The notes under the pieces: model-generated
Databases searched by the model: none
The model's input: only the letters and a program-made list of their open reading frames with translations
Told to the model about the DNA's origin: nothing
From: Patescibacteria group bacterium
GTDB lineage: Bacteria; Patescibacteriota; Microgenomatia; UBA8517
DNA length: 64,000 nt
Assembly (NCBI GenBank): GCA_038061225.1
Contig: JBBTZT010000003.1
Coordinates: forward strand, 184,515 to 248,514
Direction of reading: 5' to 3'
Part shown: positions 1 to 64,000 of the stretch, in pieces
How the letters are laid out: the number at the start of each line of letters is the position of its first letter
How positions within the stretch are numbered: the first letter of the stretch is position 1
Made by a program: the position numbers and the translations under genes

Positions 1-503
1 ACGAATTTATGCAAAACAATCCTGATATAGGTGTTAGCGGTGGAACAATTGATGTTTGTAATGAAAGTTTGTTAGTTCAAAACATAAGACGATACCCTTT
101 AACAGATAAATTAATTAGGGAAATAATATTTTTATATAGCCCATTTGCACACTCAGCTACAATTTGGAAATCTGAATTGATGAAATTAGTAGGGGGATAT
201 AATCAAAATATACCATTAAGTCAAGATTGTGAGCTCTATTTTAAGATAGGAAAACATGCAAAATTTGGAAATCTTAATATTAAATTAATTAAATTAAGGA
301 TGCACAAAAAATCGAGCTCTATTTCTAAAGATTTTTTACAAGAAAAATACGCTATCTACGCTAGAATTAAAGCAATTTTTGAATATGGATACAAACCCCG
401 TGCAATTGATAAATTATTTATAATATTAAGAATTTTTATAATGATATTTTTTCCTAAAAAAATTAAATATTATTTATTTAATTTATTAAGGAGGGAAAAA
501 TAA
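1..503 (+). CDS. C-terminal fragment of a glycosyltransferase (GT2-like); the 5' end lies upstream of the window.
   Basis: The ORF is open to the window edge with no in-frame stop before the first ATG at 9. Its composition and motifs resemble the C-terminal region of family-2 glycosyltransferases. It ends in a TAATG overlap with asnB. Confidence 0.35.
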   Translation, partial: EFMQNNPDIGVSGGTIDVCNESLLVQNIRRYPLTDKLIREIIFLYSPFAHSATIWKSELMKLVGGYNQNIPLSQDCELYFKIGKHAKFGNLNIKLIKLRMHKKSSSISKDFLQEKYAIYARIKAIFEYGYKPRAIDKLFIILRIFIMIFFPKKIKYYLFNLLRREK

Positions 504-2350
504 TGTGTGGGATTGTTGGTTATGTTGGTGATGTCGACAAGAGCAAGATAGCCAAAATGCTTCAAGCAACAGCCCATCGCGGTCCCGATGACAGTGGAAT
601 GTATATCAATGGTAATGTTGGTTTAGGTAACAACAGGCTAGCAGTAATTGACCTTTCTTCAAAAGGGCATCAACCAATGTTTGATAATGAAAAAACAGTT
701 TGTATTGTTTATAACGGGGAAATGTATAATTTTCAAGAGTTAAGACAAGAGCTTTGTAAAAATTATAAATTCAAAAGTGATTCAGATACCGAGGTTATAA
801 TTTACGCTTATAAAAAATGGGGCATAAATTGTTTACAACATTTTAATGGAATGTTTGCCTTTGTGATTTACGACATAAAAAACAATTTACTTTTTGGGGC
901 AAGAGATCGTCGAGGTGAGAAACCTTTGAAATATTTTTTTGATGGCAATACTTTTATATTTGCATCAGAAATAAAAGGCATATTACCCGTGCTTACAGAA
1001 AAACCGAAAATGGATATGGAGGCTATAAGTGATTATTTAACGCTACAATATGTTCCAGCACCAAAAACTGGGTTTCAAAAAATATATAAACTACCCTCTG
1101 CAAGTTATTTTATTTTTAAAGACAAAAAATTAAAAATAAATAAGTATTGGAGTTTGGATTTTTCCAAAAAACTTAATATTAGTGAAAATGACTGGATTGA
1201 ATTACTTGAAGCAAAAGTTGAACAATGTGTCAAATCAAGAATGATATCAGATGTTCCAATTGGATCGTTTCTAAGTGGCGGTGTTGATTCCTCAGCTGTG
1301 ACTGCATTTATGGCGATGAATTCATCAAAACCGATAAAAACTTTTAGTATAGGCTTTAACGATTCTAAATTTGACGAGACAGTTTTTTCAAAACAAGTTG
1401 CAAAAAAATATAAGACTGATCATTCATATATTAAGGTAAACTCAAAAATATTTGAAAAAGAATTACTAAAAATGTCTGATCATTATGATGAACCTTTCGC
1501 AGATAATTCTTTAATTCCAACACTGTTTCTTTCAAAATTTGCACGAGAAGGAGTGACAGTTGCCCTAAGTGGTGACGGAGGCGATGAAAACTTTGCTGGA
1601 TATGATAGATATAATATAGCGTCTTTCGGTGATTATTATAAATTAACTCCAAAGTTATTGAGAAACGGAATAATAAACCCGATGGTAAATATTTTATTTT
1701 TAATTTCTCCAAATCTTTTGACATCCAGAATGAAAACTTTTTCTAACACTTTCGAGTTACCTTTTTATAAAAAATACATCTATTATAAAAGTTTTTTTGA
1801 CAATAAAGATAAAGATCTAGTCTCTTTAAATAGCAAAAAAGATACATTTACGATGGACAAATATATATATGATAAAAAATTATCTGATATTGATAATGCC
1901 TTAAAATCTGATATTAATTCATATCTTCCTGAAGATCTATTGTATAAGATAGATATTGCTTCAATGAGCACTGGTTTAGAAGTAAGAGCACCACTTTTGG
2001 ATTATAAATTAATGGAGTTATCGGCTCAAATACCTGATAATTTAAAAATCAAAAATTTTAATAAGAAATATATTTTTAAAAAGATGTTGATAGAGAGTAA
2101 TATTTTACCCGAGAATATAATAAATCGTCCCAAAAGAGGATTTAATCCTCCAATTGGAATTTGGCTTAAGAATGATCTGAAAGAATATGTTATTAGCCAG
2201 CTAACTTCACAGAAGTTTAGACAATCAGAGATATTTGATAATAATAAATTAGATATCTATATACAAAAATATTATTCAAGTAATTTAAATTATCATAATA
2301 ATATTTTTGCACTTCTTGCCTTATCTAGTTGGATTAATAAATATTTTTAA
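503..2350 (+). CDS. asnB: Asparagine synthetase (glutamine-hydrolysing).
   Basis: N-terminal MCGIVGY with the Ntn-amidotransferase catalytic Cys2, and an SGGVDSS PP-loop. It is 615 aa with an AAGGAGG Shine-Dalgarno 8 nt upstream. Confidence 0.9.
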   Translation: MCGIVGYVGDVDKSKIAKMLQATAHRGPDDSGMYINGNVGLGNNRLAVIDLSSKGHQPMFDNEKTVCIVYNGEMYNFQELRQELCKNYKFKSDSDTEVIIYAYKKWGINCLQHFNGMFAFVIYDIKNNLLFGARDRRGEKPLKYFFDGNTFIFASEIKGILPVLTEKPKMDMEAISDYLTLQYVPAPKTGFQKIYKLPSASYFIFKDKKLKINKYWSLDFSKKLNISENDWIELLEAKVEQCVKSRMISDVPIGSFLSGGVDSSAVTAFMAMNSSKPIKTFSIGFNDSKFDETVFSKQVAKKYKTDHSYIKVNSKIFEKELLKMSDHYDEPFADNSLIPTLFLSKFAREGVTVALSGDGGDENFAGYDRYNIASFGDYYKLTPKLLRNGIINPMVNILFLISPNLLTSRMKTFSNTFELPFYKKYIYYKSFFDNKDKDLVSLNSKKDTFTMDKYIYDKKLSDIDNALKSDINSYLPEDLLYKIDIASMSTGLEVRAPLLDYKLMELSAQIPDNLKIKNFNKKYIFKKMLIESNILPENIINRPKRGFNPPIGIWLKNDLKEYVISQLTSQKFRQSEIFDNNKLDIYIQKYYSSNLNYHNNIFALLALSSWINKYF

Positions 2351-2353
2351 ATA

Positions 2354-3487
2354 ATGAAAAATATTGCAATTGTCGTTCATAAATATCTTCCACAGCCAGA
2401 TGACGATCTGGCTTATTTTTTGAATCGAAAGAAAAATATTAATATTTTTCATATAAAACATAGTTTTTCCGATGCCAAAGATAGATGTAGTGTGCTTAGA
2501 AAATATTTGAACGGACTTCAGATCGATGAAATTAAGACTCTTGATTATAAATTTTTACCCGAAGTATTAATTTATATAAAAGAGTTTATTTTTACTGTTA
2601 AATGGTTGATTTTGACAAACAAAAAATTCGATTTGTATATAGGAATGGATGGTTTATGTACTCTTTTTGGGTTATTTTTACAAAAGTTTAGAATTTGTAA
2701 AAAAGTAGTTTATTGGAATATGGATTTTGTACCATTCAATAGATTTGAATATAAATGGAAAAATGTTTTATATAATAAAGTAAATAGTTACGCGTGTAAA
2801 AAAGCTGATGAAGTATGGGATATTTCTCCAAGAATGGAAAAGGGAAGAAAACAATATTTAGATGTATACAAAAAAGACTATAAAATGCATCGTGTTATGC
2901 CATATGGTGTTTGGACTCATCAAATTAAAACTATTTCGTATGAAAAAAGTCAGAAACATACGCTTGTTTTTATGGGTCATTTGCTAAAAAAACAAGGTGT
3001 AGATATGATTATTAAAAAAATACCAGATATTTTAATTAAAATTCCAGATTTTGAATTTAAAATAATAGGAGATGGAAATTATAAAGATCAATTAATAAGA
3101 TTAGCAGATATTCTTTCTGTTCACAAATACTGTAAATTTTTAGGAAGACTTGATGATTTTCATCTAAATAATGAAATTGCTAAAGCATCTATATCCATAG
3201 CTCCATATTCTACTAATAAGTATTCTTACACTTATTATGCTGACCCAGGTAAAATCAAAAAATACTTAGCTTGCGGAGTACCTGTATTGTTAACAAATTT
3301 ATCATGGAATACACATGAAATAGAAAAAAATGAATGCGGTTTAATCATAGGTGACAATGGTAATGATCTTGTCGATAAATTATTATATTTATTTAGACCA
3401 AAAATAAATGAAAAATTTAGAAAAAACGCTATTAAATACTCTAAAAGTTTTGATTATGAGAAAATATTTTCTGAACTAAATATATAA
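2354..3487 (+). CDS. Glycosyltransferase, GT-B fold (GT4-like); paralogous to the genes at 8912 and 10221.
   Basis: The VVYW..DF.....KW.N....K......AD.VWDISP block is shared with the ORFs at 8912..10162 and 10221..11435. C-terminal GT-B features are present. Confidence 0.55.
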   Translation: MKNIAIVVHKYLPQPDDDLAYFLNRKKNINIFHIKHSFSDAKDRCSVLRKYLNGLQIDEIKTLDYKFLPEVLIYIKEFIFTVKWLILTNKKFDLYIGMDGLCTLFGLFLQKFRICKKVVYWNMDFVPFNRFEYKWKNVLYNKVNSYACKKADEVWDISPRMEKGRKQYLDVYKKDYKMHRVMPYGVWTHQIKTISYEKSQKHTLVFMGHLLKKQGVDMIIKKIPDILIKIPDFEFKIIGDGNYKDQLIRLADILSVHKYCKFLGRLDDFHLNNEIAKASISIAPYSTNKYSYTYYADPGKIKKYLACGVPVLLTNLSWNTHEIEKNECGLIIGDNGNDLVDKLLYLFRPKINEKFRKNAIKYSKSFDYEKIFSELNI

Positions 3488-3488
3488 T

Positions 3489-4403
3489 ATGCTAAAAAAA
3501 TGGATAAAATATCTTTGTGATCCAATTGATAAAACATCGTTAAGTGTTAGTAAAATAACGAGTAGAGATGGTGAATATATAATTTCTGGCATATTAAAAA
3601 GCAGATCTGGTAATATTTATAAAATTAAAAACGGAGTACCTATTCTAATTTCTAAAAAGACTCAAGGTGTTAGTTCAGTAGAAAGTTTTGCCTATGAATG
3701 GAATACCTTTGATTTTGATTATGGCAAGAAAGGTTGGCTTAACGATATTGTGGAACCTGTGGTTGATAGTACTAAATATTTTAAAGATAAAGTTGTTATC
3801 GATTGTGGTGCTGGTTCGGGTAGACAAAGTTTATGGATAGCAGAAGCAGGAGCAAAATTTGTTTTTTCAATAGAGCTTTCCGATTCAGCGACTACAATTG
3901 TAAAAAGAGTTACAAGTAAATTTAAGAATAGAATATTTGTCATTCAGGCAGATATTGCCCATCTACCGCTTAAAAGGAATATTGCAAATATTGATGTGGC
4001 TTATTGCGTAAATGTAATTCAACATACAAAAAATCCTTTAAAAGGTACTGAAGAGATATCTAAATTATTAAATAAAAATTCAACATTTATATTTAACATA
4101 TATTTATTGAGAGGTAACAAGTTAAAAATATTAATCATTCAGTTTATTAAAAAACTTCTCTCTAGGTTGCCAAAATCAATCATTAAGAAGATATCGTACT
4201 TAATTGCAATATTTTTATATCCATTCTGGGTTAATAAACATTCTATTAAAGAATTTTGGCTCGATATATATGATCTTTTAGGGACACATAGCTATCAAAA
4301 ATTCTATTCATTGAAATACCTTGACGAATTATTGACCGAGTCAAAATTGATGATCAAAAAAACATCGTATTATTCAATGCTTTTGAAAAAATCAATTAAT
4401 TAA
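3489..4403 (+). CDS. Class I SAM-dependent methyltransferase with an N-terminal Trm112-like zinc-ribbon-like segment.
   Basis: DCGAGSGRQ matches SAM-binding motif I (GxGxG). The N-terminus, LCDPIDKTSL...IKNGVPILI, resembles Trm112/UPF0434. Confidence 0.6.
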   Translation: MLKKWIKYLCDPIDKTSLSVSKITSRDGEYIISGILKSRSGNIYKIKNGVPILISKKTQGVSSVESFAYEWNTFDFDYGKKGWLNDIVEPVVDSTKYFKDKVVIDCGAGSGRQSLWIAEAGAKFVFSIELSDSATTIVKRVTSKFKNRIFVIQADIAHLPLKRNIANIDVAYCVNVIQHTKNPLKGTEEISKLLNKNSTFIFNIYLLRGNKLKILIIQFIKKLLSRLPKSIIKKISYLIAIFLYPFWVNKHSIKEFWLDIYDLLGTHSYQKFYSLKYLDELLTESKLMIKKTSYYSMLLKKSIN

Positions 4404-5081
4404 TTCAAATGACTCCCACACAAAAGGATAAGAATATCTAATTTTGTGTGTTTTGAGAATCTTCTTGATAAGAGCTCTTCTCATTATTTTAGCGTTAGGA
4501 ACAAAATCATGAAATTGAATCTGGACATATTTTATTTTTTTTATTTGGTTTGTTTTGATTAACCTATCTAATACTTGATATTCAGAGCCTTCGATATTAA
4601 TTGACATGAGATCAATTTTTTTGACCTTTTTGACAAACAGACCCACGTCTATAAAATTGGCTTTTTCAGTTTTTCCAGTGTTTTTAAATAGAGAAGTGCT
4701 ATCGTTGGATACAGAAATACTATCTGAGTAGTTTTGGTCAGATAATCCTAAATTATAAATTTTTACTTTACGATTCTTTGTGTACTTCTTTTTCAAAATT
4801 TTATAGTATTTCTGAACTGGCTCGAAGATAATTAAATTAACATCATTAATTGCAAGTAATTTGTCTGAAAAAACACCTGTATAACCCCCTACGTCAAGAA
4901 TTGTCCCTTTCGAATTGATTGGATAGTTTACTAACAATCGGTCATCCCCATTGTCTCTAACCCATTTTGATAGATAAAATAATCGATTATTTATTGAGAG
5001 AGTTTTTAAAATATAGTACAGAAATGAAAAAGATATAAGCTTTAATACCTTATAGATTTTTGACTTTTTTAAGTTTAACAT
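4392..5081 (-). CDS. FkbM-family methyltransferase.
   Basis: ILDVGGYTGVFSDKL...IIFEP...YNLGLSD is the characteristic FkbM domain pattern. The gene is convergent with the previous one and overlaps it by 12 nt. Confidence 0.55.
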   Translation of the reverse strand: MLNLKKSKIYKVLKLISFSFLYYILKTLSINNRLFYLSKWVRDNGDDRLLVNYPINSKGTILDVGGYTGVFSDKLLAINDVNLIIFEPVQKYYKILKKKYTKNRKVKIYNLGLSDQNYSDSISVSNDSTSLFKNTGKTEKANFIDVGLFVKKVKKIDLMSINIEGSEYQVLDRLIKTNQIKKIKYVQIQFHDFVPNAKIMRRALIKKILKTHKIRYSYPFVWESFELIN

Positions 5082-5090
5082 ATTGTTATA

Positions 5091-6710
5091 ATGAATAGGA
5101 AATTACTTACCCTAGTTAGTATATTACTAACCTTTCTAATAGTCACTATATATTGGGGAATTACTAAAACTTTTTACCAGCAAGATGAATGGTTGGGATA
5201 TGGATTATATTTAGCAAAAGGCTCGGGTATGATTTTACAAAGCACTGGTAGTGTATTGGGAATAATTTTGGGACAGGGAAGAATTCTTACTAATTTAACG
5301 TATTTTGTATTCCATACATACTTTCCTCTCAATGTTTTTCCAATTGCCATTTTTTCTATTACTATTCACATAATTAATTCTTTTCTGGTTTATATACTAG
5401 GTAAAAATTTATTTAAAAATAAAATATCATCATTAATTGGAACACTTTTTTTTGCTTTTAATAGCTTACATTTAAATGCAATTGCTTGGCCTGCAGCCGC
5501 TATCAACACTCTACCCTCAACAACTTTAATTTTGATTGCATTGTTGTTTTATTTTAGATACATAAAGGAAGTAAAGGCAAAGTGGATGATTATGTGTTTT
5601 GCATTAATATACACATCTTTATTTTTCAAGGAAACGGGTATATTTTTATTTATTCTTCTTCCTTTATCATTAATCTTTTACAAAGGTTTTGATATAAAAA
5701 CTGTTATTAAAAAATTTTGGTATTATTTTTTACCATTAATATTAATTGTTAGTTATAGACTATGGGGATTTAGATCAGAGACAGGTGAAGTGGCATTATT
5801 TGTCACTGGGACTTCAAAATATTTTATGGATTCTTTGATAATTAGATCATTTTTATATCCAATTACTTCCATGTCACTTTCTTTGTTCCATCCTTCATAT
5901 ATGCTTGAATTTGCTCGTTATATTACAAACGTGTATTATCCATTTATACCGGAAGCTCAATTTGCATTAGTTACACAAACTATTGCCTTAGATTTAATTG
6001 CAGTTCTTGCCACAGCTTTAATAATAGTAACAATATTAATATTAATGAAATTTGTTAGTACCAATGTGAAAAAGAATGTATTGTTTTGGATGCTGTTTTT
6101 GTTAGCCAGTTTTTTGCCTTATATAATAATTTCCAAAAGTTTTTCGTATCTTGAATCTAGATATTATTATTTATCATCCGTTGCATGGGCAATTATTTTT
6201 ACATGGGTAGCCAATTTGATTAGTGAAAAAGTAAGACCAAAATACCTGCAACTATTGTTTTTGGCAATATTTTTATCTTTTATTTACGTTAATATAATAT
6301 TAATAAATTACGACTTGAAATTATTAGTTAAAGAATCGCAGACTAGAATTGATATTTTAAATCAAATTTCACTTATAAAACCAAAACTTACAGAAAACAG
6401 AAATATATTTTACGTAACAGGAGACACTGATTATTATTTGATAGGTCACAAGATTCCATTTCAGCAAGGATTTGGTTATACTCTTTTGACTTTTTATTTT
6501 GACAAAAGTCAATATCCTGCCGATTTTCTAAATAACACAGATCTTTTTGAAATTGGTAAAGAGATGTATTATGAAAAAGATGAATATGGTTTTGGATATT
6601 TTAGTAATATAATACTAATGGAAGAAGCAGTGAAGAGTAATAAAATTCCCACAAGTAATGTCTATAGATTTTATTATGATTCAAAAACCGCTAGGATGGA
6701 AAAAATTTGA
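5091..6710 (+). CDS. Polytopic membrane protein, putative GT-C glycosyltransferase (ArnT/PMT-like).
   Basis: More than 10 predicted TM helices, with a first-loop QQDEW (DE motif) as in the GT39/GT83 families. Confidence 0.4.
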   Translation: MNRKLLTLVSILLTFLIVTIYWGITKTFYQQDEWLGYGLYLAKGSGMILQSTGSVLGIILGQGRILTNLTYFVFHTYFPLNVFPIAIFSITIHIINSFLVYILGKNLFKNKISSLIGTLFFAFNSLHLNAIAWPAAAINTLPSTTLILIALLFYFRYIKEVKAKWMIMCFALIYTSLFFKETGIFLFILLPLSLIFYKGFDIKTVIKKFWYYFLPLILIVSYRLWGFRSETGEVALFVTGTSKYFMDSLIIRSFLYPITSMSLSLFHPSYMLEFARYITNVYYPFIPEAQFALVTQTIALDLIAVLATALIIVTILILMKFVSTNVKKNVLFWMLFLLASFLPYIIISKSFSYLESRYYYLSSVAWAIIFTWVANLISEKVRPKYLQLLFLAIFLSFIYVNIILINYDLKLLVKESQTRIDILNQISLIKPKLTENRNIFYVTGDTDYYLIGHKIPFQQGFGYTLLTFYFDKSQYPADFLNNTDLFEIGKEMYYEKDEYGFGYFSNIILMEEAVKSNKIPTSNVYRFYYDSKTARMEKI

Positions 6711-6712
6711 GA

Positions 6713-7834
6713 TTAAAGTAATCCTTTCTTTTTTAATTCTTTTTCAGCTACTGAAAACGAGTCTACGGCTTTTTCTTTTTCTCCCCATTTAATTAATTCT
6801 TTAAATCCTTCTTCCAGTGAAATTTTAGGTTCCCACCCAAGAAGTTTTTTGGCCTTTGAAATATTGGCAAAGCAATGTTTTACATCGTTTTTTCGAAATT
6901 CCCCGCTTATTTTAACAAGGTTTTCTTTACTCAAAGTTTTGGCGATTATCATTGCAATGTCTTTTATTGATGTTGGTTTACCTGATCCAATATTTATTAC
7001 TTGATCATTGGCACTATCTTTTTCTAGAGCTAGAATAAATGCTCGTACTACGTCGTGAACCGAAACAAAATCTCGTGACTGAGATCCATCTTCATAACAT
7101 ATAGCTTCACGATTATTTTTTAAACGGCTAATGAAAATTGCTGATACTCCAGTATAAGGGTTTGAAAGACTTTGTCTTGGACCATAAACATTGAATCCTC
7201 GAAGTACAACCGTTGGGAAGTTATACAAAGATGCATTTAAAAGAACCATATCTTGTTGTGATTTTTTAGTTATAGCATAAATGCTACTTGGATATTCTTT
7301 GGCGTCATCTTCTGTGGGTATTGGATTAACAATTTTATTGCAATTAGGGCAATAGATATTCCAGTCCTTTTTCTTAAGCTGTTTTTCTTCTCGTAGGGGA
7401 GGCCTTACAATTCCACATTTACTACATTTATAGTTACCTTCGCCAAACCCTGTCATGCTTGAAATTGTTACCAATTTTTTTACGTTGTGCTTTTCGTTTA
7501 CCAAGATATCAAGAAGGTTGGCTGTTCCTCCTGTATTTACTGCTACATATTTTTTAATTTGGTAATTACTCTGTGCAACACCAACTGTCGCTGCCAAGTG
7601 ATATATTGCATCAATTCCATTAATTGCTTTTAAAAGTAAAGTTCTATTTCTTACGTCACCTTTTATAAATTCTGCTTTGGGGTTTAAATATGATGGTTTT
7701 TTGCCATTATGTACTTGTTTTTCTAAATTATCAAAAATGCGAACGACATATCCCTTTTCAATAAGTTCATCAACCAAGAACGAACCAATAAACCCAGCTC
7801 CACCCGTAACCAATATTTTTAATTTCTTGTTCAT
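6713..7834 (-). CDS. NAD-dependent sugar epimerase/dehydratase (SDR) with an inserted CxxC...CxxC zinc ribbon.
   Basis: TGGAGFIGS Rossmann motif and a YAITK catalytic YxxxK. A 45-aa insert carrying CSKCG...CPNCN sits between the catalytic Ser and Tyr. The likely start is ATG 7834, in an ATGA overlap with the upstream gene's stop; the ORF-track start at 7882 probably over-extends. Confidence 0.7.
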
Positions 7835-8910
7835 GTTATGTTTAAGAACTTGTCTCTTGCCTCTGGTAAAGAATACATGCACAATTCTTCAATAATTTGC
7901 TCTGCATTGTATGTGTATTCCCATTTTGGATAATGTTTTTTAAATTTTGAAACATTAGAAATATACCATATATGGTCGCCGATTCTATTTGTTGGATCGT
8001 ATTTAATTTTCGCTTTTTTCTTTAGATATTTCTCAATTAATGGTATAGCTTCATTTACTGAAATGTTTGAGTATCTTGATCCTCCTATATTATAAACTTC
8101 TCCAGTTCTAGGTTTAAGATAAAAATTATAAAAGGCGTTGACAACATCATATGAATGAATATTGTCTCGAACTTGTTTACCTTTGTAACCAAAAACAGTG
8201 TAAGGAATATTTTTAGCTATTGCATGAACAAGGTACGCCAAGAAACCGTGAAGTTGAGCAGCTGAATGAGCAGGACCTGTTAGACATCCGCCTCTAAAAA
8301 CACCGGTTTTTATTCCAAAATATCGTCCATATTCTTGAACCATTAAATCAGCAGAAACTTTTGATACACCAAAAATACTGTGGGTACAATAATCTAAACT
8401 CATTGTTTCATCAATTCCTTTATAGAATTTATGTGTCTTAGGTAGTTCCCATCTTGTTTTAAGTTCCCTTAATGGTAATCTGTTTGGATTGTCACCATAG
8501 ACTTTGTTCGTTGAAGTAAAAATAAAGACAGCTTCTGGGGTATATTTACGACAAGCTTCAAGCATGTTTAACGTTCCCTCTGCATTAATAGTAAAGTCAG
8601 TTAGAGGTTCTTTTGCTGCCCAGTCGTGCGATGGTTGAGCTGCTGTGTGGATTATTAACTCTGGTTTTGATTCTTTTACGAGTCGATTTATTCTTTCCTT
8701 GTCGCGAATATCAATACTATGATGTTCGTAATTTGAGAAATTCTTTTCAAGTAGTTTTCTGTTCCAATTTGTGCTCGCAGTTGGACCAAAAAAATATTTT
8801 CTAAAGTCATTATCTACTCCTATAACTTCAAAACCTTTTCTATGGAAGAATCGTACGGATTCTGATCCTATTAATCCTGCAGATCCTGTTATTAATACTT
8901 TTTTCTTCAT
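7831..8910 (-). CDS. NAD-dependent epimerase/dehydratase family protein (SDR).
   Basis: TGSAGLIGS Rossmann motif, STNKVYG, and the overall SDR extended-family pattern. Confidence 0.7.
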
Positions 8911-8911
8911 G

Positions 8912-10162
8912 TTATTCTACTAGTTTGATATCCATCCTTTTTAAAGTTTTAGTATAAACATTATCCCAAATGTTATTCTGCGCTTGTTTAATAGCATTAT
9001 TTTTCATTTTATTATATAGATTACTATTCTTGAATAAGGAAACGACAGCTTTTGTTAGTTGTGAGACGTTATCATTAACAACTAACCCAGATTTATTGAT
9101 TTCAAGCTCTTTCCCTATTGGAGGTACTTGAGTAGTGATAACCGGTAATCCTGCAGCAAGATAAAGCCGTATTCTGGTTGAATCTGCCCACCAACGAGGA
9201 GAATTCTTTTGGGTTACATAAGGAGCGAGTCCAACCCTAAACTGTGATAGATCGTTAATTAATTCTGTTTGACTTGTAATTAATCCGTGAATATAAACTT
9301 TGTTTTGAACAGACAATTTGTTTGTTAAGTCTCTTAATTTCTGGATTTTTACATCTTCTCCTGAAGCAAAAATGTGAAGTTGAGCTTTGGGAAAAGTGTT
9401 AACAACTCTCTTTAATACTTGGATAGCTAAATTAGGGCCATTTTCAGAGTTAATCACTCCAGCGTATACTAAACTGTAGGGTGTAGTTTGGATTATTTTT
9501 CTAGGGGTTACTTGGTTTTTAAAAAGAGCAATGGGGACGTATAATGAAGTTTTGTTTGCCACAGGAACTAACCCCATCTTAATCCTTGCTGGCATCATTG
9601 CAGGAGATATATCCCAGATGTGGTCAGCGTTTTTGAATGCGATTCTATCAAGCATCAAATACATTTTATTTAACCATGAGCTGTGGTATCTCTGGAGAGA
9701 GAAATCAGAAACATAATATACTACTGTTTTTACTATTCCTAACTTTTTAAGAATTACGCCAGCAAGAGTGTTTATTGATTCAAGTCCTATAAATAAATCA
9801 AAACGATCGTTTGCTTTTAATCCAAAATCAATGACTGATAAAAAGTCTCGAACTTTAAATATAATGCTTGTGCTAAGTGAATTGTTTAATATAAGAAAAG
9901 GATATAGAAAAGATACAAACAATGATGATTTAGTTGTGCTCTTAAGTTTACCTTTACTATATGTTTCTATCATGGGGATTAAACGATCACTGCCTGGATG
10001 TGGTTGATCAATAAGTACAAACTTATTTACTCTTGGCGCAAAATAAGAAAGCATCGGTTCTATTAAACCATTGGTTGGAGACCTACGATTGTTTTCCCAT
10101 GGAGAAAAACTGGCAAAAATAACTTTGGAACATTTTTTTAAATCAACACTTTCATCTTTCAT
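8912..10162 (-). CDS. Glycosyltransferase GT4-like (tandem paralog A).
   Basis: About 50% identical to the adjacent ORF at 10221..11435. Conserved blocks are FA.FSPWEN....PTNG.IEPML and [24 protein letters not shown]. Confidence 0.6.
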
Positions 10163-10220
10163 AACTTATCGTAATATATACGCTCCTTTACAAAAGTGCA
10201 ACACCCAGTGAGGATTGTAA

Positions 10221-11435
10221 TTAAATCATCTTTGATAGGGCATTGGTGTAGGTGTTTTCCCAGAGGTTGTTTTTGGCTTTTTTGATTGCATTTTCTCGCA
10301 TGTTTTTATAAAGCGTGGGGTTTGAGAATAATTTAATAATTGCTTTGGCGGTTTCCTCTGCATTATCTAGAGTTACAATACCAGCGTTTGCCCCAATAAG
10401 TTCTTTTCCAAGTGGAGGAACTTGAGTAGTAATTGTTGGTAATCCAGCAGCCAAATAGAGTCTTATTTTAGTTGCATCTGCCCACCATCTTGGCGAGCCA
10501 GGTATTGCTTTGTATGTAGCAAGGCCTATACGATATTTTCTTATTTCATTTGAAAGTTTTATTTGATCAGTTACGAAACCATGGAAAATAACATATTTTT
10601 GAAGATTCAATTTCTCAGTCAATTTATTAAGTCGTTTTAAATCATTTTCTCCACCACCATAGATATGAAGCTTCACTTGGGGATATCTTAGGTAGACTTG
10701 CTTCATAGATTCAATTGCGATATCAGGTCCATTTTCAGGTCCCAAGGTTCCTGCAAAAATCAAACTATGTTCTTCGGTTTTTTCAAATGGTAAATAATTT
10801 ATTTGTTCAGGGTACATTGCATTTGGAACATGAATGACTTTACTTATAAATTTTGGATCTAAACCAGTCTTGATCCTTGCAGGCATCATCGCTGTTGATA
10901 CATCCCAAAGATAATCGACATTTGCTATGGCTAATCTATCCAAAAATAAATAAAGTTTATTGAACCAACCTGATTTATATCTTGATGGCGAATAGTCAGA
11001 AACGTAGTAAACTACAGTTTTAACAAAACCCAATTTTTTAAGTACTACTCCTGCCAACGCATTTATTGACTCAAGACCTATAAATAGTTCATATTTATTT
11101 TTTTTACCAATTGTTACATCGAGTACTGACAAAAAATCTCTAATTTTAAATGGAATTCTAGTACCAACTGTATTTTGCATCATTAAAAAAGGGTATAACC
11201 ACGAAACGAACATGGATGAAGTTGTTTTTTTAACTAATTTCCCGTTAGAATATATTTCGATTACAGGAATAACACGATCACTTCCTGGATGTGGTTCGTC
11301 AATCAAGATAAAATGTTTTGTCTTGGGTAAAAAAAACTTAAGCATTGGCTCAATCATGCCGTTTGTTGGCATTCTGGCTCCATTTTCCCATGGAGAAAAC
11401 GTTGCAAATATTACAGATAATTTATTTCCCAACAT
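10221..11435 (-). CDS. Glycosyltransferase GT4-like (tandem paralog B).
   Basis: Collinear similarity to the ORF at 8912..10162 along the whole length. Confidence 0.6.
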   Translation of the reverse strand: MLGNKLSVIFATFSPWENGARMPTNGMIEPMLKFFLPKTKHFILIDEPHPGSDRVIPVIEIYSNGKLVKKTTSSMFVSWLYPFLMMQNTVGTRIPFKIRDFLSVLDVTIGKKNKYELFIGLESINALAGVVLKKLGFVKTVVYYVSDYSPSRYKSGWFNKLYLFLDRLAIANVDYLWDVSTAMMPARIKTGLDPKFISKVIHVPNAMYPEQINYLPFEKTEEHSLIFAGTLGPENGPDIAIESMKQVYLRYPQVKLHIYGGGENDLKRLNKLTEKLNLQKYVIFHGFVTDQIKLSNEIRKYRIGLATYKAIPGSPRWWADATKIRLYLAAGLPTITTQVPPLGKELIGANAGIVTLDNAEETAKAIIKLFSNPTLYKNMRENAIKKAKNNLWENTYTNALSKMI

Positions 11436-11480
11436 ACTTTATGAATATTATCATAGTGAATAACTTGACTCAACAACAAT

Positions 11481-11509
11481 TTGACAATTAGCAATTATAG
11501 GTTATAATA
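11481..11509 (+). promoter_or_regulatory. Near-consensus sigma70-type promoter for the HD-domain gene, sitting in a divergent intergenic region.
   Basis: TTGACA (11481-11486), a 16-nt spacer, then TATAAT (11504-11509). It lies 17 nt upstream of ATG 11527, with no Shine-Dalgarno. Confidence 0.4.
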
Positions 11510-11526
11510 GCAGACATAATTAAAAT

Positions 11527-12615
11527 ATGGAAAAAGTTAGCTTATTGTCTTCCATGACAAGAGAAAATTTGCCAGAAAGAGTGGATCTGCAAAAAAAGGA
11601 TGGAGACCCAAGAAAAACTGCTTATTTTGTTAATACTCTTATGAATTATCACAGGGTAGTTCAGATTTGGAAAGACTTTGGAGCTTTAGAAAAAGTTACT
11701 TTTACAGACGATAAAAAGGCACAAAGTGATGTTGAGAAAGGGATTTCAGTCAAATTAAGAAAAGAAACTTGGGAAGAGAGAAGGCATATGGCGTCGGAGC
11801 ATTGCCTTACAGTTGAAGCAGGATGTAGAGTATTGGGTCAAGCCTTAGAAGAAAAAGGATTAATCGATGGTTTTGATCTAAAGATGTTAAGTAGCGCAGC
11901 TTTAATTCATGACGCAGGCAAGTTTTTGGAGTTCAATTTGGTGAGTATGGCTTTAATTGATAATCCTGACAAAGAAAAAATGTTAGATTTTATTAAATCT
12001 CAATATGGATTGTATTATTTAGATTCTGAAGCCCAAGAAGATATGAATAATGCCGTTGAGGAGATTATAAATTGTGGTCAATCTGGTACGCGAGGATTAA
12101 TAGCCTATGATCTAGCAAGTCGAATTAATGGTCGAAGGTTGATAACAGCAAGAGTAAATGAAGGTTTGGTGGAGATACAGGCACAAGTTGGCCATTCATC
12201 TTGTCCAGAAATGGAAAACTTATTAAATGAGTTTGAAGGAAAGATGGGACACGCTAGACAATTAGCTGTTGTCAAATTAGTTATACACTACGTAGATGAT
12301 ATTGTTACAAATCCAAATATAATTGATCCTGGGATTAGTGTTTTGCCGGACGGATCAAGACAAAATGCATTAGATAGACGTTGTGAACAAAATGAAAAAA
12401 ATGCTAAGTACAAAGATTATAATCTTGCTTGGCCAGAATATTCTAAAAGAGGTAATGGTGAGACAGCATTTCAAATGCAAAAGAGAGTTGGTAAAATGGT
12501 AGAAGCTAAATTGGCGGAACTACTAGGAATTGAGGATCCTCTTACTCTACCTGCTGTAATAAATCAGAGAATTGAAATGAATATACTTGACTTTACCTCT
12601 AAAAAGAACAGATAA
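11527..12615 (+). CDS. HD-superfamily phosphohydrolase domain protein.
   Basis: The spacing H(x)HCLTVEAGCRVL...LIHDAGKF matches the H...HD motif. The protein is charged and noticeably less AT-biased than its neighbours. Confidence 0.45.
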   Translation: MEKVSLLSSMTRENLPERVDLQKKDGDPRKTAYFVNTLMNYHRVVQIWKDFGALEKVTFTDDKKAQSDVEKGISVKLRKETWEERRHMASEHCLTVEAGCRVLGQALEEKGLIDGFDLKMLSSAALIHDAGKFLEFNLVSMALIDNPDKEKMLDFIKSQYGLYYLDSEAQEDMNNAVEEIINCGQSGTRGLIAYDLASRINGRRLITARVNEGLVEIQAQVGHSSCPEMENLLNEFEGKMGHARQLAVVKLVIHYVDDIVTNPNIIDPGISVLPDGSRQNALDRRCEQNEKNAKYKDYNLAWPEYSKRGNGETAFQMQKRVGKMVEAKLAELLGIEDPLTLPAVINQRIEMNILDFTSKKNR

Positions 12616-12628
12616 TACTTCTATTATT

Positions 12629-13072
12629 ATGTCCGTTAAGCAACTATCACAAAAGGATTTTGAAAAGAGTTTTGAGTATGCTCCAAGGGTTGCCTTAAAT
12701 ATTCTAGTTAAAAATAGTAAGGGTGAAATTTTATTAACCAAAAGGGCAATTGAACCAGAAAGGGGAAGTTGGCACTATCCTGGGGGGTTTATTTTAAAAG
12801 GTGAAACACTTAACAAATGTTTTGAGAGAATATCTTCTAAAGAATTAGGAGTTAAATTAGATTTCAAAAAAACAAAGTTACTCGGAGCTTTTGAAAATAT
12901 CGAAGGTGACGCAAGAGGGCATATTCTTGATTTGATTTATGAATATAAATTTAGTAAAAATATTATTCTTTCTTTAACTAAAGAAACATCTGAAATAAAG
13001 TTCTTTAAGAAACTTCCAACCAAAATTGGTTTTAGTCAAAGAAGTATTCTTAATAAATTGGGCTTCAAGTAA
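12629..13072 (+). CDS. NUDIX hydrolase (nucleotide-sugar pyrophosphatase-like).
   Basis: The Nudix box GGFILKGETLNKCFERISSKELGV fits Gx5Ex7REuxEExGu. The start is taken at the internal Met MSVKQ to avoid a 29-nt overlap; ATG 12587 is also possible. Confidence 0.65.
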   Translation: MSVKQLSQKDFEKSFEYAPRVALNILVKNSKGEILLTKRAIEPERGSWHYPGGFILKGETLNKCFERISSKELGVKLDFKKTKLLGAFENIEGDARGHILDLIYEYKFSKNIILSLTKETSEIKFFKKLPTKIGFSQRSILNKLGFK

Positions 13073-13087
13073 TTTTTTCTGCTATAA

Positions 13088-13765
13088 TTGCTTCAAATGG
13101 GTCACGGTCAACAAAGTTTTGATAAAAAATATTACAGACGATTTTTTGATAAATATACCAAGTCTGAATTTGATAAATATGTAAATTGGGCTTATGGATG
13201 GATTAAATTTTTAGATCGGTATGTGGATATTAAAAAAGGACAAGGGAGGACTCTCCTTGAATTAGGTTCATCACTTGGATACTTCTCAAGAGTTTTTAAA
13301 GATAGAGGATTTGATGTAACTGGAAGTGATATATCAAATTATATTGTTAAAAAAGCAGGATCTATTCAAAAAGATATTAAATTTATTAAATTAGATATTG
13401 AATCAAAATTAAATAATAGTAAAAAGTACGATTTTATCGTTGCCTTTGAGGTTTTAGAGCACTTGAAGGATCCTGAAAATGCTTTAAAGAATATAAAAAA
13501 AATGCTAAACAAAAATGGAGTTTTAATCTTTTCTACACCATATCCCACAAAAATAGCACTTGCAGATCCAACTCACATTAATGTCCACAAACCTTCATGG
13601 TGGAGAAGTATCGGTAAAAAAGCAGGTTTTATTAAAATGCAATTTATATACGCGACTTTTATACCATTTTTATATAGAATAAGTAAATATTTAAGTATTG
13701 GATTTCCTTTTAAGAGTGACATCCCTTACGTAAATAGTACAGTTTTTTTAATATTTAAAAAATGA
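13088..13765 (+). CDS. Class I SAM-dependent methyltransferase.
   Basis: LELGSSLGYFS is motif I, and DFIVAFEVLEHL is the motif II/III region. Confidence 0.6.
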   Translation: MLQMGHGQQSFDKKYYRRFFDKYTKSEFDKYVNWAYGWIKFLDRYVDIKKGQGRTLLELGSSLGYFSRVFKDRGFDVTGSDISNYIVKKAGSIQKDIKFIKLDIESKLNNSKKYDFIVAFEVLEHLKDPENALKNIKKMLNKNGVLIFSTPYPTKIALADPTHINVHKPSWWRSIGKKAGFIKMQFIYATFIPFLYRISKYLSIGFPFKSDIPYVNSTVFLIFKK

Positions 13766-16700
13766 AAAAAATATTTAGCAAAGATTGGTTTTGGTACGGA
13801 TCTTATATAATTATTGCTATCATTGGAATTTGGTTTTTAACAAAGCTTTGGGTTCCTGAAGGATTTGTTATTGCAGGTCATGACTCAGGACTTGCACTAA
13901 ATTCGGGTGAATTTTTAAAGACTAGGTTTTTTGCATGGGACGACAGAATTGATTTTGGCTCAGATAATTCTCCTCATTTTGGAAGCATAATCATGCATTC
14001 TTTCGATTATTTAATATCTTTACTTGCGGGTGTTCCTTATGCAGGTAGCCAGTTAGCAGTATTTCTTTGGATAACTGGAATCTTTATTTTTTCATTTATA
14101 TTTTCATACTCCTTAAAAGAAAAATTTGGAAAATATTTTGTTATGTTATTTCCTGTATTTTTAACTTTCAATTTTTTTATATTTCAATCAATTTTTATTT
14201 TAGAAAGAGCTAAATACGAATTAATTTTTTCTACTTTAATCTTTTTAACTTTAGCACTTAAAATTATTTTTGATAAAAGATCAAATGTCTTAAAATACTC
14301 AATAATATTTTCTTTTATGATTACGATTTTCAATGGAGGTGGTTGGTTTGGACTACCTCTTTACGGCGGATTATTCGTGATATCTTTAGTAATATTTCTA
14401 TTTACATTGGCAACTGGAATAAAAGAAAAAAAATACATTACTTTTAAGAATATATCGTTGTTTTATTTATTAAATCTAATATTTTTTGTTTTTTTGAATG
14501 CTTATTCAATATTTCCCTATTTTATTACTTTAATAAATTCAGACTATGCTAAAGTGATTAATCAAGGTACCATAAACGCTGGTAACGAATGGCTAAATTA
14601 TATTAGTCGCGGTAGCTCTTTTTTAAATCTTTTTAGAATGCAAGGGATTCCTGACTGGTATTTGACTGGTTATGGTGTTAACTCAGACCATGCATACGCT
14701 GGATTATATTTAACAAACATTAAATATGTTTTTATAAGTTTTTTGATACCAATACTTGCATTTTTGGGACTCTTGGTACCTTCCAGGGACAAAAAAGAAA
14801 AATATATTGTAATACTCTTTATTTTTTTGTTCTTAGTGTCTATGTTTTTTGTTTCAGGTACAAATTCTCCTCTTGGTTTTATATATGAATTTTTTTATAC
14901 AAGAATCCCCGGATTTAATATATTCCGTTCTCCATATTATAAATTTGCTCCTGCATATTTGATTGCTTTGAGCTTTTTACTTTCATACTCTTTATCAAAA
15001 ATTATTTTCTTAGTTGATAAAATTAAATTATTAAAGTTAATAGTATTTATTTTAATAATAATAGGATGGTTTTCGTACCACAAAATCATTTTTAACAGTA
15101 AGGACATCTTTACATGGCAACCAAATAAATCTACTCTTGTACAAATTCCTGAATATGTAAATGAATTTAATCGTTGGACAAAAGAAAGCGATATTAATGG
15201 AAGAATTTTAGTTGTCCCCTCATTTGATAAAACTTGGAGAGATGATTCATATAATTGGGGTTACTGGAGTTTGTCTCCTCTTCCATCTCTTCTTTTTAAA
15301 AATGCAAATTTTGTCGCCAATGATATAAATATTTATTCTGGAGAGGAGAATTGGATAAATGAGCTTTATTCGCTCATCGCCTCACGGGATATAAACAATT
15401 TTTTAAAAATTGCTAACCGTTTGGATGTTAAATATATGTTTCTAAAAGAAGACTATTTAACCACTTCTGATTTTGTTTCGATTGATTGGTTCTTTAAAGA
15501 CGACCATTTTACGCTTGTTAAAAAGTTTGGTCAGTGGTCTCTTTTTTCTATAAATGGTGTAGATAATTTAAATACGTTTAGACTTACAGAAAATGTTTTT
15601 TCAATTCCTAAAGAACAACAGTATCTAAAAAATCAGATACATAATGAAAATTACGATGATGGTTTATGGATAGATACAAAAAATGCAAATGATAATCTTA
15701 AAAAAATTGTTAAAAAGAAGTTTTACCCTCTTAATTGCGAATCTTGCCAGATTGAAAATCTTGGAAAACATGCTGAAATACCTGTGGTTAGAATTTTACC
15801 TAATTCACCTTTATATCAAGTAAAACAAAAAAGAAACAATCAAAATATTATCGATGCAAAAGATGATCAGGCAAAAATTGGAGTCTATTTGGGACTTATT
15901 ATGATTAAATTTAGTGAAGTAAGATCGATGTATGAGCTTAAAATAGAAAAACAGTTTATAAATAAAGGGTTAAATGACATCAATGAATATCTTCAGACAA
16001 TAACCGATATAATAACAAAAACTTCAGGGGACTCAACCAATTTTTATCTTGCGTCACGAATTTACGAAACGATTAATCCTTTGCAAAAGTTCTTTAGAGA
16101 TTATGTTAATAGTTCTGATTATAATTTTGAAAAATCATATATCAAAGATAATATTCTTAAGGTCTTGTGGCAAGGTGTTTCAATTAAAAAACTTTTTGAT
16201 CCAATAATAAAACAGGAAGATAGGTGGAATAATGAGAAATATTATAATTTAAGTCATCTTCCAAATTCAACATACAAACTATTAATAGATACCCAGACCT
16301 TGCCAGTAAATTCTTTAGGAGAAAAAATTAAACCAGATAGTATTAGTATGGATGAAAGTTCCCAAGAATTTAAGTTGGAGAATAGCTTGGATAGCAATAG
16401 ATTTTTGACTACTACTTTTGAGTCAATTAAAGACAACCTTGGGGTACATCTTAATTTTTCTAATCTACCAGATTTATTTCAGTTTAAAGGTGGTGAAGTA
16501 ATGGATCTTCCAGAAGGTATAAGGGGATGTGTAAGAGGAGAAATTAATAACTTTAATAATTCTCGTGTATACAGATTTAATATATCTTCAACTAAAGATA
16601 TAGATAATTTTAGGCTCTATATAAAAGAAAACAATAGTAAGATATTAGACAATGGATTTTTGCGAGGAGATGTTGAAATTGACATTACTGCAGGATTGGA

Positions 16701-17205
16701 TCAGAGGCCTTTTGAATATATATATGCACCCAACACAAACTCAAACAATCCACAAATATTTTTATGTAGGCGTGACGGATCAATCCCTCAAACTGCAAAA
16801 ATAACAGTAAAAGAGATATATTCACCTATTGTTTACGCCGTTAGTGACGTATCTGATATGAATAACGAAATTCTATCAGTGTCGTATGCAAAAGATAGTC
16901 CAACTCAGTATTCAATCAATATCGATAAACAGAGTAAAGATTTTGTTTTAGTTTACAACAGTCGCTTTAATGATCTTTGGGAACTTTACGATAAAGATAC
17001 TAAAAAAATAGTGACAAATCATTTTTTGGTAGACGGATATGCCAATGGGTGGATGATAAATAAAGGAAATTCTCGAAATTTACAGCTTGTTTATAAACCA
17101 CAAACGTGGTACGAAAAAGGTAGGATTATTTCTATAATTTCGGCATTATTACTTTTGCTAACTTTTGGTTATATAAATTATTTTAAAAAATATAAAAATG
17201 ATTAA
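13762..17205 (+). CDS. Giant membrane protein with a putative GT-C fold (AftD/DUF3367-like topology).
   Basis: 1147 aa. About 10 N-terminal TM helices, a roughly 650-aa hydrophilic domain and a C-terminal TM anchor (ISALLLLLTFGYINYF). Confidence 0.35.
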   Translation: MKKIFSKDWFWYGSYIIIAIIGIWFLTKLWVPEGFVIAGHDSGLALNSGEFLKTRFFAWDDRIDFGSDNSPHFGSIIMHSFDYLISLLAGVPYAGSQLAVFLWITGIFIFSFIFSYSLKEKFGKYFVMLFPVFLTFNFFIFQSIFILERAKYELIFSTLIFLTLALKIIFDKRSNVLKYSIIFSFMITIFNGGGWFGLPLYGGLFVISLVIFLFTLATGIKEKKYITFKNISLFYLLNLIFFVFLNAYSIFPYFITLINSDYAKVINQGTINAGNEWLNYISRGSSFLNLFRMQGIPDWYLTGYGVNSDHAYAGLYLTNIKYVFISFLIPILAFLGLLVPSRDKKEKYIVILFIFLFLVSMFFVSGTNSPLGFIYEFFYTRIPGFNIFRSPYYKFAPAYLIALSFLLSYSLSKIIFLVDKIKLLKLIVFILIIIGWFSYHKIIFNSKDIFTWQPNKSTLVQIPEYVNEFNRWTKESDINGRILVVPSFDKTWRDDSYNWGYWSLSPLPSLLFKNANFVANDINIYSGEENWINELYSLIASRDINNFLKIANRLDVKYMFLKEDYLTTSDFVSIDWFFKDDHFTLVKKFGQWSLFSINGVDNLNTFRLTENVFSIPKEQQYLKNQIHNENYDDGLWIDTKNANDNLKKIVKKKFYPLNCESCQIENLGKHAEIPVVRILPNSPLYQVKQKRNNQNIIDAKDDQAKIGVYLGLIMIKFSEVRSMYELKIEKQFINKGLNDINEYLQTITDIITKTSGDSTNFYLASRIYETINPLQKFFRDYVNSSDYNFEKSYIKDNILKVLWQGVSIKKLFDPIIKQEDRWNNEKYYNLSHLPNSTYKLLIDTQTLPVNSLGEKIKPDSISMDESSQEFKLENSLDSNRFLTTTFESIKDNLGVHLNFSNLPDLFQFKGGEVMDLPEGIRGCVRGEINNFNNSRVYRFNISSTKDIDNFRLYIKENNSKILDNGFLRGDVEIDITAGLDQRPFEYIYAPNTNSNNPQIFLCRRDGSIPQTAKITVKEIYSPIVYAVSDVSDMNNEILSVSYAKDSPTQYSINIDKQSKDFVLVYNSRFNDLWELYDKDTKKIVTNHFLVDGYANGWMINKGNSRNLQLVYKPQTWYEKGRIISIISALLLLLTFGYINYFKKYKND

Positions 17206-17557
17206 TAAATTTAATTTGCTTTTAGACAAATTTCTTATACAAGTTAGTGAAAGTGTGATGAAAAATAAATATAGAATAGTTGGCTATATTGTCTTGTCTA
17301 TTTTGATAGTTACTTTTTCGTTTTTACCATATCTAAATTTACTTTTTACTATTAATTTAATAGCATTTTTGCTACTAGCGTTGTTATTTGTTATTTTTAG
17401 AATAAATTGGAAGATTATAATTCACATATGCATGTTGCTATTTGTTGTGGCATTTTTCCTAACAATAACAGGTTTTACATCAACATCAATGATTTTGGGG
17501 GATTTTATATATGGATTTTTGGTTATTGTCGCAATTGAATATTTTATTTTAATATGA
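17198..17557 (+). CDS. Small integral membrane protein (hypothetical).
   Basis: 119 aa with 3-4 hydrophobic helices, wedged between two large membrane protein genes with overlapping stop/start. Confidence 0.3.
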   Translation: MINKFNLLLDKFLIQVSESVMKNKYRIVGYIVLSILIVTFSFLPYLNLLFTINLIAFLLLALLFVIFRINWKIIIHICMLLFVVAFFLTITGFTSTSMILGDFIYGFLVIVAIEYFILI

Positions 17558-17563
17558 AATATT

Positions 17564-20020
17564 ATGAAAAATAAACTAATATTTTTTTTAGGTCTTTTAA
17601 TTCCTGCAATTTTTGTCTATAAAACTGTTTTACTTTCTGGTCCACTTGCCTTTGCTGATGCCCCATATTTTTACCCTGAAGCTTTAAATATTTTTTTACA
17701 AAAACCTCTTGCTTGGTGGAATATAGGCAATGGACTTGGGGAAGTAAATTTACTTATCTGGATTTCACCTTTGATGTATCTATATAGTTACTTAGGAGCA
17801 AGATTTACATTTTATTTCCCTGCAATTATTTTTTCATTTTTAAGCCCAATTATCTTTACACGTTTTTTTAAATTTTCAAAAACTACACAATTCTTTTCAT
17901 CACTTGTATATGGTTTAAATACATACATAATTTTATTAATAGATGGGGGACAGGTTGGAGTAGCACTTGCCTACTCTTTTTTCCCTTTAGTTTTACTTTC
18001 TCTTTTAAAACTTACTAATAAATTAAATTATAGAAATTTTTTTAATAGTTTTCTTTTAGTTTTTGCACTAATTTTAATGGATCCTAGAATAGCAATTATT
18101 GCTTTTTTAACAATTTTATTTTGGAAACCAAAAAAAATATTTAGTCTAATGTTATTAGGATTGTCACTAATCCCTGTTAACATGTTTTGGCTATTATCTC
18201 TTTATAAAAACGGGGAGAATATTTTAAGTTTAGAAGTATCTTCATTAGAATTAACAAGTTTACTTAATTCTTTTTTCCTTTATCAACCTCACTGGCCAAG
18301 TAATATTTATGGACAAATTACAAATCCACCTTTTTATTTTGCATTAATTCCAATACTTATTTTTTTTGGGATTTTTTTTAATAAAGATAAAGATAGAAAG
18401 ATACTAAAAAAACTTGCTTTATTATTTTTAATCTTTGCCTTTTTAGCAAAAGGAGAAAACGACCCATTTGGATTTATTTATAAATTTATAATTAGTAAAA
18501 TTCCACTTGGATCCACCTTACGCGATTCCAGTAAATTTTTTATTCCTCTAATGCTTTTTGGGGGGGTGCTGATTGGAAACACAATAGATCAGTTAAAAAG
18601 TAAAGTGGTGCAAATTGTATGTTACATATTATTATTACTTTTAATTACTCCTGCACTTTTAGGAAAACTAAATTTTGTTCTCTCAAATAGAATTCAAAGT
18701 GATGATTATCGAAAAATATACAATAATTTGAAAGATGATTCCTCTAGCTATAAGACACTTTGGTTTCCTGAAAAACCTACATTAGGATTTAGTAGTACAA
18801 CCAATCCTGCCATTAATGCAAAGAGTTTGGTAGAATTAAGACCTTTTGCTTCCTTAAATGTAGGAAGTTCTGACTCTTTTAATTTTTTAAACCAGCCAGT
18901 ATCAGCTGAATGGTTAAAAATATTAGGTGTTAAATATATGTTTTTTCCAAAGGATACTAGAAAATTTATATTTTCAGAGGAAGAACAAGACGCGTGGCAA
19001 AGACTTCTTGATAATATTTCAGAAAACAAATCTTTCAAAAGAATTGATTGGAATACAGAGATGCCTGTTTTTGAAATTGTTGATTATAGACAAAAATCTT
19101 TTAAAGTTAATAAAATGTTAGCTGTTGTTGGTGGGGAAGATGTCTATGAAAAAGAAAAGATTGATCTAACTACTACAGCAACAATCTTTCTAGAAGATGG
19201 AAAGGTCAATTCAAATGATTTATTGCTATTAGACGACGGATCAATAGAACTTATATATAACGAAAAAGATAAAATAGATCTTAGATTTTCATTTTTACAA
19301 GATTACTTCTTAAATCAAAATGATATTGATAAAAATGATTGGGCTAAATATAATGAGAATCAATATTTACTTTGGAAGTACCAGCTTTTGATAAGAGGAA
19401 TTCAAACAAAAGAACACGATTATAAAAAGGGTATTCTTTTCTCTACTCAAAGTGATGAAAAGATTACCTATAACTTAAATATTAAAGATAATGGCAGATA
19501 TATAGTAGGAATTAGAGGAATGGGAGATGATAACAATAAGCTATTAATTGAGACAAAAGGATTTAAGCAAGAGCTAAGTCAGAAAAATGAAAGTTTTGCT
19601 TGGCAGTATCTAGAAGTTAATTTAGAAAAAGGGAAACAAAAATTAATTATTAACAATGAAAAGAGTATACAGATAATTAATACTATTGCTATTATTCCTA
19701 TTGACTTATGGAATCTGTCAGAACAAAAAACAATTGAATTTGAAAATAAATTCTCTGCTAAAAAAGGACAAATTGTAACCAATTGGCTTATTTATTCAGA
19801 AAATTATCACTCACAATTACAAATCGATTGTGATGGCAGAAAGATTATTCCTGTTGCTGCTTATTCTATGATAAATGGTTACTTGATAACAAATTGTCCT
19901 TATGTAAATAACCCTAGTTTTGTAGGACAAAAATACGTTGATCTTGGTATTAAGATAAGTCTTGTTTATTTTGTTATAATTTCACTGTGGGTAATATTTA
20001 TAACAAAGTTCTCTCGTTAG
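17564..20020 (+). CDS. Large membrane protein, second member with the same topology (putative GT-C / polymer-handling).
   Basis: 818 aa. An N-terminal polytopic domain, a large hydrophilic domain and a C-terminal TM (VYFVIISLWVIFI). Confidence 0.35.
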   Translation: MKNKLIFFLGLLIPAIFVYKTVLLSGPLAFADAPYFYPEALNIFLQKPLAWWNIGNGLGEVNLLIWISPLMYLYSYLGARFTFYFPAIIFSFLSPIIFTRFFKFSKTTQFFSSLVYGLNTYIILLIDGGQVGVALAYSFFPLVLLSLLKLTNKLNYRNFFNSFLLVFALILMDPRIAIIAFLTILFWKPKKIFSLMLLGLSLIPVNMFWLLSLYKNGENILSLEVSSLELTSLLNSFFLYQPHWPSNIYGQITNPPFYFALIPILIFFGIFFNKDKDRKILKKLALLFLIFAFLAKGENDPFGFIYKFIISKIPLGSTLRDSSKFFIPLMLFGGVLIGNTIDQLKSKVVQIVCYILLLLLITPALLGKLNFVLSNRIQSDDYRKIYNNLKDDSSSYKTLWFPEKPTLGFSSTTNPAINAKSLVELRPFASLNVGSSDSFNFLNQPVSAEWLKILGVKYMFFPKDTRKFIFSEEEQDAWQRLLDNISENKSFKRIDWNTEMPVFEIVDYRQKSFKVNKMLAVVGGEDVYEKEKIDLTTTATIFLEDGKVNSNDLLLLDDGSIELIYNEKDKIDLRFSFLQDYFLNQNDIDKNDWAKYNENQYLLWKYQLLIRGIQTKEHDYKKGILFSTQSDEKITYNLNIKDNGRYIVGIRGMGDDNNKLLIETKGFKQELSQKNESFAWQYLEVNLEKGKQKLIINNEKSIQIINTIAIIPIDLWNLSEQKTIEFENKFSAKKGQIVTNWLIYSENYHSQLQIDCDGRKIIPVAAYSMINGYLITNCPYVNNPSFVGQKYVDLGIKISLVYFVIISLWVIFITKFSR

Positions 20021-21264
20021 TAAAATCAACTACTGCAAAAGATACCTATATTCTTTTCGTTGGAAATATAATGTCAGCCTTTTTTGGATTTATTTTTATT
20101 TATATTTTGACACACAGATTAACAGTTGATGAGTTTGGTGTTTTTTCTGCAGCGGCCAACTTAATTGTAATTATTTCTTCATTTACTGATCTTGGTATTA
20201 CTACAGCAATGATAAACTTTGTTTCTCAAAAACTAGGAAATCATGATAATTATGGCGCGAACAGATATTTAAAAGCATCATTTATTATAAGATTTGTATC
20301 TGTTGCTATAGTTTCTACAATAGTTCTTTTAATTCCTAAATTTGTTGCAACTAATCTATTATCAACCTCAGACTTTACAGTTTCTTACTGGGTGGGATTA
20401 ATTTCAATTGGACTTACTGCTTGGTTGACTTTTCCTTATGCAATGATGGCTTATAAAAAATTTTGGCAATCTGTTGCTTTGGATTGGTCACTGGGGATTC
20501 CAAGAATTTTAATATTTTTGTCTCTTGCAAGTTTGTTACCAATAAATCTTAATTTGGCATTGATGTCTTACGGATTAAGTACTATTTTACCTATATTTTT
20601 TGGATTCAGTATTATTGGTCTTAAATTTTTGAAAGTAAAAGCTACTAAAAATGATTATCTTAGTTTAGTAAAATTTTCAGGTTGGTTGGGTGTTAATAGA
20701 ATTGTTTCATCGATTTCTGGAAGATTGGATATAACGATGCTTGCAAATTTAACAAATGCAGTTGTGGTTGGAGAATATTCAATCGCTTCAAGACTTTCAT
20801 CGTTTGTAATTGTATTATCTTCAAGTTTAGGTTCAGTATTATCAACACGTTTTTCAAGATTTAACGATAGAGAAAAAGAAAAGAGATACTTAATCAAATC
20901 AACACTGTTTACTATTCCAATAGTTTTTGGGGTGATACTATGGATTATAATTGCGAAGCCGTTTGTATTAATCTTATTTGGTCAAAAATATTTTGAGTCC
21001 ATTAAAATTCTTCAATATTTATTAATTTCAATAATACCGTTTATTCTTTCAACCCCTGCAGTAACTGCTATAGTTCATGCCATGAGAAAGCCAGTCTATA
21101 TTGGTGTATTTTCATTTGTTCAGGTATTAATGATTTTTCTTTTTAATTATTTTTTCATAAATTTATTTGATGGATTGGGACCAGCGGTTGCGTTTATATT
21201 ATCTAACACTGTTCTTGCAATTTATTCATTTGCTATTGTATGGAAATATTATTTTTCGATATGA
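19987..21264 (+). CDS. Polysaccharide biosynthesis protein / Wzx-like flippase (MOP superfamily).
   Basis: 12-14 TM helices. The N-terminal pattern, LVKSTTAKDTYILFVGNIMSAFFGFIFIYILTHRLTVDEFGVF, is typical of PST/Wzx flippases. Confidence 0.55.
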   Translation: MGNIYNKVLSLVKSTTAKDTYILFVGNIMSAFFGFIFIYILTHRLTVDEFGVFSAAANLIVIISSFTDLGITTAMINFVSQKLGNHDNYGANRYLKASFIIRFVSVAIVSTIVLLIPKFVATNLLSTSDFTVSYWVGLISIGLTAWLTFPYAMMAYKKFWQSVALDWSLGIPRILIFLSLASLLPINLNLALMSYGLSTILPIFFGFSIIGLKFLKVKATKNDYLSLVKFSGWLGVNRIVSSISGRLDITMLANLTNAVVVGEYSIASRLSSFVIVLSSSLGSVLSTRFSRFNDREKEKRYLIKSTLFTIPIVFGVILWIIIAKPFVLILFGQKYFESIKILQYLLISIIPFILSTPAVTAIVHAMRKPVYIGVFSFVQVLMIFLFNYFFINLFDGLGPAVAFILSNTVLAIYSFAIVWKYYFSI

Positions 21265-22130
21265 AAATTGTAGCACATGTTTTGTTAAAAAATGAATCTA
21301 GTTTTGTATGGTATTCAATTATGTCGGTTTTACCTTATGTCGATAGGATTAGAATTTGGGATATGGGAAGTACAGATGATACATTAAAAATAGTTGAAGA
21401 AATAAAAAAGACTAAATTGGCACAAAGCAAGGAATTTTTTGAAGTTAAACACTATAAGGAAGTTCAATTTAGTGAGAAAGAATCTCGTCAAAAGATGCTT
21501 GATGCTGAAAATAATGTCAAATCTGAAACAAATTGGTTTATTGTTTTGGATGCAGATGAAATTTGGTGGGATAGTTCAATCAAGTTGCTTACAGATACAA
21601 TAAAAAATGAAGGTGATAAATTGGAATCAATTGTTGTCCCGACAGTCAACATGATTGGCGACATGTTTCATTTTCAAGAAAAACAAGCGGGTAGATATCA
21701 TTTAGCTGGTAGAGTGGGGCATTACGCGCTTCGTGCTATAAATAGAAAAATTCCAGGTCTTCACGGTCAGGGAGAACATGGCGTCTTTACGTGGGCGGAC
21801 GAAAGTAATTTGAAAATTGAAAGTAGAGATAGAAAGAAAATTAAATATCTAGATGCACCATATATTCACACGACACACTTGAAGCGGTCAGACAATATCA
21901 ACGGTGACAAACAAGTGTATAAACGTGCTAAAAAGCTAAAATATGAAATAGGTATTGATGTACCTAAAAATTTTTACTATCCTGAAGTTTTTTTTAGAGA
22001 TAAACCAAGTTTTGTAAAATCACCGTGGGAAAAAATGTCTATAGTCTACGGACTAAAGTCGGCAGTAGTGACTCCATTGAAGAAATTTAGGCGAAGATAC
22101 TTAATGAAAGGAGTAAAACATGGGTATTGA
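21240..22130 (+). CDS. Glycosyltransferase-like protein (GT2-like / nucleotide-diphospho-sugar transferase fold).
   Basis: The N-terminus IVAHVLLKNE...VDRIRIWDMGSTDDT, and a FIVLDADE D-x-D-like motif. Confidence 0.35.
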   Translation: MEILFFDMKIVAHVLLKNESSFVWYSIMSVLPYVDRIRIWDMGSTDDTLKIVEEIKKTKLAQSKEFFEVKHYKEVQFSEKESRQKMLDAENNVKSETNWFIVLDADEIWWDSSIKLLTDTIKNEGDKLESIVVPTVNMIGDMFHFQEKQAGRYHLAGRVGHYALRAINRKIPGLHGQGEHGVFTWADESNLKIESRDRKKIKYLDAPYIHTTHLKRSDNINGDKQVYKRAKKLKYEIGIDVPKNFYYPEVFFRDKPSFVKSPWEKMSIVYGLKSAVVTPLKKFRRRYLMKGVKHGY

Positions 22131-22818
22131 TTACAAAAATTATCACAGAGATGATGATTACAATAAAATGGAGTCAACTTTTAAAAATATTTTTAAAAAA
22201 AGATTTAAATTAATTTCAAAATTTATTAAGAATCCAAAAAGAGTTTTAGATATTGGTTGTTCAAATGGAGTTTTTTTGGATTTGTATCACAATTCTGAAA
22301 CATGGGGAGTGGAACCATCAAGCATTGGATATAGGATAAAAGATGTAAGACATAGGATAATACACGAGTATTTTGAAGATGCAAAGATACCTGAGAACTA
22401 TTTTGATTTAGTTATTATGAATCATACATTAGAACACGTTAAAGATGCTGATTTAGTTCTTGCAAAAATATATGAATTATTGAGAAAAAATAGAATATTG
22501 TTTATAGATGTTCCCAATGCAGGAGGACTTGGATCTAAAATAATGGGAGATAATTGGGCATATAGATTAGCAAATGAACACAATTATCAGTTTACTAAAG
22601 TTTCGCTTTCAAAAAAACTAAAAGATTCTGGTTTTAAGATAATACATTGGGAATCAAGATCGGGTATTTTTGAACTGGCAAATCCACTACAAGATTTATG
22701 GCTTTCATTAATTAATTTTAAAATGCGTTTTGTAACAAATATTGTTTTATTCCCATATAGTATAGTTACCACGTTATTAAATATGGGAGATAGTATGAGC
22801 TTCGTCGTAAAAAAATAA
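22120..22818 (+). CDS. Class I SAM-dependent methyltransferase.
   Basis: VLDIGCSNGVF is motif I; DLVIMNHTLEHV follows. Confidence 0.6.
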   Translation: MGIDYKNYHRDDDYNKMESTFKNIFKKRFKLISKFIKNPKRVLDIGCSNGVFLDLYHNSETWGVEPSSIGYRIKDVRHRIIHEYFEDAKIPENYFDLVIMNHTLEHVKDADLVLAKIYELLRKNRILFIDVPNAGGLGSKIMGDNWAYRLANEHNYQFTKVSLSKKLKDSGFKIIHWESRSGIFELANPLQDLWLSLINFKMRFVTNIVLFPYSIVTTLLNMGDSMSFVVKK

Positions 22819-22819
22819 T

Positions 22820-24151
22820 ATGAAAAAAATATATTTATTACCCTTTGCTCTAATCGGAATTCATATTTTAATATTGTCAAAATTACAGTTTACTGCTTGG
22901 CCTGAAATGCTTTCATTTCCTTATGTGATTGATAAAGGTTTTATAATTTACAAAGACTTTCATCATGTATATCAACCGCTTCTAACTTTTATTTTGCTTG
23001 GAATTTATAAGATCTTTGGATTTAATATAGTAGCTCTTAAAGCCTTTACATATATTTTAATTGCTATTATCGATTTTGCATTATTCTCAACAGTTAAAAA
23101 ACTAACTAAAAATAATAAGATAGCCATCTTCTCGCTTACATCTTACATTTTATTACAACCTGTCTTTGATGGTAATATGCTTTGGTATGATATTGCAGTA
23201 ATTTTGCCTGTTCTTCTCTCATTTTATTTAGTTCAAACAAATCTGTTTTTGTCAGGTCTTTTTGTTGCTATTGCATTTTTAATAAAACAACAATCAGTTT
23301 TACTTGTTCTACCAATATTTATATATCTTTTGATAATCAAAACAAATGTTAAAGATATCTTAAAGTTTATTTACGGCTGTATTATTCCAGTTTCTGTATT
23401 ATTCCTGTTTTTGTATAAATACAATATATTTTCAGATTATTTATTTTGGACTTTTAAGTTTCCACTTTTTTATTTACCTAAAATTGAAGGTTATGCAATA
23501 AACCCAAATTCCAAAGAGTTTTTCATACTTATATTGATGGGCTTAACTCTAGTTGTTGGTTATATATTAAATATCAAAAAAATAAAATCTATTTTTTATG
23601 TTTTGCTCTTTTTGCTGTTGTTTATGGTTTTGTCTGCATTTCCTAGATTTTCACTTTTTCACTTGCAACCGGCATTGGCTGTTTTTATCATCGTAATTGG
23701 GTATTTGTATAGTTTTAGTAATAAATATTTTGTTTTGTTTTTGATTCCACTTTTGTATCTATGGAAGGGAGTTTTATTAAATCCAATCAAAGAAACGAGA
23801 TTTTACGGAAATAACGAAATTAAATTTTCAGAAAATATTAAAAAAGTAGTAGAAAATAAAAAAGTTTATTTTTTAGGACCCAGCTCAATTTATTATGTTT
23901 TATCAAATACTTTACCACCTAAGCCATGGATAGAAAATTATGTCTGGCATTTTGAGACACCTAAATTACAAAAGAGTGTAATAAATGGTTGGAAAATAGA
24001 CCCACCAAGATACATTTACTGGTCAAAACCAAAAGAAGGTAATTGGTATGACTTAGCTACCTATCAACCTAAGGAAATAGTAGAATATATCAGAGAAAAA
24101 TATATGAAAATAAATGAGTCCCAAGATGTTGAGATTTGGAAATTAAAATGA
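22820..24151 (+). CDS. Polytopic membrane protein, putative GT-C / DUF2079-like glycosyltransferase.
   Basis: More than 10 TM helices and an N-terminal loop TAWPEM; C-terminal soluble domain. Confidence 0.35.
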   Translation: MKKIYLLPFALIGIHILILSKLQFTAWPEMLSFPYVIDKGFIIYKDFHHVYQPLLTFILLGIYKIFGFNIVALKAFTYILIAIIDFALFSTVKKLTKNNKIAIFSLTSYILLQPVFDGNMLWYDIAVILPVLLSFYLVQTNLFLSGLFVAIAFLIKQQSVLLVLPIFIYLLIIKTNVKDILKFIYGCIIPVSVLFLFLYKYNIFSDYLFWTFKFPLFYLPKIEGYAINPNSKEFFILILMGLTLVVGYILNIKKIKSIFYVLLFLLLFMVLSAFPRFSLFHLQPALAVFIIVIGYLYSFSNKYFVLFLIPLLYLWKGVLLNPIKETRFYGNNEIKFSENIKKVVENKKVYFLGPSSIYYVLSNTLPPKPWIENYVWHFETPKLQKSVINGWKIDPPRYIYWSKPKEGNWYDLATYQPKEIVEYIREKYMKINESQDVEIWKLK

Positions 24152-25062
24152 AAACTGCAATAATTAATAGATATCAATTTAAAGTTAATAGAGGTGCAGA
24201 AACATTTGTTACTGAACTTGCCAAGAGGTTTTCAGAGAATCACCAAGTAGACATATTAACCAAGATAAACTTCACTAAAAAATACGATTTAATTATCCCA
24301 ACAAATGGTAGATTTCAAGTTTTTACTGCTCGTATATTAACTTGGTTGACAGGTGCAAAAATGATTGTTTCTGGTCAATCAGGAATTGGATTAGATGATA
24401 GATTAAATCTTTACGCTTTCCCTGATTATTTCATTGGGCTGTCAAATTATGCTGTAAATTGGGCAAGGAAAATAAATCCATTTGTAAGAGTTGTAAAGAT
24501 TCCAAATGGTGTATCACTTAAGGATTTTAAACAACAAGGTGTCACCTTGTTGTTTGATTTGCCTGAGCCGATTGTTTTGTGTGTATCTGCTTTAGTTAAT
24601 TGGAAACGGTTAGACTTGGTTATTAAAGCAGTATCAAAACTTAAAAAAGGATCATTACTTTTGGTTGGTAAGGGTGATCAAGTGAAAAATTTACAAAAGT
24701 TAGGAGACAAATTGCTTGCGCATAGATTTAAAATAATGAACTTTGCTCATAGAGATATGCCAAAAGTATATAGAAGTGCTGATCTTTTTGTTTTCCCAAC
24801 TGTTCCTTGGGAGTCATTTGGAATAGCTATGGTTGAAGCAATGGCGTCAGGTCTTCCAGTTGTAGCAACTGATGATCCAATAAGAAGAGAAATTGTGGGA
24901 GATGCAGGTTTATTTGTTGATCCAACAGATACAAATAAATTTGCAAATACAATTGAAAAGGCATTAAATACAAATTGGGGTGAGAAACCTAGAAAACAGG
25001 CAGAAAAATTTAGTTGGGATAAAATAGCGTTAGAATATGAAGAGTTGTTTAAAAATATATAA
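24136..25062 (+). CDS. Glycosyltransferase family 4 (GT-B).
   Basis: FPTVPWESFGIAMVEAMASGLPVVATDD matches the E-x7-E region. Confidence 0.7.
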   Translation: MEIKMKTAIINRYQFKVNRGAETFVTELAKRFSENHQVDILTKINFTKKYDLIIPTNGRFQVFTARILTWLTGAKMIVSGQSGIGLDDRLNLYAFPDYFIGLSNYAVNWARKINPFVRVVKIPNGVSLKDFKQQGVTLLFDLPEPIVLCVSALVNWKRLDLVIKAVSKLKKGSLLLVGKGDQVKNLQKLGDKLLAHRFKIMNFAHRDMPKVYRSADLFVFPTVPWESFGIAMVEAMASGLPVVATDDPIRREIVGDAGLFVDPTDTNKFANTIEKALNTNWGEKPRKQAEKFSWDKIALEYEELFKNI

Positions 25063-25970
25063 TGGATAAAGTTATAGTTACAGGTGGAGCAGGTTTCATT
25101 GGGAGTCATGTGGTGGATTTAATGGTGGCTAAAAAGTATGACGTTTACGTTTTTGATAATCTTTCAACTGGAATTAAAAGCAATATTAACAAGAAAGCAA
25201 AATTTTTTAAAGTTGATATTACTGACTTTGAGAAAATTAATAGTTTGATCAGAGACATTAAACCTGCATGCATATTCCACTTAGCTGCATGGCCAAGAAT
25301 CGGTCGTTCTATGGATGATCCCATAGGTACAAATAATGTCAATGTAAATGGAACATTAAATATGTTGGAGACTGCAAGAATTAACAATATTCCTCGTTTT
25401 ATATATTCATCTTCCTCTAGTGTTTACGGTATGCAAAAGACATACAAAATGAAAGAAAATATGGATTTAAATCCGATGTCACATTATGCACTTCAAAAAT
25501 TAATAAGTGAGAAATACGCAACTTTTTATGCAGAGAGTTTTGGGATGAAAATTATTTCCTTAAGATATTTTAGTGTCTACGGAGACCGTCAACCAGATAG
25601 TGGACCATATGCATTAGTAATTGCAAAATTTATAGATCAATCAAGGAAAGGTCATAAATTGACTGTTTTTGGTGATGGTAAACAAACACGAGATTTCACT
25701 CATGTGTCAGATGTTGCCAACGCCAATTATTTAGCATTAAAAACGAATATTAAAAGAGGAATTAATAATATTATAAATATCGGAACATCTAAAGAAACAT
25801 CGGTTAATAAAATAGCTAAAATAATTGGTGGTGATGTTGAACATATTATTCCTAATCCTCGACAAAAATATGAAGAGCAACGAAAAATGGCAGATATAAC
25901 TTTGGCAAAAAAAGTTTTGAGGTGGAAACCAAAAATAAATATTAATGAAGGGTTAAAGATTTTAATATGA
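25062..25970 (+). CDS. NAD-dependent epimerase/dehydratase (UDP-sugar 4-epimerase-like).
   Basis: [11 protein letters not shown] Rossmann motif, SSSSVYG, and a YALQK YxxxK. Confidence 0.75.
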   Translation: MDKVIVTGGAGFIGSHVVDLMVAKKYDVYVFDNLSTGIKSNINKKAKFFKVDITDFEKINSLIRDIKPACIFHLAAWPRIGRSMDDPIGTNNVNVNGTLNMLETARINNIPRFIYSSSSSVYGMQKTYKMKENMDLNPMSHYALQKLISEKYATFYAESFGMKIISLRYFSVYGDRQPDSGPYALVIAKFIDQSRKGHKLTVFGDGKQTRDFTHVSDVANANYLALKTNIKRGINNIINIGTSKETSVNKIAKIIGGDVEHIIPNPRQKYEEQRKMADITLAKKVLRWKPKININEGLKILI

Positions 25971-26806
25971 TTTCTGTAATTATTCCTACATACAATGAAG
26001 AAAGTGTAATTCTAGAATGTTTAAATTCACTTTCTAAACAAAGTCTTAGGAATTTTGAAATAATTGTTGTCGATGATGGGAGCACTGACAAAACTTTACA
26101 AGTTTTGTCAGATCTAAGATCTAAGATCTATGATCTAAGAATACTTACACAGGAACACAAAGGGGCAGGAGCTGGAAGAAACTTGGGAGCAAATAGTGCA
26201 AAGGGAGAGATCTTGGTTTTTGTAGATAGTGACATGACATTTGACAAAAACTTCTTAAAGATGTTAACCAAACCAATTGTTGCTGGTAAAAGTAAAGGAA
26301 CTTTTTCAAAAGATGAGATTGTTAGTAACTGGGATAATATCTGGTCTAGATGTTGGAATAAAAATGAGGGCTGGATGGATAAAAAGAGGCACCCAAAGAA
26401 TTATCCAGACACACAAAAAGTATTTAGAGCAATTTTACGAACGGAGTTCGATAAAGTGGGAGGTTTTACTGCAGGTGGCTACAATGATGATTGGAGTCTG
26501 TCTGAAAAGTTGGGATATGAAGCAACAGTTGCCGCGTCAAACGCGGTTTTCTACCACAAAAACCCTGAAAGCTTAAGTGAAATTTATAACCATGCAAAAT
26601 GGGTAGGGAAGAGAAGATATAAACTTGGTATGCTTGGCTACTTAGTAGGCTTGGTAAGATCAAGTTTTCCCATATCTATTGTTTTTGGCATACTACGTTC
26701 TACATTCTGCTTACTACCAGCTTACTTAATTTTTAAAATTGTGTACGATATGGGTATTTTTGTTGGAATAATTAGTTATATGTTTACTAAAAAAGGTGCA
26801 AAATGA
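25967..26806 (+). CDS. Glycosyltransferase family 2.
   Basis: ISVIIPTYNEE...IIVVDDGSTDKT...FVDSD is the classic GT2 N-terminal domain, followed by C-terminal TM helices. Confidence 0.75.
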   Translation: MISVIIPTYNEESVILECLNSLSKQSLRNFEIIVVDDGSTDKTLQVLSDLRSKIYDLRILTQEHKGAGAGRNLGANSAKGEILVFVDSDMTFDKNFLKMLTKPIVAGKSKGTFSKDEIVSNWDNIWSRCWNKNEGWMDKKRHPKNYPDTQKVFRAILRTEFDKVGGFTAGGYNDDWSLSEKLGYEATVAASNAVFYHKNPESLSEIYNHAKWVGKRRYKLGMLGYLVGLVRSSFPISIVFGILRSTFCLLPAYLIFKIVYDMGIFVGIISYMFTKKGAK

Positions 26807-28116
26807 TATTTACAATTTTAATTTTTGCTTTTCTGCTTCGTCTAATTAGTCTTAATCAATCATTGTGGCTTGATGAGGCAACAACAGCCCTTGTAGCTAA
26901 AATGCCAATTTATGATTTTTTTACTAAATTCATGCCCGCAGATTTTCATCCACCGCTTTATTACTTAGTGATTCGTGGTTGGTGGTTGGTGGTTAGTGGG
27001 AGCGAGATTGCTTTACGTTTACCATCTGTTGTCTTTGGTTTATTAACTATTTATTTTGTTTATTTAATAGCAAAAGAAATTAAACTAAAATATCCACTTG
27101 TGCCAGCCTTATTTTTGGCTACATCTGGACTGCATGTTTATTATTCACAAGAAGCGAGAATGTATGCGATGGCTACTTGGTTAGTTAGTTACTTAGTCTT
27201 TAGTTACATTAAAAAAAAGTGGGTTATTTTTGCATTACTTTTACCTGCAATATTTTTGACTGATTATGTATCGCTATTAATTTTACCTGTTTTATTTATG
27301 TTTACTTTTTTCAATGACCGTAAGCAAAGCTTGCCACTTCGTGGTAAAAACATTAAACAATTTATGATTTCATGTATTCCATTTGCCATAACTTTTATTG
27401 TTTGGTTACCATTTTTGTCTAAACAATTAGTTGCTGGCATGTCAATTAAAGATAGTGCTTGGTGGAATATATTAGGTCCTGTCACTTTAAAAAATGTAGC
27501 CCTTATTCCAACTAAATTTATGATTGGGAGGGTTGGGTTTGAAAATAAAATAATTTATGGAATAGTAATGTCAATAATTTCGGTGTTTTTTGCCTATGTT
27601 ATAGGTAGGGCTAAAAACAGGTTAATTTGGTCATGGTTTAGTTGGTCTTTAGTTTTTGGTATTATTCTTTCATTTTTTATACCAACTCTCACATATTTTA
27701 GATACTTATTTATTTTACCTGCGTTTTATCTGCTTTTGTCTGAAACAAAAAGCAAGTTTTTTATTGTTTGTATCTTAATTATTAATCTTTTAGCTTCATA
27801 CTTTTACCTCTCTCGCGAGAGGTTCCAAAGAGAAGATTGGAGAAGTGTAGCAAATTTAATTAGAAATGAAAGAATAGTTTTCCCTAGTGATTCTCAAAAA
27901 GAAGCACTTATTTATTATGGTAAAGGTGCCCAAGTAATTTCTGTCCTAGATCTGAAATCTGACATCACAGATCCTGTTTGGCTCTCACGATATGTTTGGG
28001 AGATTTTTGATCCTAAAGATGAGGCAAGATCTAGGATCGATGATCTAGGATATAAGAAAACGGCAGAATATAACTTTAATGGTGTAGAATTATGGAAATA
28101 TGAAAATAGCAATTGA
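26803..28116 (+). CDS. GT-C membrane glycosyltransferase, PMT_2/ArnT-like (GT39/GT83).
   Basis: LWLDEATTALVA DE motif in loop 1, and more than 10 TM helices. Confidence 0.55.
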   Translation: MIFTILIFAFLLRLISLNQSLWLDEATTALVAKMPIYDFFTKFMPADFHPPLYYLVIRGWWLVVSGSEIALRLPSVVFGLLTIYFVYLIAKEIKLKYPLVPALFLATSGLHVYYSQEARMYAMATWLVSYLVFSYIKKKWVIFALLLPAIFLTDYVSLLILPVLFMFTFFNDRKQSLPLRGKNIKQFMISCIPFAITFIVWLPFLSKQLVAGMSIKDSAWWNILGPVTLKNVALIPTKFMIGRVGFENKIIYGIVMSIISVFFAYVIGRAKNRLIWSWFSWSLVFGIILSFFIPTLTYFRYLFILPAFYLLLSETKSKFFIVCILIINLLASYFYLSRERFQREDWRSVANLIRNERIVFPSDSQKEALIYYGKGAQVISVLDLKSDITDPVWLSRYVWEIFDPKDEARSRIDDLGYKKTAEYNFNGVELWKYENSN

Positions 28117-29173
28117 TCTGTCACAAATTATATATGGTACTGGAGTATCTCATTATAGGGAGAATTTGGTTAAAAATTTATTAAAAATTTCTCCAGAAAA
28201 TAAATATTTGTTATACGGTGGATCGCTTCGTAGATTTAACGAACTGAAGAGTAGAATCAATTCATATGGATCAACAGATACAAAAGTTTTTCCTATTCCA
28301 CCAAGGTTCGCAAACATAATTTGGAATAAGCTACATATATTACCTATTGAAAAAATAATTGGAAATGTAGATTTGATTCACACTTCAGATTGGGTAGAAC
28401 CACCTTCAAGTTTACCTAAAGTAACCACAATACACGACCTTGTTCCGTTAGTTCTGCCTCAATTTACACCTAAAATTATAGTTGAGACGCACAAAGAAAG
28501 ACTCAAATGGGTAGAAAAAGAATCAAAAAAAATAATTGTTCCGAGTGAAACTACTAAAATTGATTTAATTAAACTTGGTGTAGATGAAAACAGAATAGCT
28601 GTTATCTATGAGGCACCAAACATAACAAAAGCGACTGAGGCCCAAGTGGTTGAATCTAAAAGGAAATATAAAATTCATGAAGAATATATCATTATGATTG
28701 GTACTAACCCCAGAAAAAACATTGAGAGAGCGGTGAAGGCATTTCATTTAGCCAAGCATGGTAAAAATTTAAGATTGTTAATCGTTGGTGAAAATAAAGA
28801 TTTGAAATTGGAAGATGAAAGGGGAGTTAGGTTTTTAGGTTTTGTGCCAACTTCTGATCTCTCACCTCTTTTGACTGGTTCAAGTGTTTTATTGTTTCCA
28901 TCTTTATATGAAGGATTTGGTGTTCCAATACTTGAAAGCTTTGCCTGTGAGGTACCGGTTGTTACCTCTAATATTTCAAGCATGCCAGAAGCAGCAGGTG
29001 GCGCTGCAGTTTTGGTTGATCCATATGATGTTAATTCTATTGCAGCTGGAATTGAAGAAGCCATTAGTAAACCCAAAACTTTAATTGCAAAAGGTCTAAA
29101 AGTTATAAGTAATTATAGTTGGTCCAAAACTGCCAAAGAAACATTGGAAGTATACAAGGAGGTAGTAAGATGA
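28100..29173 (+). CDS. Glycosyltransferase family 4 (GT-B).
   Basis: FPSLYEGFGVPILESFACEVPVVTSN. Confidence 0.75.
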   Translation: MKIAIDLSQIIYGTGVSHYRENLVKNLLKISPENKYLLYGGSLRRFNELKSRINSYGSTDTKVFPIPPRFANIIWNKLHILPIEKIIGNVDLIHTSDWVEPPSSLPKVTTIHDLVPLVLPQFTPKIIVETHKERLKWVEKESKKIIVPSETTKIDLIKLGVDENRIAVIYEAPNITKATEAQVVESKRKYKIHEEYIIMIGTNPRKNIERAVKAFHLAKHGKNLRLLIVGENKDLKLEDERGVRFLGFVPTSDLSPLLTGSSVLLFPSLYEGFGVPILESFACEVPVVTSNISSMPEAAGGAAVLVDPYDVNSIAAGIEEAISKPKTLIAKGLKVISNYSWSKTAKETLEVYKEVVR

Positions 29174-29502
29174 AAATTTTGGTTTTTACAAATAAAGCTA
29201 CAAAGGAAGAAATAGAACAAGTTTCGGAGCATTTTCAGGGGTATATCAAGGTTGTTGTTGATATTGAAAATAGAATATTATGTGCAGGTGCTGATCGACA
29301 TGTTGATGAGGAGCAGGAACTTCTTAAACTTGGCTCGAAACAATCAAATCTTTGGGGAGGGGGAATTGATATTGAAACGGGTGAGATAGATTACAACTCG
29401 ATGGTCAATATTCGTCCCAATCAAGATAATCCTAGCCGTGATATTATGTCAATGGAAATTAGAAAAACTTTTGATGAAATTGTAACAAAAATACTAAAAT
29501 GA
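29170..29502 (+). CDS. Hypothetical protein.
   Basis: ATGA overlap with the previous gene; no recognisable domain. Confidence 0.3.
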   Translation: MKILVFTNKATKEEIEQVSEHFQGYIKVVVDIENRILCAGADRHVDEEQELLKLGSKQSNLWGGGIDIETGEIDYNSMVNIRPNQDNPSRDIMSMEIRKTFDEIVTKILK

Positions 29503-29792
29503 CAGATATGAATGATACAACAAAACAAACAGTAATGGATATTGCAATGAATCTTCATAGAATTGGTGGTTGGGTGGCTGATGATTTTAAAAAAAATGAA
29601 AAGAAAATTTACATCTTTATTAAAAACACAGATGAGTATATAACCACAATTCAAAACTTAGGCGATAAGTTTAAACCAACATGGTCAAATTTTATAAATG
29701 TCTATCCTAATTTTAAAAATGATCCACGAAATAATGCAGAAAACTTAATGACATGGGGAAATATTTTAACGCATAGGAGTAAATTTTTATAA
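29499..29792 (+). CDS. Hypothetical protein.
   Basis: ATGA overlap; no recognisable domain. Confidence 0.3.
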   Translation: MTDMNDTTKQTVMDIAMNLHRIGGWVADDFKKNEKKIYIFIKNTDEYITTIQNLGDKFKPTWSNFINVYPNFKNDPRNNAENLMTWGNILTHRSKFL

Positions 29793-29793
29793 T

Positions 29794-30942
29794 ATGATTA
29801 TTGGTATTGACGGAAATGAGGCAAATGTAGAAAATAGGGTGGGGGTAAATAAATATGCCTTCGAAATGCTTTGGGGCTTGAAAAAAGAAAACGAAGAAAA
29901 GCCAAAACCAAACAGTCTCATAGTTTATCTTAAAAACGCGCCACTTTCTGATATGCCGAAAGAAACCAAAAAATTTAAGTACAAGGTTATAGAAGGGCGT
30001 GGCCTTTGGATTATTACAAAACTTACCCCTTATCTTTTAAAGAACCCAGAAAAAATAGATGTTTTATTTTCTCCAAGCCACTACACGCCACCGTTATTGA
30101 CAATTCCTCGTATTTGTTCAATAATGGATCTAGGTTATCTCGAAAATACGACTCAATTTGAGAAAAAGGTACTTTGGCAGTTAAAGTATTGGACTGCTAT
30201 TTCTATTTTTGCCTCAAAACATGTCTTAACTATATCAGAAGCTAGCAAAAACGATATTGTACGACATTATCCTTTTGCCTTGAATAAGGTGACCGTTACT
30301 CATTTGGGATATGATAAAGATAGATTTAATTTAAATGTCTCCAATAATCTTGTGCGACAGATAAAAAACAAGTACTCTATAGTAGAAGATTATATACTCT
30401 TCCTAAGCACTCTGAAGCCATCTAAGAACATCGAAGGTTTATTAGATGCATATTCATTGTTAAACACTAAAAAGGTATTTAAGAATTTGCCACAGCTTGT
30501 TATAGCAGGTAAAAAAGGATGGATGTTTGATGATATCTATAAAAAAGTTAAGGATTTAGATCTTAGCGATAAAGTTATCTTTACAGATTTTATAAAAGAA
30601 GAAGAAAAACCAGCACTCATTGCTGGATCTAAACTTTTTGTACTCCCTTCCTTCTGGGAAGGTTTTGGACTTGATATCTTATCTGCTTTTGGATGTGGTG
30701 TTCCTGTTGTTGCCTCAAATGTCGGTAGTTTGCCAGAGGTTGCTGGTAAAGCTGCTATTTTAGTTGATCCAAATAACACTGAAAATATCGCAAAAGGAAT
30801 AGAAAAAGTTTTAAAAATGAGCAAAGAAGAATATAATAGTTTAATAAACTTAGGGTTTAATGAAGTAAAGAAATTTAGTTGGGAAAATTGTTCAAAGAAA
30901 ACATTAGAAGTAATTGAAAATGCTAATAAAAAAAATAATTAA
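29794..30942 (+). CDS. Glycosyltransferase family 4 (GT-B).
   Basis: LPSFWEGFGLDILSAFGCGVPVVASNVGSLPEV. Confidence 0.75.
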   Translation: MIIGIDGNEANVENRVGVNKYAFEMLWGLKKENEEKPKPNSLIVYLKNAPLSDMPKETKKFKYKVIEGRGLWIITKLTPYLLKNPEKIDVLFSPSHYTPPLLTIPRICSIMDLGYLENTTQFEKKVLWQLKYWTAISIFASKHVLTISEASKNDIVRHYPFALNKVTVTHLGYDKDRFNLNVSNNLVRQIKNKYSIVEDYILFLSTLKPSKNIEGLLDAYSLLNTKKVFKNLPQLVIAGKKGWMFDDIYKKVKDLDLSDKVIFTDFIKEEEKPALIAGSKLFVLPSFWEGFGLDILSAFGCGVPVVASNVGSLPEVAGKAAILVDPNNTENIAKGIEKVLKMSKEEYNSLINLGFNEVKKFSWENCSKKTLEVIENANKKNN

Positions 30943-31477
30943 TCGCCTTTACAATTATTGGCTTGATTTTGAACTCATGTATTTAAGGTGGGTGGGATAT
31001 ATTCCATCGCATACAATCCGGAAACTTAAATATAAGTTTTTTGGTATGAAAATTGGTATAGGTTCAACAATTCACATGTGGGCTAATTTTTTTCAGCCAA
31101 ACAATATAGAGATAGGTGAAGATACGATTATTGGAGATCATGTCTTTTTAGATGGTCGTGCAAAACTTAAGATTGGGAACCATGTAGATGTCGCCTCAAG
31201 TGTGATGATTTACAATTCAGAACATGATCTTGAGTCAAGTGATTTTAGTGCAATTTTAGCTCCGGTTGAAATAGGAGATTATGTTTTTATAGGTCCAAGA
31301 GTAATTATTATGCCAGGAGTTAAAATCGGGAAGGGAGCAGTTGTTGCTGGTGGAGCAGTAGTAACAAAAGATGTTGATTCTTTTACAATTGTTGGTGGTG
31401 TTCCTGCAAAAGAAATTGGGACAAGAAAAAACAAAAACCTAAATTATCGCCTTGGAAGGGCAAGACTTTTTCAGTGA
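30914..31477 (+). CDS. Sugar O-acetyltransferase, left-handed beta-helix (hexapeptide repeat).
   Basis: Repeats IGEDTIIG, IGNHVDV, IGDYVFIG, IGKGAVVAGGAVV. Confidence 0.75.
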   Translation: MKMLIKKIINRLYNYWLDFELMYLRWVGYIPSHTIRKLKYKFFGMKIGIGSTIHMWANFFQPNNIEIGEDTIIGDHVFLDGRAKLKIGNHVDVASSVMIYNSEHDLESSDFSAILAPVEIGDYVFIGPRVIIMPGVKIGKGAVVAGGAVVTKDVDSFTIVGGVPAKEIGTRKNKNLNYRLGRARLFQ

Positions 31478-31992
31478 AGATGAACAAATTGTTAAAGCTA
31501 TTCTTTTTTTTAATTTCTATATTTCTTTTAATTTACATTCTTCCCAAAAGTCCAGAATTTCCACAGCCACCTGCTGGTGCTGTCCAATCTTTTGAACCTG
31601 CAGATGTTGAAAATACTTTAAGAAGAGGATATTACACAAATTTAAATAGAGAAGAAGTTATAAGCCATTACAAAAATGAATTTAACAAAGGTTTTAATGT
31701 ATATACCCCTCGTCTTAATTATCCACCTGAAGATGCACCAGTTTTTATTAGAGATCAAACAAAAAGTACTTTTTTAGAAGAAATTGTTCATCCATTAAGA
31801 GAGTCAATTTATATTAATGGATTTGAACCCAAATCAGAAGAGTATGCACAGTATTATAAAGGAATTAGATACAATCAAAGAATAATCATTAGATATATAC
31901 CAAGCTCTAATTTAAATAGAATAATTATATTAGCTTTAACTCTTGTGGTTAGTTTACTATTGATGAGAGAATACAAATATGCAAAAAAATGA
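31474..31992 (+). CDS. Hypothetical membrane-anchored protein.
   Basis: N-terminal TM (LLKLFFFLISIFLLIYIL) and C-terminal TM. Confidence 0.3.
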   Translation: MKMNKLLKLFFFLISIFLLIYILPKSPEFPQPPAGAVQSFEPADVENTLRRGYYTNLNREEVISHYKNEFNKGFNVYTPRLNYPPEDAPVFIRDQTKSTFLEEIVHPLRESIYINGFEPKSEEYAQYYKGIRYNQRIIIRYIPSSNLNRIIILALTLVVSLLLMREYKYAKK

Positions 31993-33358
31993 AATGAGTA
32001 CACACTCAAATATTCAGATATATATAATCAAAATTTATGAAAAGTTTTTACAAGTATTTGAACCAAGTTTTTTTAAGTTTTTAGTAACTGCGTTATTAAT
32101 TGCGATACCTCTTTATCCCAAATTTCCTGCAATTAGAATACCTGGAATTTATGTTGCCATACGATTGGAAGATTTTTTGATTTTATTTACGTTATTAATA
32201 TTTTTGATTCCCATGTTAATTAATTTTAAGATCTTTTTAAAAGAAAAAGTTCCAAGAGCTATTATTTTATTTTTGCTAATTGGTTTTATATCAACAATTT
32301 CTGGGATATTAATAACCCAAATTGTAGTTCCTTCAATTGCCTTTTTACATTTTTTCAGAAGAGTTGAATACCTTTCGCTATTTTTTGCAGGGTTTCTTTT
32401 TATTAGACAAACGAAAGACAATTCTTTTTTTGAATACTTGCTTAAAATATTATTGATAATTAATTTATTTGTTTTTTTATATGGGTTTGGACAAAAATAT
32501 TTTAATCTTCCAATAATTATTACTCAAAATGAAGAATATTCTAAAGGTGTTGCATTAAGTTATACAGCTGGAGCTCATATCAATTCAAGTTTTGCAGGAC
32601 ATTACGATCTAGCTTCATATTTAGTGTTGATAATGCCAATCTTTATATCAGCGTTTTATTTACTAAAAGATAAAATATCAAAAATTATATTAGCGATATC
32701 TACATTACTTGGATTCTGGTTACTGTCCGCTGCGGTTTCCAGGATTTCAATTGTAGCTTTTTTAATATCTACGACTATTTCACTCTTTCTTCTAAAAAAA
32801 TATAAAGCAATTGTAACTGTTTTAGTAATAAGCGTGATTATCTTTGGGTTTTCATCAGACTTAAGAGTTAGATATGGGAGAATAATAGAAGTAGTAAGAC
32901 AAAAGATTACATCTGTTGTTATTGTATATGCACAGGAAGATGGTAATGTAAATGAAGATAGATCAACCTCAATTAGATTTAATGTAGAATGGCCAAGAGC
33001 GATGAGAGCATTTTACAAAAACCCTCTCTTGGGAACAGGATACTCATCAATTACACTTGCGACTGATAATGATTATTTAAGGGCTTTAGGTGAAACTGGT
33101 GTCTTAGGACTCCTATCTTTTTTACTTATTTTTATCACATTGTTTAAAACATTTAATATATATAAATTTGATGTTTATGAACATTCATCTAATAATCTTG
33201 AGTCTGTATTTATTGCAAGTTTTGTTGGTTCAACTGTTGGAATTTTAATGACAGCTCTTTTTATTGATATCTTTGAAGCATCAAAATTTGCCACAATTTA
33301 TTGGTTGTTTACTGGATTTGTTGTAGCTAAAATTATACAAAATAATAAATTGACATGA
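31979..33358 (+). CDS. O-antigen ligase/polymerase (Wzy)-like membrane protein.
   Basis: About 12 TM helices with a large periplasmic loop near the C-terminal third. The position in the cluster beside the flippase fits. Confidence 0.4.
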   Translation: MQKNEMSTHSNIQIYIIKIYEKFLQVFEPSFFKFLVTALLIAIPLYPKFPAIRIPGIYVAIRLEDFLILFTLLIFLIPMLINFKIFLKEKVPRAIILFLLIGFISTISGILITQIVVPSIAFLHFFRRVEYLSLFFAGFLFIRQTKDNSFFEYLLKILLIINLFVFLYGFGQKYFNLPIIITQNEEYSKGVALSYTAGAHINSSFAGHYDLASYLVLIMPIFISAFYLLKDKISKIILAISTLLGFWLLSAAVSRISIVAFLISTTISLFLLKKYKAIVTVLVISVIIFGFSSDLRVRYGRIIEVVRQKITSVVIVYAQEDGNVNEDRSTSIRFNVEWPRAMRAFYKNPLLGTGYSSITLATDNDYLRALGETGVLGLLSFLLIFITLFKTFNIYKFDVYEHSSNNLESVFIASFVGSTVGILMTALFIDIFEASKFATIYWLFTGFVVAKIIQNNKLT

Positions 33359-34752
33359 ATATATTAATTACTCGCATGAAAACAATCGTGAAAAATGAGT
33401 ACTTTGTACTTTCAATACTACTAATATTTGGCTTTATTGTTAGATTATATAGAATTGATAACCCAATTGCTGATTGGCATTCTTGGCGTCAAGCTGATAC
33501 TTCTGCTGTATCCCGTAACTATGTTAAGGATGGTATAAATATTTTTTACCCTCAATACGATGATATTAGTAGTATTCAGACGGGAATAAATAACCCAACA
33601 GGAATAAGAATGGTAGAGTTTCCTTTTTATAATATTATGCATGCCTCTTTATTTAAAAGTTTTCCTATTTTCAGTCTTGAAAAGTGGGGAAGACTTCTTA
33701 CTATTTTTATTTCTCTTCTAACCTCTATTTTTCTTTTTTTACTAGGGAAAAAACATTATTCATCAAAAATTGGTTTACTAACCGCCTTTTTCTTTTTATT
33801 TTTACCCTTTAATATATATTTTAGTAGAGTAATTTTACCTGACCCATTAGGAGTGTTGTTTGCAATTTCTGGATTGTATTTTTTTGGAATGACTAATTTT
33901 ATTTCTGCAATTCTTTTTGCATTAGCTTTATTACAAAAACCATATTTTGGAGTTTATTTACTTCCATTAATTCCCGAGCTAATCAAGAAAGAAGAGTTCA
34001 AAAAAAATATAATATTTTTCTTTATAACCACACTTCCTTTTGTTTTGTGGAGATATTGGACAACACTGCATCCTGAAGGTGTCCCCTTTTATAAATGGGC
34101 ATTTAATGGAGATAAGATAAGATTTCATCCTGCTTGGTTTAGATGGTTATTTGGTGAAAGAATTGGAATTTTAATTTTGGGCACTTGGGGACTTATTCCT
34201 TTTTCGTATGGAATTGTTAGAAAATTAAAAAATAACTTTAATTTGCTCTTAGCTCTTTCAATGCTTATTTATCTTGTAGTTGTAGCAACTGCAAATGTTA
34301 GACATGATTATTATCAAATACTAATTATTCCATCAATTGCTATGACTTTAGCGATTGGTACGTCATACATGTGGAGACATATGAAGATAATACTAATGCT
34401 AAGTTTAATTACAATGTTTTTAATAAGTTGGGATAAGATTAAACCTTTTTATCAAATTAATCATCCAGAGCTTATGGTTGTTGGAAAAATAGTTGATGAA
34501 ACTTTACCAAAAGATGCCAAAATCATAATTCCATATAATGGTGATACTGCCTTTTTATATCAAACAAAAAGAAAAGGTTGGCCTGCAGTAGATGATTCGA
34601 TTGATAACATAATAAAAAGAGGTGCCGATTATTATGTATCAATTGATCTAGGAAGTGCTGATAGTGTCAACTTTTCTAAAAGATTTGAAACTATTGCAAA
34701 GACTAATCAATATATAATTCTTGATCTACACAAGGAGATATTGAAAAAATGA
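33355..34752 (+). CDS. GT-C membrane glycosyltransferase, ArnT/PMT_2-like.
   Basis: RLYRIDNPIADWHSWRQADTSAVSRNY resembles the conserved ArnT/PMT_2 first-loop motif; 10+ TM helices. Confidence 0.5.
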   Translation: MNILITRMKTIVKNEYFVLSILLIFGFIVRLYRIDNPIADWHSWRQADTSAVSRNYVKDGINIFYPQYDDISSIQTGINNPTGIRMVEFPFYNIMHASLFKSFPIFSLEKWGRLLTIFISLLTSIFLFLLGKKHYSSKIGLLTAFFFLFLPFNIYFSRVILPDPLGVLFAISGLYFFGMTNFISAILFALALLQKPYFGVYLLPLIPELIKKEEFKKNIIFFFITTLPFVLWRYWTTLHPEGVPFYKWAFNGDKIRFHPAWFRWLFGERIGILILGTWGLIPFSYGIVRKLKNNFNLLLALSMLIYLVVVATANVRHDYYQILIIPSIAMTLAIGTSYMWRHMKIILMLSLITMFLISWDKIKPFYQINHPELMVVGKIVDETLPKDAKIIIPYNGDTAFLYQTKRKGWPAVDDSIDNIIKRGADYYVSIDLGSADSVNFSKRFETIAKTNQYIILDLHKEILKK

Positions 34753-35948
34753 AAATTTTGATGCTTACGCCATATTTGCCGTTTCCTGATTCGTCGGGGG
34801 GACAAATTCGGTCGTATAACCTGATTAAACATTTGAGTAAAAAACATGAAATTACTTTATTTTCTTTAATTAAGGACGATTCAGAAAAAAGATTTGTCTC
34901 AGAACTTGAAAAATATTGTAAAAAAGTAGAAGTTTTTAAAAGATCAAAATCTCCTTGGACTTTAAGAAATATATTATTAACTGGTTTTGGCCCCTACCCC
35001 TTTTTAGTTATAAGAAATTTATCTTCAATAGAGAGATTGGCTGTGGCTAGTGAAATTAATAAAAATAATTATGATCTGATTCACGCAGAAACATTTTATG
35101 TAATGCCCCACATTCCCAAAACTGATATACCAATACTTTTAGTAGAACAAACAATTGAATATCTTGTATATAAACATTATGTTCAGAATTTGAAAAACAT
35201 TTTTCAGCGATGGCTATTTTCAGTTGATGTAGCAAAGTTAAAATTTTGGGAAACTAGTTTTTGGAAAAAAGCAGATACTGTGGTGGCAGTCTCAGAAGCT
35301 GACAAAGTTGAAATGGTTAAATTAGCTTCGAAATTGGCTGTACAACTTGTTCCAAACGGTGTTAACTTAAATTTTTTCAAAATAAGAAAAAATTGGAATA
35401 TAGATCAACCCAAAATATTATTTGTAGCTAATTTTAAGTGGTTGCAGAATGCAGAAGCAGCTGAATTATTATTAAATAAAGTTTATCCATTAATTCATCA
35501 AAAAAATCCTAATGCAAAAGTATTGATAGTTGGACAATATATTCCTGAAAATATCTTAAGTAAAAATTCAGATAATATTATTATTAGAAATTTAAAAGAG
35601 GATGATCAGAATGGAATACGAGATGCATACTATGAGTCTTCAGTGTTTGTGTCCCCACTTCGAGGCCCTGGAGGTACACGACTTAAACACTTTGCCGCAA
35701 TGGCGTCGAAATTGCCATTGATTACGACATCTGTTGGGGCTGAAGGACTTGGTGTTATTGATGGGCTAAATGTCGTAATTCGAAATTCGCCTGAAGAAAT
35801 TGCGCAAGCAACATTAAAAATTCTTTCAGATTTTAATTTGGCAAAAAAAATAGCGGATAATGCTAGAAAATTGGTTGAGGAAAAATATAGTTGGAAAATG
35901 ATGAGCGAATACTTAGATAAAATCTATGAAAAAACATCTAAAAAATAA
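34749..35948 (+). CDS. Glycosyltransferase family 4 (GT-B).
   Basis: SPLRGPGGTRLKHFAAMASKLPLITTSVGAEG. Confidence 0.7.
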   Translation: MKILMLTPYLPFPDSSGGQIRSYNLIKHLSKKHEITLFSLIKDDSEKRFVSELEKYCKKVEVFKRSKSPWTLRNILLTGFGPYPFLVIRNLSSIERLAVASEINKNNYDLIHAETFYVMPHIPKTDIPILLVEQTIEYLVYKHYVQNLKNIFQRWLFSVDVAKLKFWETSFWKKADTVVAVSEADKVEMVKLASKLAVQLVPNGVNLNFFKIRKNWNIDQPKILFVANFKWLQNAEAAELLLNKVYPLIHQKNPNAKVLIVGQYIPENILSKNSDNIIIRNLKEDDQNGIRDAYYESSVFVSPLRGPGGTRLKHFAAMASKLPLITTSVGAEGLGVIDGLNVVIRNSPEEIAQATLKILSDFNLAKKIADNARKLVEEKYSWKMMSEYLDKIYEKTSKK

Positions 35949-36024
35949 CATAAAACTTTCTATTATTATAAATGATGGTATTCTTAAAATTGAAACTGTT
36001 TAGATTCTTAGGGACAAAATTACT

Positions 36025-36549
36025 ATGAAAATTATAATTGATGCTAGACTTTATGGCCCGACTGATACAGGAATTGGAAGGTACACACAAAAACTGATTG
36101 AGAATTTGACTAAGATAGATCATAAAAACAACTATGTAATATTGTTGCGAGCAGAATATTATAAATTATTAATTATTCCCAAAAACTGGACTAAAGTTCT
36201 AATTGATATTAAGCATTATACGTTTGAAGAACAATTTAAGCTTCCTTTTTTATTGTATAAATTAAAACCAGATGTTGTTCATTTTCCACATTTTAATATT
36301 CCGCTTTTTTACTTTGGACAATATATTGTAACAATACATGATCTTATTATGCACAAATTTAAAGGTGGAGAAGCAACAACAAGACCATTCCCAATTAGAA
36401 AAATATGGAGGCTAGGATATTATTTAGCATTTGCAAAAGCTGTTTATGGTTCTAAAAAAATAATTGTTCCAAGTAATGCAGTAAAAGATGAAATTGTTAA
36501 ATTTTATAAGATTAACCCAAAGAAAGTTGAGGTGACCTATGAAGGGTGA
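36025..36549 (+). CDS. N-terminal (acceptor) half of a GT4 glycosyltransferase. The gene is interrupted: a split or frameshifted gene.
   Basis: MKIIIDARLYGPTDTGIGRY... is a typical GT4 N-domain. It ends at TGA 36547-36549, 11 nt inside the next ORF. Confidence 0.45.
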   Translation: MKIIIDARLYGPTDTGIGRYTQKLIENLTKIDHKNNYVILLRAEYYKLLIIPKNWTKVLIDIKHYTFEEQFKLPFLLYKLKPDVVHFPHFNIPLFYFGQYIVTIHDLIMHKFKGGEATTRPFPIRKIWRLGYYLAFAKAVYGSKKIIVPSNAVKDEIVKFYKINPKKVEVTYEG

Positions 36550-37075
36550 TTATTTTATGTATACAGGAAATGCTTATCCACACAAGAATTTGTCTAGATT
36601 AATTGTGGCAATGGTTATATTGAACGAGAAAAAAACAATTAAACTTAAAATTTCATCAAGTCGAAGTGTTTTTACTGACAGGTTACAAAAGATAATAACT
36701 GAAAATAATGCACAAAAATATGTTGAATTATTAGGATATGTACCAGATGATAAAATTAAAACTTTATATAAAAATTCAATTGCCTTTGTTTTTCCAACAC
36801 TCGCCGAAGGTTTTGGCCTTCCTCCAATGGAAGCAATAAATAGCGGGACACTTGCTGTAGTTTCTAATATTCCAGTTTTAAAAGAAGTATATGAAGATAG
36901 TGTTTTATATTTTGATACAATGGATACAAATTCAATAGTTAAAGCCTTACAAAACGTTTTAAAAATTTCAAATGAAGATAGAGACAAAATGATAAAAAAG
37001 TCACAAAAGTTTCTTAAAAAATACTCATGGCAAAAAATGGCAAAAGAAACTTTAAATATATATGAATCAGTTTAA
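36539..37075 (+). CDS. C-terminal (donor) half of the same GT4 glycosyltransferase (+1 frame).
   Basis: YFMYTGNAYPHKNLSRL and FVFPTLAEGFGLPPMEAINSGTLAVVSN. The linker of about 25 aa expected between the two halves is missing. Confidence 0.45.
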   Translation: MKGDYFMYTGNAYPHKNLSRLIVAMVILNEKKTIKLKISSSRSVFTDRLQKIITENNAQKYVELLGYVPDDKIKTLYKNSIAFVFPTLAEGFGLPPMEAINSGTLAVVSNIPVLKEVYEDSVLYFDTMDTNSIVKALQNVLKISNEDRDKMIKKSQKFLKKYSWQKMAKETLNIYESV

Positions 37076-38240
37076 TGATTTAAATATTGCACTTGTTTAC
37101 GATAGAGTTAATAAATTTGGTGGGGCAGAGAGAGTGCTTTTAACTTTACATGAAATGTTTCCCAATGCGCCACTTTATACTTCTGTCTATGATTCTAAAA
37201 AAGCTCCATGGGCTAATGTATTTCCTAAAATTTACACTTCATTTTTACAAAAAATTCCAATTCTTAAAAATCATCATGAATTAATGGGTTGGTTAATGCC
37301 AATTGCTTTTGAAAGTTTTAATTTCAAAAAATATGACCTCGTTATTTCTGTTACGTCAGAAGCTGCAAAGGGAATTATTACATGTACAAACACCTTACAT
37401 ATTTGTTATATGTTAACTCCAACACGATATCTTTGGAGTGGAAAAGAATTTTATCTAAATAATCCACCAAAAATATTTAAAATTTTTCCTTTTTACAAAA
37501 TAGTTTCTTGGCCATTTTTAACTTATGCCAAGTGGTGGGATAAAGTAGCGAGTACTAGACCTGACAAAATTATCGCAATATCAACTGAAGTCCAAAGAAG
37601 AATCAAAAAATATTATAATCGCGATTCAGAAATTATCTTTCCACCTATTATTTTGCATCGCAAAAACTCTTTCCTTCGTGGGCTCCGTTCACAGAATGGA
37701 GCAGCCAGTCATTCGTTTTTGCTGGATGCAAATTATTATTTGTACGTTGGAAGATTAGTAAAATATAAAAAAATTGACTTATTAGTTGAAGTATTTAATG
37801 AATTAAATTTACCACTAGTTATAGTAGGTACTGGTTCTGAAGAGAGAATGTTAAAATTAAAAGCTAAAAATAATATTAAATTTTTAGGAAATATTAACGA
37901 TGAGGAATTAGCAAAGGTCTATTCAAAAGCAAAAGCATTTTTGATGCCACAAGAGGAAGATTTTGGAATTACATCACTAGAAGCTCAAAATTTTGGAGTT
38001 CCCATAATTGCCTATAGAAAAGGTGGAGCACTTGATACGGTAGTTGAAAACAAGACTGGAGTCTTTTTTGACGATCAAAATAAAGAGAGTTTAAAGCAGG
38101 CGATTGCAAAATTTGATAAAATAGTCTTTAATCATAAGTACCTAATCAATAATGTTAAAAATTTTTCAAAAGAAAATTTCAAGAGAAGATTACAAAGATC
38201 ACTTGTACGCGCTTATAGTAGTGGGTGGTGGTGGAACTAG
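37062..38240 (+). CDS. Glycosyltransferase family 4 (GT-B).
   Basis: MPQEEDFGITSLEAQNFGVPIIAYRKGGALDTV. Confidence 0.7.
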   Translation: MNQFNDLNIALVYDRVNKFGGAERVLLTLHEMFPNAPLYTSVYDSKKAPWANVFPKIYTSFLQKIPILKNHHELMGWLMPIAFESFNFKKYDLVISVTSEAAKGIITCTNTLHICYMLTPTRYLWSGKEFYLNNPPKIFKIFPFYKIVSWPFLTYAKWWDKVASTRPDKIIAISTEVQRRIKKYYNRDSEIIFPPIILHRKNSFLRGLRSQNGAASHSFLLDANYYLYVGRLVKYKKIDLLVEVFNELNLPLVIVGTGSEERMLKLKAKNNIKFLGNINDEELAKVYSKAKAFLMPQEEDFGITSLEAQNFGVPIIAYRKGGALDTVVENKTGVFFDDQNKESLKQAIAKFDKIVFNHKYLINNVKNFSKENFKRRLQRSLVRAYSSGWWWN

Positions 38241-39294
38241 ATTATGGCCAGTATCTAAAACTACTTCCCCAAAGCAATTCTTAAAACTTTTTGATAATAA
38301 AACTTTAACTCAAATAACTTCATATAGATTTAACAAAATTCTTTCTTGGGATCATATATATGCAGTTACAACTTCTGATGAATATAAAAAGGAAATAATT
38401 AAGGAAGTCCCTGAATTTATACATAAAAATATAATTGTGGAGCCTATCAAGCGAAATACCGCAGCAGCACATGCACTTGGAGCCACATATATATTAAAGC
38501 AAGATCAAAAGGCAGTTATTTTAAATGAGGCAGCCGATCACCTTGTAGATCCGCAACGAGAATATCTCAAAAATTTATTATCCGCAGCTGAGGCAGTGTT
38601 TGAAAGAGACCTTCTCCTAGCCGTTGGTATTAAGCCAACATATCCAAATGTAGGATATGGATACATAAAAATAGGAGACAAGCTTTCGGAGATTAGCGAA
38701 AAACATATATTTAAGTTGGATGCTTTTACTGAAAAACCAAAACTTGAAGTAGCCAAAAAATATCTTGCTACCGGAAAATATTTCTGGAATGCGAATCAAT
38801 ATGTTTGGGGAGCACAAAGTTTCTTAAATGCTCTCGCAAAACATGCTCCTGAAATATCAAAAGGAATTAGTGAAATTTCTGAATCAATTGGTACAATGAA
38901 TGAGAAAGAAATAATATCTAAAGTTTATAAAAATCTGCCAGATGTTTCTGTTGATTATGCTGTAAGCGAAAAAGCAAAGAACTTCATAATGATAGTTGCC
39001 GATTATGGATGGACAGATATTGGTGATTGGAAAGAAGTTTGGGAAAATAGTCCAAAGGATCATGGAGGTAATGTAGTAATTTCAGACAAAGAAAGTGGCG
39101 GTGAAGTTATTAATATCGATACAACTGATGCATTAATTCATACAGATGGAAGACTGATTGCCGCGATTGATGTCGATAATTTAATCATTGTTGATACAAA
39201 AAATGTATTACTTGTTTGTTCAAAAAGCCATGCTCAATCAGTAAAAAAGATAGTAGAATTGTTAAAAAAACAAGGTAGAAAAGAACTTCTTTAA
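38203..39294 (+). CDS. manC: Mannose-1-phosphate guanylyltransferase (GDP-mannose pyrophosphorylase).
   Basis: ALIVVGGGGTRLWPVS matches the A.ILAGGSGTRLWPLS signature. The proposed start is the in-frame TTG at 38203, giving M-YALIVVGG. ATG 38152 would overlap the upstream GT by 89 nt. Confidence 0.7.
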   Translation: MYALIVVGGGGTRLWPVSKTTSPKQFLKLFDNKTLTQITSYRFNKILSWDHIYAVTTSDEYKKEIIKEVPEFIHKNIIVEPIKRNTAAAHALGATYILKQDQKAVILNEAADHLVDPQREYLKNLLSAAEAVFERDLLLAVGIKPTYPNVGYGYIKIGDKLSEISEKHIFKLDAFTEKPKLEVAKKYLATGKYFWNANQYVWGAQSFLNALAKHAPEISKGISEISESIGTMNEKEIISKVYKNLPDVSVDYAVSEKAKNFIMIVADYGWTDIGDWKEVWENSPKDHGGNVVISDKESGGEVINIDTTDALIHTDGRLIAAIDVDNLIIVDTKNVLLVCSKSHAQSVKKIVELLKKQGRKELL

Positions 39295-39299
39295 AAAAT

Positions 39300-39950
39300 A
39301 TGCTATTTGGAATTATAAAAAGAATAATAGATATCACTGCCTCAATAATATTACTTATTTTATTTTCTCCAATAATGCTTGTAACTGCTATTGCTATAAA
39401 AATAAAATCCCCCGGGCCGGTATTGGTTGAAAAAAATAATTCACATATGAAACGCATGGGAAAAAATGGAAAAATTTTTAGACTTTATAAATTTCGATCG
39501 ATGCTTGTTAACTCGGATAATTTAATAGTAAAAGATCCAAAATATAAAAAACTGTATAAAGAATGGAAAAATACAAATTATAAATTAATTAAGGATCCAC
39601 GAGTAACAAGACTCGGTAAATTTATAAGAAAATATTCAATTGATGAAATGCCACAACTTCTTAATGTTTTAAAAGGTGAAATGAGTTTGGTTGGTCCTAG
39701 ACCTTATCATTCGGATGAATTAGAAGAACAACAAAAAAAATATCCTGAGACAGATAAATTTGTCAAAGAAATGCATAAAGTAAAACCTGGAATAACTGGA
39801 TATTGGCAAGTTGAAGGAAGAAGTGATGTAAATTTTGACAAAAGAATTGAAATGGATGCTTATTATGCAAGAAAAAAATCTTTATTTTTTGATTTGTTGA
39901 TAATAGCAAAAACTCCATGGGCTATGATTAGTGGAAAAGGTGCTGTATAA
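39300..39950 (+). CDS. Initiating polyprenyl-phosphate sugar phosphotransferase (bacterial sugar transferase family, WbaP/PglC-like).
   Basis: KRIIDI..S..LL......V.AIAIK..SPGPV...Q.R.G.NGK.F...KFRSM...DEMPQLLNVLKGEMSLVGPRP. Confidence 0.85.
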   Translation: MLFGIIKRIIDITASIILLILFSPIMLVTAIAIKIKSPGPVLVEKNNSHMKRMGKNGKIFRLYKFRSMLVNSDNLIVKDPKYKKLYKEWKNTNYKLIKDPRVTRLGKFIRKYSIDEMPQLLNVLKGEMSLVGPRPYHSDELEEQQKKYPETDKFVKEMHKVKPGITGYWQVEGRSDVNFDKRIEMDAYYARKKSLFFDLLIIAKTPWAMISGKGAV

Positions 39951-39961
39951 TTTTTAAAAAC

Positions 39962-41908
39962 ATGGAAAATGAACCTGCCATCTTAATTCCGAAAATTGAT
40001 CCAGTCAAAAACGATATTGATTTAGATCAAAAACAAAAAGTAATAATTAAAACAAAATATATAATTATTTCCTCTGTAGTTTTATTTATTATATTAATTT
40101 TTTCTATACCTGTAATACTATTTGCAAATAAAGCTAAAAAAGTATATTTAGACCTTACACCTATTTTTTCAGCCTCAGAATTTACTGATATTGAAAAGAT
40201 AAAATCAGATTTTAATATTACTAAAAATTCAATCGCGGAACTCAAAAAATCATATAAATTAATTTCATGGATGAAAATTGTTCCTTTTGCAGGAACTTAT
40301 GTCAGTGATTTGGGACATGGTCTTAACGCCTCAACAAAAGTTTTAGAAGCTGGCGAAACAACTTTTGTAACACTTGATCCATTTCTTTCAGAGCTTGGTT
40401 TCAAGAAAAATGATGGTACGGAAAGTGCAGAGAAATCAGCTCAAGAGAGAATTGATTTTGTTGTTAATGCTATACCTGAAATACTTCCTAAGGCTGATGA
40501 AATCACAAAAAAATTTGAGGAAGCTGAAATAGAACTCTTACAGATTGATCCAAACAAATATCCTGAAAATTTTAAAGGAATAAACATCAGGGAAAAATTA
40601 AGGAAAGTCTTACTTTTATTTGAACAAGTTTCTTCGTATGTTTCAGAGAGTAAACCGCTTCTTGAAAGTACACCTTATCTGTTGGGAATGGAATCTGACA
40701 GAAATTATTTAGTCTTGTTTCAAAACGACAAAGAACTAAGACCAACTGGAGGTTTTTTAACAGCTTACTCAGTGATGAAAGTTTCAAAGGCAAAATTTGA
40801 ACCAGTTTCATCAGATGATATATATAATTTAGATGCTAAATATAAGCCTTCCTTTCCCGCACCTGACGCGATAGTCGATCTTATTAAAGGTCCGTATGTT
40901 TTATCTCAAAATATTAGGTTAAGAGATGTTAACTATAGCCCTGATTACAAAATAGCCATGGATTTGTTTTCCACTGAGGCAGAAAAAGTTGGAATGAAAG
41001 GAATTGACGGAATTATAGCAGTTGATACTGGTTTACTAGTTAATCTTTTAGATGCTCTTGGTGAGATTGGGGTTCCTGGATTTGGAAATTATTCAACTAA
41101 AATAGAACCAAAATGCAATTGTCCTCAGGTTATATATGAACTTGAAAGTTTTGCAGACATTGAAGGACCAATTATTTGGGATCCACTAACAGGTAAAATT
41201 ATTTTAAGACCTGCAAATTCTGACAATAGAAAGAAAATAATCGGACCCTTGATGAATTCAATACTAGCCAATGCTTTTGCCCAACCAAAAGAAAAAATAC
41301 CAACACTTCTAGATTCAATTTTTAAGTCAGTAGTAGAAAAACATGTTCTTTTCTATCTTTTTGATGACAAAGCACAAATGGCTGTTGAAGGTTTTGGTAT
41401 TGCTGGAAGAATTGAGACGTATGCCGGTGATTATCTTCATATTAACGATTCAAATTTGGGTGGTAGAAAATCAAATTTATATCTAAAACAAGAAGTTGAA
41501 CAAGAAATATCAGTAACTAAAGATGGAATGATTGAAAAAAGTTTAACTATTACTTATCAAAATCCAGAAAAATATGATGGTTGGCTCAACTCTGTTCTTC
41601 CAAACTGGGTCAGAGTTTATGTACCAGAGGGATCAAAATTAATAGCAGTAGAAGGTCTTGAAAAACAATATGATACAACTACAGAACTTAATAAAACAGT
41701 TTTTTCAGGTTATTTTAAATTAAGACCAGAGGGGGTTTCAAAAGTAACTTTTAAATATTTACTACCATTTAAAAGAGCTAGTGGCGATTATCGAATGCTT
41801 ATTCAAAAACAACCTGGAACCAATGCTCCACTTTATACTGTTAGAAGTAGTAAAACAGAAGAAGAATTTCTGTTAAATAGCGATAAAGAATTAAGAATTA
41901 AAATATGA
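39962..41908 (+). CDS. Membrane-anchored extracytoplasmic protein, DUF4012-like (family assigned from memory, unverified).
   Basis: Single N-terminal TM (IIISSVVLFIILIFSIPVILF) followed by about 600 aa hydrophilic. It is the last gene of the glycan locus. Confidence 0.3.
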   Translation: MENEPAILIPKIDPVKNDIDLDQKQKVIIKTKYIIISSVVLFIILIFSIPVILFANKAKKVYLDLTPIFSASEFTDIEKIKSDFNITKNSIAELKKSYKLISWMKIVPFAGTYVSDLGHGLNASTKVLEAGETTFVTLDPFLSELGFKKNDGTESAEKSAQERIDFVVNAIPEILPKADEITKKFEEAEIELLQIDPNKYPENFKGINIREKLRKVLLLFEQVSSYVSESKPLLESTPYLLGMESDRNYLVLFQNDKELRPTGGFLTAYSVMKVSKAKFEPVSSDDIYNLDAKYKPSFPAPDAIVDLIKGPYVLSQNIRLRDVNYSPDYKIAMDLFSTEAEKVGMKGIDGIIAVDTGLLVNLLDALGEIGVPGFGNYSTKIEPKCNCPQVIYELESFADIEGPIIWDPLTGKIILRPANSDNRKKIIGPLMNSILANAFAQPKEKIPTLLDSIFKSVVEKHVLFYLFDDKAQMAVEGFGIAGRIETYAGDYLHINDSNLGGRKSNLYLKQEVEQEISVTKDGMIEKSLTITYQNPEKYDGWLNSVLPNWVRVYVPEGSKLIAVEGLEKQYDTTTELNKTVFSGYFKLRPEGVSKVTFKYLLPFKRASGDYRMLIQKQPGTNAPLYTVRSSKTEEEFLLNSDKELRIKI

Positions 41909-42450
41909 AATTCCGAACATATTCCTCAGAGGGGATAATTTTATCCAGAAAAAATTATAGTGAGGTAGATAGAATATTAGTTGTATTATCAAAACATTTT
42001 GGTAAAGTAAGTTTGCTTGCAAAAGGAATTAGAAAAATAAAATCTAAAAAAAGGGGTCATTTGGAGATTTTTTCTAAAATAAAATTCTCAGCTGCTAAGA
42101 GTCATGGAATGGATATCGTTACAGAGGTCGATACATTAAATGACTTTGCCAAGGTTCGTACTAATTTGAATAAAATTTCACTTGCTTATTATTTTTGTGA
42201 AGTTGTAAACAAAATAACTCATGAAGATGGACATGCATCTACAGTTTATGACCTGTTGTCAACAGTTTTAGAGCAACTAAAGCAAGAAACAGAACTCAAA
42301 AAACTAAGACTTAAATTTATATACGATTTACTTACAAATATGGGTTATTGGCCTGTTGCTAAAAAATTAGTTGAAGCGGATATTGTATTAGATGATGTAA
42401 TAGAAAAAAAAATTAACTCTATTAGGGTTGGGAAAAAAGTATTAGAATGA
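41905..42450 (+). CDS. recO: DNA repair protein RecO (short form).
   Basis: N-terminal OB-fold pattern GIILSRKNYSEVDRILVVLSKHFGKVSLLAKGIRK. Confidence 0.55.
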   Translation: MKFRTYSSEGIILSRKNYSEVDRILVVLSKHFGKVSLLAKGIRKIKSKKRGHLEIFSKIKFSAAKSHGMDIVTEVDTLNDFAKVRTNLNKISLAYYFCEVVNKITHEDGHASTVYDLLSTVLEQLKQETELKKLRLKFIYDLLTNMGYWPVAKKLVEADIVLDDVIEKKINSIRVGKKVLE

Positions 42451-42477
42451 GATACAGCACTAAAGTGCTATAAAAAA

Positions 42478-43737
42478 ATGGACACAATGGAAAAAATTGT
42501 AGCACTAGCAAAACGCCGTGGGTTTATATTCCAAAGCAGTGAAATTTATGGAGGATACAAAGGTTTTTGGGACTATGGCCCTGCTGGAGTAGAACTCAAG
42601 AAAAATATAAAAAATGAATGGTGGAAAACCATGGTTTATGAAAGAGAAGATGTCGTCGGAATTGATGCTTCAATTGTTATGAACCCTGTTGTTTGGGAGA
42701 AATCAGGTCATTTGGCAGCTTTTACAGATCCACTTGTGGAGTGTAAAGTTTGTCACAAAAGATTTAGGGAAGATCAAAAAGACACTCATGAACATAATGA
42801 TTGGACCGAAACTAAAACATTTAATTTAATGACTGAAATTTTACTTGGAACGACTGAACCAAAGGAACTATCTTATTTAAGAGGAGAAATTACACAGGGA
42901 GTCTTTGTAAATTTCAAAAATGTAGTTGATTCCACAAGAGTAAAAATTCCATTTGGAATAGCTCAAGTTGGAAAAGCATTTAGAAACGAAGTAACTCCTG
43001 GAAATTTTACATTTAGATCAAGAGAATTTGAACAAATGGAACTTGAATATTTTGTAAAACCAAATGAAAAGACGAGCAAGAAAGTATTTGAGGATTTTAA
43101 AGAGACAAGAATGAATTGGTATAAAAATTTAGGAATGAATATCAAGAAACTTCATTTTGCAGATCATACACCTGACAAAATAGCTCACTATGCGAAATAT
43201 GCAACAGATATAGAATATGAAGCTCCATTTGGATGGAATGAAATGGAAGGAATACACCACAGAGGTGACTATGATTTAAAAAGCCATGATTTAAAATACA
43301 AAGATAACATTACAAATGAAGAATATACACCTTGGGTAATTGAAACTTCAGGAGGAGTAGACAGGGCAACTTTATTTTTCTTGATTGATTCATATACAGA
43401 AACCCCAGAGGGTAGAGTTGTTCTAAAGCTAAACCCAAAATTAGCACCATACAAAATTGCAGTGTTTCCACTTCTTGGAAATAAACCAGAATTAACAGCT
43501 AAGGCTCGGGAAGTTTATCAAGATTTAAAGAAAAGTTTTGTTGTTACTTGGGACGATCGAGGAAACATTGGCAAAAGATATGCAGCACAGGATGAAATTG
43601 GTACACCATGGTGTGTAACAGTCGATTTTGACAGTTTAAAAGATAAATCAGTAACTGTTAGAGATCGTGACACAGGCAGGCAAGAAAGAATTGCCATTGA
43701 CAAATTACAAGAATATTTTGAGAAGAGATTAAAATAA
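42478..43737 (+). CDS. glyQS: Glycine--tRNA ligase (alpha2 dimeric type).
   Basis: IVALAKRRGFIFQSSEIYGGYKGFWDYGP is the class II GlyRS signature; 419 aa. Confidence 0.9.
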   Translation: MDTMEKIVALAKRRGFIFQSSEIYGGYKGFWDYGPAGVELKKNIKNEWWKTMVYEREDVVGIDASIVMNPVVWEKSGHLAAFTDPLVECKVCHKRFREDQKDTHEHNDWTETKTFNLMTEILLGTTEPKELSYLRGEITQGVFVNFKNVVDSTRVKIPFGIAQVGKAFRNEVTPGNFTFRSREFEQMELEYFVKPNEKTSKKVFEDFKETRMNWYKNLGMNIKKLHFADHTPDKIAHYAKYATDIEYEAPFGWNEMEGIHHRGDYDLKSHDLKYKDNITNEEYTPWVIETSGGVDRATLFFLIDSYTETPEGRVVLKLNPKLAPYKIAVFPLLGNKPELTAKAREVYQDLKKSFVVTWDDRGNIGKRYAAQDEIGTPWCVTVDFDSLKDKSVTVRDRDTGRQERIAIDKLQEYFEKRLK

Positions 43738-43752
43738 ATCATGAAATCAATA

Positions 43753-43779
43753 AATAGTAATTCACTCCCGATGTGGGAT
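43753..43779. repeat. REP-like 27-nt repeat (copy 1) abutting the stop of the RAYT-like gene.
   Basis: AATAGTAATTCACTCCCGATGTGGGAT. Its core TCCC-GATGT-GGGA can form a small hairpin. Confidence 0.55.
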
Positions 43780-44451
43780 TTAATCGAAAGTTAGATGCTT
43801 AATGTTTTCTAATTCTTTTTGATGGTCTGCATTGTCTAGAACAAAATTTTTGTATAAATCTTCAGATTTAAAATTACATAAGATATCATCTTTTTTACAA
43901 AACGGAAACTTTGATTGACTTATATATTCTGGAAGTGACGACCATGAATAATTTATTAATTTATTACTATCTTTAACAATTCCAGATGAGTAAGGGTTTA
44001 GGTGAATATATCTAGATACGTGGAGCAATTGCTCTTCGCTGTCAATTCTAACAGCCTTAAATTGTCCTTGAAATAGAGGACCAATTCTCTCATTCTTTAT
44101 ATTAAAATATCTAGCATAACTGTTTTGTAAATTTGCTAGTAATTTCGAAATACCATTATCGTCATTTTGTTTTAATAGCAAATGAAAATGATTTGGCATC
44201 AAGCAATATGAAAGAATATCTGTGTGTTTTTTGTCTTTATCAAGTCTGTTCCAAATTTCTTGTCTTTGATCGCTAGCAAGTGTCATAAATTTTGAAAATT
44301 TAATTGGATAGTTAACAAAGTTATAGTATTTTAACAAAAGCAGGAATCGTCGATACTCATACTTTGATTTAAAAAGTGGACGTTTATTTACTCCACGATT
44401 AAATACATGATAGTAATAATTTTCTACAAGTGGTGAATAACGAGCAGGCAT
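43780..44451 (-). CDS. REP-associated tyrosine transposase (RAYT) / IS200-like Y1 HUH transposase.
   Basis: HUH motif in YCLMPNHFHLLL, and the catalytic-Tyr region SRYIHLNPYSSGIV, which matches YI..NPV of the TnpA_REP family. Confidence 0.65.
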   Translation of the reverse strand: MPARYSPLVENYYYHVFNRGVNKRPLFKSKYEYRRFLLLLKYYNFVNYPIKFSKFMTLASDQRQEIWNRLDKDKKHTDILSYCLMPNHFHLLLKQNDDNGISKLLANLQNSYARYFNIKNERIGPLFQGQFKAVRIDSEEQLLHVSRYIHLNPYSSGIVKDSNKLINYSWSSLPEYISQSKFPFCKKDDILCNFKSEDLYKNFVLDNADHQKELENIKHLTFD

Positions 44452-44474
44452 AATTTATTATATACCGAGGTGGC

Positions 44475-44501
44475 AATAGTAATCCACTCCCGATGTGGGA
44501 T
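44475..44501. repeat. REP-like 27-nt repeat (copy 2), on the other side of the RAYT gene in the same orientation.
   Basis: AATAGTAATCCACTCCCGATGTGGGAT, 26/27 identical to copy 1. Confidence 0.55.
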
Positions 44502-44553
44502 GCTTATTGACAAGATTAATATTAAAATTCAAAATAGATTAGATAAATAATAT

Positions 44554-45237
44554 ATGAACGTAAAAAAATTTCTTCCGATTATACTTCTTGGAGTTGGTGT
44601 TCTAATTTTAATCTTGGTGTTTGTTTTTATTAAAAATAAAAAAAGTACAGTAATAGTTGATGAAAGTGATGTTACTATTGAAGTTGCCTTCCCTGATCGT
44701 CCATTTGCCTCTTTAACTCCAACATCTGATGGGCATTATATAAACCTAAAAATAGATAAAATAAAGCTTCCTAAGGCAGTCTCCCTTGATTATGAACTAC
44801 TTTATACACTTCCAGACGGTAGAACACAGGGCGTGCCTGGTACAGTTGATTTAAAAGGAGAAACCTCATTTGAAAGAAAACTTCTTTTAGGCTCAGAGTC
44901 GTCAGGGAAATTTAGATATGATGAAGGTGTAACTGATGGCAGTCTAACTGTAAGACTTCGTGATTCTAAAGGAAAACTTTTAGCTAAGTTTTCTACAAAG
45001 TGGCATTTGCAGTCAACTGACCTTGAATTAACTTCAATTGATCAAAATTTTAGCTATGTTTTAGATAAAAAACCAAAAGGAATGTATTTTATAACCATGG
45101 AAACATTTGGCTTGCCTAGCGAAGCTTCCGTCTCAGAAGCGAAGTTGGATCCATATGGTATCTTTGCCTCAGGCACACTTCCTTCAGGTACAGCCGAAGG
45201 CTGGCAAGTATACATGAATAACATCTTCTTTAAGTAA
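44554..45237 (+). CDS. Hypothetical membrane-anchored/secreted protein.
   Basis: N-terminal signal-anchor (LPIILLGVGVLILILVFVFI); no recognised domain. Confidence 0.3.
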   Translation: MNVKKFLPIILLGVGVLILILVFVFIKNKKSTVIVDESDVTIEVAFPDRPFASLTPTSDGHYINLKIDKIKLPKAVSLDYELLYTLPDGRTQGVPGTVDLKGETSFERKLLLGSESSGKFRYDEGVTDGSLTVRLRDSKGKLLAKFSTKWHLQSTDLELTSIDQNFSYVLDKKPKGMYFITMETFGLPSEASVSEAKLDPYGIFASGTLPSGTAEGWQVYMNNIFFK

Positions 45238-45273
45238 AATTATAACCTTTCATATTGGCTGTGAAATTAGTAC

Positions 45274-45329
45274 TTGACATGCCGTGAAAGAAAATGCAAA
45301 ATGGTTAGTAATGGTGAGAAATGGAATAA
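45274..45329 (+). promoter_or_regulatory. Putative mraZ promoter with an MraZ operator of three direct repeats at 10-bp period.
   Basis: TTGACA 45274-45279, then 17 nt, then CAAAAT. From 45300 the sequence aATGGttagt aATGGtgaga aATGGaataa repeats three times at exactly 10-nt spacing, about 45 nt upstream of the mraZ ATG. Confidence 0.45.
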
Positions 45330-45375
45330 TCACCAAACTAAATAATTATGAAACTGCCCATTTCATACATAAAAT

Positions 45376-45804
45376 ATGCTATTAGGAACATATTCAGCCA
45401 AACTTGCCGAGAATCACAGGACTTCTATTCCAGCGCCATTACGAAAAGATTTAGGTCAGGAATTGGTCGTAGCCAAATGGTATGAAGAATGTTTAGTTCT
45501 AGTATCTAAACAGGCTTTAAATGCACTTTTAGAAAGAATAGTTGGAAATAATAATCTTGTTACAAATCCTGTGAGGGGTTCAGAACATTTTATTTTTACT
45601 GGGGCATATGAAATCGAATCAGACGATCAGGGACGAATTGTAATTCCTGAAAGTTTAACTAAATACGGTCATTTAAATGATGATATTTATTTTTTAGGAG
45701 TTGGTGATCGTGTTGAAATATGGAATAAAAATATTTGGGATGAAAGGCTTGAAAAGATTATAAAAGATGCGCCTAGTTATATTGACCAACTAATTAATAA
45801 ATAA
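45376..45804 (+). CDS. mraZ: Transcriptional regulator MraZ.
   Basis: N-terminus LLGTYSAKLAENHRTSIPAPLRKDLG; 142 aa; position at the head of the dcw cluster. Confidence 0.85.
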   Translation: MLLGTYSAKLAENHRTSIPAPLRKDLGQELVVAKWYEECLVLVSKQALNALLERIVGNNNLVTNPVRGSEHFIFTGAYEIESDDQGRIVIPESLTKYGHLNDDIYFLGVGDRVEIWNKNIWDERLEKIIKDAPSYIDQLINK

Positions 45805-45805
45805 T

Positions 45806-46678
45806 ATGCATAAGCAAAGCTTGGCCAGCTCCGCTGGTAAATATCATGAGTCAGTAATGGTTAAAGAAGTTTTAGAGAGTTTGCACATAAGTAACAAGTT
45901 GCACTTTAATAAAGGTTCACGGATTATAGACTGTACATTAGGAACAGGTGGACACACAGAAGCAATAATTAAAGCTGGGGGAACAGTTTTAGGAATCGAA
46001 GCAGATCCTAAAATGCTTGATATTGCTAAGAAACGACTTAAAAGTAGTGCAAAATTAGTTCTTGGTAATTTTTCTGATATAGAGCAAATTACAAAAGATA
46101 ATAATTTTACAAAAATTGATGGAATACTTTTTGATTTGGGTGTTTCAAATTTGCATTTTAAAGACGATGAAAGAGGATTTTCATTTAGCGATGGTGAGCA
46201 AGATCTAGACATGAGGCTTAATCCTGAAATACAGGGTGTAAAAGCATCAGATTTATTAAATGTTCTAGATCAGACTCAATTAACACAACTTTTTGAAAAA
46301 GTCATAAGTCATAACGAATCAAAAAGAATTGCAGGTAGGATAATATCGGTTAGGCCTATTAATAAAGTTTCAGAATTAATAAAACTTTTGCAAGGTCTAC
46401 CCCACAAGACTAAATTAAATCCTGCAACTTTGCCAATGTTGGCCCTAAGAATTGCAGTTAATAGTGAACTGGATAATCTAAACGAAGTAATACCAGTGGC
46501 ATTTGATTTACTTAAAAAAGGTGGAAAGTTATTAATTATTACTTTTCACTCAGCTGAAGAAAAAATATTAGAAAAATATATTAATGCGAGAACAAAGATT
46601 AGAATACCAAGTTATGAAGAAATAAATAAAAATATTAGATCAAGGAGTGCAAAATTATATGTTTACACAAAAAATTAA
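45806..46678 (+). CDS. rsmH: 16S rRNA (cytosine1402-N4)-methyltransferase RsmH (MraW).
   Basis: HESVMVKEVL, DCTLGTGGHT, FDLGVSN; it follows mraZ. Confidence 0.85.
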   Translation: MHKQSLASSAGKYHESVMVKEVLESLHISNKLHFNKGSRIIDCTLGTGGHTEAIIKAGGTVLGIEADPKMLDIAKKRLKSSAKLVLGNFSDIEQITKDNNFTKIDGILFDLGVSNLHFKDDERGFSFSDGEQDLDMRLNPEIQGVKASDLLNVLDQTQLTQLFEKVISHNESKRIAGRIISVRPINKVSELIKLLQGLPHKTKLNPATLPMLALRIAVNSELDNLNEVIPVAFDLLKKGGKLLIITFHSAEEKILEKYINARTKIRIPSYEEINKNIRSRSAKLYVYTKN

Positions 46679-46934
46679 TTACATTTGGGCAATAAATTTG
46701 ATACTGTTTGTAACAGTAGTTTTTCTAGGTATTGAACAAGCAGGAAAAGGTGCTCTGATATCAAACTTAGAAAATAAAATAGAATTATTGATTACAGAAA
46801 AAAGAGATTTATCTGAGGGAATATTTGATTCAGGTTCAGATACAATAATTATCAAACAAAGTGAGGAGTTAGGCTTTGCAAAACCAGCTAATGTTTATTA
46901 TCTTAAAACAGAAGAAGTCTTTGCTCAAAGATGA
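46647..46934 (+). CDS. ftsL: Cell division protein FtsL-like (small bitopic membrane protein).
   Basis: Single TM (INLILFVTVVFLGI) plus a short coiled segment, in the conserved position between rsmH and ftsI. Confidence 0.45.
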   Translation: MQNYMFTQKINYIWAINLILFVTVVFLGIEQAGKGALISNLENKIELLITEKRDLSEGIFDSGSDTIIIKQSEELGFAKPANVYYLKTEEVFAQR

Positions 46935-48598
46935 GGCTGAAATTTACATCTCTTGTTTTTATACTTCTTTTTCTATCAATACTTTCAAAATTATTCTATT
47001 GGCAAATTGTTAAGGGAAGCGAATTAAAAAAAGAAGCAAGCTATCAATATAAAGGTACAAAAACAATCACTGCTTCAAGAGGAAACATATATGCCAATGA
47101 TGGCACATGGCTCGCTGTAATACGTACAAATTGGCTTCTTTTTGCAGAAACTACTTATCTTTCAAAAAGCTCAAAAGAAATAGCAAATCTATTAGCTCCA
47201 ATTTTTGTAGAAAAAGATGATTTATTGTTGGAAATAGAAAGAATTGAAAATTTACTTAATCGTGAGGGAGCTATCTGGGTGCCTATAAAACATCGTTTAA
47301 CAACCGATGAAAAAGAAAAAATTATCAAGATGGATATAGATGGTTTAGGTTTTGAAGCTGAAGAATCAAGATATTATCCCGAAGGGTCAGCTTCAGCTCA
47401 ACTTTTAGGATTTGTGGGTAAAAATGATAAAGGTGATGATACTGGTTACTTTGGGCTTGAAGGTTATTATAATATTGCTCTTTCTGGAAAAGATGGTTTT
47501 TTGCAAAGAGAGAAAGATTTAAGTGGTACACCACTTTTATCAAGTGGTATATCTGAAATACATTCAATTGCAGGAACTGATCTTTATACCTATATAGATA
47601 AAAGAATTCAGAATTCTGTTGAAGAAAGACTAAAAGAAGGTATGGAAAAATATGGTGCCAAAGAAGGATCTGTTGTTGTTATGGATCCTAAAACTGGAGC
47701 AATTCTTGCCATGAGTTCATTTCCGTCATATGATCCTTCTCGTTATAATGAATACGATCAATTATTATATAGAAATCCTATTATATCAGATACTTTTGAA
47801 CCTGGATCAGTTTTTAAGGTTGTTGTGATGGCGGCCGGACTCGATTCAGGAGTTATTAAACCCGAAACGATATGTGATGTCTGCGATAAACCATATCAAG
47901 TTGATAAATATTATATTGAAACTTGGGATAAAAAATATCATCCAGATTCAACCATGACTGATGTCTTAGTTAATTCTGATAATGTAGGAATGAGTTTTAT
48001 TGCTCAAAGGTTGGGAGGTGACACAATGTATGATTATTTAGACAAATTTGGAATAGGTAAATTAACAGAAATTGATCTTCAAGGAGAAAGTAATATTAAA
48101 CTACGTAAAAAAGGAACATGGAATATTGTTGATCTTGCTACAAGTTCTTTTGGTCAAGGTGTTTCGGTAACTCCAATACAATTTATAAGAGCTGTTTCAG
48201 CAATTGCTAATAATGGATATCTTGTGTCACCTAAAGTTGTAAATACAGGAGAAAAAAATAAGCATATACAAATTATCTCAAAAGAAGCAGCAAATCAAAC
48301 CACTGCAATGATGATAGAGGCTGCAAAAAAAGGTGAAGCAAAGTGGACTAATCTTAGTGGTTTTAGTGTTGCTGGTAAAACAGGAACTGCACAAATTCCC
48401 ATTAGCGGGCATTATGACGCAGAAAAAACAATTGCATCCTTCGTGGGTTTTGCGCCCGCCAATAACCCCAAGTTTATAATGCTAGTTACCTTAAAAGAGC
48501 CACAAAGTAGCCAGTGGGCATCAGAAACTGCAGCCCCACTTTGGTATTCTATTGCAAAGGACTTATTTAATCATTTTGGCATTCAGCCTGAAAATTAG
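46931..48598 (+). CDS. ftsI: Peptidoglycan D,D-transpeptidase FtsI (class B penicillin-binding protein).
   Basis: N-terminal TM, SVFK (SxxK), SDN and KTGTA motifs. Confidence 0.85.
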   Translation: MRLKFTSLVFILLFLSILSKLFYWQIVKGSELKKEASYQYKGTKTITASRGNIYANDGTWLAVIRTNWLLFAETTYLSKSSKEIANLLAPIFVEKDDLLLEIERIENLLNREGAIWVPIKHRLTTDEKEKIIKMDIDGLGFEAEESRYYPEGSASAQLLGFVGKNDKGDDTGYFGLEGYYNIALSGKDGFLQREKDLSGTPLLSSGISEIHSIAGTDLYTYIDKRIQNSVEERLKEGMEKYGAKEGSVVVMDPKTGAILAMSSFPSYDPSRYNEYDQLLYRNPIISDTFEPGSVFKVVVMAAGLDSGVIKPETICDVCDKPYQVDKYYIETWDKKYHPDSTMTDVLVNSDNVGMSFIAQRLGGDTMYDYLDKFGIGKLTEIDLQGESNIKLRKKGTWNIVDLATSSFGQGVSVTPIQFIRAVSAIANNGYLVSPKVVNTGEKNKHIQIISKEAANQTTAMMIEAAKKGEAKWTNLSGFSVAGKTGTAQIPISGHYDAEKTIASFVGFAPANNPKFIMLVTLKEPQSSQWASETAAPLWYSIAKDLFNHFGIQPEN

Positions 48599-48609
48599 GT
48601 ATAATATAA

Positions 48610-49878
48610 ATGGTTATGGCAAAACTATTAATAACTGGGGGTAAAAACTTGGAAGGAGAGATAAATATCTCGGGAAACAAAAATTCTGCTTTAAAACTTA
48701 TTCCTGCTGTACTTATGTCAAATAAAAAATCAATTTTAACAAACGTTCCGAATATTGCAGATGTTAGAGTTTTAATTGAAATAATAGAAAAATTAGGTGC
48801 AAAGATTAATTTTACAAATAATGTTTTAGAAATTGATCCTTCAACTCTAAATTCATATGAACCCGACTCTGATCTGTGTAGTAGAATTCGTGCTTCTGTT
48901 GTCCTTGCTGCTCCATTATTAGTTAGATTTGGAAAAGCAACATTAACCCCTCCTGGCGGAGATCAAATAGGAGATAGGTTGCTTGATACTCATTTCAGTT
49001 TGATGCAAAAATTAGGAGTTAACTTTACAAGAAAAGATGGGAAGTTTTATTTAACATGGGATAAAAATCCGCCAGCTGGCGGATCAATCAAAATATTTTT
49101 GGAAGAGGCATCGGTGACAGCAACAGAAATGGGTCTTATTATGGCCTCTTCAATGACAAATGAGGTAATTATTGAGGATGCAGCAGCAGAACCACACGTA
49201 GCTGATTTAATTAGTCTTCTTGTTAAAATGGGAGCTAAGATCAAAGGGTCAGGTACAAATACTCTTTTAATTTCTGGGGGTGAACTTAGTGGTGTTGAAC
49301 ATAAAGTAATGGCAGATCACATTGAAGGTGGCACTTTTGCAATTTTAAGTGCAATAACTAACGGGAATATAAAAATTAATAATTTTGAGCCAGAAAATTA
49401 TCATATGATATTGAACTATTTAAGTAATATGGGGGTTAAATATCAGATTGAAAAAGATAGTTTAATAGTTTTACCCTCAAATCTAAAAGCTAATAGACGT
49501 AAATTCCAGACAAGACCTTGGCCGGGATTTCCAACTGACCTGATGAGCCCATTTATTGTCCTTGCTACTCAAACTGAAGGTACAGTTCTCTGTCATGATT
49601 GGATGTATGAATGGAGAATGTTTTTTGTGGATGATTTAATTGGAATGGGAGCTAATATATTTATTGCTGATCCTCATAGAGTTATAGTTTCAGGACCAAC
49701 AAAATTAATGGCCGATAGACTTTTTTGCAAAGACATTAGAGCTGGAATCTCAGTAATTTTAGCTGCCTTGGTTGCAGAAGGAACAAGCACTATTGAAAAT
49801 GTAGAAGTTGTTGACAGAGGGTATGAAGATATAGAAAATCGATTAAAGTCTCTTGGAGCTTCTATAACAAAACAATGA
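48610..49878 (+). CDS. murA: UDP-N-acetylglucosamine 1-carboxyvinyltransferase MurA, with an Asp-for-Cys active-site variant.
   Basis: LLITGGKNLEGEINISGNKNSALKLIPAVLM. The active-site loop reads LTPPGGDQIGDRLLDTH, so the canonical Cys115 position carries Asp. Confidence 0.9.
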   Translation: MVMAKLLITGGKNLEGEINISGNKNSALKLIPAVLMSNKKSILTNVPNIADVRVLIEIIEKLGAKINFTNNVLEIDPSTLNSYEPDSDLCSRIRASVVLAAPLLVRFGKATLTPPGGDQIGDRLLDTHFSLMQKLGVNFTRKDGKFYLTWDKNPPAGGSIKIFLEEASVTATEMGLIMASSMTNEVIIEDAAAEPHVADLISLLVKMGAKIKGSGTNTLLISGGELSGVEHKVMADHIEGGTFAILSAITNGNIKINNFEPENYHMILNYLSNMGVKYQIEKDSLIVLPSNLKANRRKFQTRPWPGFPTDLMSPFIVLATQTEGTVLCHDWMYEWRMFFVDDLIGMGANIFIADPHRVIVSGPTKLMADRLFCKDIRAGISVILAALVAEGTSTIENVEVVDRGYEDIENRLKSLGASITKQ

Positions 49879-51776
49879 TTCAATTTGATTCAAGAAAAAT
49901 CAAAAAAGGTGACACTTTTGTAGCCATTAAAGGTCTGACTGTTGATGGTCACAATTATATTGAAGATGCAAAAAAAAGAGGGGCAGTTAAAATATATGAT
50001 CAAGGTGATACAAAACAGATTCTTGGTAAACTTGCTTCCGAGTATTATAAAAATCCAAGCTCAAAATTAAAAATAGTTGGAGTTACAGGTACGAAGGGAA
50101 AAACCACAACTTGTCATCTGATTCATCATATATTGACTCAAAACGGTAAAAAAACAGGACTCATATCAACAATCTCTGTTGATGGTTTTCATACCACTAC
50201 TCCTGATGTTGTGACTTTAAATAAAACTCTTGCTAAGATGGTTAATCAGGGTTATGAATATGTAGTTTTGGAGGTTAGCTCACATGGTATCGATCAAGGA
50301 AGAATTGCTGGTATCAAATTTGATATTTCGGTTCTAACAAATATAGCTCCAGAACATTTAGATTATCACAAAACATTTAAAGAATATAAACGTGTCAAAA
50401 TGATGTTTGTTAATTCAGCAAAATACAGAGTATTTAGTCCAAAAACTACTGATTTAAAAATTCTTAAAGGCGATTTTAACAACATAAATGCAGAAACAGC
50501 AATAGAAGTATGCAAGGAGTTGGGAATTAGTAAAGAAGAGTCTTTAAAAGTTTTAAAAAGTTTTAAACTTCCAAGTGGTAGGTTAGAAGAAATTAAAAAC
50601 AATCTAGGTTTCAGGATTTTTGTAGATTTTGCTCATACTCCAGATTCTTTAGAAGCTGTTCTTAAATATCTAAGAACTATAACTAAAGGTAGATTAATTT
50701 CTGTTTTTGGATGCGCGGGCGAAAGAGATCCAAGAAAAAGATCAAAAATGGGAAGAATCTCAACTAATTTAACAGATCTGTCTATTTTTACAGCAGAAGA
50801 TCCTAGAACTGAAAATATTTTAAAAATATTAAATCAAATGAAAAGAGGAGCTGTCAATAAAAAATATCTATCTATTCCAGAACGAGGGGAAGCTATTTCA
50901 TATGCCTTATCTGTTGCTCAAAACGGTGATATTATTGGTGTTTTTGGAAAAGGACATGAGAAAAGTATGTGTTTTGAAAATTATGAACATCCTTGGAGTG
51001 ATTATGATTTTATAATGAATCAAATTAATGGTTATAAAAATTTGACAGGAGTAATACTTGCTGGTGGAAGAGGGGCTAGGATGCACTCTAGTTTACCTAA
51101 AATTTTACATGCAATATCTGGTCGTCCAATGATTTCATTTTCCTTAGAAAATTTAAGAAATGCAGGAATAAAAAATATTGTTACTGTTTTTGGATATAAA
51201 AGGAATATAATTTTAAAAAGACTTTCTAAAAATATTAATTTTGCTATTCAACCAAAACCCTTGGGAACAGGAAATGCTGTATTAAATGCTTTTCCTAAAA
51301 TACCCAAAAAAACTAGTATGTTACTTGTAATAAACGGAGACGATAGTGCTTTTTATACACCTAAGACTATTAAAAATGTGATTGAACTTCATAAGAATAA
51401 TAATTCGATTTTGACTTTTGTTAGTCTTATACAGAAAAACCCAGCAGGTCTAGGAAGAGTTATCAGAGACATAAATGGTAAATTGTTAGGAATTGTAGAA
51501 GAAAAAAACGCAACAGAAAAACAGAAAAATATAAAAGAAGTAAATGATGGTTTATATGTTTTTAATTACAAATGGTTACAAAAAAATATTTTTAGAATTA
51601 AAAAAAATAGTGTTTCAAGCGAATATTATTTACCTGATTTAATCAAAATTGCTCTTAAAAATAAGGAAAAAGTCTCAGTTTATAAACTTCCTGATTCGTC
51701 GGAATGGCAGGGAATAAATACACCTGAACAACTTATAGAAGCTGAAAAAAAGATGCAAAAAAAACTTCAAAAATGA
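49875..51776 (+). CDS. murE: Fusion protein: MurE (UDP-MurNAc-L-Ala-D-Glu:diamino-acid ligase), residues about 1-385, plus a GlmU-type N-terminal sugar-1-phosphate uridyltransferase domain, residues about 390-633.
   Basis: Mur ligase part: IVGVTGTKGKTTT, EVSSHG, NIAPEHLDYH, VFGCAGERD, AEDPRTE, GKGHE. C-terminal part: GVILAGGRGARMHSSLPKILH...QPKPLGTGNAV...INGDD...EYYLPD. No hexapeptide acetyltransferase domain follows. Confidence 0.75.
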   Translation: MIQFDSRKIKKGDTFVAIKGLTVDGHNYIEDAKKRGAVKIYDQGDTKQILGKLASEYYKNPSSKLKIVGVTGTKGKTTTCHLIHHILTQNGKKTGLISTISVDGFHTTTPDVVTLNKTLAKMVNQGYEYVVLEVSSHGIDQGRIAGIKFDISVLTNIAPEHLDYHKTFKEYKRVKMMFVNSAKYRVFSPKTTDLKILKGDFNNINAETAIEVCKELGISKEESLKVLKSFKLPSGRLEEIKNNLGFRIFVDFAHTPDSLEAVLKYLRTITKGRLISVFGCAGERDPRKRSKMGRISTNLTDLSIFTAEDPRTENILKILNQMKRGAVNKKYLSIPERGEAISYALSVAQNGDIIGVFGKGHEKSMCFENYEHPWSDYDFIMNQINGYKNLTGVILAGGRGARMHSSLPKILHAISGRPMISFSLENLRNAGIKNIVTVFGYKRNIILKRLSKNINFAIQPKPLGTGNAVLNAFPKIPKKTSMLLVINGDDSAFYTPKTIKNVIELHKNNNSILTFVSLIQKNPAGLGRVIRDINGKLLGIVEEKNATEKQKNIKEVNDGLYVFNYKWLQKNIFRIKKNSVSSEYYLPDLIKIALKNKEKVSVYKLPDSSEWQGINTPEQLIEAEKKMQKKLQK

Positions 51777-52774
51777 GATATTATAGTCAAAAAATAGTTA
51801 CATTAGGTGGAGGAACAGGACAGTTTCATCTTCTTTCAGGTCTTCGTGAGCTTAATAATAATAGCCAAATTACTGCAGTAGCTGGCACTTGGGATAGTGG
51901 GGGAAGCTCGGGAAGGCTAAGAACTGAACTTGGAGTATTACCACCTGGAGATATTAGGCGTTGTTTGTTAGCGCTTATGGAGAGTGATAAACAACGAATG
52001 GTAGCTCAGACGCTTTTTGATGACAGGCTCGAAGATTTATCAAGTCCCTTTAAAGGACACTCTTTTGGTAATTTATTAACAGCAAGACTAGAAAATATCT
52101 ACAAAGGACAAGATCGTGGTGTGGATGCAGAAAGAGAACTTTTTAGAGTAAGAGCTAAGGTTATGCCTGTAAGTATTACAAATCTTCAATTAATAGCAGA
52201 AACATCAAAAGGAAATAAAATAGAAGGCGAGACAAACATAGATTTAAGAATTAAAGATAAAAATTATGATAAGGACGATAAAATTATTAGGATTTATTTT
52301 GATACAAGAGCTGATGTTAACCCAAAGATATTAGCAGAAATTAAAAATGCAGAAAAAATTGTCTTTTCTTCTGGTGATCTTTATACAAGTGTATTACCCC
52401 ATTTATTAGTTGATGGCGTTCGTGAAGCTATTGTTAAATCAAAAGCAAAACTTATATATGTTCTAAATTTGGCAACAAAACCCGGAGAAACTGATAAATA
52501 TAAAGCTTCTGATTTCTTGAAAGCTTTTTCTTTTTATCTCGACACACCAAATAGACTTGATGTGATGTTGGTTAATGATAATCACCTTGATTCAGAGATT
52601 CTTAAAATTTACAAAGACGAAGGACAGAACTTAGTTGAAATAGATGAAGATAAAGTAAAAGAAATGGAACCGAATTTAAAAATAGTTAAGAAACCTGTAT
52701 CAATTTATCTTAAAAAAGAACACCTACTTCGTCACGATTCAGAAAAACTAGCCGAAGCTATTTTAGAGATATAG
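51773..52774 (+). CDS. YvcK/GlmR (UPF0052, CofD-like) family protein.
   Basis: TLGGGTGQFHLLSGL...GTWDSGGSSGRLRTELGVLPPGDIRRCL. Confidence 0.8.
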   Translation: MRYYSQKIVTLGGGTGQFHLLSGLRELNNNSQITAVAGTWDSGGSSGRLRTELGVLPPGDIRRCLLALMESDKQRMVAQTLFDDRLEDLSSPFKGHSFGNLLTARLENIYKGQDRGVDAERELFRVRAKVMPVSITNLQLIAETSKGNKIEGETNIDLRIKDKNYDKDDKIIRIYFDTRADVNPKILAEIKNAEKIVFSSGDLYTSVLPHLLVDGVREAIVKSKAKLIYVLNLATKPGETDKYKASDFLKAFSFYLDTPNRLDVMLVNDNHLDSEILKIYKDEGQNLVEIDEDKVKEMEPNLKIVKKPVSIYLKKEHLLRHDSEKLAEAILEI

Positions 52775-52776
52775 AT

Positions 52777-53127
52777 TTAAACTTTGCTATTTAATGTCTG
52801 TTGCATCATATCTCGAGTATTCATGATTATTTGATTTATTCCATTATATGTTATTGCATCAGCTTGAATTGGTTCCAATACATCAATTTCGAAACCACTT
52901 TTCGAATTAAAAAATTGTGTCACGGGCAAGATAGGGATATTGAGATTTTTAGCAACCACAAAAGCTCCTTTGTGAAAGATGTCAAGGTCATATGGTCCAC
53001 CTTCATTGCGTTTTCCAGAAGTTCCTCCCTCGGGGTACATAACCACAGCCGATTTATGATCAATCATCAGTCTGTTAACATCGTCAATTAGTTTCTGAGT
53101 TCTATTTTGTCCATCAGCTGAAACCAT
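52777..53127 (-). pseudogene. C-terminal remnant of a PlsC-type acyltransferase; the N-terminal HX4D block is missing.
   Basis: YPEGGTSG is block III and PILPV block IV, but the ORF is only 116 aa and an in-frame TAA lies immediately upstream of the first Met. Confidence 0.4.
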
Positions 53128-53276
53128 TACAACTCCACAGCTTTTTTAAATCTTAGACAAAACTCTGGGTAACTCTATTGCTGATTCATGTATCTCCATG
53201 TTCAGTGCTCTAGAAATGGTCGAGAGAGACATATGTCTAATCGGAAAGGGTTCGTACTCTGTCATTGGATTGTCTT

Positions 53277-53486
53277 CTATCTTTGGCCCGAGGTTATTTT
53301 GGCCATACTCAATTCAGCCAATTCCTTGATTATCTGTTTATAATTTTTCTTGATTGTCGCTGTGTCCTCAGGATTTGAAATTGCTTCGTTAAAAAATGAT
53401 TGAAGTAATCTTGTAGACTGTTTTTCTAAAGGGTCTGAGTCTTTAGGTTGTCTGTTAAATGATGCGTTCATGCTTGTTTCGGTCAT
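53277..53486 (-). CDS. Hypothetical small protein.
   Basis: 69-aa ORF in a locally higher-GC segment, overlapping the upstream ORF by 4 nt. Confidence 0.2.
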   Translation of the reverse strand: MTETSMNASFNRQPKDSDPLEKQSTRLLQSFFNEAISNPEDTATIKKNYKQIIKELAELSMAKITSGQR

Positions 53487-53791
53487 TTTACTTGTTTTAC
53501 ATGTTTAAAAAGACTAAAGATTGGAAACGCTGTTGACTTTGGTCCTATATGTTGTGGTATTCCTGGTGCTGGCACAGGATTTATTATATCACCTTCCATT
53601 GTCTCAATTGCATAATGAACACCATCACCTTCTGTAGCTTCTGGAAAAGCAATAATACTTACAGAGTTTCCCCCAAACTCTTGTCTTAAGGTGTTGGCTA
53701 GTTTTGCAGACGAATTCCTGCAGTTATTTGCATCAGTAAGTGAATCGTCTAACAGTATTAACTCTCTGGCTCTTTCTAGAATACGTGACAT
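53483..53791 (-). CDS. Hypothetical small protein.
   Basis: 102-aa ORF in the same higher-GC segment; no recognised motif. Confidence 0.25.
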   Translation of the reverse strand: MSRILERARELILLDDSLTDANNCRNSSAKLANTLRQEFGGNSVSIIAFPEATEGDGVHYAIETMEGDIINPVPAPGIPQHIGPKSTAFPIFSLFKHVKQVK

Positions 53792-53800
53792 GATGATATT

Positions 53801-55570
53801 TTACTTTACTGTCACGCTTTTAGCCAGATTACGTGGTTTGTCTGGATCTGCACCTCGACTAACGCCTAAATAATATCCCAAAAGTTGACCTGCAATTATA
53901 TTCCCAAAAATTGTTAACTCTCCCATATCAGGAGTTTTAATTAGGTCATCAAATTCGGGAGATTCAAATGGAGATATTCCAATAATCTCACCACCCCTTG
54001 CCTTTAATTCGGATGCACTTGATAGTACTTCATTTTTTACCTCGTCATTACTTGCAAGTACAAAACATGGGGTACCTTTTTGAATTAGTGTTATTACTCC
54101 GTGTTTTAATTCTCCGGCTGTAAAACTTTCGGCATGAATATATGAAGTCTCTTTTATTTTTAGTCCAAATTCTAATGCTGCAGGATAGTTTAAATTTTTA
54201 CCAATTACATACATATGTTCATTGTGCTCAATTTTTTTAATAAGTTTGATAATGTTTTCAGATAATTCATTCCCCAGCCATTTACTAAGTTTATTCGATA
54301 ATTTTTGGATATTCTTCTTAGCTTGAAGATACTTTCCTTCAGATGCTTTTGATAACAAATAGAGTGTTGCGAGCTGAGAAGTAAGAGCCTTAGTAGAAAC
54401 AACAGCTATTTCTGGTCCTGCACCAATCGGAATAATTAAATCAACCAGTCTTTCCATTGTTGACCCCCTACTATTAACAATCGCAGCAGTTCTGACCCCG
54501 TATTTTATTGCTTCCTTTAATGCAATTAAAGTATCTGCAGTTTCACCTGATTGGGATATTCCGATGACAACTGAATTTTTATCACAAAATTTAGCAAATG
54601 GTTTAAATTCATATGCACCATATATTTCAGTTTGTATACCTGATTGTGCAAAAAGATATTTTCCAAATTGGGCACAATATGCAGCAGTTCCACAACCAAT
54701 TAATATAACTTTTTTACTTTCCTTAATGATTTTTGCCAATTTTTTAATTGCATCTTTATTTATAAGAGATGACTTTAATATTGTTTTTGGTTGTTCGAAA
54801 ATTTCTTTTAGTAAAAAATGAGGATATCCATTTTTTTCTGCATCTTCTAACTGCCAATCTAAAGTCTTAATTTTTGCATTTATTTGTTTTCCTGTTTTGA
54901 TGTTAAATATCTCAATACCGTCTTTTGTGATTTCTGCCCCCTCTCCATCTTCTAGAAAATGAACTTTGTTGGTGTATTTTAAAAATGCGGGTACATCGCT
55001 TGCTAGAAAATACTGTTTTTTTATTTCGTCAAATCCAACTACTAGAGGGGAACCGTTTCTGCAAGCAATTATACTTTGAGAATTTTTATCTAGTGCACAG
55101 ATTGCATTTGAACCATTTAGAGACATAAACACATCAAAAGTGGCTTGCCTAATTCCTTTTGTCTTTAACTCGTCTTCGATAAGATGACTTACTACTTCTG
55201 TATCTGTCTCTGACTTGTATGCATGATTATTTTTTGATAGCTTCAGTTTCAATTCATGGTAGTTTTCAATTATTCCATTATGGATTACAGCTATTTGGTT
55301 TTTACAGTCGAGATGAGGGTGGGCATTTTCATCAGTTATACCGCCATGTGTTGCCCATCGTGTATGAGCAAGAGCTATGTTTGTTTTTGTTATCTTTGAT
55401 AGTTTTGAAGAACCAATTTTACCTGTGTGTTTTTCTATTTTTAAAACTTGTTTATCGATATAGGAAATACCCCAGCTATCATAGCCACGATATTCGAGAA
55501 GTTTTAATCCCTCAAACACAATTTCGGGAGCGTCTGTACGCTTACCTATATAGGCGAAAATTCCACACAT
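53801..55570 (-). CDS. glmS: Glutamine--fructose-6-phosphate aminotransferase (glucosamine-6-phosphate synthase).
   Basis: MCGIFAYIG with the Ntn Cys2; two SIS domains; C-terminal KSVTVK; 589 aa. Confidence 0.9.
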   Translation of the reverse strand: MCGIFAYIGKRTDAPEIVFEGLKLLEYRGYDSWGISYIDKQVLKIEKHTGKIGSSKLSKITKTNIALAHTRWATHGGITDENAHPHLDCKNQIAVIHNGIIENYHELKLKLSKNNHAYKSETDTEVVSHLIEDELKTKGIRQATFDVFMSLNGSNAICALDKNSQSIIACRNGSPLVVGFDEIKKQYFLASDVPAFLKYTNKVHFLEDGEGAEITKDGIEIFNIKTGKQINAKIKTLDWQLEDAEKNGYPHFLLKEIFEQPKTILKSSLINKDAIKKLAKIIKESKKVILIGCGTAAYCAQFGKYLFAQSGIQTEIYGAYEFKPFAKFCDKNSVVIGISQSGETADTLIALKEAIKYGVRTAAIVNSRGSTMERLVDLIIPIGAGPEIAVVSTKALTSQLATLYLLSKASEGKYLQAKKNIQKLSNKLSKWLGNELSENIIKLIKKIEHNEHMYVIGKNLNYPAALEFGLKIKETSYIHAESFTAGELKHGVITLIQKGTPCFVLASNDEVKNEVLSSASELKARGGEIIGISPFESPEFDDLIKTPDMGELTIFGNIIAGQLLGYYLGVSRGADPDKPRNLAKSVTVK

Positions 55571-55579
55571 AATATTTTT

Positions 55580-55750
55580 AATTGTAGAAAGATTAAATGA
55601 AGAAAATTGATTTTAATCCCTTTTCAGAAATAAATTACGATATCAACATATCGGTAGGCATCCGCAGATTATTCGATGTTGTCGAATTTCGATAAACCTA
55701 CTCCTCGTACACCAACCTTGTTAAAACTTAGCTGAGCCACACGCTATCAA
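55580..55750 (-). ncRNA. glmS ribozyme: Candidate glmS ribozyme (GlcN6P-responsive self-cleaving riboswitch) in the glmS 5' leader.
   Basis: The minus strand reads ACGAGGAGUAGGUUUAUCGAAAUUCG...GCGGAUGCCUACCG-(hairpin CGAUAU/GUUG/AUAUCG)-UAA. This parallels the Bacillus core GACGAGGAUGGAGGUUAUCGAAUUUUCGGCGGAUGCCUCCCGG...CGUAAGG. P2 shows a compensatory change, GUAGG/CCUAC versus GGAGG/CCUCC. Confidence 0.55.
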
Positions 55751-55794
55751 ATTTTTAAAGTTTCTTCACTTTTTTCTGTTAATCTTTGTCTATC

Positions 55795-56547
55795 TTATTC
55801 TACTTGTTTGGCAGCAGCTTTGTCAATAAAAATTATTGTACTATTTCCAACATCTTCTTTTTTGAGGTATGATGCCGGATTTAAAGGAGATATGGAGTTA
55901 TGTAGTGCATCTGCAAGAATTTTTCCTTTCTCTGGACCGTACAATATCACGATTCTCTCTTCAGTTTCACCGATATTAGCTAAACCTTGTGTTATGGCTG
56001 TAGGAGGTGTGTCTTGTTTTCTTTCGATGGTATCTCTTTCAAAAGTTACTCGTGATAGCTGTTGAAAATGAGTACGCATGGTAAAAATATCGAAATCATT
56101 ACTGCTTTCTGTAAATCCTAAATGCCCTCCTGGACCTACTCCTAAGATACAAACACTTATATTTTTAACTAGTTTGTCATATCTATCTGCTTCTGCGTAT
56201 GGATTTTTAGCTAAACCATCAATCGTTGCAATATTTCTTCGGTTTATGTTTAACGGTTTAAAAATACGATCGTAAAGAAATTGTGGAAAACTAAATTCAC
56301 CATTATTAGGATATTGCCAGTATTGGTCAAGATGACGAGCTAAAATTCTACTAAAGTCGACACCAGTAAGTTTAAAATTTTTAGCAAAAGGGATCATTGT
56401 GTCACCTGTTGCGAATGTTACAGGAATATCTGGATTCTTTTGCACTTTATTTGCAAAATACTCTGCTGCACCTTTTGCTGTTAAATTCTCATCTGGATAA
56501 ACACGAATTTCGTGTATGTTAGGGTGAGAAATTCGTTCAAATTCCAT
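55795..56547 (-). CDS. nagB: Glucosamine-6-phosphate deaminase (NagB/6-phosphogluconolactonase family).
   Basis: TFATGDTMIPF...ILGVGPGGHLGFTES; 250 aa; lies directly upstream of glmS on the same strand. Confidence 0.75.
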   Translation of the reverse strand: MEFERISHPNIHEIRVYPDENLTAKGAAEYFANKVQKNPDIPVTFATGDTMIPFAKNFKLTGVDFSRILARHLDQYWQYPNNGEFSFPQFLYDRIFKPLNINRRNIATIDGLAKNPYAEADRYDKLVKNISVCILGVGPGGHLGFTESSNDFDIFTMRTHFQQLSRVTFERDTIERKQDTPPTAITQGLANIGETEERIVILYGPEKGKILADALHNSISPLNPASYLKKEDVGNSTIIFIDKAAAKQVE

Positions 56548-56834
56548 TTAATTAATCAATGTCTTCGTCTGTGCTGGCTGCACCCGGTTGTGCGATTGGG
56601 GATGCTGTATTTCTTTATGCTGCTTTTAGATAGTCTCTGGTTGTTTGATTAAGTTCATTTGTTTTAATTCTATCTAAATCAGGTAAACCTTTTGTGTTAA
56701 GAAGGTTAGCTTTCTTATAATCGCTAGTGACCTCTTCTTGTCTTTTATCAAAATCTGGTGACATTTGTGTGAATAATATTACTATAAGTACTAATTGTCA
56801 AATTTTTAAAAAATTGACGTATAATATAACAAAC

Positions 56835-58913
56835 ATGAAAAAAATACATATGATGGGGATTTCGGGTAGTGGTATGAGTGGGGTGGCTTCACTTGCTTCT
56901 AAAATGGGATATACGGTCACAGGTTGTGATTTAAAAACAGGTGGACATAATAAGAAGCATTTAAATGACATTGATTTATTAATAGTATCTCCTGCCGTTT
57001 TATATCAGTCTAAAGATGAGCCGGAGTTACTTATTGCTAAAAAGAAAAAGATTGTTATGACTTGGGAGGAATTTGTGGGTAAGTTTTTAATGAAAAATAA
57101 GTTTGTAATAGCAATTGCTGGGACTCACGGTAAATCAACAACTACGGCTATGATTGGAAAAATGATGATAGATAACGGGTTTGATCCAACCGTGTTAATT
57201 GGTGCAAAAATACCTGAATGGAATGGAAATAGTAGATATGGGAAGAGTAAATATTTTGTCATAGAAGCTGATGAATTTAATGATAATTTCCTACATTATA
57301 AACCTGAGATTGCTATTGTAAACAATATTGAGTTTGATCATCCAGATTATTTTAAAAATAAAAAACAATTTAAAGATAGTTTTGACAAATTTATAAAACA
57401 ACTTGTTGGTGAAAAAATATTAATTAGTGAAAAAGATAGTTTAAATAAAAAATTTAAATTAAAAGTTTTTGGTAAACACAACCAAAAAAATGCCAATATG
57501 GCTTATTTATTGGGTAAGAGATTGGGAATTAGTGATCAGAAGATTATAAAATCATTAGAAAATTTTAATGGTATAGGAAGAAGAATGGAAGAGATATCAG
57601 ATAATATTTTTGATGATTATGCCCATCATCCAACAGCCATTAAAACCACGCTTCAAGGTTTGCGAAAAAAATATCCAACTAAAAAAATATTAGCGATTAT
57701 AGAACCCCATGGGTATAAACGCACAAAAGCACTTCTCAATTTATATGATGGAGTATTTGACTCAGTTGATAAAGTTATAATCGGGCCAATTTATAAGGCA
57801 AGGGACGAAATTGATAAAACAATATCTTCTGAGATGGTTGCAAAAGCATCAAATCATCCAAACGCTAAAGTGACAAATGACGTTGCAAATATATCAAAAA
57901 ACAACAACGATATTGTAATTTTTATGGGTGCTGGAAATAGTAATCAATGGGCTTTAAATTTTGTAAATAATAACATTTCATTTAAAGATTTGACTACTTT
58001 AAAAATAGGAGGGAAGATAAAATATTTTTTTGAAGTAAAAAATAAAAAAGAATTAGTTCAGAAAGTTAATTTTGCGAAGAAAAATAAATTAGCAATAATC
58101 ATACTTGGTGAGGGAAGTGATATTTTAGCAGGAGATAGAGATTTTAGTGGAGTAGTTATCAAATATGTAAATAATAAATTACAAATAATAAATAATAAGG
58201 TGGTTGCGGGTGCGGGGATGATTTGGGATGATTTGGTAAAAGAAACAGTTGATAAAAATTTCTCAGGAATTGAGTGTTTATCGGGTATTCCTGGAACAGT
58301 AGGAGCAGCTCCAATACAAAACATTGGGGCTTATGGACAAGAACTCTCAGACACCTTTGTCAATTTGACTGCTTACGATATTGAAAATAAAAAATTTACT
58401 GAATTTAATAAAGATGATTGCCATTTTGGTTATAGAAAAAGTATTTTTAAAGATAAAAAATATTGGCAGAAATTTATTATCACTGATGTAGTATTTTTAT
58501 TAAATAAGAACAAAAATTTAGACTTAAATAAAATTCGGCAAGATATTTTAAAAATAAGAGCTGAAAAATTAGAAAATCCTAAAGATATACCAAATGCTGG
58601 ATCATTTTTTATTAATCCTTTTGTCAATCTTAAAACAAAAGAAAGATTAGAAAAAAAATATCCAGATATGAAATTTTATATTATAGGTGATAAGTTTAAG
58701 ATCTCTGCAGGGTATTTGATAGAAAAAACTGGTTGGAAAGGAAAAAGCTTAGGTCCTGTCAAGGTTTCTGATAAACATGCTTTAATTTTGACAAACCCGG
58801 AAGGGCGAGGAAATTTCAATGATATCAAAAAATTAGCATATGCAATAACTGGTGCTGTCTATAAAAAATTTGGTTTAAAACTTGAGCCTGAAGTACAATA
58901 TATAAATATATGA
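56835..58913 (+). CDS. murC: Bifunctional MurC-MurB fusion: UDP-MurNAc--L-alanine ligase joined to UDP-N-acetylenolpyruvoylglucosamine reductase.
   Basis: N-terminal MMGISGSGMSGVA...AIAGTHGKSTTTAMI...IEADEFNDNF is MurC. The C-terminal 280 aa, LKIGGKIKYFFEV..., GIECLSGIPGTVGAAPIQNIGAYGQE and GYRKS, match the MurB FAD-binding and substrate domains. The start is taken at ATG 56835 (MKKIHMMGISG). Confidence 0.85.
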   Translation: MKKIHMMGISGSGMSGVASLASKMGYTVTGCDLKTGGHNKKHLNDIDLLIVSPAVLYQSKDEPELLIAKKKKIVMTWEEFVGKFLMKNKFVIAIAGTHGKSTTTAMIGKMMIDNGFDPTVLIGAKIPEWNGNSRYGKSKYFVIEADEFNDNFLHYKPEIAIVNNIEFDHPDYFKNKKQFKDSFDKFIKQLVGEKILISEKDSLNKKFKLKVFGKHNQKNANMAYLLGKRLGISDQKIIKSLENFNGIGRRMEEISDNIFDDYAHHPTAIKTTLQGLRKKYPTKKILAIIEPHGYKRTKALLNLYDGVFDSVDKVIIGPIYKARDEIDKTISSEMVAKASNHPNAKVTNDVANISKNNNDIVIFMGAGNSNQWALNFVNNNISFKDLTTLKIGGKIKYFFEVKNKKELVQKVNFAKKNKLAIIILGEGSDILAGDRDFSGVVIKYVNNKLQIINNKVVAGAGMIWDDLVKETVDKNFSGIECLSGIPGTVGAAPIQNIGAYGQELSDTFVNLTAYDIENKKFTEFNKDDCHFGYRKSIFKDKKYWQKFIITDVVFLLNKNKNLDLNKIRQDILKIRAEKLENPKDIPNAGSFFINPFVNLKTKERLEKKYPDMKFYIIGDKFKISAGYLIEKTGWKGKSLGPVKVSDKHALILTNPEGRGNFNDIKKLAYAITGAVYKKFGLKLEPEVQYINI

Positions 58914-60124
58914 ATTACAAAGCAAAAAAAGTGGCTATTATTGGTTATGGAATTGAGGGACAAGACGCTGAAAAGTTTTTAAAATCTAATAGTGCAAAAG
59001 TTACTATTCTAGATCAAAAAGATAACCTTAATTATTTAAATAATTTAGATAAATATGATTTAATTATGAGATCACCTGGGGTGTATCCCTACAAACCAGA
59101 ATTTAAAAATATAAAAGTTATAACACCAACTCAGGTATTTTTTGAGAAATTTAAAGGTAAAACAATTGGAGTTACTGGAACTAAGGGAAAGGGGACAACA
59201 TCAACCTTAATTTATAATATATTGAAATCTGCTGGGATGGATGTCTATTTAGCTGGAAATATTGGAAAACCTCTATTAGGATTATTACCTAAACTTACTC
59301 CAAAATCGTATGTGGTGATGGAAATGTCATCATTTCAATTAATTGATCTTGACACCTCTCCAAACATTTCTGTTGTTTTAAATATCACATCTGATCATAT
59401 GGATTGGCATAAAAATATCAAAGAATATATTGAAGCCAAGAAAAATATAGTTAAATTTCAAAAAACTTCTGATTGGGCAGTAATTAATAATGAATATAAA
59501 ATTCCAAAAAGTTTTGCAAAAGAAACAAAAGCAAATATTATTTTTTTTTCAAAGAAAAAACTTGATGAAAAATACAAACATGATTTAGTACTTAGAGGTA
59601 AACATAATTTAGAAAATATTGCTGCTGCTGTATCGGTTGCTAAAATTTTAAATATTAAAACAGAAATAATTAAAAAAAATGTAAAAGAATTCAAAGGGCT
59701 TGAACATCGATTAGAATTTGTTAGAGAATTTGCTGGAGTTAAATACTATAATGATTCATTCGCAACAGGACCTCAACCAACAATTGCTGCTATTAAATCA
59801 TTTACTGAGGATGAAACATTAATACTTGGTGGGAGTGACAAGGGGTTAGAATATGAAGAATTAGGAAAAGTGATAGATAAAATGAAAAATGTTAAAAATA
59901 TTATTTTGATAGGTCAAATCAGAAATCAAATTAAAAAACATATTAAAGCTAAAAAAATATTTGATTTAGAATTTTCAAATATGCAAGCAATAATTAATAA
60001 AGCATTTGATATAACCAAAAAAGATGGAGTTGTAATCCTTTCACCCGCTGCTGCAAGTTTTGATATGTTTAAAGATTATAAAGATAGGGGTAATCAATTT
60101 AAGGAGGTTGTGTGGAACCTTTGA
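58910..60124 (+). CDS. murD: UDP-N-acetylmuramoylalanine--D-glutamate ligase.
   Basis: KVAIIGYGIEGQD...GVTGTKGKGTTSTL. Confidence 0.85.
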   Translation: MNYKAKKVAIIGYGIEGQDAEKFLKSNSAKVTILDQKDNLNYLNNLDKYDLIMRSPGVYPYKPEFKNIKVITPTQVFFEKFKGKTIGVTGTKGKGTTSTLIYNILKSAGMDVYLAGNIGKPLLGLLPKLTPKSYVVMEMSSFQLIDLDTSPNISVVLNITSDHMDWHKNIKEYIEAKKNIVKFQKTSDWAVINNEYKIPKSFAKETKANIIFFSKKKLDEKYKHDLVLRGKHNLENIAAAVSVAKILNIKTEIIKKNVKEFKGLEHRLEFVREFAGVKYYNDSFATGPQPTIAAIKSFTEDETLILGGSDKGLEYEELGKVIDKMKNVKNIILIGQIRNQIKKHIKAKKIFDLEFSNMQAIINKAFDITKKDGVVILSPAAASFDMFKDYKDRGNQFKEVVWNL

Positions 60125-60876
60125 TAATTGGAATATTTGATTCAGGATTGGGTGGTTTAACTGTTGTTAAAGAAATTAAAAAACTTCTTCCTCATAGTTC
60201 AATCGTCTATTTGGGAGATACAGCAAGAGTGCCATATGGAACAAGAAGTCCTGAAACAATTAGAAAGTTTGCTAAAGAAGATGTGGAGTTTCTAAATAAT
60301 CAAAAAGTGGGTTTAATTATTGTTGCTTGTAATACTGTTTCATCGATAGCTTTAGATGTTGTTAAAAAAAACTCAAAAGTGCCTGTTTTTGGAGTTATAG
60401 AGCCTGCGATTGAAAAAGCTCTAAAAACATCTAAAAATAATAAAATTGGCCTAGTTGGTACGAGAGCCACTGTTAATAGTAATGCATATAAAAAAATTAT
60501 ACTTAAAAAACATGCTTCGATGCTTGTACCTTTAATTGAAGAAGGATTTATTAAAGGACCTGAAATAGAATTATTTATAGCAAAGTATTTTAATGAATTT
60601 ATTAACAATGTTGATACTTTAATTTTAGGTTGTACCCATTATCCTTTGATTAAAAATGAAATTCAAAAATTTATTGGATCATCTATAATTTTAATAGATC
60701 CAGCTGAAGAAATTGCAAAAGTTGTTTATAAATATATACAAAAAAAATCAATCTATTCTAAAAAACCAAGAAGTGATTTTTACTATTTAACGGATGTAAA
60801 TGAAAGATTTATGAACACAGCCAAAATGTTTTTGGGATATGATATAAGTGATAAAATTAAAAAAATAGAATTATAA
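60112..60876 (+). CDS. murI: Glutamate racemase.
   Basis: IGIFDSGLGGLTV, VACNTVSS, GCTHYPL. Confidence 0.85.
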   Translation: MEPLIIGIFDSGLGGLTVVKEIKKLLPHSSIVYLGDTARVPYGTRSPETIRKFAKEDVEFLNNQKVGLIIVACNTVSSIALDVVKKNSKVPVFGVIEPAIEKALKTSKNNKIGLVGTRATVNSNAYKKIILKKHASMLVPLIEEGFIKGPEIELFIAKYFNEFINNVDTLILGCTHYPLIKNEIQKFIGSSIILIDPAEEIAKVVYKYIQKKSIYSKKPRSDFYYLTDVNERFMNTAKMFLGYDISDKIKKIEL

Positions 60877-60916
60877 TTATTTAATTTATTTTCATTATCT
60901 ACTCCACAAAAGACAG

Positions 60917-61138
60917 TCAAGGTTTGAATAGTTTGATTTCTAATTCTTCTGCTATTTCTTTTAATTTAGTTAAGTTATGTCTTGATGATTCGTCAAGCTT
61001 TCCTACTAAATTGTCAAACTGCTTAAATTGTTCTTGGTTAGTAAACACAAAACCCAGTTTCCAGCCTTGTGGTCCATCTGGCTCTGTGATTATAGGCTTG
61101 ATTAAATTTTCTGCAACCGTCATGTAAATCACCTCCAC
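60917..61138 (-). CDS. Hypothetical small protein.
   Basis: 73-aa ORF between murI and ddl on the opposite strand; no motif recognised. Confidence 0.2.
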   Translation of the reverse strand: MEVIYMTVAENLIKPIITEPDGPQGWKLGFVFTNQEQFKQFDNLVGKLDESSRHNLTKLKEIAEELEIKLFKP

Positions 61139-61216
61139 CTTGTTTAAAACTGGCTTTAGTATATTACTTTTTACGATATTTACAACATAACTCGCAAAAA
61201 GTATTATAATAATAGT

Positions 61217-62398
61217 ATGACTAAGATTAAAATTGGAGTTTTATTTGGAGGAAGATCACCTGAGCATGAAATTTCAATAATTACGGGTATTCAGGTAATG
61301 GAAGTTCTTAATAAAGAAAAGTACGAAGTTATTCCAATTTATATTTCCAAAGAGGGTAGATGGATACAAGGAGATGAATCTTTTTTAAAGCCTTCGACTT
61401 TTGTAAATTTGGATACAGTTAAAAGTCAAAAGAAATCCTTAGTAATGTCTTCTGACCCTAACATAAAAGGTTTAATTTCTGAAAGTAGTGGGTTATCGCT
61501 TTCAAAATCTTTTTCTGCCCAAAATTTAGATGTAGTTTTCCCAGTATTTCATGGTAGATATGGTGAAGATGGATCAATTCAGGGATTGTTTGAAATATCT
61601 GGAATACCGTACGTTGGTTGTGATGTAGAAACGTCTGCAATCGGCATGGATAAAACGGTGAGTAAAAGAATAGCAAAAGCAATTGGAGTTCCAGTTCTGG
61701 AGGATATCTGGGTACTTTCTAGTCAATGGAAAAATGATAGGAAAAAAATATTATCTGAAATAAAAAATAAATTAAAATTTCCAGTATTTATTAAACCGTC
61801 ACGATTGGGATCTTCAATTGGGTTAAGCAAGGCCCATGATTTGAAAGAGATAGAGGAATCTTTAGACGTTGCTTTCTTTTATGATACAAAAGTTATGGTT
61901 GAAGAATCCATGGAAGACGCTCACGAAATTAATATTTCTATTTTAGGTAATAATCCATACGAAGTTTCAGCTTGCGAAATGCCTGTTTCATCAGGGGAAG
62001 TATTATCTTTTGAAGACAAATATACTTCCCAAAAAGGTCCATCGAAGGGGATGGCTTCCGCCAAAAGAATTATTCCAGCGCCTATTAAAGAAGTTACACG
62101 AAGAAAAATTGAAGAATATGCAAAAATGTTTTTTGCTGAAATTGGAGGACAAGGTATGGCTCGTATAGATTTCCTACTAAGTAAAGATGAGAGTCAAATA
62201 TATTTGAATGAAATAAATACGCTTCCCGGATCTGTAGCATTTTATTTGTGGAAGGAAGTAGGAGTTACTTTTGATGTGCTTGTAGATAAATTAGTAACTT
62301 TTGCACTGGAAAGAAGTGAAGAAAAAAATAACTTGGTAACAACTTTTAGTAGTAATATATTGTCAGGATTTAAAGGATTAAAAGGGATAAAGGGTTAG
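61217..62398 (+). CDS. ddl: D-alanine--D-alanine ligase.
   Basis: IGVLFGGRSPEHEISIITG...VFPVFHGRYGEDGSIQGLFEISGIPYVGCDV...ATP-grasp. Confidence 0.85.
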   Translation: MTKIKIGVLFGGRSPEHEISIITGIQVMEVLNKEKYEVIPIYISKEGRWIQGDESFLKPSTFVNLDTVKSQKKSLVMSSDPNIKGLISESSGLSLSKSFSAQNLDVVFPVFHGRYGEDGSIQGLFEISGIPYVGCDVETSAIGMDKTVSKRIAKAIGVPVLEDIWVLSSQWKNDRKKILSEIKNKLKFPVFIKPSRLGSSIGLSKAHDLKEIEESLDVAFFYDTKVMVEESMEDAHEINISILGNNPYEVSACEMPVSSGEVLSFEDKYTSQKGPSKGMASAKRIIPAPIKEVTRRKIEEYAKMFFAEIGGQGMARIDFLLSKDESQIYLNEINTLPGSVAFYLWKEVGVTFDVLVDKLVTFALERSEEKNNLVTTFSSNILSGFKGLKGIKG

Positions 62399-63750
62399 TT
62401 GTAGTTTTGGGTTACGTCGTTTTCTAAAAATATCCAATCAAATTCGGATTTTAGTCTTTCTATAGTTTCAAAATAATCTTTTCTCGAGTCCTTTATAAAT
62501 ATTGGCTTTGATCTAAAATCCTTACTAAATGCTATTGTTCTTGAGTTTTTACCTACTAATATTATTTTGTCAAAAACTATATCTGCCTTGATACCAACCT
62601 TATTATTTATAGACTCTTCATTTTTTCCAAGTTCGACTAGCCCGGGAGTAATAAGTAATTTTTTACCCTCAGTTTCTTCTGCAGTTTTAATCGTTTCATA
62701 GAATGATTGTTCGTTACTACTAAATGTATTATCAACCACCATTGAATTGCCGTTTTCTTTTAAAACAAATCTGCTTTGAACTGGTGCAAGGTTTTCAATT
62801 TTATTAATTAGATAATCTATATCGATACCAAGTTTTAACGCCATAGTGAGTGCCCCCATTATGTTATCTATGTTTGAATAACCAAAAAGCTTTGTCGATA
62901 CTTTATATTTTTTGTTTTTAAAAGTTATTTCAAATTCACTACCTGATTTCGAAAAAACTATGTTTTTTGCATTAACATACTCTGAAAAGTCATTAATATT
63001 TCTACTTTTAATTTCTTCCGAAATTTCTATACTGTTTGTATTAAATATAATGTTTTGTTTGTTATCTATCGCATCGTACAGCTCAAACTTTGTTTTTACA
63101 ATGTTTTGTAATGATCCAAAACGTTCTAAATGTTGAGTAGTTATGCCAGTTAAAATCCCATGTGTCGGATTTATAATCTTACAAAGATTTTTGATATCAC
63201 CTTTTTTGTATGCTGACATCTCACATATAAATACTTCGTAGCTTGAATCAAGCTCGAAATCTAATGTCTTTTTAATTCCTGAAATAGTATTGTAACTTTC
63301 AGGTGTTCTTAGGGTTTTGTATTTACTTTTAATTAACTGATAAAGTATTTCTTTGGTTGAAGTTTTACCATAGCTACCTGTAATGCCTACGATTTTTAAA
63401 TTCTTATTGCTCAATAATTTATTTTTAATAAAAGTTATTTCATAAATTCTAAATAATATATCAAGTGGTTTTAAAATAAGGGTAGCTAATATTATTATGA
63501 CAAATGATCCTAAATACATTATAGTAAATGCACTTACGATTAATAAAAAGTTATGAGTTGAGTTAAAAGTTTTAAATACAATTAACATTTCAATCAGTAT
63601 CGATACAAAAATAATTAGTTTTATTTTTATTGTGTATACTAGTTTTACTTTATTTTCGTTTTGAGTTGAAAATAAGTTTCTAATAAGCCATTTTATAAAA
63701 CGAAGTAAATCATATCCTTCAAGTTGTAATATTGTTAAGTATCTTTTCAT
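62395..63750 (-). CDS. murF: UDP-MurNAc-tripeptide--D-Ala-D-Ala ligase MurF, with an atypical hydrophobic N-terminus.
   Basis: IVGITGSYGKTSTKE, RTPESYNTISGI, LFGYSNIDNIMGALTMALKLG, VDNTFSSNEQS. The start is taken at ATG 63750, in an ATGA overlap with the stop of the upstream hydrolase. The first 120 aa or so are two TM-like segments rather than the canonical MurF N-domain. Confidence 0.75.
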   Translation of the reverse strand: MKRYLTILQLEGYDLLRFIKWLIRNLFSTQNENKVKLVYTIKIKLIIFVSILIEMLIVFKTFNSTHNFLLIVSAFTIMYLGSFVIIILATLILKPLDILFRIYEITFIKNKLLSNKNLKIVGITGSYGKTSTKEILYQLIKSKYKTLRTPESYNTISGIKKTLDFELDSSYEVFICEMSAYKKGDIKNLCKIINPTHGILTGITTQHLERFGSLQNIVKTKFELYDAIDNKQNIIFNTNSIEISEEIKSRNINDFSEYVNAKNIVFSKSGSEFEITFKNKKYKVSTKLFGYSNIDNIMGALTMALKLGIDIDYLINKIENLAPVQSRFVLKENGNSMVVDNTFSSNEQSFYETIKTAEETEGKKLLITPGLVELGKNEESINNKVGIKADIVFDKIILVGKNSRTIAFSKDFRSKPIFIKDSRKDYFETIERLKSEFDWIFLENDVTQNYN

Positions 63751-64000
63751 ATATATTCTAATAATAAATCTGAAAGTTTTTCTGGAGTTTCTATATTTGG
63801 AGAGTGTCCAACTTTCCAAATTATTCTTAAAACTGAATTTGAAATTAAATCTTTAAGAACTTTAGAATTTCTTATATTTATTTCCTTATCGTTTTCACCC
63901 CAGATAATTAATGTTGGTATATTAATTTTAATCGCGTCGTTTTCGACTCGCTCGTCAACAATTTTTTTAAATGTTTCTCTCAAAGCGCTGGCATGATAAT
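63747..64000 (-). CDS. Alpha/beta-hydrolase fold protein, C-terminal part; the N-terminus lies beyond the window.
   Basis: PTLIIWGENDK...WKVGHSPNIETPEKL is the typical C-terminal His region of alpha/beta hydrolases. Confidence 0.45.
   Translation of the reverse strand, partial: YHASALRETFKKIVDERVENDAIKINIPTLIIWGENDKEINIRNSKVLKDLISNSVLRIIWKVGHSPNIETPEKLSDLLLEYI

Follow-up and report, generated by a model that had tools for sequence, protein, structure and literature searches.

The window analysed here is a 64-kb stretch of a Woesebacteria (Patescibacteria) chromosome with a G+C content of 30.6%. The proteins encoded in the window are labelled Patescibacteria or Candidatus Woesebacteria in the public records, and a groundwater contig (L002) shows no difference from the window over the stretch compared. 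Positions 43753 to 44501 are occupied by a 749-bp insertion, which is ordered as hairpin unit, nuclease gene, and hairpin unit. A search with Rfam over 43000-45500 found no known RNA family. The features are as follows.

42478 to 43737, plus strand: glyS, encoding GlyRS (419 aa); left neighbour of the insertion.
43696 to 43752, plus strand: left target copy; the functional glyS 3' end from ATTGACAA to the stop at 43737, then a 15-nt relic, ATCATGAAATCAATA, which is the former start of the membrane-protein gene according to an alignment (A6) with the empty sites L105, L107, and L108.
43753 to 43779, minus strand: downstream hairpin unit, the left end of the cassette on the plus strand; 27 nt, hairpin and spacer without the half-site.
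43780 to 44451, minus strand: Y1 HUH nuclease gene (223 aa), RAYT-type (class 2, subclass 2.1-like).
44457 to 44462, minus strand: putative -10 box, TATAAT, located 5 nt 5' of the ATG and recognized from its sequence.
44463 to 44501, minus strand: upstream hairpin unit, the right end of the cassette on the plus strand; 39 nt, ATCCCACATCGGGAGTGGATTACTATTGCCACCTCGGTA, with the hairpin at 44482-44501 and the half-site CCACCTCGG at 44465-44473.
44502 to 44553, plus strand: right target copy; a relic of the final ~45 nt of glyS (TATTGACAA...TTCAAAATAGATTAGAT), in which a promoter scan found the promoter-like boxes TTGACA (44507-44512) and CAAAAT (44530-44535).
44554 to 45237, plus strand: membrane-protein gene (227 aa); right neighbour of the insertion.

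The nuclease begins MPARYSPL, and its 223 residues include the HUH motif (NHFHLLL, with H88 and H90) and the Y..NP motif (RYIHLNP, with Y148) that an earlier note on this DNA had read from the minus-strand open reading frame. The key residues, Y14-H15, H88xH90, R147-Y148 (YIHLNP), and Y168xWSS172, are invariant or nearly so among 46 diverse relatives, and the HUH/Tyr active site is intact. The Pfam scan proposed in the earlier note places the protein in the Y1 HUH superfamily (Y1_Tnp, PF01797; 40.5 bits vs. a cut-off of 23). With the NCBIfam model NF047646, REP_Tyr_transpos, it scores 53.2 bits, which is below the equivalog cut-off of 80, and with the IS200 model it scores 15 bits. More than 7,400 close homologues exist, nearly all of them 215-230 aa in length, and grouping at 50% identity gives 430 clusters with E<1e-30.

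An AlphaFold model, built on the alignment of the 46 relatives, has a pLDDT of 93, and its fold is predicted to be TnpA_REP-like. When the model was compared with the PDB in Foldseek, the top match was 4ER8_A, the E. coli TnpA_REP with a REP hairpin (E 2.2e-6, TM 0.71 on the target), and the IS608 and ISDra2 TnpA structures ranked behind it. The single nuclease sequence matched nothing in the PDB at E<=1, and the family profile reached known structures at E 0.01-0.03 (4ER8 at E 0.03). No TnpB or other transposon gene is adjacent to the nuclease gene. The Pfam and NCBIfam scores, the fold, the Y...NP motif, and the lack of a TnpB gene support the protein as RAYT-like and not IS200-like, as the earlier note had proposed. 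The gene is single-copy in the window, a second homologue was found in none of about 85 loci, and there are no near-identical duplicates. An origin on a phage is unlikely, since only two distant relatives (29-34% identity) were present among 2.9 million viral contigs.

Class 2 of TnpA_Y1 is told by Y...NP and IS200 by Y...Q (PMC6006769 Table 1). Within class 2, subclass 2.1 (Quentin et al., 2018, PMC6006769) corresponds to RAYT group 1 (Bertels et al., 2017, PMC5581495) and to most of TIRYT (Di Nocera et al., 2013, PMC3733652). The signature of the subclass combines NH[YF]H, FQ instead of WQ, Y[IV]HLNP, and an SS tail in proteins of ~220-240 aa, with a median of ~238 aa (PMC6006769). The cassette nuclease shares this signature (NHFH, FQ in LFQGQFKA, YIHLNP, YSWSS, and 223 aa) and fits subclass 2.1, as judged by comparing its motifs with PMC6006769 Table 1 and not by placement in a tree. 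Subgroup 2.1.2 is described as heterogeneous in its C-terminal HTH-like domain. In the nuclease, no Bac_DnaA_C, HTH_23, or HTH_28 C-terminal domain was detected with Pfam at E<=1, and the model has a short helical C-terminal tail (residues 162-221).

The insertion begins and ends with repeats, AATAGTAATTCACTCCCGATGTGGGAT (43753-43779) and AATAGTAATCCACTCCCGATGTGGGAT (44475-44501), which are 26/27 identical and in the same orientation, and the downstream repeat stops one base short of the nuclease stop codon. This agrees with the earlier description of two 27-nt direct repeats that bracket the gene, the first of them abutting the stop codon. The full unit is longer, at 39-40 nt, and consists of a stem-loop, a spacer of ~10 nt, and a half-site in which the 5' arm and loop recur. 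The upstream copy in the window is full-length (39 nt, 44463-44501) and contains the second CCACCTCGG at 44465-44473. The downstream copy ends after 27 nt and has one G-to-A change that weakens its stem. With a covariance model the upstream unit scores 49 bits, and the downstream unit scores 16.4 bits over model positions 3-31 only.

Orthologues at 67-83% identity have a matching unit on both sides of the gene. L007 and L010 (80-83% identity, same place) carry the full 39-40 nt unit on both sides, which reads ATCCCACATCGGGAGTGGATTACTATTGCCACATCGGTA on the gene strand. The more distant L011, L012, and L014, which include other genomic contexts, follow a common plan with different sequences, for example CCCACCTCGG...GACACCTCGG. 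In more distant relatives the stem-loops are G+C-rich and are followed by a spacer of ~10 bases and then the half-site.

The hairpin drawn in the earlier note, TCCC-GATGT-GGGA, can be drawn in the repeats, but it is weak (about -2.8 kcal/mol, z about -0.5) and its register is not kept by the relatives, being 52% paired, equal to shuffles. The conserved stem register is CAC(C)/(G)GTG. In an alignment (A3) of 26 upstream units this register is 79% paired, seven of its nine pairs change on both sides, and 0/500 shuffles match it; because the units were selected for having a CAC..GTG hairpin, the covariation of the core and inner pairs is partly circular, and it is the outer pairs (C-G vs. A-T, T-A vs. 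C-G) that are informative. The window's own stem is decayed and thermodynamically unremarkable (z about -0.5).

The flanking units were also surveyed in 80 additional loci taken from metagenomes, of which 78 have both flanks. When the 150 nt upstream of each gene were compared with the 150 nt downstream of the same gene, the median local score was 33.5, vs. 16 for cross-locus controls. A matching pair of ends is present in 72 of the 78 loci (92%), and these pairs are direct in 39, inverted in 25, and palindromic in eight. The upstream hairpin ends at a median of 41 nt before the ATG, and the downstream hairpin starts at a median of 21 nt past the stop codon, with the downstream unit beginning 0-30 nt past it. 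Among the relatives the stems range from 5 to 12 bp and the loops from 3 to 8 nt, and the sequence varies as well. The more similar two proteins are, the more similar are their units (Mantel p 0.001), and in 55/77 loci the ends of a gene are closer to each other than to the upstream unit of its nearest relative. Thus, the ends are kept alike within a genome while they diverge between genomes. The neighbour genes recur at only one of the 80 metagenomic loci, and synteny does not reach past the close clade.

The genes on either side of the insertion are found without the nuclease gene in L105, L107, and L108. The membrane-protein orthologues in these genomes are 75-81% identical to that of the window, and the window's GlyRS is 83-85% identical to theirs. 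Their gene order is RecO-(cupin)-GlyRS-membrane protein-MraZ, and the glyS stop overlaps the membrane-protein ATG at ATGA. Since the site is empty in three related genomes, the cassette is an insertion. In the window and four other filled genomes, the DNA from the outer edge of the upstream unit to the membrane-protein ATG shows homology with the final ~45 nt of glyS at the empty sites (TATTGACAA...TTCAAAATAGATTAAGATG), and the local alignments of this relic have p of about 0.002 vs. shuffles in four of the five filled genomes. On the left side, the complete glyS end and the 15-nt relic of the membrane-protein gene run directly into the truncated unit at 43753. From the relics on both flanks, the inserted DNA is exactly 43753-44501, and the unit-gene-unit block was gained or lost as a single piece.

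The left side differs among the filled genomes. In L021 there is a new GlyRS C-terminal tail past the I-D-K codons, with ATTGAYAA on both sides, and GlyRS is of another type (57-59% identical) in L007, L010, and L011, which also have an extra cupin gene. Thus, rearrangement has taken place repeatedly on the outer side of the downstream unit. A search for contigs with exactly this GlyRS revealed no other context in the same population. The earlier note had missed that the whole block at 43753-44501 is an insertion with empty sites in relatives.

The signals for vertical and horizontal inheritance are mixed. The cassette is at the same site in five genomes, in single copy, which is also compatible with a single old insertion that was then inherited vertically and lost in places, and the nuclease is conserved at least as well as the neighbour genes. 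The nuclease of L021 is 77% identical to that of the window, and its host genes are 50-55% identical; its neighbour genes (50-57%) are the most distant ones. In L011 the nuclease is 67% identical and the host and neighbour genes are 78-82% identical. By pairwise identities, the nuclease thus appears to be incongruent with the host genes, and the empty-site genomes fall among the filled genomes. Strains of the source species show no difference in the cassette over about 1.1 kb, and their flanks differ by 2-4%. Strains L014 and L015, which have identical nuclease genes, differ by a 22-nt partial duplication at the upstream hairpin and by a highly divergent patch that starts in the downstream hairpin loop. 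Judging by identities only, we read this as an element that was probably gained, lost, or exchanged on evolutionary time scales and was otherwise inherited vertically.

The reading that we favour, with a probability of about 0.65, is that 43753-44501 is a compact IS-like cassette with a single gene, which belongs to the RAYT branch of the Y1 HUH nucleases, and with its own hairpin units as ends. By analogy with TnpA_REP and IS608 TnpA (PMC3479197, PMC8266576), the nuclease would bind the unit in its hairpin form, extruded in single-stranded DNA. It could then cut and rejoin beside the unit through a 5'-phosphotyrosine link, and this action on its own hairpins would move, copy, or homogenize the cassette and occasionally seed solo units.

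The upstream unit may double as the promoter of the nuclease gene. When the family is anchored on the ATG, there is TTGACA at -35/-36, TAnnnT at -12..-7, and no Shine-Dalgarno signal. The -35 box is the start of the half-site. Since the -10 box is 5 nt before the ATG and there is no Shine-Dalgarno signal, the nuclease mRNA is probably leaderless. Because the upstream unit carries the -35 box, binding of the nuclease there could regulate its own expression. On the right flank, adjoining the outer side of the upstream unit, former glyS codons give TTGACA and CAAAAT at promoter spacing for the membrane-protein gene. The glyS relic is possibly now the promoter or 5' region that drives this gene.

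A bolder reading goes beyond the IS-like cassette, and we hold it only tentatively, as something that could be true and probably is not. It takes the cassette to be an active, site-selective, single-gene mobile element, driven by a RAYT-class enzyme, and a living intermediate between IS200-type insertion sequences and the domesticated RAYT/REP pairs. Such an element would spread horizontally among Patescibacteria, would choose a target that resembles its own foot (ATTGACAA near the end of glyS), and would seed solo units even in frame, as in uppP. It would also carry outward promoters, and its outer boundary would be a hotspot of DNA replacement. The cassette would then be a REP system caught at birth.

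The main rival to the IS-like cassette is that the units are purely regulatory, which we consider improbable. The upstream unit would be a palindromic operator/promoter and the downstream unit a 3' stem-loop/terminator, the nuclease gene would have been domesticated by the host for some unrelated function on single-strand DNA, and the ends would match because of gene conversion or a shared regulator. This is consistent with the way the upstream unit overlaps the -35 box, at a constant distance from the ATG, with the start of the downstream unit 0-30 nt past the stop codon, and with the strong conservation of the protein. The covariation of the palindrome does not separate a hairpin from an operator, as symmetric covariation is also expected for a palindromic double-stranded operator with a dimer bound. 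However, a terminator role was rejected for the upstream hairpin, since the genes around it diverge and require no terminator at that point. The stem, loop, and sequence vary freely among relatives, unlike those of an operator, and solo units inside coding sequence retain their hairpin potential. In addition, the unit-gene-unit block is gained or lost as one piece, and relatives of the enzyme bind single-stranded hairpins (4ER8; PMC3479197, PMC8266576).

It is less likely still that the locus is a canonical RAYT/REP pair, in which a domesticated, immobile nuclease maintains a genome-wide REP/REPIN family and the two units of the window are the gene-proximal copies. The earlier note had suggested such a family. 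The RAYT-type fold and motifs and the single-copy gene agree with it, as do the solo units elsewhere in some relatives, one of them inside uppP, and the REPIN-like double hairpins in L047, L074, and L079. Against it, the 17-mer core has exactly two sites in the 64-kb window at <=3 mismatches (0.02 expected; 0/100 shuffles gave two), and an unfiltered covariance model found no unit in the window beyond the two flanking ones, the next score being 12.6 bits without a hairpin. The related Woesebacteria genome GW2011_GWB1_33_38 has three copies genome-wide, of which two surround the nuclease gene. It was scanned along with one genome for each other species, and the only other hits were two single matches in unrelated taxa, which is within the chance estimate. 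Across 372 kb of related loci nearly all matches flank nuclease genes, and solo units number ~1 in every 40 kb close to the genes. Of 77 related upstream hairpins, 0 carry GT[AG]G as a foot no more than 6 nt from the stem, whichever strand is read, and the canonical GTAG REP was rejected for this reason. The NCBIfam equivalog cut-off was missed, and the empty sites indicate that the gene itself was inserted. As far as can be tested in the 64-kb window and the relatives, the repeats are not a REP family. The earlier note had itself named a repeat confined to these two positions as grounds for refutation, and within the window the repeat is so confined.

The additional copy in GW2011_GWB1_33_38 is in frame inside uppP, where it spans 13 codons in a variable loop and keeps its hairpin potential; it reads SHIGSGLLLSPRD. 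In two other species a unit occupies the same position of uppP, and its changes preserve the stem or improve it (CCACCCCAGGGGTGG in L101). In most uppP orthologues, one of them at 90% identity, the loop at this position is unrelated. A simple 39-nt insertion was rejected, as the unit-bearing loop is merely 3-5 residues longer than in orthologues without the unit. Solo copies of the uppP type number one per genome and are found in relatives rather than in the window. Comparable to the in-frame uppP unit are the Rickettsia RPEs, palindromic elements that insert in frame. REPs within genes (Di Nocera et al., 2013, PMC3733652) offer another parallel.

An ordinary IS200/IS605-family element, that is, a TnpA-only IS200 with left-end and right-end hairpins, is very improbable: the length of ~750 bp, the single gene, the same-strand subterminal hairpins at both ends, and the empty sites fit it, but the catalytic motif is Y...NP instead of Y...Q, the protein has 223 aa with a WSS tail and scores 15 bits with the IS200 model, the fold is nearer to TnpA_REP, the gene is single-copy without near-identical copies or TnpB, and the ends are inverted, not direct, in 25/78 relatives.

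The IS-like cassette can be compared with several known systems. It is like the REPtron (E. coli YafM, 4ER8; Nunvar, 2010; Ton-Hoang, 2012, PMC3333891; Corneloup, 2021, PMC8266576) in having a single-copy class-2 Y1 HUH nuclease with Y...NP and a TnpA_REP-like fold, in having a gene framed by cognate hairpins that co-diverge with the protein, and in the occasional copies elsewhere, some of them inside genes. Unlike the REPtron, it has neither the GT[AG]G guide tetranucleotide (0/77) nor a high-copy dispersed family. The ends in the window are direct and not inverted, the unit has an extra half-site and a promoter, and the gene block itself is present or absent between relatives.

Of the RAYT groups, group 1 has been described as resembling IS elements most and as having few copies of its flanking repeats in the genome (PMC5581495), and REP-like hairpins were not found by Quentin et al. 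beside subclass 2.1 genes (PMC6006769). In contrast, hairpins are present at 92% of the loci of the cassette family. In TIRtrons, repeats frame a RAYT-like gene but do not form a big family (PMC3733652). The cassette differs from these in that the GGGGWSAS terminal-inverted-repeat motif is absent, the units of the family reading GGAGTGGA or GGGGTGGA, and in that the ends of the window are direct; they are inverted in 25/78 relatives, so both layouts occur. The Patescibacteria host is also unreported in the surveys of subclass 2.1, group 1, and TIRYT.

With IS200, IS608, and ISDra2 the cassette shares a ~0.7-kb, single-gene plan, same-strand subterminal hairpins, the Y1 chemistry on single-strand DNA, and empty sites. 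Its transposase is of a different class (Y...NP and 223 aa, vs. ~150 aa with Y...Q), it is single-copy without TnpB, whereas IS200/IS605 elements are multi-copy, near-identical, and often with tnpB, and its two ends are nearly identical 39-nt units, whereas the left and right ends of those elements are distinct.

Since REPtrons, TIRtrons, and IS200 elements are already known, the cassette is a variant and not a new kind of element. A literature search found no report linking RAYTs to Patescibacteria. What appears to be new is a subclass-2.1-like family with clear hairpin ends in 92% of its loci, the coexistence of direct and inverted layouts within one family, a unit that contains both a half-site and a promoter, and the documented filled and empty sites.

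The cellular role of RAYT-type nucleases, and whether they move DNA, are still open questions, and the largest RAYT branch (subclass 2.1, group 1) had been described as lacking cognate hairpins. The cassette family supplies hundreds of natural variants with defined 39-nt ends in direct and inverted layouts, along with filled and empty sites, solo units, and a small, well-folded protein. The substrate, cleavage site, and mobility of a group-1-type enzyme thereby become directly testable. At this locus, the promoter boxes suggest that the insertion of the cassette rewired the expression of the neighbour gene. To the very small Patescibacteria genomes the family also contributes an element, mobile or semi-domesticated, that is widespread and had not been described before.

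Two types of glycyl-tRNA synthetase (GlyRS) adjoin the cassette in otherwise syntenic genomes. One type is 452 aa long and is accompanied by an extra gene for a 123-aa cupin (L007, L010, and L011). The other, of 419 aa, is the type found in the window. The two types are 57-59% identical to each other, and the GlyRS of the window is 83-85% identical to that of the empty-site genomes, in which the glyS junction has no cassette (L105, L107, and L108). The boundary of the GlyRS replacement is at the downstream hairpin unit. The features of the window discussed here are as follows.

42478-43737 (+), glyS, encoding the 419-aa GlyRS
44463-44515, region of the double-footed upstream unit
44507-44512, promoter-like TTGACA for the 227-aa membrane-protein gene
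44530-44535, promoter-like CAAAAT for the same gene

The promoter-like site of the membrane-protein gene lies in 44502-44553 and is made of former glyS codons (I-D-K ... Q-N). These glyS-derived codons are a leftover of cassette insertion. In the empty-site relatives the membrane-protein gene overlaps glyS, with no such spacer between them. Many upstream units are double-footed in that either side of the stem has a TTGACA-like box at a distance of about 7 nt (the upstream regions of L024, L025, L034, L039, and L044, as well as the window). Both boxes face outward, and thus one hairpin sits between two divergent -35 boxes.

In the closest metagenomic relative (L021, hairpins at 2440-2465 and 3173-3197), the downstream hairpin has a core, consisting of arms and loop, that is reverse-complementary to its upstream counterpart, and the bases beyond the flipped core keep the direct orientation. 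This is a palindrome-core flip, the outcome expected from template switching at a hairpin. Similar loop flips are also present in L036, L038, L053, L081, and L100. In the upstream and downstream regions of L047, L074, and L079, two inverted hairpins make one long palindrome; these pairs resemble REPIN doublets.

Solo units were also found inside coding sequence. In uppP, a 39-nt unit lies in frame within the loop SHIGSGLLLSPRD in three species.

L017, 646-691, uppP solo unit (Woesebacteria GW2011_GWB1_33_38)
L101, 2140-2185, uppP solo unit
L102, 700-745, uppP solo unit

Its position is identical in all three, and the changes between them preserve the stem. In most orthologues, one of them 90% identical, the loop at this position is unrelated and shorter. 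A CACC-type solo unit is also present within a 258-codon open frame of L049 (5176-5220); the nuclease gene about 2.2 kb away has its own flanking hairpins of another type (AACCTTCAAGGTT). This solo unit may be part of a second cassette past the end of the locus.

Among the compared loci, L016 (CAYSAY010000006.1) is a metagenome-assembled genome labelled uncultured Gammaproteobacteria bacterium in the public record. Its genes and synteny match those of the relatives in Woesebacteria, which makes the label a probable error.

Differences between closely related strains were located around the cassette. The strains L014 and L015 have no differences in the nuclease, ppa, and downstream genes. Two differences set them apart. 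At 2930-2960, upstream of the nuclease gene, there is a partial tandem duplication of 22 nt at the upstream hairpin. At 3680-3830, downstream of the gene, the sequences diverge strongly in a patch that includes a 25-nt indel and begins within the downstream hairpin's loop. The window (compared over 43600-44900), L001, L004, and L005 represent strains that are about 98% identical overall. Dozens of differences separate them in glyS and the membrane-protein gene, whereas the cassette and its immediate flanks are without a difference across about 0.9-1.1 kb. This contrast points to a recent sweep, to exchange, or to constraint of unusual strength.

Follow-up and report, generated by a model that had tools for sequence, protein, structure and literature searches.

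A natural chimera of MurE and a GlmU-type uridyltransferase domain in Patescibacteria

A single gene in a 64,000-nucleotide stretch of Patescibacteria DNA (the window) encodes a MurE ligase that runs directly into the uridyltransferase half of GlmU. The murE::glmU-N chimera (49875..51776, + strand) is one uninterrupted open reading frame of 633 amino acids plus stop. We hold with good confidence that it is a genuine, vertically inherited fusion of a Patescibacteria (CPR) lineage, and that its product is most likely a bifunctional MurE and GlcNAc-1-P uridylyltransferase. Pfam matches cover the polypeptide as Mur_ligase (residues 1-42), Mur_ligase_M (70-183), Mur_ligase_C (235-360) and NTP_transferase (392-629), the four families that a preliminary description of this DNA had named for a domain scan. 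Its account of a single 633-residue frame joining MurE to a GlmU-type domain is upheld by Pfam, NCBIfam, PDB sequence search and the predicted fold, and all of the motifs that it quoted are present (GVTGTKGKTTT, AEDPRTE, GKGHE, LAGGRGARM..LPK, QPKPLGTG, NGDD and EYYL). The AF2 model of the chimera is confident (pLDDT 90.6, pTM 0.88), and its Foldseek matches are MurE and the GlmU N-domain.

The MurE module (residues 1-385; 49875..51029, +) passes both of the family models applied to it: TIGR01085 (397 bits with the whole protein, 400 bits with the MurE segment alone, cutoff 257) and the equivalog NF001126 (394.6 and 397 bits, cutoff 373). The PDB entries matched by phmmer (8f5d, 4bub, 2wtz and 1e8c) are all MurE, and the Foldseek TM score normalized to the target is 0.70 for 1e8c and ranges from 0.65 to 0.71 over 1e8c, 4bub, 2xja and 4c13. 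The module is compact but complete: the three domains of the Mur ligase fold (UDP-substrate, ATPase and C-terminal amino-acid-binding) are present, with the N-terminal domain about 25 residues and the central domain about 45 residues shorter than in the E. coli and T. maritima enzymes. This unusual shortness counts against the bifunctional-enzyme reading. Among 34 diverse homologues the ATP-binding P-loop GVTGTKGKTTT (residues 69-79; 50079..50111, +) is invariant except for V70 (at least 90%), and HLDYH, K175, DFAHTP, GCAGERD, EDPR and GKGHE (G358-E362) are likewise invariant. Alignment to solved MurE structures places K175 at the carbamyl-lysine position of Mur ligases, and EDPR (residues 308-311; 50796..50807, +), with E308, D309 and R311 invariant, at the position of the DNPR amino-acid-selectivity motif, where it aligns with SDNPRSE and TDDPRGE. 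Since the arginine of the DNPR motif is retained, selection of meso-DAP is plausible; the T. maritima MurE, a lysine ligase, carries DDPR at this position. The module's predicted reaction is the extension of UDP-MurNAc-L-Ala-D-Glu by a third residue, probably a diamino acid.

The remainder of the protein (residues 392-633; 51048..51773, +) is a GlmU N-terminal pyrophosphorylase domain, identified by NCBIfam, PDB and Foldseek matches. The domain's best score with the GlmU models is 228 bits (E 1e-67), in alignments that cover model positions 2-241 of approximately 450 only, and the scores are below the thresholds for bifunctional GlmU in both TIGR01173 (204-208 bits, cutoff 366.85) and PRK14354 (225-228 bits, cutoff 450). 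Residues 5-243 of S. pneumoniae GlmU are matched in the PDB sequence search at E 3.5e-44 with about 36% identity, and the module superposes on 1g97 with an rmsd of 1.6 Å over 238 columns. The chimera terminates within the first turns of the GlmU helical arm, residue 633 being equivalent to about GlmU position 241-245. The left-handed β-helix (LbH) GlcN-1-P acetyltransferase domain is absent, as had been claimed: there is no Hexapep match in the chimera after the uridyltransferase domain, and the next gene is yvcK. The nucleotide-binding signature LAGGRGARM (residues 395-403; 51057..51083, +) is followed by K409. R402 and K409, the equivalents of E. coli GlmU R18 and K25, are invariant in 120 fused homologues, and the corresponding residues are found in 118 of 120 stand-alone GlmU-N homologues, the other two having gaps there. 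Catalytic and substrate-contacting positions are retained in 119-120 of the 120 fused homologues (E. coli/chimera numbering: R18/R402, K25/K409, Q76/Q459, G81-T82/G464-T465, D105/D490, G140/G527, E154/E542, N169/N557, Y197/Y585 and N227/N615); they include N169, the loss of which cripples S. aureus GlmU. E. coli Y103 is replaced by asparagine in 102 of the 120, which counts against the bifunctional-enzyme reading, although S. pneumoniae has alanine there. The module would convert UTP and GlcNAc-1-P to UDP-GlcNAc and PPi.

The source is a metagenome-assembled genome, and in one related locus (L086) murE and glmU-N are separate genes 14 nt apart, such that one error could mimic a fusion. A chimeric assembly, which the preliminary description itself had raised, a sequencing error erasing a stop or a miscalled gene would each produce a spurious chimera. 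That the fusion is such an artifact is effectively refuted, and we give it next to no probability, because the identical 633-residue protein occurs on eight contigs from independent samples and assemblers, and the proposed search of related genomes found more than 120 full-length homologues (54-100% identity), each encoded by one open reading frame. At 90% identity the same architecture recurs in more than 120 clusters, and at 50% identity the clusters that cover the junction number about 10. The junction (residues 376-391; 51000..51047, +) is variable in sequence and fixed in length: the spacing from W374 to L395 is 20 residues in 119 of 120 homologues. It contains neither a stop nor a frameshift, and the other two frames across it are full of stops. 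It is predicted to form a helix (376-384) and then a strand (387-395) that is β-1 of GlmU-N, at pLDDT 85-95. An internal start yielding free GlmU-N was considered and is not supported: M381 (ATG at 51015-51017) varies among homologues and lacks a Shine-Dalgarno sequence at a suitable distance, the sole GGAG being 16 nt upstream, within the conserved HPWSD codons.

Loss of the acetyltransferase half is not a consequence of the fusion, because stand-alone 248-residue GlmU-N genes without LbH are widespread in Patescibacteria, located beside murE in the dcw cluster. The gene organization of related loci forms an evolutionary series. L086 has murE, a separate glmU-N, murC and murB in that order, and L085 is similar; in L090 murE::glmU-N is fused and murC and murB are separate; in the window, L004, L087 and L088 both pairs are fused, and most of the fused genomes examined also have murC fused to murB. 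Other lineages encode GlmU-N::MurC and GlmU-N::HAD::GNAT fusions. A contig search with generic MurE patterns, which has little bearing on taxonomic breadth, gave one further fused locus (L005) among the matches listed. The fusion probably arose because an LbH-less glmU was already a resident of the dcw cluster directly beside murE in this phylum; once the stop between them was lost, the two would have been read as one, linked by a short junction of constant length.

The genomic context fits UDP-GlcNAc metabolism. Immediately upstream is murA (48610..49878, +; EPSP_synthase family, 220 bits), which encodes the first committed consumer of UDP-GlcNAc and whose stop overlaps the chimera ATG by 4 nt (ATGA). 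The chimera stop overlaps by 4 nt the ATG of a gene encoding a YvcK/GlmR-type CofD-like UDP-GlcNAc-binding protein (51773..52774, +; TIGR01826, 252 bits, cutoff 196); yvcK also adjoins glmU-N or the chimera in L015, L085, L004 and L088. Convergent with the operon is glmS, encoding GlcN-6-P synthase (53801..55570, -; GATase_6/7 and two SIS domains), in a neighborhood shared with Collierbacteria L015. The glmS and YvcK/GlmR-type genes downstream of the chimera had gone unmentioned in the preliminary description. Beside glmS lies a divergent NagB-family, GlcN-6-P deaminase-like gene (55795..56547, -; Glucosamine_iso), which scores 101 bits with NagB models, below cutoff, and whose product is 39% identical to its L015 neighbor. 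The cluster contains a second Mur fusion, a murC::murB chimera of 728 residues (56727..58913, +) identified by Pfam (Mur_ligase, Mur_ligase_M, Mur_ligase_C, FAD_binding_4 and MurB_C) and NCBIfam (murC 311 bits; murB NF000755 282 bits, cutoff 277). A promoter and terminator scan of 44400-57000 gave the same counts as shuffled sequence, so the operon structure is supported by the gene overlaps alone.

The acetylation performed by canonical GlmU would have to be supplied in trans or bypassed. As previously stated, there is no separate glmU or glmM in the window: a Pfam scan of 56 open reading frames (54 of at least 110 residues and two more of 102 and 116 residues) found no PGM_PMM and no second GlmU in the 64 kb, the sole other NTP_transferase being a ManC-like gene (38152..39294). 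Nor did the window contain an identifiable GlcN-phosphate acetyltransferase or GlmU-type LbH domain; the lack of this activity and of glmM in the window counts against the bifunctional-enzyme reading. The sole Hexapep protein (30914..31477) was tested as a source of the absent GlmU C-domain and rejected, being WcaF-like and located in a polysaccharide cluster, with a glmU score of 37 bits and no significant stretch. A PlsC-like acyltransferase remnant (52786..53253, -), of which the C-terminal half alone is left and which bears a strain-level nonsense mutation, is an unlikely substitute. The best candidate for a replacement of the lost LbH acetyltransferase would be a HAD-GNAT protein, encoded divergently from and beside murE::glmU-N in at least three genomes and joined to GlmU-N in others; no homolog was found in the window by tblastn (best E 3.2). 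Foldseek matched the HAD-GNAT model only to generic HAD (2p11) and GNAT structures and linked it specifically to neither GNA1 nor a phosphomutase. If a separate canonical glmU is present elsewhere in the genome, the GlmU-N domain could be accessory.

Two other functions of the C-terminal domain have to be weighed. The nucleotidyltransferase might act on another sugar 1-phosphate, such as MurNAc-1-P in a MurU-like salvage, GlcN-1-P or Glc-1-P. A MurU-like activity would make pathway sense by feeding UDP-MurNAc straight to the Mur ligases, archaeal GlmU-like enzymes are promiscuous, the Y103 position is variable and neither an acetyltransferase nor glmM was seen in the window. The domain, however, scores 228 bits with GlmU models against 56 for RmlA, 34 for GalU and 53 for the MurU model NF045761 (cutoff 250), which matches only the N-terminal 130 residues; the GlcNAc-contacting residues T82, G140, E154, N169 and Y197 are essentially invariant; and the products of the neighboring murA, yvcK and glmS act on or sense UDP-GlcNAc or GlcN-6-P. 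We consider a different sugar substrate unlikely.

Slightly less probable still is a mainly sensory or regulatory role, in which GlmU-N would tune MurE to the UDP-GlcNAc or UTP pool and bulk UDP-GlcNAc would be made elsewhere. The rigid, fixed-length junction, the high pTM and the nonconsecutive nature of the two steps are consistent with such a role, as is the preprint finding that GlmU is not necessarily the main uridyltransferase of S. aureus (bioRxiv 10.64898/2026.06.23.733835). Retention of catalytic and metal-binding residues in 119-120 of 120 fused homologues would be unexpected in a pure sensor, and unfused relatives carry the domain as a free 248-residue protein in the same operon. 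For the preferred bifunctional MurE and uridylyltransferase, the sequence supports the earlier suggestion that the two enzymes are coupled through one polypeptide, with the qualification that this does not imply channeling: MurA, MurB, MurC and MurD separate the two reactions, which are thus four steps apart, and channeling is an unlikely benefit. More likely benefits would be fixed 1:1 expression, stability or assembly of a Mur-enzyme complex, together with genome streamlining.

The C-terminal 242 residues share the pyrophosphorylase homology and the catalytic and metal-binding residues of bifunctional GlmU from E. coli, S. pneumoniae and M. tuberculosis (TIGR01173). Unlike those enzymes, the chimera is attached to MurE and lacks the LbH acetyltransferase and trimerization domain, and consequently would not acetylate GlcN-1-P and presumably would not form a GlmU-type trimer. 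The best functional precedent, by analogy, is GlmUCc of Capnocytophaga canimorsus and many Bacteroidetes, likewise acetyltransferase-less in a peptidoglycan-building host. [quoted passage not shown] 2015, PMC4358021), and Tr331, a variant of E. coli GlmU, is reported to have uridyltransferase activity only (PMC4358021). GlmUCc, however, is a free protein of a GlcNAc-foraging Bacteroidete, whereas the window domain is fused to MurE and has glmS next door. A preprint by Fong et al. (2026; 10.64898/2026.06.23.733835) describes NagU-encoding species of the PVC group, Clostridia and other taxa that have the N-terminal part of GlmU only and for which an unidentified acetyltransferase was inferred. 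This is the same logical gap as that found here; the section consulted mentions neither Patescibacteria nor a MurE fusion.

Natural Mur chimeras already described are MurE-MurF (B. pertussis, PDB 8f5d), MurC-Ddl (Chlamydia), MurC/MurB (Verrucomicrobia), MurG-MurC, MurD-FtsW and MraY-MurG (PMC10214165, PMC4803751), several of which join nonconsecutive steps (PMC10214165). The window protein resembles them in connecting a Mur ligase tightly, without a long linker, to a peptidoglycan-pathway enzyme encoded nearby in the dcw cluster. It differs in that the partner would form UDP-GlcNAc, upstream of the whole Mur pathway. A MurE-GlmU pairing is not among the types in the 2023 survey of Mur chimeras, which left out sequences from unidentified species and does not mention GlmU (Shirakawa et al. 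2023, PMC10214165).

Our literature search, which covered MurE-GlmU fusions and CPR, Patescibacteria and Saccharibacteria, turned up no account of MurE::GlmU-N, in agreement with the earlier remark that the arrangement was not known as a described one. It is a new type of natural Mur chimera, absent from the published survey. Public sequence databases contain many copies of the architecture, annotated as no more than "Mur ligase family protein" or "MurE"; the free 248-residue forms are often mislabeled "bifunctional GlmU". As a result of these labels, which can now be corrected, metabolic reconstructions of CPR bacteria either overlook the uridyltransferase or assign these bacteria an acetyltransferase in error. 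The catalog of Mur chimeras to which MurE::GlmU-N is added serves as evidence for a cytoplasmic Mur-enzyme complex, and the rigid junction suits structural work.

GlmU is usually regarded as the universal, essential, bifunctional bacterial route to UDP-GlcNAc and as an antibiotic target. Our analysis points to a large uncultivated phylum that has retained the uridyltransferase half alone, wired into the dcw cluster and sometimes into a Mur ligase. It also sharpens a question recently posed for other bacteria, namely which enzyme acetylates glucosamine phosphate in cells whose GlmU has no C-domain, and offers the HAD-GNAT protein as a candidate from fusion and synteny. A more tentative possibility is that Patescibacteria as a group have a noncanonical route to UDP-GlcNAc, in which the LbH half has been replaced, for example by HAD-GNAT, and the uridyltransferase has been hard-wired into Mur ligases as MurE::GlmU-N or GlmU-N::MurC. 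If so, this would point to an assembly for peptidoglycan precursors that begins already at UDP-GlcNAc formation, and the window gene would represent part of a pathway architecture new to the literature, in a phylum that accounts for much of bacterial diversity.

The ORF at 49875..51776 on the forward strand encodes a chimera (MurE::GlmU-N) of a MurE ligase and the uridyltransferase half of GlmU (GlmU-N). The preliminary description of this DNA had read it as a single 633-aa ORF, and it is one unbroken frame of 633 codons; the stop or frameshift that might have separated the two halves is not there, and both alternative frames across the presumed junction are stop-rich. The exact 633-aa protein is present on 8 contigs, among them Logan assemblies of two unrelated runs and, from Hainich groundwater, an ENA contig of 157 kb. 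The same fusion was sought in related genomes, as had been proposed, and a search of 5.8 billion proteins found more than 120 clusters matching 98 to 100% of the chimera at 54 to 100% identity, all with the same Pfam architecture. Where these matches have database names, they are "Mur ligase family protein [Patescibacteria group bacterium]", "MurE" or Candidatus Woesebacteria. The spacing between the HPW motif of MurE and the LAxG motif of GlmU is 20 residues in 119 of 120 aligned homologs, and the intervening sequence is variable. With an identical protein on 8 contigs, more than 120 homologous clusters of one architecture and a junction of constant length, an assembly artifact can be rejected; the fusion is a conserved feature in a lineage of moderate diversity. 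A junction probe (residues 296-500) searched against 1.84 billion 50%-identity cluster representatives gave only 11 matches at E≤1e-30, about 10 of which span the junction, in proteins of 657 to 758 aa.

Residues 1-385 score as MurE above the NCBIfam cutoffs (TIGR01085, 397 bits versus 257; equivalog NF001126, 394.6 versus 373), and Pfam recognizes Mur_ligase (residues 1-42), Mur_ligase_M (70-183) and Mur_ligase_C (235-360), which agrees with the compact MurE previously described. This part aligns to the solved MurE structures of T. maritima, M. tuberculosis, E. coli and S. aureus, and to the B. pertussis MurE-MurF chimera. It is compact because it lacks about 25 residues at the N-terminus, and about 45 more beyond the carbamyl-lysine position, that the MurE proteins of T. 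maritima and E. coli possess. In an alignment of 34 homologs, EVSSH, EHLDYH, K175, DFAHTP, GCAGERD, EDPR and GKGHE are invariant, as is the P-loop save for V70. EDPR sits at the position of the DNPR motif, and because the Arg is retained it is plausible that meso-DAP would be the amino acid added.

The GlmU-type identity of the C-terminal region and its lack of an acetyltransferase half, both claimed from the sequence alone, are upheld by Pfam, NCBIfam, solved-structure alignments and Foldseek. Pfam places NTP_transferase at residues 392-629, and a dozen equivalog models of GlmU recognize residues 389-633, the best at E 1e-67 and 228 bits. These matches are confined to positions ~2-245 of ~450, the pyrophosphorylase half, and fall short of the whole-protein cutoffs for GlmU. 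Assignment to a non-GlmU family is contradicted by the far lower scores of MurU (53 bits), RmlA, GalU, IspD and others. Among solved structures, the region aligns to residues 5-243 of S. pneumoniae GlmU (E 3.5e-44), as well as to 16 further GlmU entries. No left-handed β-helix (LbH) acetyltransferase domain follows, and the last element of the chain is a helix (617-632) equivalent to the beginning of the helical arm of GlmU. E. coli GlmU residues, with a numbering that agrees with the literature, and S. pneumoniae GlmU residues, taken from its alignment, were mapped onto the alignment of the fused homologs. R18, K25, Q76, G81, T82, D105, G140, E154, N169, E195, Y197 and N227 (E. coli numbering) are kept in 119 or 120 of 120 fused proteins, and 120 stand-alone relatives conserve them to the same degree. 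In most fused members Y103 is replaced by Asn; S. pneumoniae GlmU has Ala at this position. According to a 2026 preprint, changing N169 to Ser weakens S. aureus GlmU (bioRxiv 10.64898/2026.06.23.733835).

The chimera lies within a dcw-type cluster identified with Pfam and NCBIfam, in the forward-strand order mraZ (45376), rsmH (45806), ftsI (46931), murA (48610) and murE::glmU-N (49875), followed by a YvcK/GlmR-type CofD-like gene (51773..52774, +; TIGR01826, "UDP-GlcNAc-binding protein YvcK", 252 bits versus 196). The ATG of the chimera overlaps the murA stop as ATGA, and its own stop overlaps the downstream ATG likewise, so that murA, the chimera and the yvcK-type gene are almost certainly cotranslated from one transcript. 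A scan for consensus promoters and terminators gave the same counts as shuffled sequence and added nothing on operon structure. Further downstream are glmS (53801..55570, −), a divergent NagB-family gene (55795..56547, −), murC::murB (56727..58913, +; 728 aa), then murD, murI and ddl (+), and a MurF-like gene (62395..63819, −; 194 bits versus the murF cutoff of 288.6) whose product has an N-terminal region of about 135 residues and no Pfam Mur_ligase_C match. A cofD-like gene also adjoins glmU-N or the chimera in the comparison loci L015, L085, L004 and L088, and this recurrence suggests that the cofD-like gene, glmU-N or the chimera, and glmS may form a conserved UDP-GlcNAc homeostasis module.

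Other features of the window are recorded here. Between the yvcK-type gene and glmS lies a PlsC-like acyltransferase remnant (52786..53253, −), which corresponds by homology to residues 155-322 of a Collierbacteria protein of 333 aa, followed by two small ORFs (−). The window, L001 and L002 have an in-frame TAA in the remnant (SKI*KSCG), where L003 (3178..3666) has CAA (SKIQKSCG); this is a strain-level nonsense polymorphism. The 102-aa ORF directly beside glmS (53483..53791, −) has no family match; a 109-aa ORF beside glmS in the Collierbacteria MAG L015 weakly resembles it (tblastn E 0.014). An IS200-like Y1 transposase gene (43780..44451, −) immediately precedes the dcw cluster; it is flanked by a class II tRNA synthetase gene (tRNA-synt_2b and HGTP_anticodon) and mraZ, and is missing at that position in L004, L086 and L087. 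Positions 1..42000 form a very large glycan-biosynthesis region with more than 12 glycosyltransferases, several PMT_2/GT-C-like membrane proteins (including a 1147-aa ORF, 13762..17205), methyltransferases, epimerases, ManC, a Wzy-like ligase, a flippase and an 818-aa ORF without a Pfam match (17564..20020). Two ORFs there (36025..36549 and 36539..37075, +) overlap in different frames and match, respectively, the N-terminal half (Glyco_transf_4) and the C-terminal half (Glycos_transf_1) of a GT4 glycosyltransferase, which looks like a frameshifted or split gene.

Relatives form a clear series that shows how the chimera arose. The Woesebacteria MAG L086 has the order ftsI, murE (432 aa), glmU-N (247 aa), murC, murB, murA, with glmU-N a separate gene 14 nt downstream of murE; L085 has murE, cofD, glmU-N, a Cu-oxidase_4 gene, murC, murB, murA. 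The Collierbacteria locus L015 encodes an unfused compact murE, then glmS, a small ORF, nagB-like, cofD and a stand-alone glmU-N of 248 aa that also ends without LbH. With the latter protein as query there were 1129 matches at E≤1e-10; the best 120 are all 179 to 283 aa, without Hexapep, and come from Collier-, Woese-, Moranii- and Microgenomates-labeled MAGs, several being misnamed "bifunctional GlmU". Because GlmU-N without LbH stands alone in relatives, loss of the acetyltransferase half is, on gene content, phylum-wide and older than the fusion, and the fusion itself joined neighboring dcw genes. The window, L004, L087, L088 and the P0041 contig carry both fusions, murE::glmU-N and murC::murB. 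Among the examined relatives with murE::glmU-N, only L090 keeps murC and murB apart; the two are also unfused in L085 and L086. L090 (6779..9055; JGI 3300035211) encodes a 758-aa MurE::GlmU-N with a full-size MurE of 506 aa, followed by separate murC and murB, so the fusion is tied neither to MurE compaction nor to murC::murB. The reverse order is seen in P0261, a 687-aa GlmU-N::MurC on a Logan contig (murC TIGR01082, 338.7 bits versus 335.1). Another database protein, P0263 (414 aa), is Peptidase_C39::GlmU-N.

The best-supported reading is that the chimera would be bifunctional, forming UDP-GlcNAc from UTP and GlcNAc-1-P and independently performing the MurE ligation. The uridyltransferase domain can work without LbH, since the E. 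coli GlmU variant Tr331 is described as uridyltransferase-only (Pompeo 2001, as cited in PMC4358021) and the monofunctional GlmUCc of Capnocytophaga canimorsus, where it is essential, makes UDP-GlcNAc in vitro (PMC4358021). An AlphaFold2 model built on the 34 homologs is confident (pLDDT 90.6, pTM 0.88), and Foldseek matches it to MurE 1e8c (TM-target 0.70) and to the GlmU N-domain 1g97 (rmsd 1.6 Å over 238 columns). The high pTM and the fixed junction length suggest that the chimera may be a rigid two-enzyme body, and its tight junction resembles the linker-less MurE-MurF chimera. The preliminary description had envisaged physical coupling of UDP-GlcNAc formation to a Mur ligase step. The two domains do share one polypeptide, but UDP-GlcNAc would have to traverse MurA, MurB, MurC and MurD before reaching MurE, and with four enzymes intervening no direct channelling from one active site to the other is to be expected. 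Any coupling is more likely to be organizational than catalytic. [quoted passage not shown]

As to the supply of GlcNAc-1-P, the nearby glmS implies that GlcN-6-P is made in this organism. A Pfam search of 56 ORFs in the window (54 of at least 110 aa and two shorter) detected neither glmM (PGM_PMM) nor a second GlmU, as had been noted from the sequence, and neither a mutase nor a GlcN-phosphate acetyltransferase was identified in the 64 kb. The sole hexapeptide protein in the window (30914..31477) was considered and is a WcaF-like polysaccharide O-acetyltransferase. In three genomes (L004, 8765..9979, −; L088, 6001..7131; the P0041 contig) a divergent gene about 20 nt from murE::glmU-N encodes HAD-GNAT, a 340- to 404-aa protein with an N-terminal HAD domain (DxDxT, S/T, K and DD motifs intact) and a C-terminal GNAT domain. 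The 626-aa P0288 consists of GlmU-N and then a region aligning end to end with HAD-GNAT (BLASTP E 5e-37), and other database clusters are GlmU-N::HAD or HAD::GlmU-N; among P0288, P0265, P0257 and P0352 the arrangements seen are GlmU-N::HAD::GNAT, GlmU-N::HAD and HAD::GlmU-N. On the strength of this fusion and of the synteny with murE::glmU-N, HAD-GNAT is a candidate to stand in for the absent acetyltransferase, and perhaps also for a mutase or pyrophosphatase function. Its predicted structure matches generic HAD and GNAT folds only, and no homolog was found in the window or among database matches on contigs of the window's genome. By analogy with C. canimorsus, salvage of GlcNAc from a host would be an alternative for this organism, on par with HAD-GNAT.

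Each of the two domains comes from a well-known family, and fusions between genes of the dcw cluster are an established phenomenon. A survey of Mur chimeras published in 2023 names MurE-MurF, MurC-Ddl, MurC-MurB, MurG-MurC, MurD-FtsW and MraY-MurG; it left out unidentified species and mentions neither GlmU nor CPR (PMC10214165). MurC/MurB fusions are described for Verrucomicrobia (PMC10214165, PMC4803751), and we found no description of one in Patescibacteria in the literature searched. A full-text search on GlmU in Patescibacteria, CPR or Saccharibacteria returned nothing relevant. The MurE::GlmU-N arrangement, of which the preliminary description knew no account, appears to be undescribed in the literature searched, although sequence databases hold it in abundance, labeled with generic names. 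GlmU-N without its partner domain is topical: the 2026 preprint reports GlmU-N-only species among NagU-bearing bacteria, for which it infers an acetyltransferase yet to be identified (bioRxiv 10.64898/2026.06.23.733835). The fusion raises a more interesting question, that of how CPR bacteria acetylate glucosamine.

Follow-up and report, generated by a model that had tools for sequence, protein, structure and literature searches.

Does the gap upstream of glmS in this genome carry a glmS ribozyme-riboswitch, and does a copy that departs from the familiar form in several places still work as one? A sequence-only reading of the locus had proposed a candidate ribozyme in a gap put at 225 nt; from the stop of the upstream open reading frame (ORF; 55795) to the glmS ATG (55570) we count 224 nt. 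Our answer, drawn from the letters of this copy and of its relatives, is that positions 55756-55603 very probably constitute a working glmS ribozyme-riboswitch, situated in the 5' leader of the glmS mRNA of a Microgenomates-type CPR bacterium. The element is of a known kind, here trimmed, provided with one extra hairpin and with an unexpected helix that joins both ends of the leader. All features described lie on the minus strand of the window, the whole 64-kb stretch of DNA analysed. Its host genome, earlier suspected to be possibly CPR-like, is indeed a CPR genome and comes from Hainich groundwater.

Comparison of the entire window with 4227 Rfam families (cmscan) yielded a single match, to RF00234 (glmS ribozyme), which covers model positions 1-167 at 55603..55756 with 42.6 bits compared to a gathering score of 37 (E 1.4e-6) and ends 33 nt 5' of the glmS ATG on the same strand. 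The proposed ribozyme was thereby recovered. The extent first given for it, 55580-55750, contains most of the element, but the Rfam match begins at 55756 and, together with the promoter and a leader-tail helix, the whole runs from about 55826 to 55584. The regulated gene (53801..55570) encodes, as had been supposed, a glutamine--fructose-6-phosphate transaminase (589 aa; 607.9 bits for NF001484, cut-off 381, and 588 bits for TIGR01135, cut-off 418), and the ribozyme is located within a cell-wall gene cluster.

Outside the ribozyme, on its upstream side, lies a NagB-like ORF of 250 aa (55795..56547). Its earlier designation as nagB holds in part: it scored 32.2 for Pfam Glucosamine_iso compared to a cut-off of 27, and each of its 11 PDB matches is a GlcN6P deaminase (E from 4e-17 to 1.5e-10), but it stayed far below the NCBIfam cut-offs (85.8 vs 236.9 for TIGR00502 nagB; 101 vs 326 for NF001684). 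Its GPGGHLGFTES aligns with GPDGHIAFNEP of 3hn6, with Gly in the place of Asp but His and Glu conserved; the residue roles in this catalytic motif (GPDGH..NEP) are presumably those of E. coli NagB. The 3' end of the ORF carries a putative sigma70-like promoter (55797..55826) that overlaps the stop codon and consists of TTGACA (55826-55821), an 18-nt spacer and TAGAAT (55802-55797), with 11/12 consensus matches; transcription is predicted to start near 55790.

Alignment of AGCG to the RF00234 consensus predicts that the RNA is cut between A(-1), position 55745, and G1, position 55744. The motif had been noticed before, but one base off, at 55741-55744 instead of 55745-55742. The double-pseudoknot core is complete (helices are named by crystal-structure nomenclature, with numbering from PMC7125110). 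P2.2 forms 5/5 pairs (C2-G82, G3-C81, U4.G80, G5.U79 and G7-C78) between a 5' strand made of C2 G3 U4 G5, a bulged U6 and G7 (55738..55743) and the 3' strand CUGCG (55663..55667), after which follows G83, the equivalent of the essential G57; both strands are supported by pairing and covariation. P2.1 (3/3 pairs) connects C38 G39 A40, part of the active-site strand ACGAGGA (55702..55708) that is invariant in 17/17 distinct CPR sequences, with U53 C54 G55 within AUCGAA (55688..55693), the equally invariant cofactor-pocket strand. In P2, GUAGG (55697..55701) and CCUAC (55654..55658) form 5/5 Watson-Crick pairs, as expected from the compensatory change pointed out earlier. The strings on which the original proposal rested were all found on the minus strand, ACGAGGAG at 55708-55701, GUAGG at 55701-55697, UUUAUCGAAAUUCG at 55696-55683 and GCGGAUGCCUACCG at 55665-55652, and on folding P1, P2.2, P2.1, P2, P3, P3.1 and P4 were all able to form. 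Single mutants at G1, C2, G3, A27, C28, G56 and G57 fail to cleave (PMC7125110), A27 and C28 belonging to ACGAGGA; all seven positions are present here and invariant in the 17 distinct CPR copies, the cleavage-site motif [A/G]GCG is kept in 20/20 copies, and the pocket strands ACGAGGA, UCG and GCGG equal the consensus exactly. P1 (55710..55737) is imperfect and weak (-4.7 kcal/mol), with 8/12 positions paired and 4/12 unpaired; two mismatches lie at its base, and the hairpin contains a 2x2 internal loop. Mismatches at the P1 base have little catalytic effect (PMC7125110), and in a strain variant (L078/L074) the change G35A regains the G-A juxtaposition of most CPR copies.

Beyond the core, the accessory domain is reduced. 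P3 (55638..55653) is the 6-bp hairpin CGAUAU/AUAUCG, followed by UAA, that had been described from the letters (6/6 pairs), and its GUUG loop together with A102 provides the 5' strand of P3.1, which pairs 5/5 with UCAAU (55606..55610). P4 (55613..55633) is a plain hairpin with a GAAA(A) cap, read either with 7/8 pairs and a U-U mismatch or as a 6-bp register on a GAAA tetraloop. P4.1, the 3' half of IL4 and the L4 GNRA loop are absent (27 model positions are reduced to 1 in cmscan). The sequence-only reading left this loss unmentioned and singled out P2a as non-canonical, whereas the missing P4.1 is the less canonical feature. A P4-IL4-P4.1 arm of which the GNRA loop L4 docks on P1 is typical of the family and is not found here, which is not disqualifying because published work terms the domain accessory: it is non-essential for ligand-induced cleavage and needed mainly at low Mg2+ (PMC1635283). 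For the full-length B. subtilis ribozyme, the L4-P1 contact and the IL4 adenines do matter (PMC11602151). On the GlmS tree, the clade of the window copy (WIN) and its closest relative L008 is separate from L149, another copy without P4.1, of which the nearest relative (L006) retains it; P4.1 has thus been lost at least twice, which speaks for a working short form.

The insertion of roughly 17 nt assigned earlier to the P2a region is real, measuring 16 nt compared to L008 (18 nt in place of 2 in cmscan), but it forms a hairpin in a linker and leaves the helix unchanged; the Rfam 'P2a' segment corresponds to the P2.1 3' strand, the linker and the P2.2 3' strand in crystal-structure nomenclature. 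The hairpin, h2 (55671..55687), spans A58-U74 in the linker that leads from the P2.1 3' strand to the P2.2 3' strand, has 6/6 pairs and a CAACA loop and is present in the centroid fold. Hairpins occupy this site in 15/20 parsed CPR copies (the window copy and 14/19 others), that of L007 being similar in sequence, and a local duplication of AUCGAA is a plausible origin of the insertion. An alternative register for P2.1, in which U69 C70 G71 replace U53 C54 G55 and the insertion falls in the other linker, was rejected: its hairpin would be weaker, with 4 bp, the centroid fold contains the one of A58-U74 instead, and the relatives' hairpins at this site are directly preceded by AAUCGRA.

The helix joining both leader ends, which we call P0, is formed by the leader strands AAGAUUAA (55786-55779) and GUGAAGAAA (55769-55761), with a 9-nt bulge between them, and the tail strands UUUCUUCAU (55605-55597) and UUAAUCUU (55596-55589), possibly extended by UCUAC (55588-55584), so that the two sides occupy 55761..55786 and 55584..55605 respectively. 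The tail strands begin directly 3' of P3.1 and stop 14 nt before the ATG. Within the window the duplex reaches -16.2 kcal/mol (RNAduplex), a stability equalled in 3/300 shuffles. Summed over 17 CPR copies, the energy of -293.6 compares to -180.7+-11.4 for shuffled sequences (0/300) and -191.6+-12.0 for swapped partners (0/300). P0 encloses the complete ribozyme in 17/17 copies tested, its tail strand directly follows P3.1 in 14/17, its leader strand ends 11-16 nt 5' of the cleavage site in 16/17, and promoter-like sites in CPR copies would place the transcription start 0-3 nt 5' of its outer strand. P0 was not found in an Anoxybacillus plasmid copy (142 bits), the sole Firmicute sequence examined.

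The supposition that the ribozyme has a wider distribution proved right as far as its presence in CPR bacteria is concerned, but the window copy is no lone outlier: public assemblies hold about 20 distinct CPR copies upstream of glmS, most of which pass the Rfam threshold, and every copy found adjoins glmS. Covariation was assessed on 17 distinct CPR sequences and architecture on 20 parsed copies including the window (the L004 parse was corrected by hand). Compensatory changes occur in P2, P2.2, P3 and P3.1. In the core pseudoknots of the 17 sequences, 94.6% of the cells are paired compared to 20-44% with slid partners, 14 cells show double changes, and neither the observed pairing nor the covariation score was reached in any of 500 shuffles (0/500). 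P2 is 5/5 paired in 20/20 copies through five differing sequence pairs; its seemingly unpaired cells result from a 1-nt register shift caused by an extra A after ACGAGGA (5/17 aligned, 6/20 parsed copies). P2.2 covaries at pairs 4-54 and 5-53 among the 17 sequences, while earlier alignments had no detectable P2.2 covariation (PMC2258182). For P3.1, anchoring on the 14 nt after P4 gave a family-wide complementarity sum of 87 compared to 61.7+-3.4 and 66.7+-3.8 (0/2000); the longest complement of the P3 loop anywhere in the 105 nt downstream was not significant per sequence and fell on wrong sites. The nested MFE of the ribozyme region is not unusually stable (z = -0.51), a value that is uninformative because the RNA is AU-rich and pseudoknotted.

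Could this copy nevertheless be a decaying relic, which lost its accessory arm, took up an insertion in a core linker and has ceased to cleave or to regulate? Its Rfam score is the lowest among the CPR matches (42.6 vs 50-75 bits), P4.1 and L4 are gone, P1 and P4 contain mismatches and the 16-nt insertion adjoins the cofactor-pocket strand. Moreover, the element is missing in the sister lineage L076 (75% GlmS identity) and in the close relatives L082 and L084, so that it is dispensable within the group, and L110 looks degenerate in P3/P3.1. The pattern of change nonetheless makes decay improbable. The indispensable residues and the three core helices are intact, and the ribozyme is 87% identical to that of L008 over 117 aligned nt, whereas the glmS genes of both are 49% identical at third codon positions and 40% at conserved fourfold-type residues: the ribozyme is conserved far better than neutral sites. 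The differences from L008 are compensatory and not random, with two double changes in P3 (A94-U105 to U-A and A96-U103 to G-C) next to one G-C to G.U, and compensatory double changes in P4 as well. The insertion itself folds into a 6-bp hairpin free of mismatches, most other parsed copies have a hairpin there too, the P4.1-less form arose twice, and the sequence is kept, apart from one SNP, in several independent samples (the L078 variant scores 43.6 bits). We therefore hold to the reading of a functional ribozyme.

A still less probable alternative is that the RNA cleaves itself under altered control, being constitutive, responding to another amino sugar or needing much more ligand, as a result of the differences in the accessory domain and in the base triple at position 26. 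The U in place of G at this position, the two G.U wobbles in P2.2 by the active site and the lost L4-P1 docking could be taken in this sense, as could the adjacent NagB-like gene, which hints at an unusual amino-sugar metabolism, and only a few active-site mutations suffice to remove the GlcN6P requirement in vitro (PMC11602151). Against this, the pocket strands match the consensus, and linkage to glmS is unbroken among the copies found. Chance resemblance in AT-rich intergenic DNA, which the modest MFE z-score and a bit score merely 5.6 above threshold might suggest, has a negligible probability and is for practical purposes refuted by the comparative data, given the E-value, the placement on the right strand and at the right distance from glmS, the higher-scoring homologous copies at the same position in relatives and the covariation that supports the structure.

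Taking the window copy as a functional glmS ribozyme, we infer by analogy with the family that it would respond to glucosamine-6-phosphate by cleavage and lowered glmS expression. Accumulated glucosamine-6-phosphate would bind the preformed pocket and act there as the cofactor with which the RNA is cut between A55745 and G55744, leaving a glmS message with a 5'-OH end that would be degraded, with less GlmS synthesis as a consequence. Cell-wall amino-sugar synthesis would in this way be subject to negative feedback at its first step. For the family, cofactor-assisted cleavage by GlcN6P and decay of the 5'-OH product are documented (PMC5473149; PMC10810187). The reduced accessory domain, consisting of P3/P3.1 and the GAAA(A)-capped P4, would lack the L4-P1 docking contact, and the adenines of the P4 loop may do what is normally done by internal-loop adenines packing on P2.1. 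This family mechanism, cleavage with GlcN6P as cofactor and message decay, reportedly goes back to Winkler 2004 and Collins 2007. In Bacillus, RNase J degrades the 5'-OH product; no RNase J/Y was detected among 17 window ORFs scanned (9 with NCBIfam, 10 with Pfam, two with both; 10/31 ORFs of at least 330 aa). P0 may stack directly after P3.1, and the transcript would begin in a duplex. Our preferred view of this helix, which is conjecture, is that it holds the weak AU-rich fold together and at the same time protects the native 5' end, by which the uncleaved message would be stable, whereas an end without such protection would be left after cleavage.

Among 20 parsed copies, the window copy alone has h2 while lacking P4.1. 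More tentatively, and at somewhat less than even chances, the CPR/Microgenomates glmS ribozymes may form a structurally distinct, undescribed subclass, marked by P0 as expression platform, optional hairpins in both linkers flanking the cofactor-pocket strand, real covariation in P2.2 and repeated loss of P4.1/L4. If so, P0 would stack on P3.1 and bury the 5' end of the mRNA, protecting the message until it is cleaved, cleavage would create an exposed 5'-OH end, and the accessory domain in the window would be among the shortest found in nature.

To our knowledge, glmS is the only known ribozyme with a metabolite as cofactor, and the present copies place this class in Patescibacteria. No paper linking glmS ribozymes with Patescibacteria was present in the literature searched, a search that did not extend to surveys of the class consensus and distribution. 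Gene regulation in these bacteria is almost unstudied, and riboswitches have been named as promising for their genetic tools (PMC11665869), to which a native ligand-responsive RNA switch could contribute. By analogy with the family, ultrasmall cells would keep feedback control at the entry to peptidoglycan sugar synthesis. The natural P4.1-less copies, the pocket-side hairpins and P0 furthermore offer ready-made tests of how much periphery the double-pseudoknot core needs.

Compared to other CPR copies (e.g. L001/L004 of Roizmanbacteria, L033 of WWE3 and L037 of Microgenomates), the window copy shares the AGCGURUG start, the U at position 26, the placement of P0 and a promoter a short way upstream. 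P4.1 with a GNRA (mostly GUAA) loop is retained in 16/19 other parsed copies, unlike here; 12 also have a second hairpin, h1, which follows the P2 5' strand and precedes the P2.1 3' strand, and often much larger insertions. Most alike is L008 (Woesebacteria), with a GAAAA-capped P4 and no P4.1, and L149 is similar, but both lack h2. With the canonical ribozymes of Bacillota (B. subtilis, B. anthracis, Thermoanaerobacter tengcongensis) it has in common that it lies in the leader 5' of glmS, as well as the A|GCG site, the strands ACGAGGA, UCG and GCGG, the P2.2-P2-P2.1 double pseudoknot, P1, the P3/P3.1 pseudoknot and a P4 followed by an adenine run. It differs from them in lacking P4.1, the L4 GNRA loop and the 3' half of IL4, in the extra hairpin between the P2.1 and P2.2 3' strands, in U.G and G.U wobbles that replace C4-G54 and C5-G53, in the mismatched base of P1, in the U found here and in most CPR copies at position 26, where the model ribozyme has a G in a base triple with G7-C52, and in having P0, for the absence of which in Bacillota the Anoxybacillus plasmid copy is the one witness. 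An engineered minimal core with P1-P2.2 only (a 66-nt construct; PMC7125110) is catalytically competent and tolerates mismatches at the P1 base; unlike this bare core, the window copy keeps P3, P3.1 and a short P4, and as such represents a partial reduction.

A search of the 64-kb window with all 4227 Rfam families at their gathering thresholds returned a single match, namely the glmS ribozyme (RF00234) at 55756-55603 on the minus strand, scoring 42.6 bits (gathering score 37) at an E-value of 1.4e-6 and with full model coverage. As this match lies above threshold, the glmS ribozyme that the sequence-only reading had proposed here stands. It is located in the 224-nt gap between the stop of the upstream ORF (55795) and the glmS ATG (55570), in which all motifs listed by that reading were recovered on the minus strand where it had placed them, except for AGCG, the predicted cleavage-site motif, which upon inspection is present at 55745-55742 and not at 55741-55744. 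The downstream ORF (53801-55570, minus strand; 608 bits to NF001484) is beyond doubt GlmS as judged from its sequence.

To describe the ribozyme, RNA position n was defined as window coordinate 55745 minus n, and the Rfam consensus was mapped onto the crystal-structure numbering of PMC7125110. P1, P2.2, P3 and P4, the foldability of which had been put forward for checking, can all form according to our helix check on this strand: P1 at positions 8-35 (8/12 paired), P2.2 as C2-G82, G3-C81, U4.G80, G5.U79, a bulged U6 and G7-C78, P3 with 6 bp, and P4 with 7/8 pairs or, in an alternative register, with 6 bp that close a GAAA tetraloop. They are joined by P2.1 (C38-G55, G39-C54, A40-U53), P2 (GUAGG/CCUAC, 5/5 pairs) and P3.1 (GUUGA/UCAAU). 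Single mutants at G1, C2, G3, A27, C28, G56 and G57 served as non-cleaving controls in PMC7125110, and all seven positions are retained in the window copy.

Among 155 loci around GlmS relatives, fetched from genome and metagenome collections, RF00234 scored above threshold directly upstream of glmS in 15 (L001, L003-L008, L017, L033, L037, L078, L083, L087, L109, L149), 14 of which belong to other organisms (50.7-74.6 bits), while L078 is a strain variant of the window (43.6). Further copies with the same core (L032/L121, L063/L112, L110, L118) fall under the gathering score because of large insertions, bringing the distinct CPR glmS ribozyme sequences to about 20, with Roizmanbacteria, Woesebacteria, WWE3, Microgenomates and unclassified Patescibacteria as named hosts. 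The insertions in L063/L112, L110 and L032/L121 are very large, about 115 nt in P1, 75-95 nt at h2 (an extra linker hairpin) and about 100 nt in P3, and P3/P3.1 of L110 look degenerate. The fetched Levyibacteria, Peregrinibacteria, Gracilibacteria, Saccharibacteria, Chlamydiota, Bacteroidota and archaeal loci yielded no copy upstream of glmS. Occurrence is patchy even in close relatives: L076 (an ERZ1292625 Hain-H41 contig from the same aquifer, 75% GlmS identity) has no ribozyme in its intergenic region, which is only short and divergent, and in L082/L084 (about 60% GlmS identity), likewise without ribozyme, glmS abuts an upstream hexapeptide-repeat (GlmU C-terminal-like) gene. The ribozyme is lost repeatedly inside the group. 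Several TPA MAGs among these loci (L003, L005, L006, L013, L017, L022, L023, L067) are titled 'uncultured Gammaproteobacteria bacterium', a label that looks wrong since their GlmS and glmS ribozymes cluster with Roizmanbacteria and Woesebacteria. The ribozyme-bearing CPR metagenome contig L118 also carries a SAM-I riboswitch (RF00162, 50.4 bits vs 44.4) at 5682-5770 on the minus strand, another classic riboswitch in CPR.

The genome (G+C about 30%) had been suspected to be CPR-like, which is right: in species genomes the best GlmS match is in a Woesebacteria MAG (74% identity), followed by Roizmanbacteria, and an identical GlmS protein is encoded on contigs of Hainich groundwater assemblies, one of them 157 kb in length. 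Around glmS lies a cell-wall cluster with an FtsI-type PBP, MurA, MurD, another Mur ligase, YvcK and two gene fusions, at 49875-51776 and 56727-58913 on the plus strand, one being MurE fused to GlmU's N-terminal uridyltransferase half (633 aa) and the other a MurC-MurB fusion (728 aa). The gene upstream of the ribozyme (55795-56547, minus strand), originally named nagB, passes Pfam Glucosamine_iso (32.2 against a cut-off of 27) and every PDB match is a GlcN6P deaminase, but it falls far under the NCBIfam nagB cut-offs and has GPGGH in place of NagB's GPDGH; its sequence thus marks it as NagB-like, not as a confirmed NagB. Linkage of such a gene to glmS is seen in three lineages: it is upstream of the ribozyme in the Woesebacteria locus L008 as well (2044-2796, 49% identity), and in L032 (4895-5614) and L121 (4395-5114) it follows glmS on the same strand. 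A deaminase-like enzyme beside the synthase it would oppose is an odd arrangement, and the enzyme may work in the biosynthetic direction or on another substrate. Downstream of glmS, an acyltransferase ORF (PF01553; 52777-53127, minus strand) encodes 116 aa compared to 162 aa in the strain variant L073 (5253-5741) from the same aquifer, and a 5' truncation or a frameshift may have affected the window copy; two small ORFs (102 and 69 aa) between it and glmS gave no family match.

For the comparative analysis we used an alignment of 44 columns of fixed blocks from 17 distinct sequences, the blocks being set by sequence anchors and not by pairing. Pairing across the three core helices amounts to 94.6% in this alignment, against 20-44% after partners are shifted by 1-3 columns; the helices contain 14 double-change cells, and none of 500 shuffles attained either their pairing or their covariation score. 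In P2.2, pair 4-54 occurs as U.G, C-G or U-A and pair 5-53 as G.U, A-U or U-A. The compensatory change claimed for P2 is real, as five complementary versions exist across the family (GUAGG/CCUAC, GAGGG/CCCUC, AAAGG/CCUUU, AAGGG/CCCUU, GAAGG/CCUUC) and P2 is complementary in every copy, allowing a 1-nt register shift where an extra A follows ACGAGGA (5/17 aligned). For P3.1, complementarity of the P3 loop to the 14 nt that follow P4 totals 87 across 17 sequences, compared to 61.7+-3.4 for shuffled tails and 66.7+-3.8 for tails swapped between sequences (0/2000 each). Compared to L008, its closest relative, the window copy shows two double compensatory changes in P3 and one in P4 (U-A to C-G), and is 87% identical over 117 aligned nt. 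In glmS, identity drops to 49% at third codon positions, and to 40% at those of conserved fourfold-type residues, indicating that the ribozyme is under purifying selection.

The copy departs from the textbook form mainly in its periphery. The accessory arm P4.1 is absent, as are the GNRA loop L4 and the 3' half of the internal loop IL4 (27 model positions reduced to 1 in cmscan), and P4 is a short hairpin with loop UGAAAAG that retains the adenine run normally forming the IL4 5' half. In the B. subtilis ribozyme, IL4 adenines pack on P2.1 and L4 docks on a P1 G-C receptor, both of which matter for the full-length RNA (PMC11602151); the P4 GAAA(A) loop might replace the IL4 adenines. A short P4 is also found in L008 and a GAAA-capped P4 in L149; as L149 groups with L006 (78% identity, P4.1 kept) on the GlmS tree, separately from the window with L008 and L076, the arm was lost at least twice. 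The insertion described by the sequence-only reading is real, measures 16 nt and lies in the linker that connects the 3' strands of P2.1 and P2.2, the Rfam 'P2a' segment consisting of the P2.1 3' strand (UCG), this linker and the P2.2 3' strand. It forms a perfect 6-bp hairpin (h2, A58-U74) that is present in the centroid fold. Hairpins occur at exactly this site in 14/19 other parsed copies, and 12/19 have an additional hairpin (h1) in the linker that comes before. The h2 of L007, CCUUCGAUCAAAAAUCGAAGAG, is similar to that of the window, AUUCGACAACAUCGAAU, and the AUCGAA repeat flanking h2 would fit a local duplication. The base of P1 has two mismatches, a kind with little catalytic effect in published data (PMC7125110), and strain variants L074 and L078 carry G35A, restoring the G-A juxtaposition typical of CPR copies.

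The low RF00234 score, the missing P4.1 arm and the loss of the element in sister lineages could point to a decaying relic of a glmS ribozyme, the main alternative, which we nevertheless consider improbable given the intact core, the compensatory nature of the changes and the conservation of the element. Altered ligand control, conceivable given the differences from the model ribozymes at position 26 and in P2.2, is in our view very improbable, and a chance resemblance is excluded in practice.

The whole ribozyme is enclosed by a leader-tail helix, P0, which on the minus strand pairs window 55584-55605 with 55761-55786 by complementarity, GUGAAGAAA (55769-55761) with UUUCUUCAU (55605-55597) on the inside and AAGAUUAA (55786-55779) with UUAAUCUU (55596-55589) on the outside. 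P0 was present in 17/17 CPR copies tested, including L001-L008, L017, L033, L037, L063, L083, L087, L109, L118 and L149, with sequences that differ between copies and covary (e.g. AAGUAGU/ACUACUU, GAGGAUU/AAUCCUC, AAAAAGUAG/CUACUUUUU and GUAGCUC/GAGCUAC). Its RNAduplex energy summed over 17 copies is -293.6 kcal/mol, compared to -180.7+-11.4 with shuffled tails and -191.6+-12.0 with partners swapped between sequences (0/300 each). Its placement is constant, with the tail strand starting directly after P3.1 in 14/17 copies and 11-16 nt separating the end of the leader strand from the cleavage site in 16/17. P0 was not found in the one canonical Bacillota copy analysed (Anoxybacillus plasmid, 142 bits; -13.1 vs -14.2+-2.9). 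Just upstream, a promoter-like site TTGACA-18-TAGAAT (55826-55797, minus strand) has 11/12 consensus matches, TTGACA boxes at 5/6 or 6/6 are found in seven relatives, and the predicted transcription starts lie 0-3 nt before the P0 outer strand. Between the P0 tail strand and the glmS start, Roizmanbacteria-type copies (L006, L083, L004, L005, L149, L087, L001) share a conserved GCUCCAUUAUAA-like motif, absent from the window, which could be a second, ribozyme-bypassing promoter, in view of its TATAAT-like hexamer, or an extension of P0.

For the window element, the data show that it belongs to the family, keeps the catalytic residues intact, can fold and is conserved, and that its structure is backed by covariation. 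By analogy with its family, GlcN6P would bind as cofactor and the RNA would cleave between A55745 and G55744, leaving a glmS message with a 5'-OH end that would be degraded, so that GlmS synthesis would fall. In the CPR lineage, we conjecture that P0 stacks on P3.1 and thereby clamps the AU-rich fold, and that it hides the native mRNA 5' end in a duplex, in which case cleavage would strip the message of this protection and leave it exposed. A Shine-Dalgarno-like core precedes only 5/32 long ORFs of the window, and a TATAAT box lies a few nt before the start codon in several (e.g. 48610, 56727, 61217, 39962, 11527), which suggests that mRNAs without a leader, or with a very short one, are frequent in the source genome; the glmS leader of about 220 nt is thus an exception, presumably retained for regulation. 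A more far-reaching reading, to which we give somewhat less than even probability, is that the CPR copies form a distinct subclass of glmS ribozymes with P0 as part of the expression platform.

The literature searched contained no published mention of a glmS ribozyme in Patescibacteria. The window element is an additional member of a well-known family, detectable by the standard Rfam model, and it varies the canonical core only at the periphery, by its trimmed accessory domain, its linker hairpins and P0. These features overturn nothing but are of some interest to RNA structural biologists and to those seeking regulatory parts for Patescibacteria.
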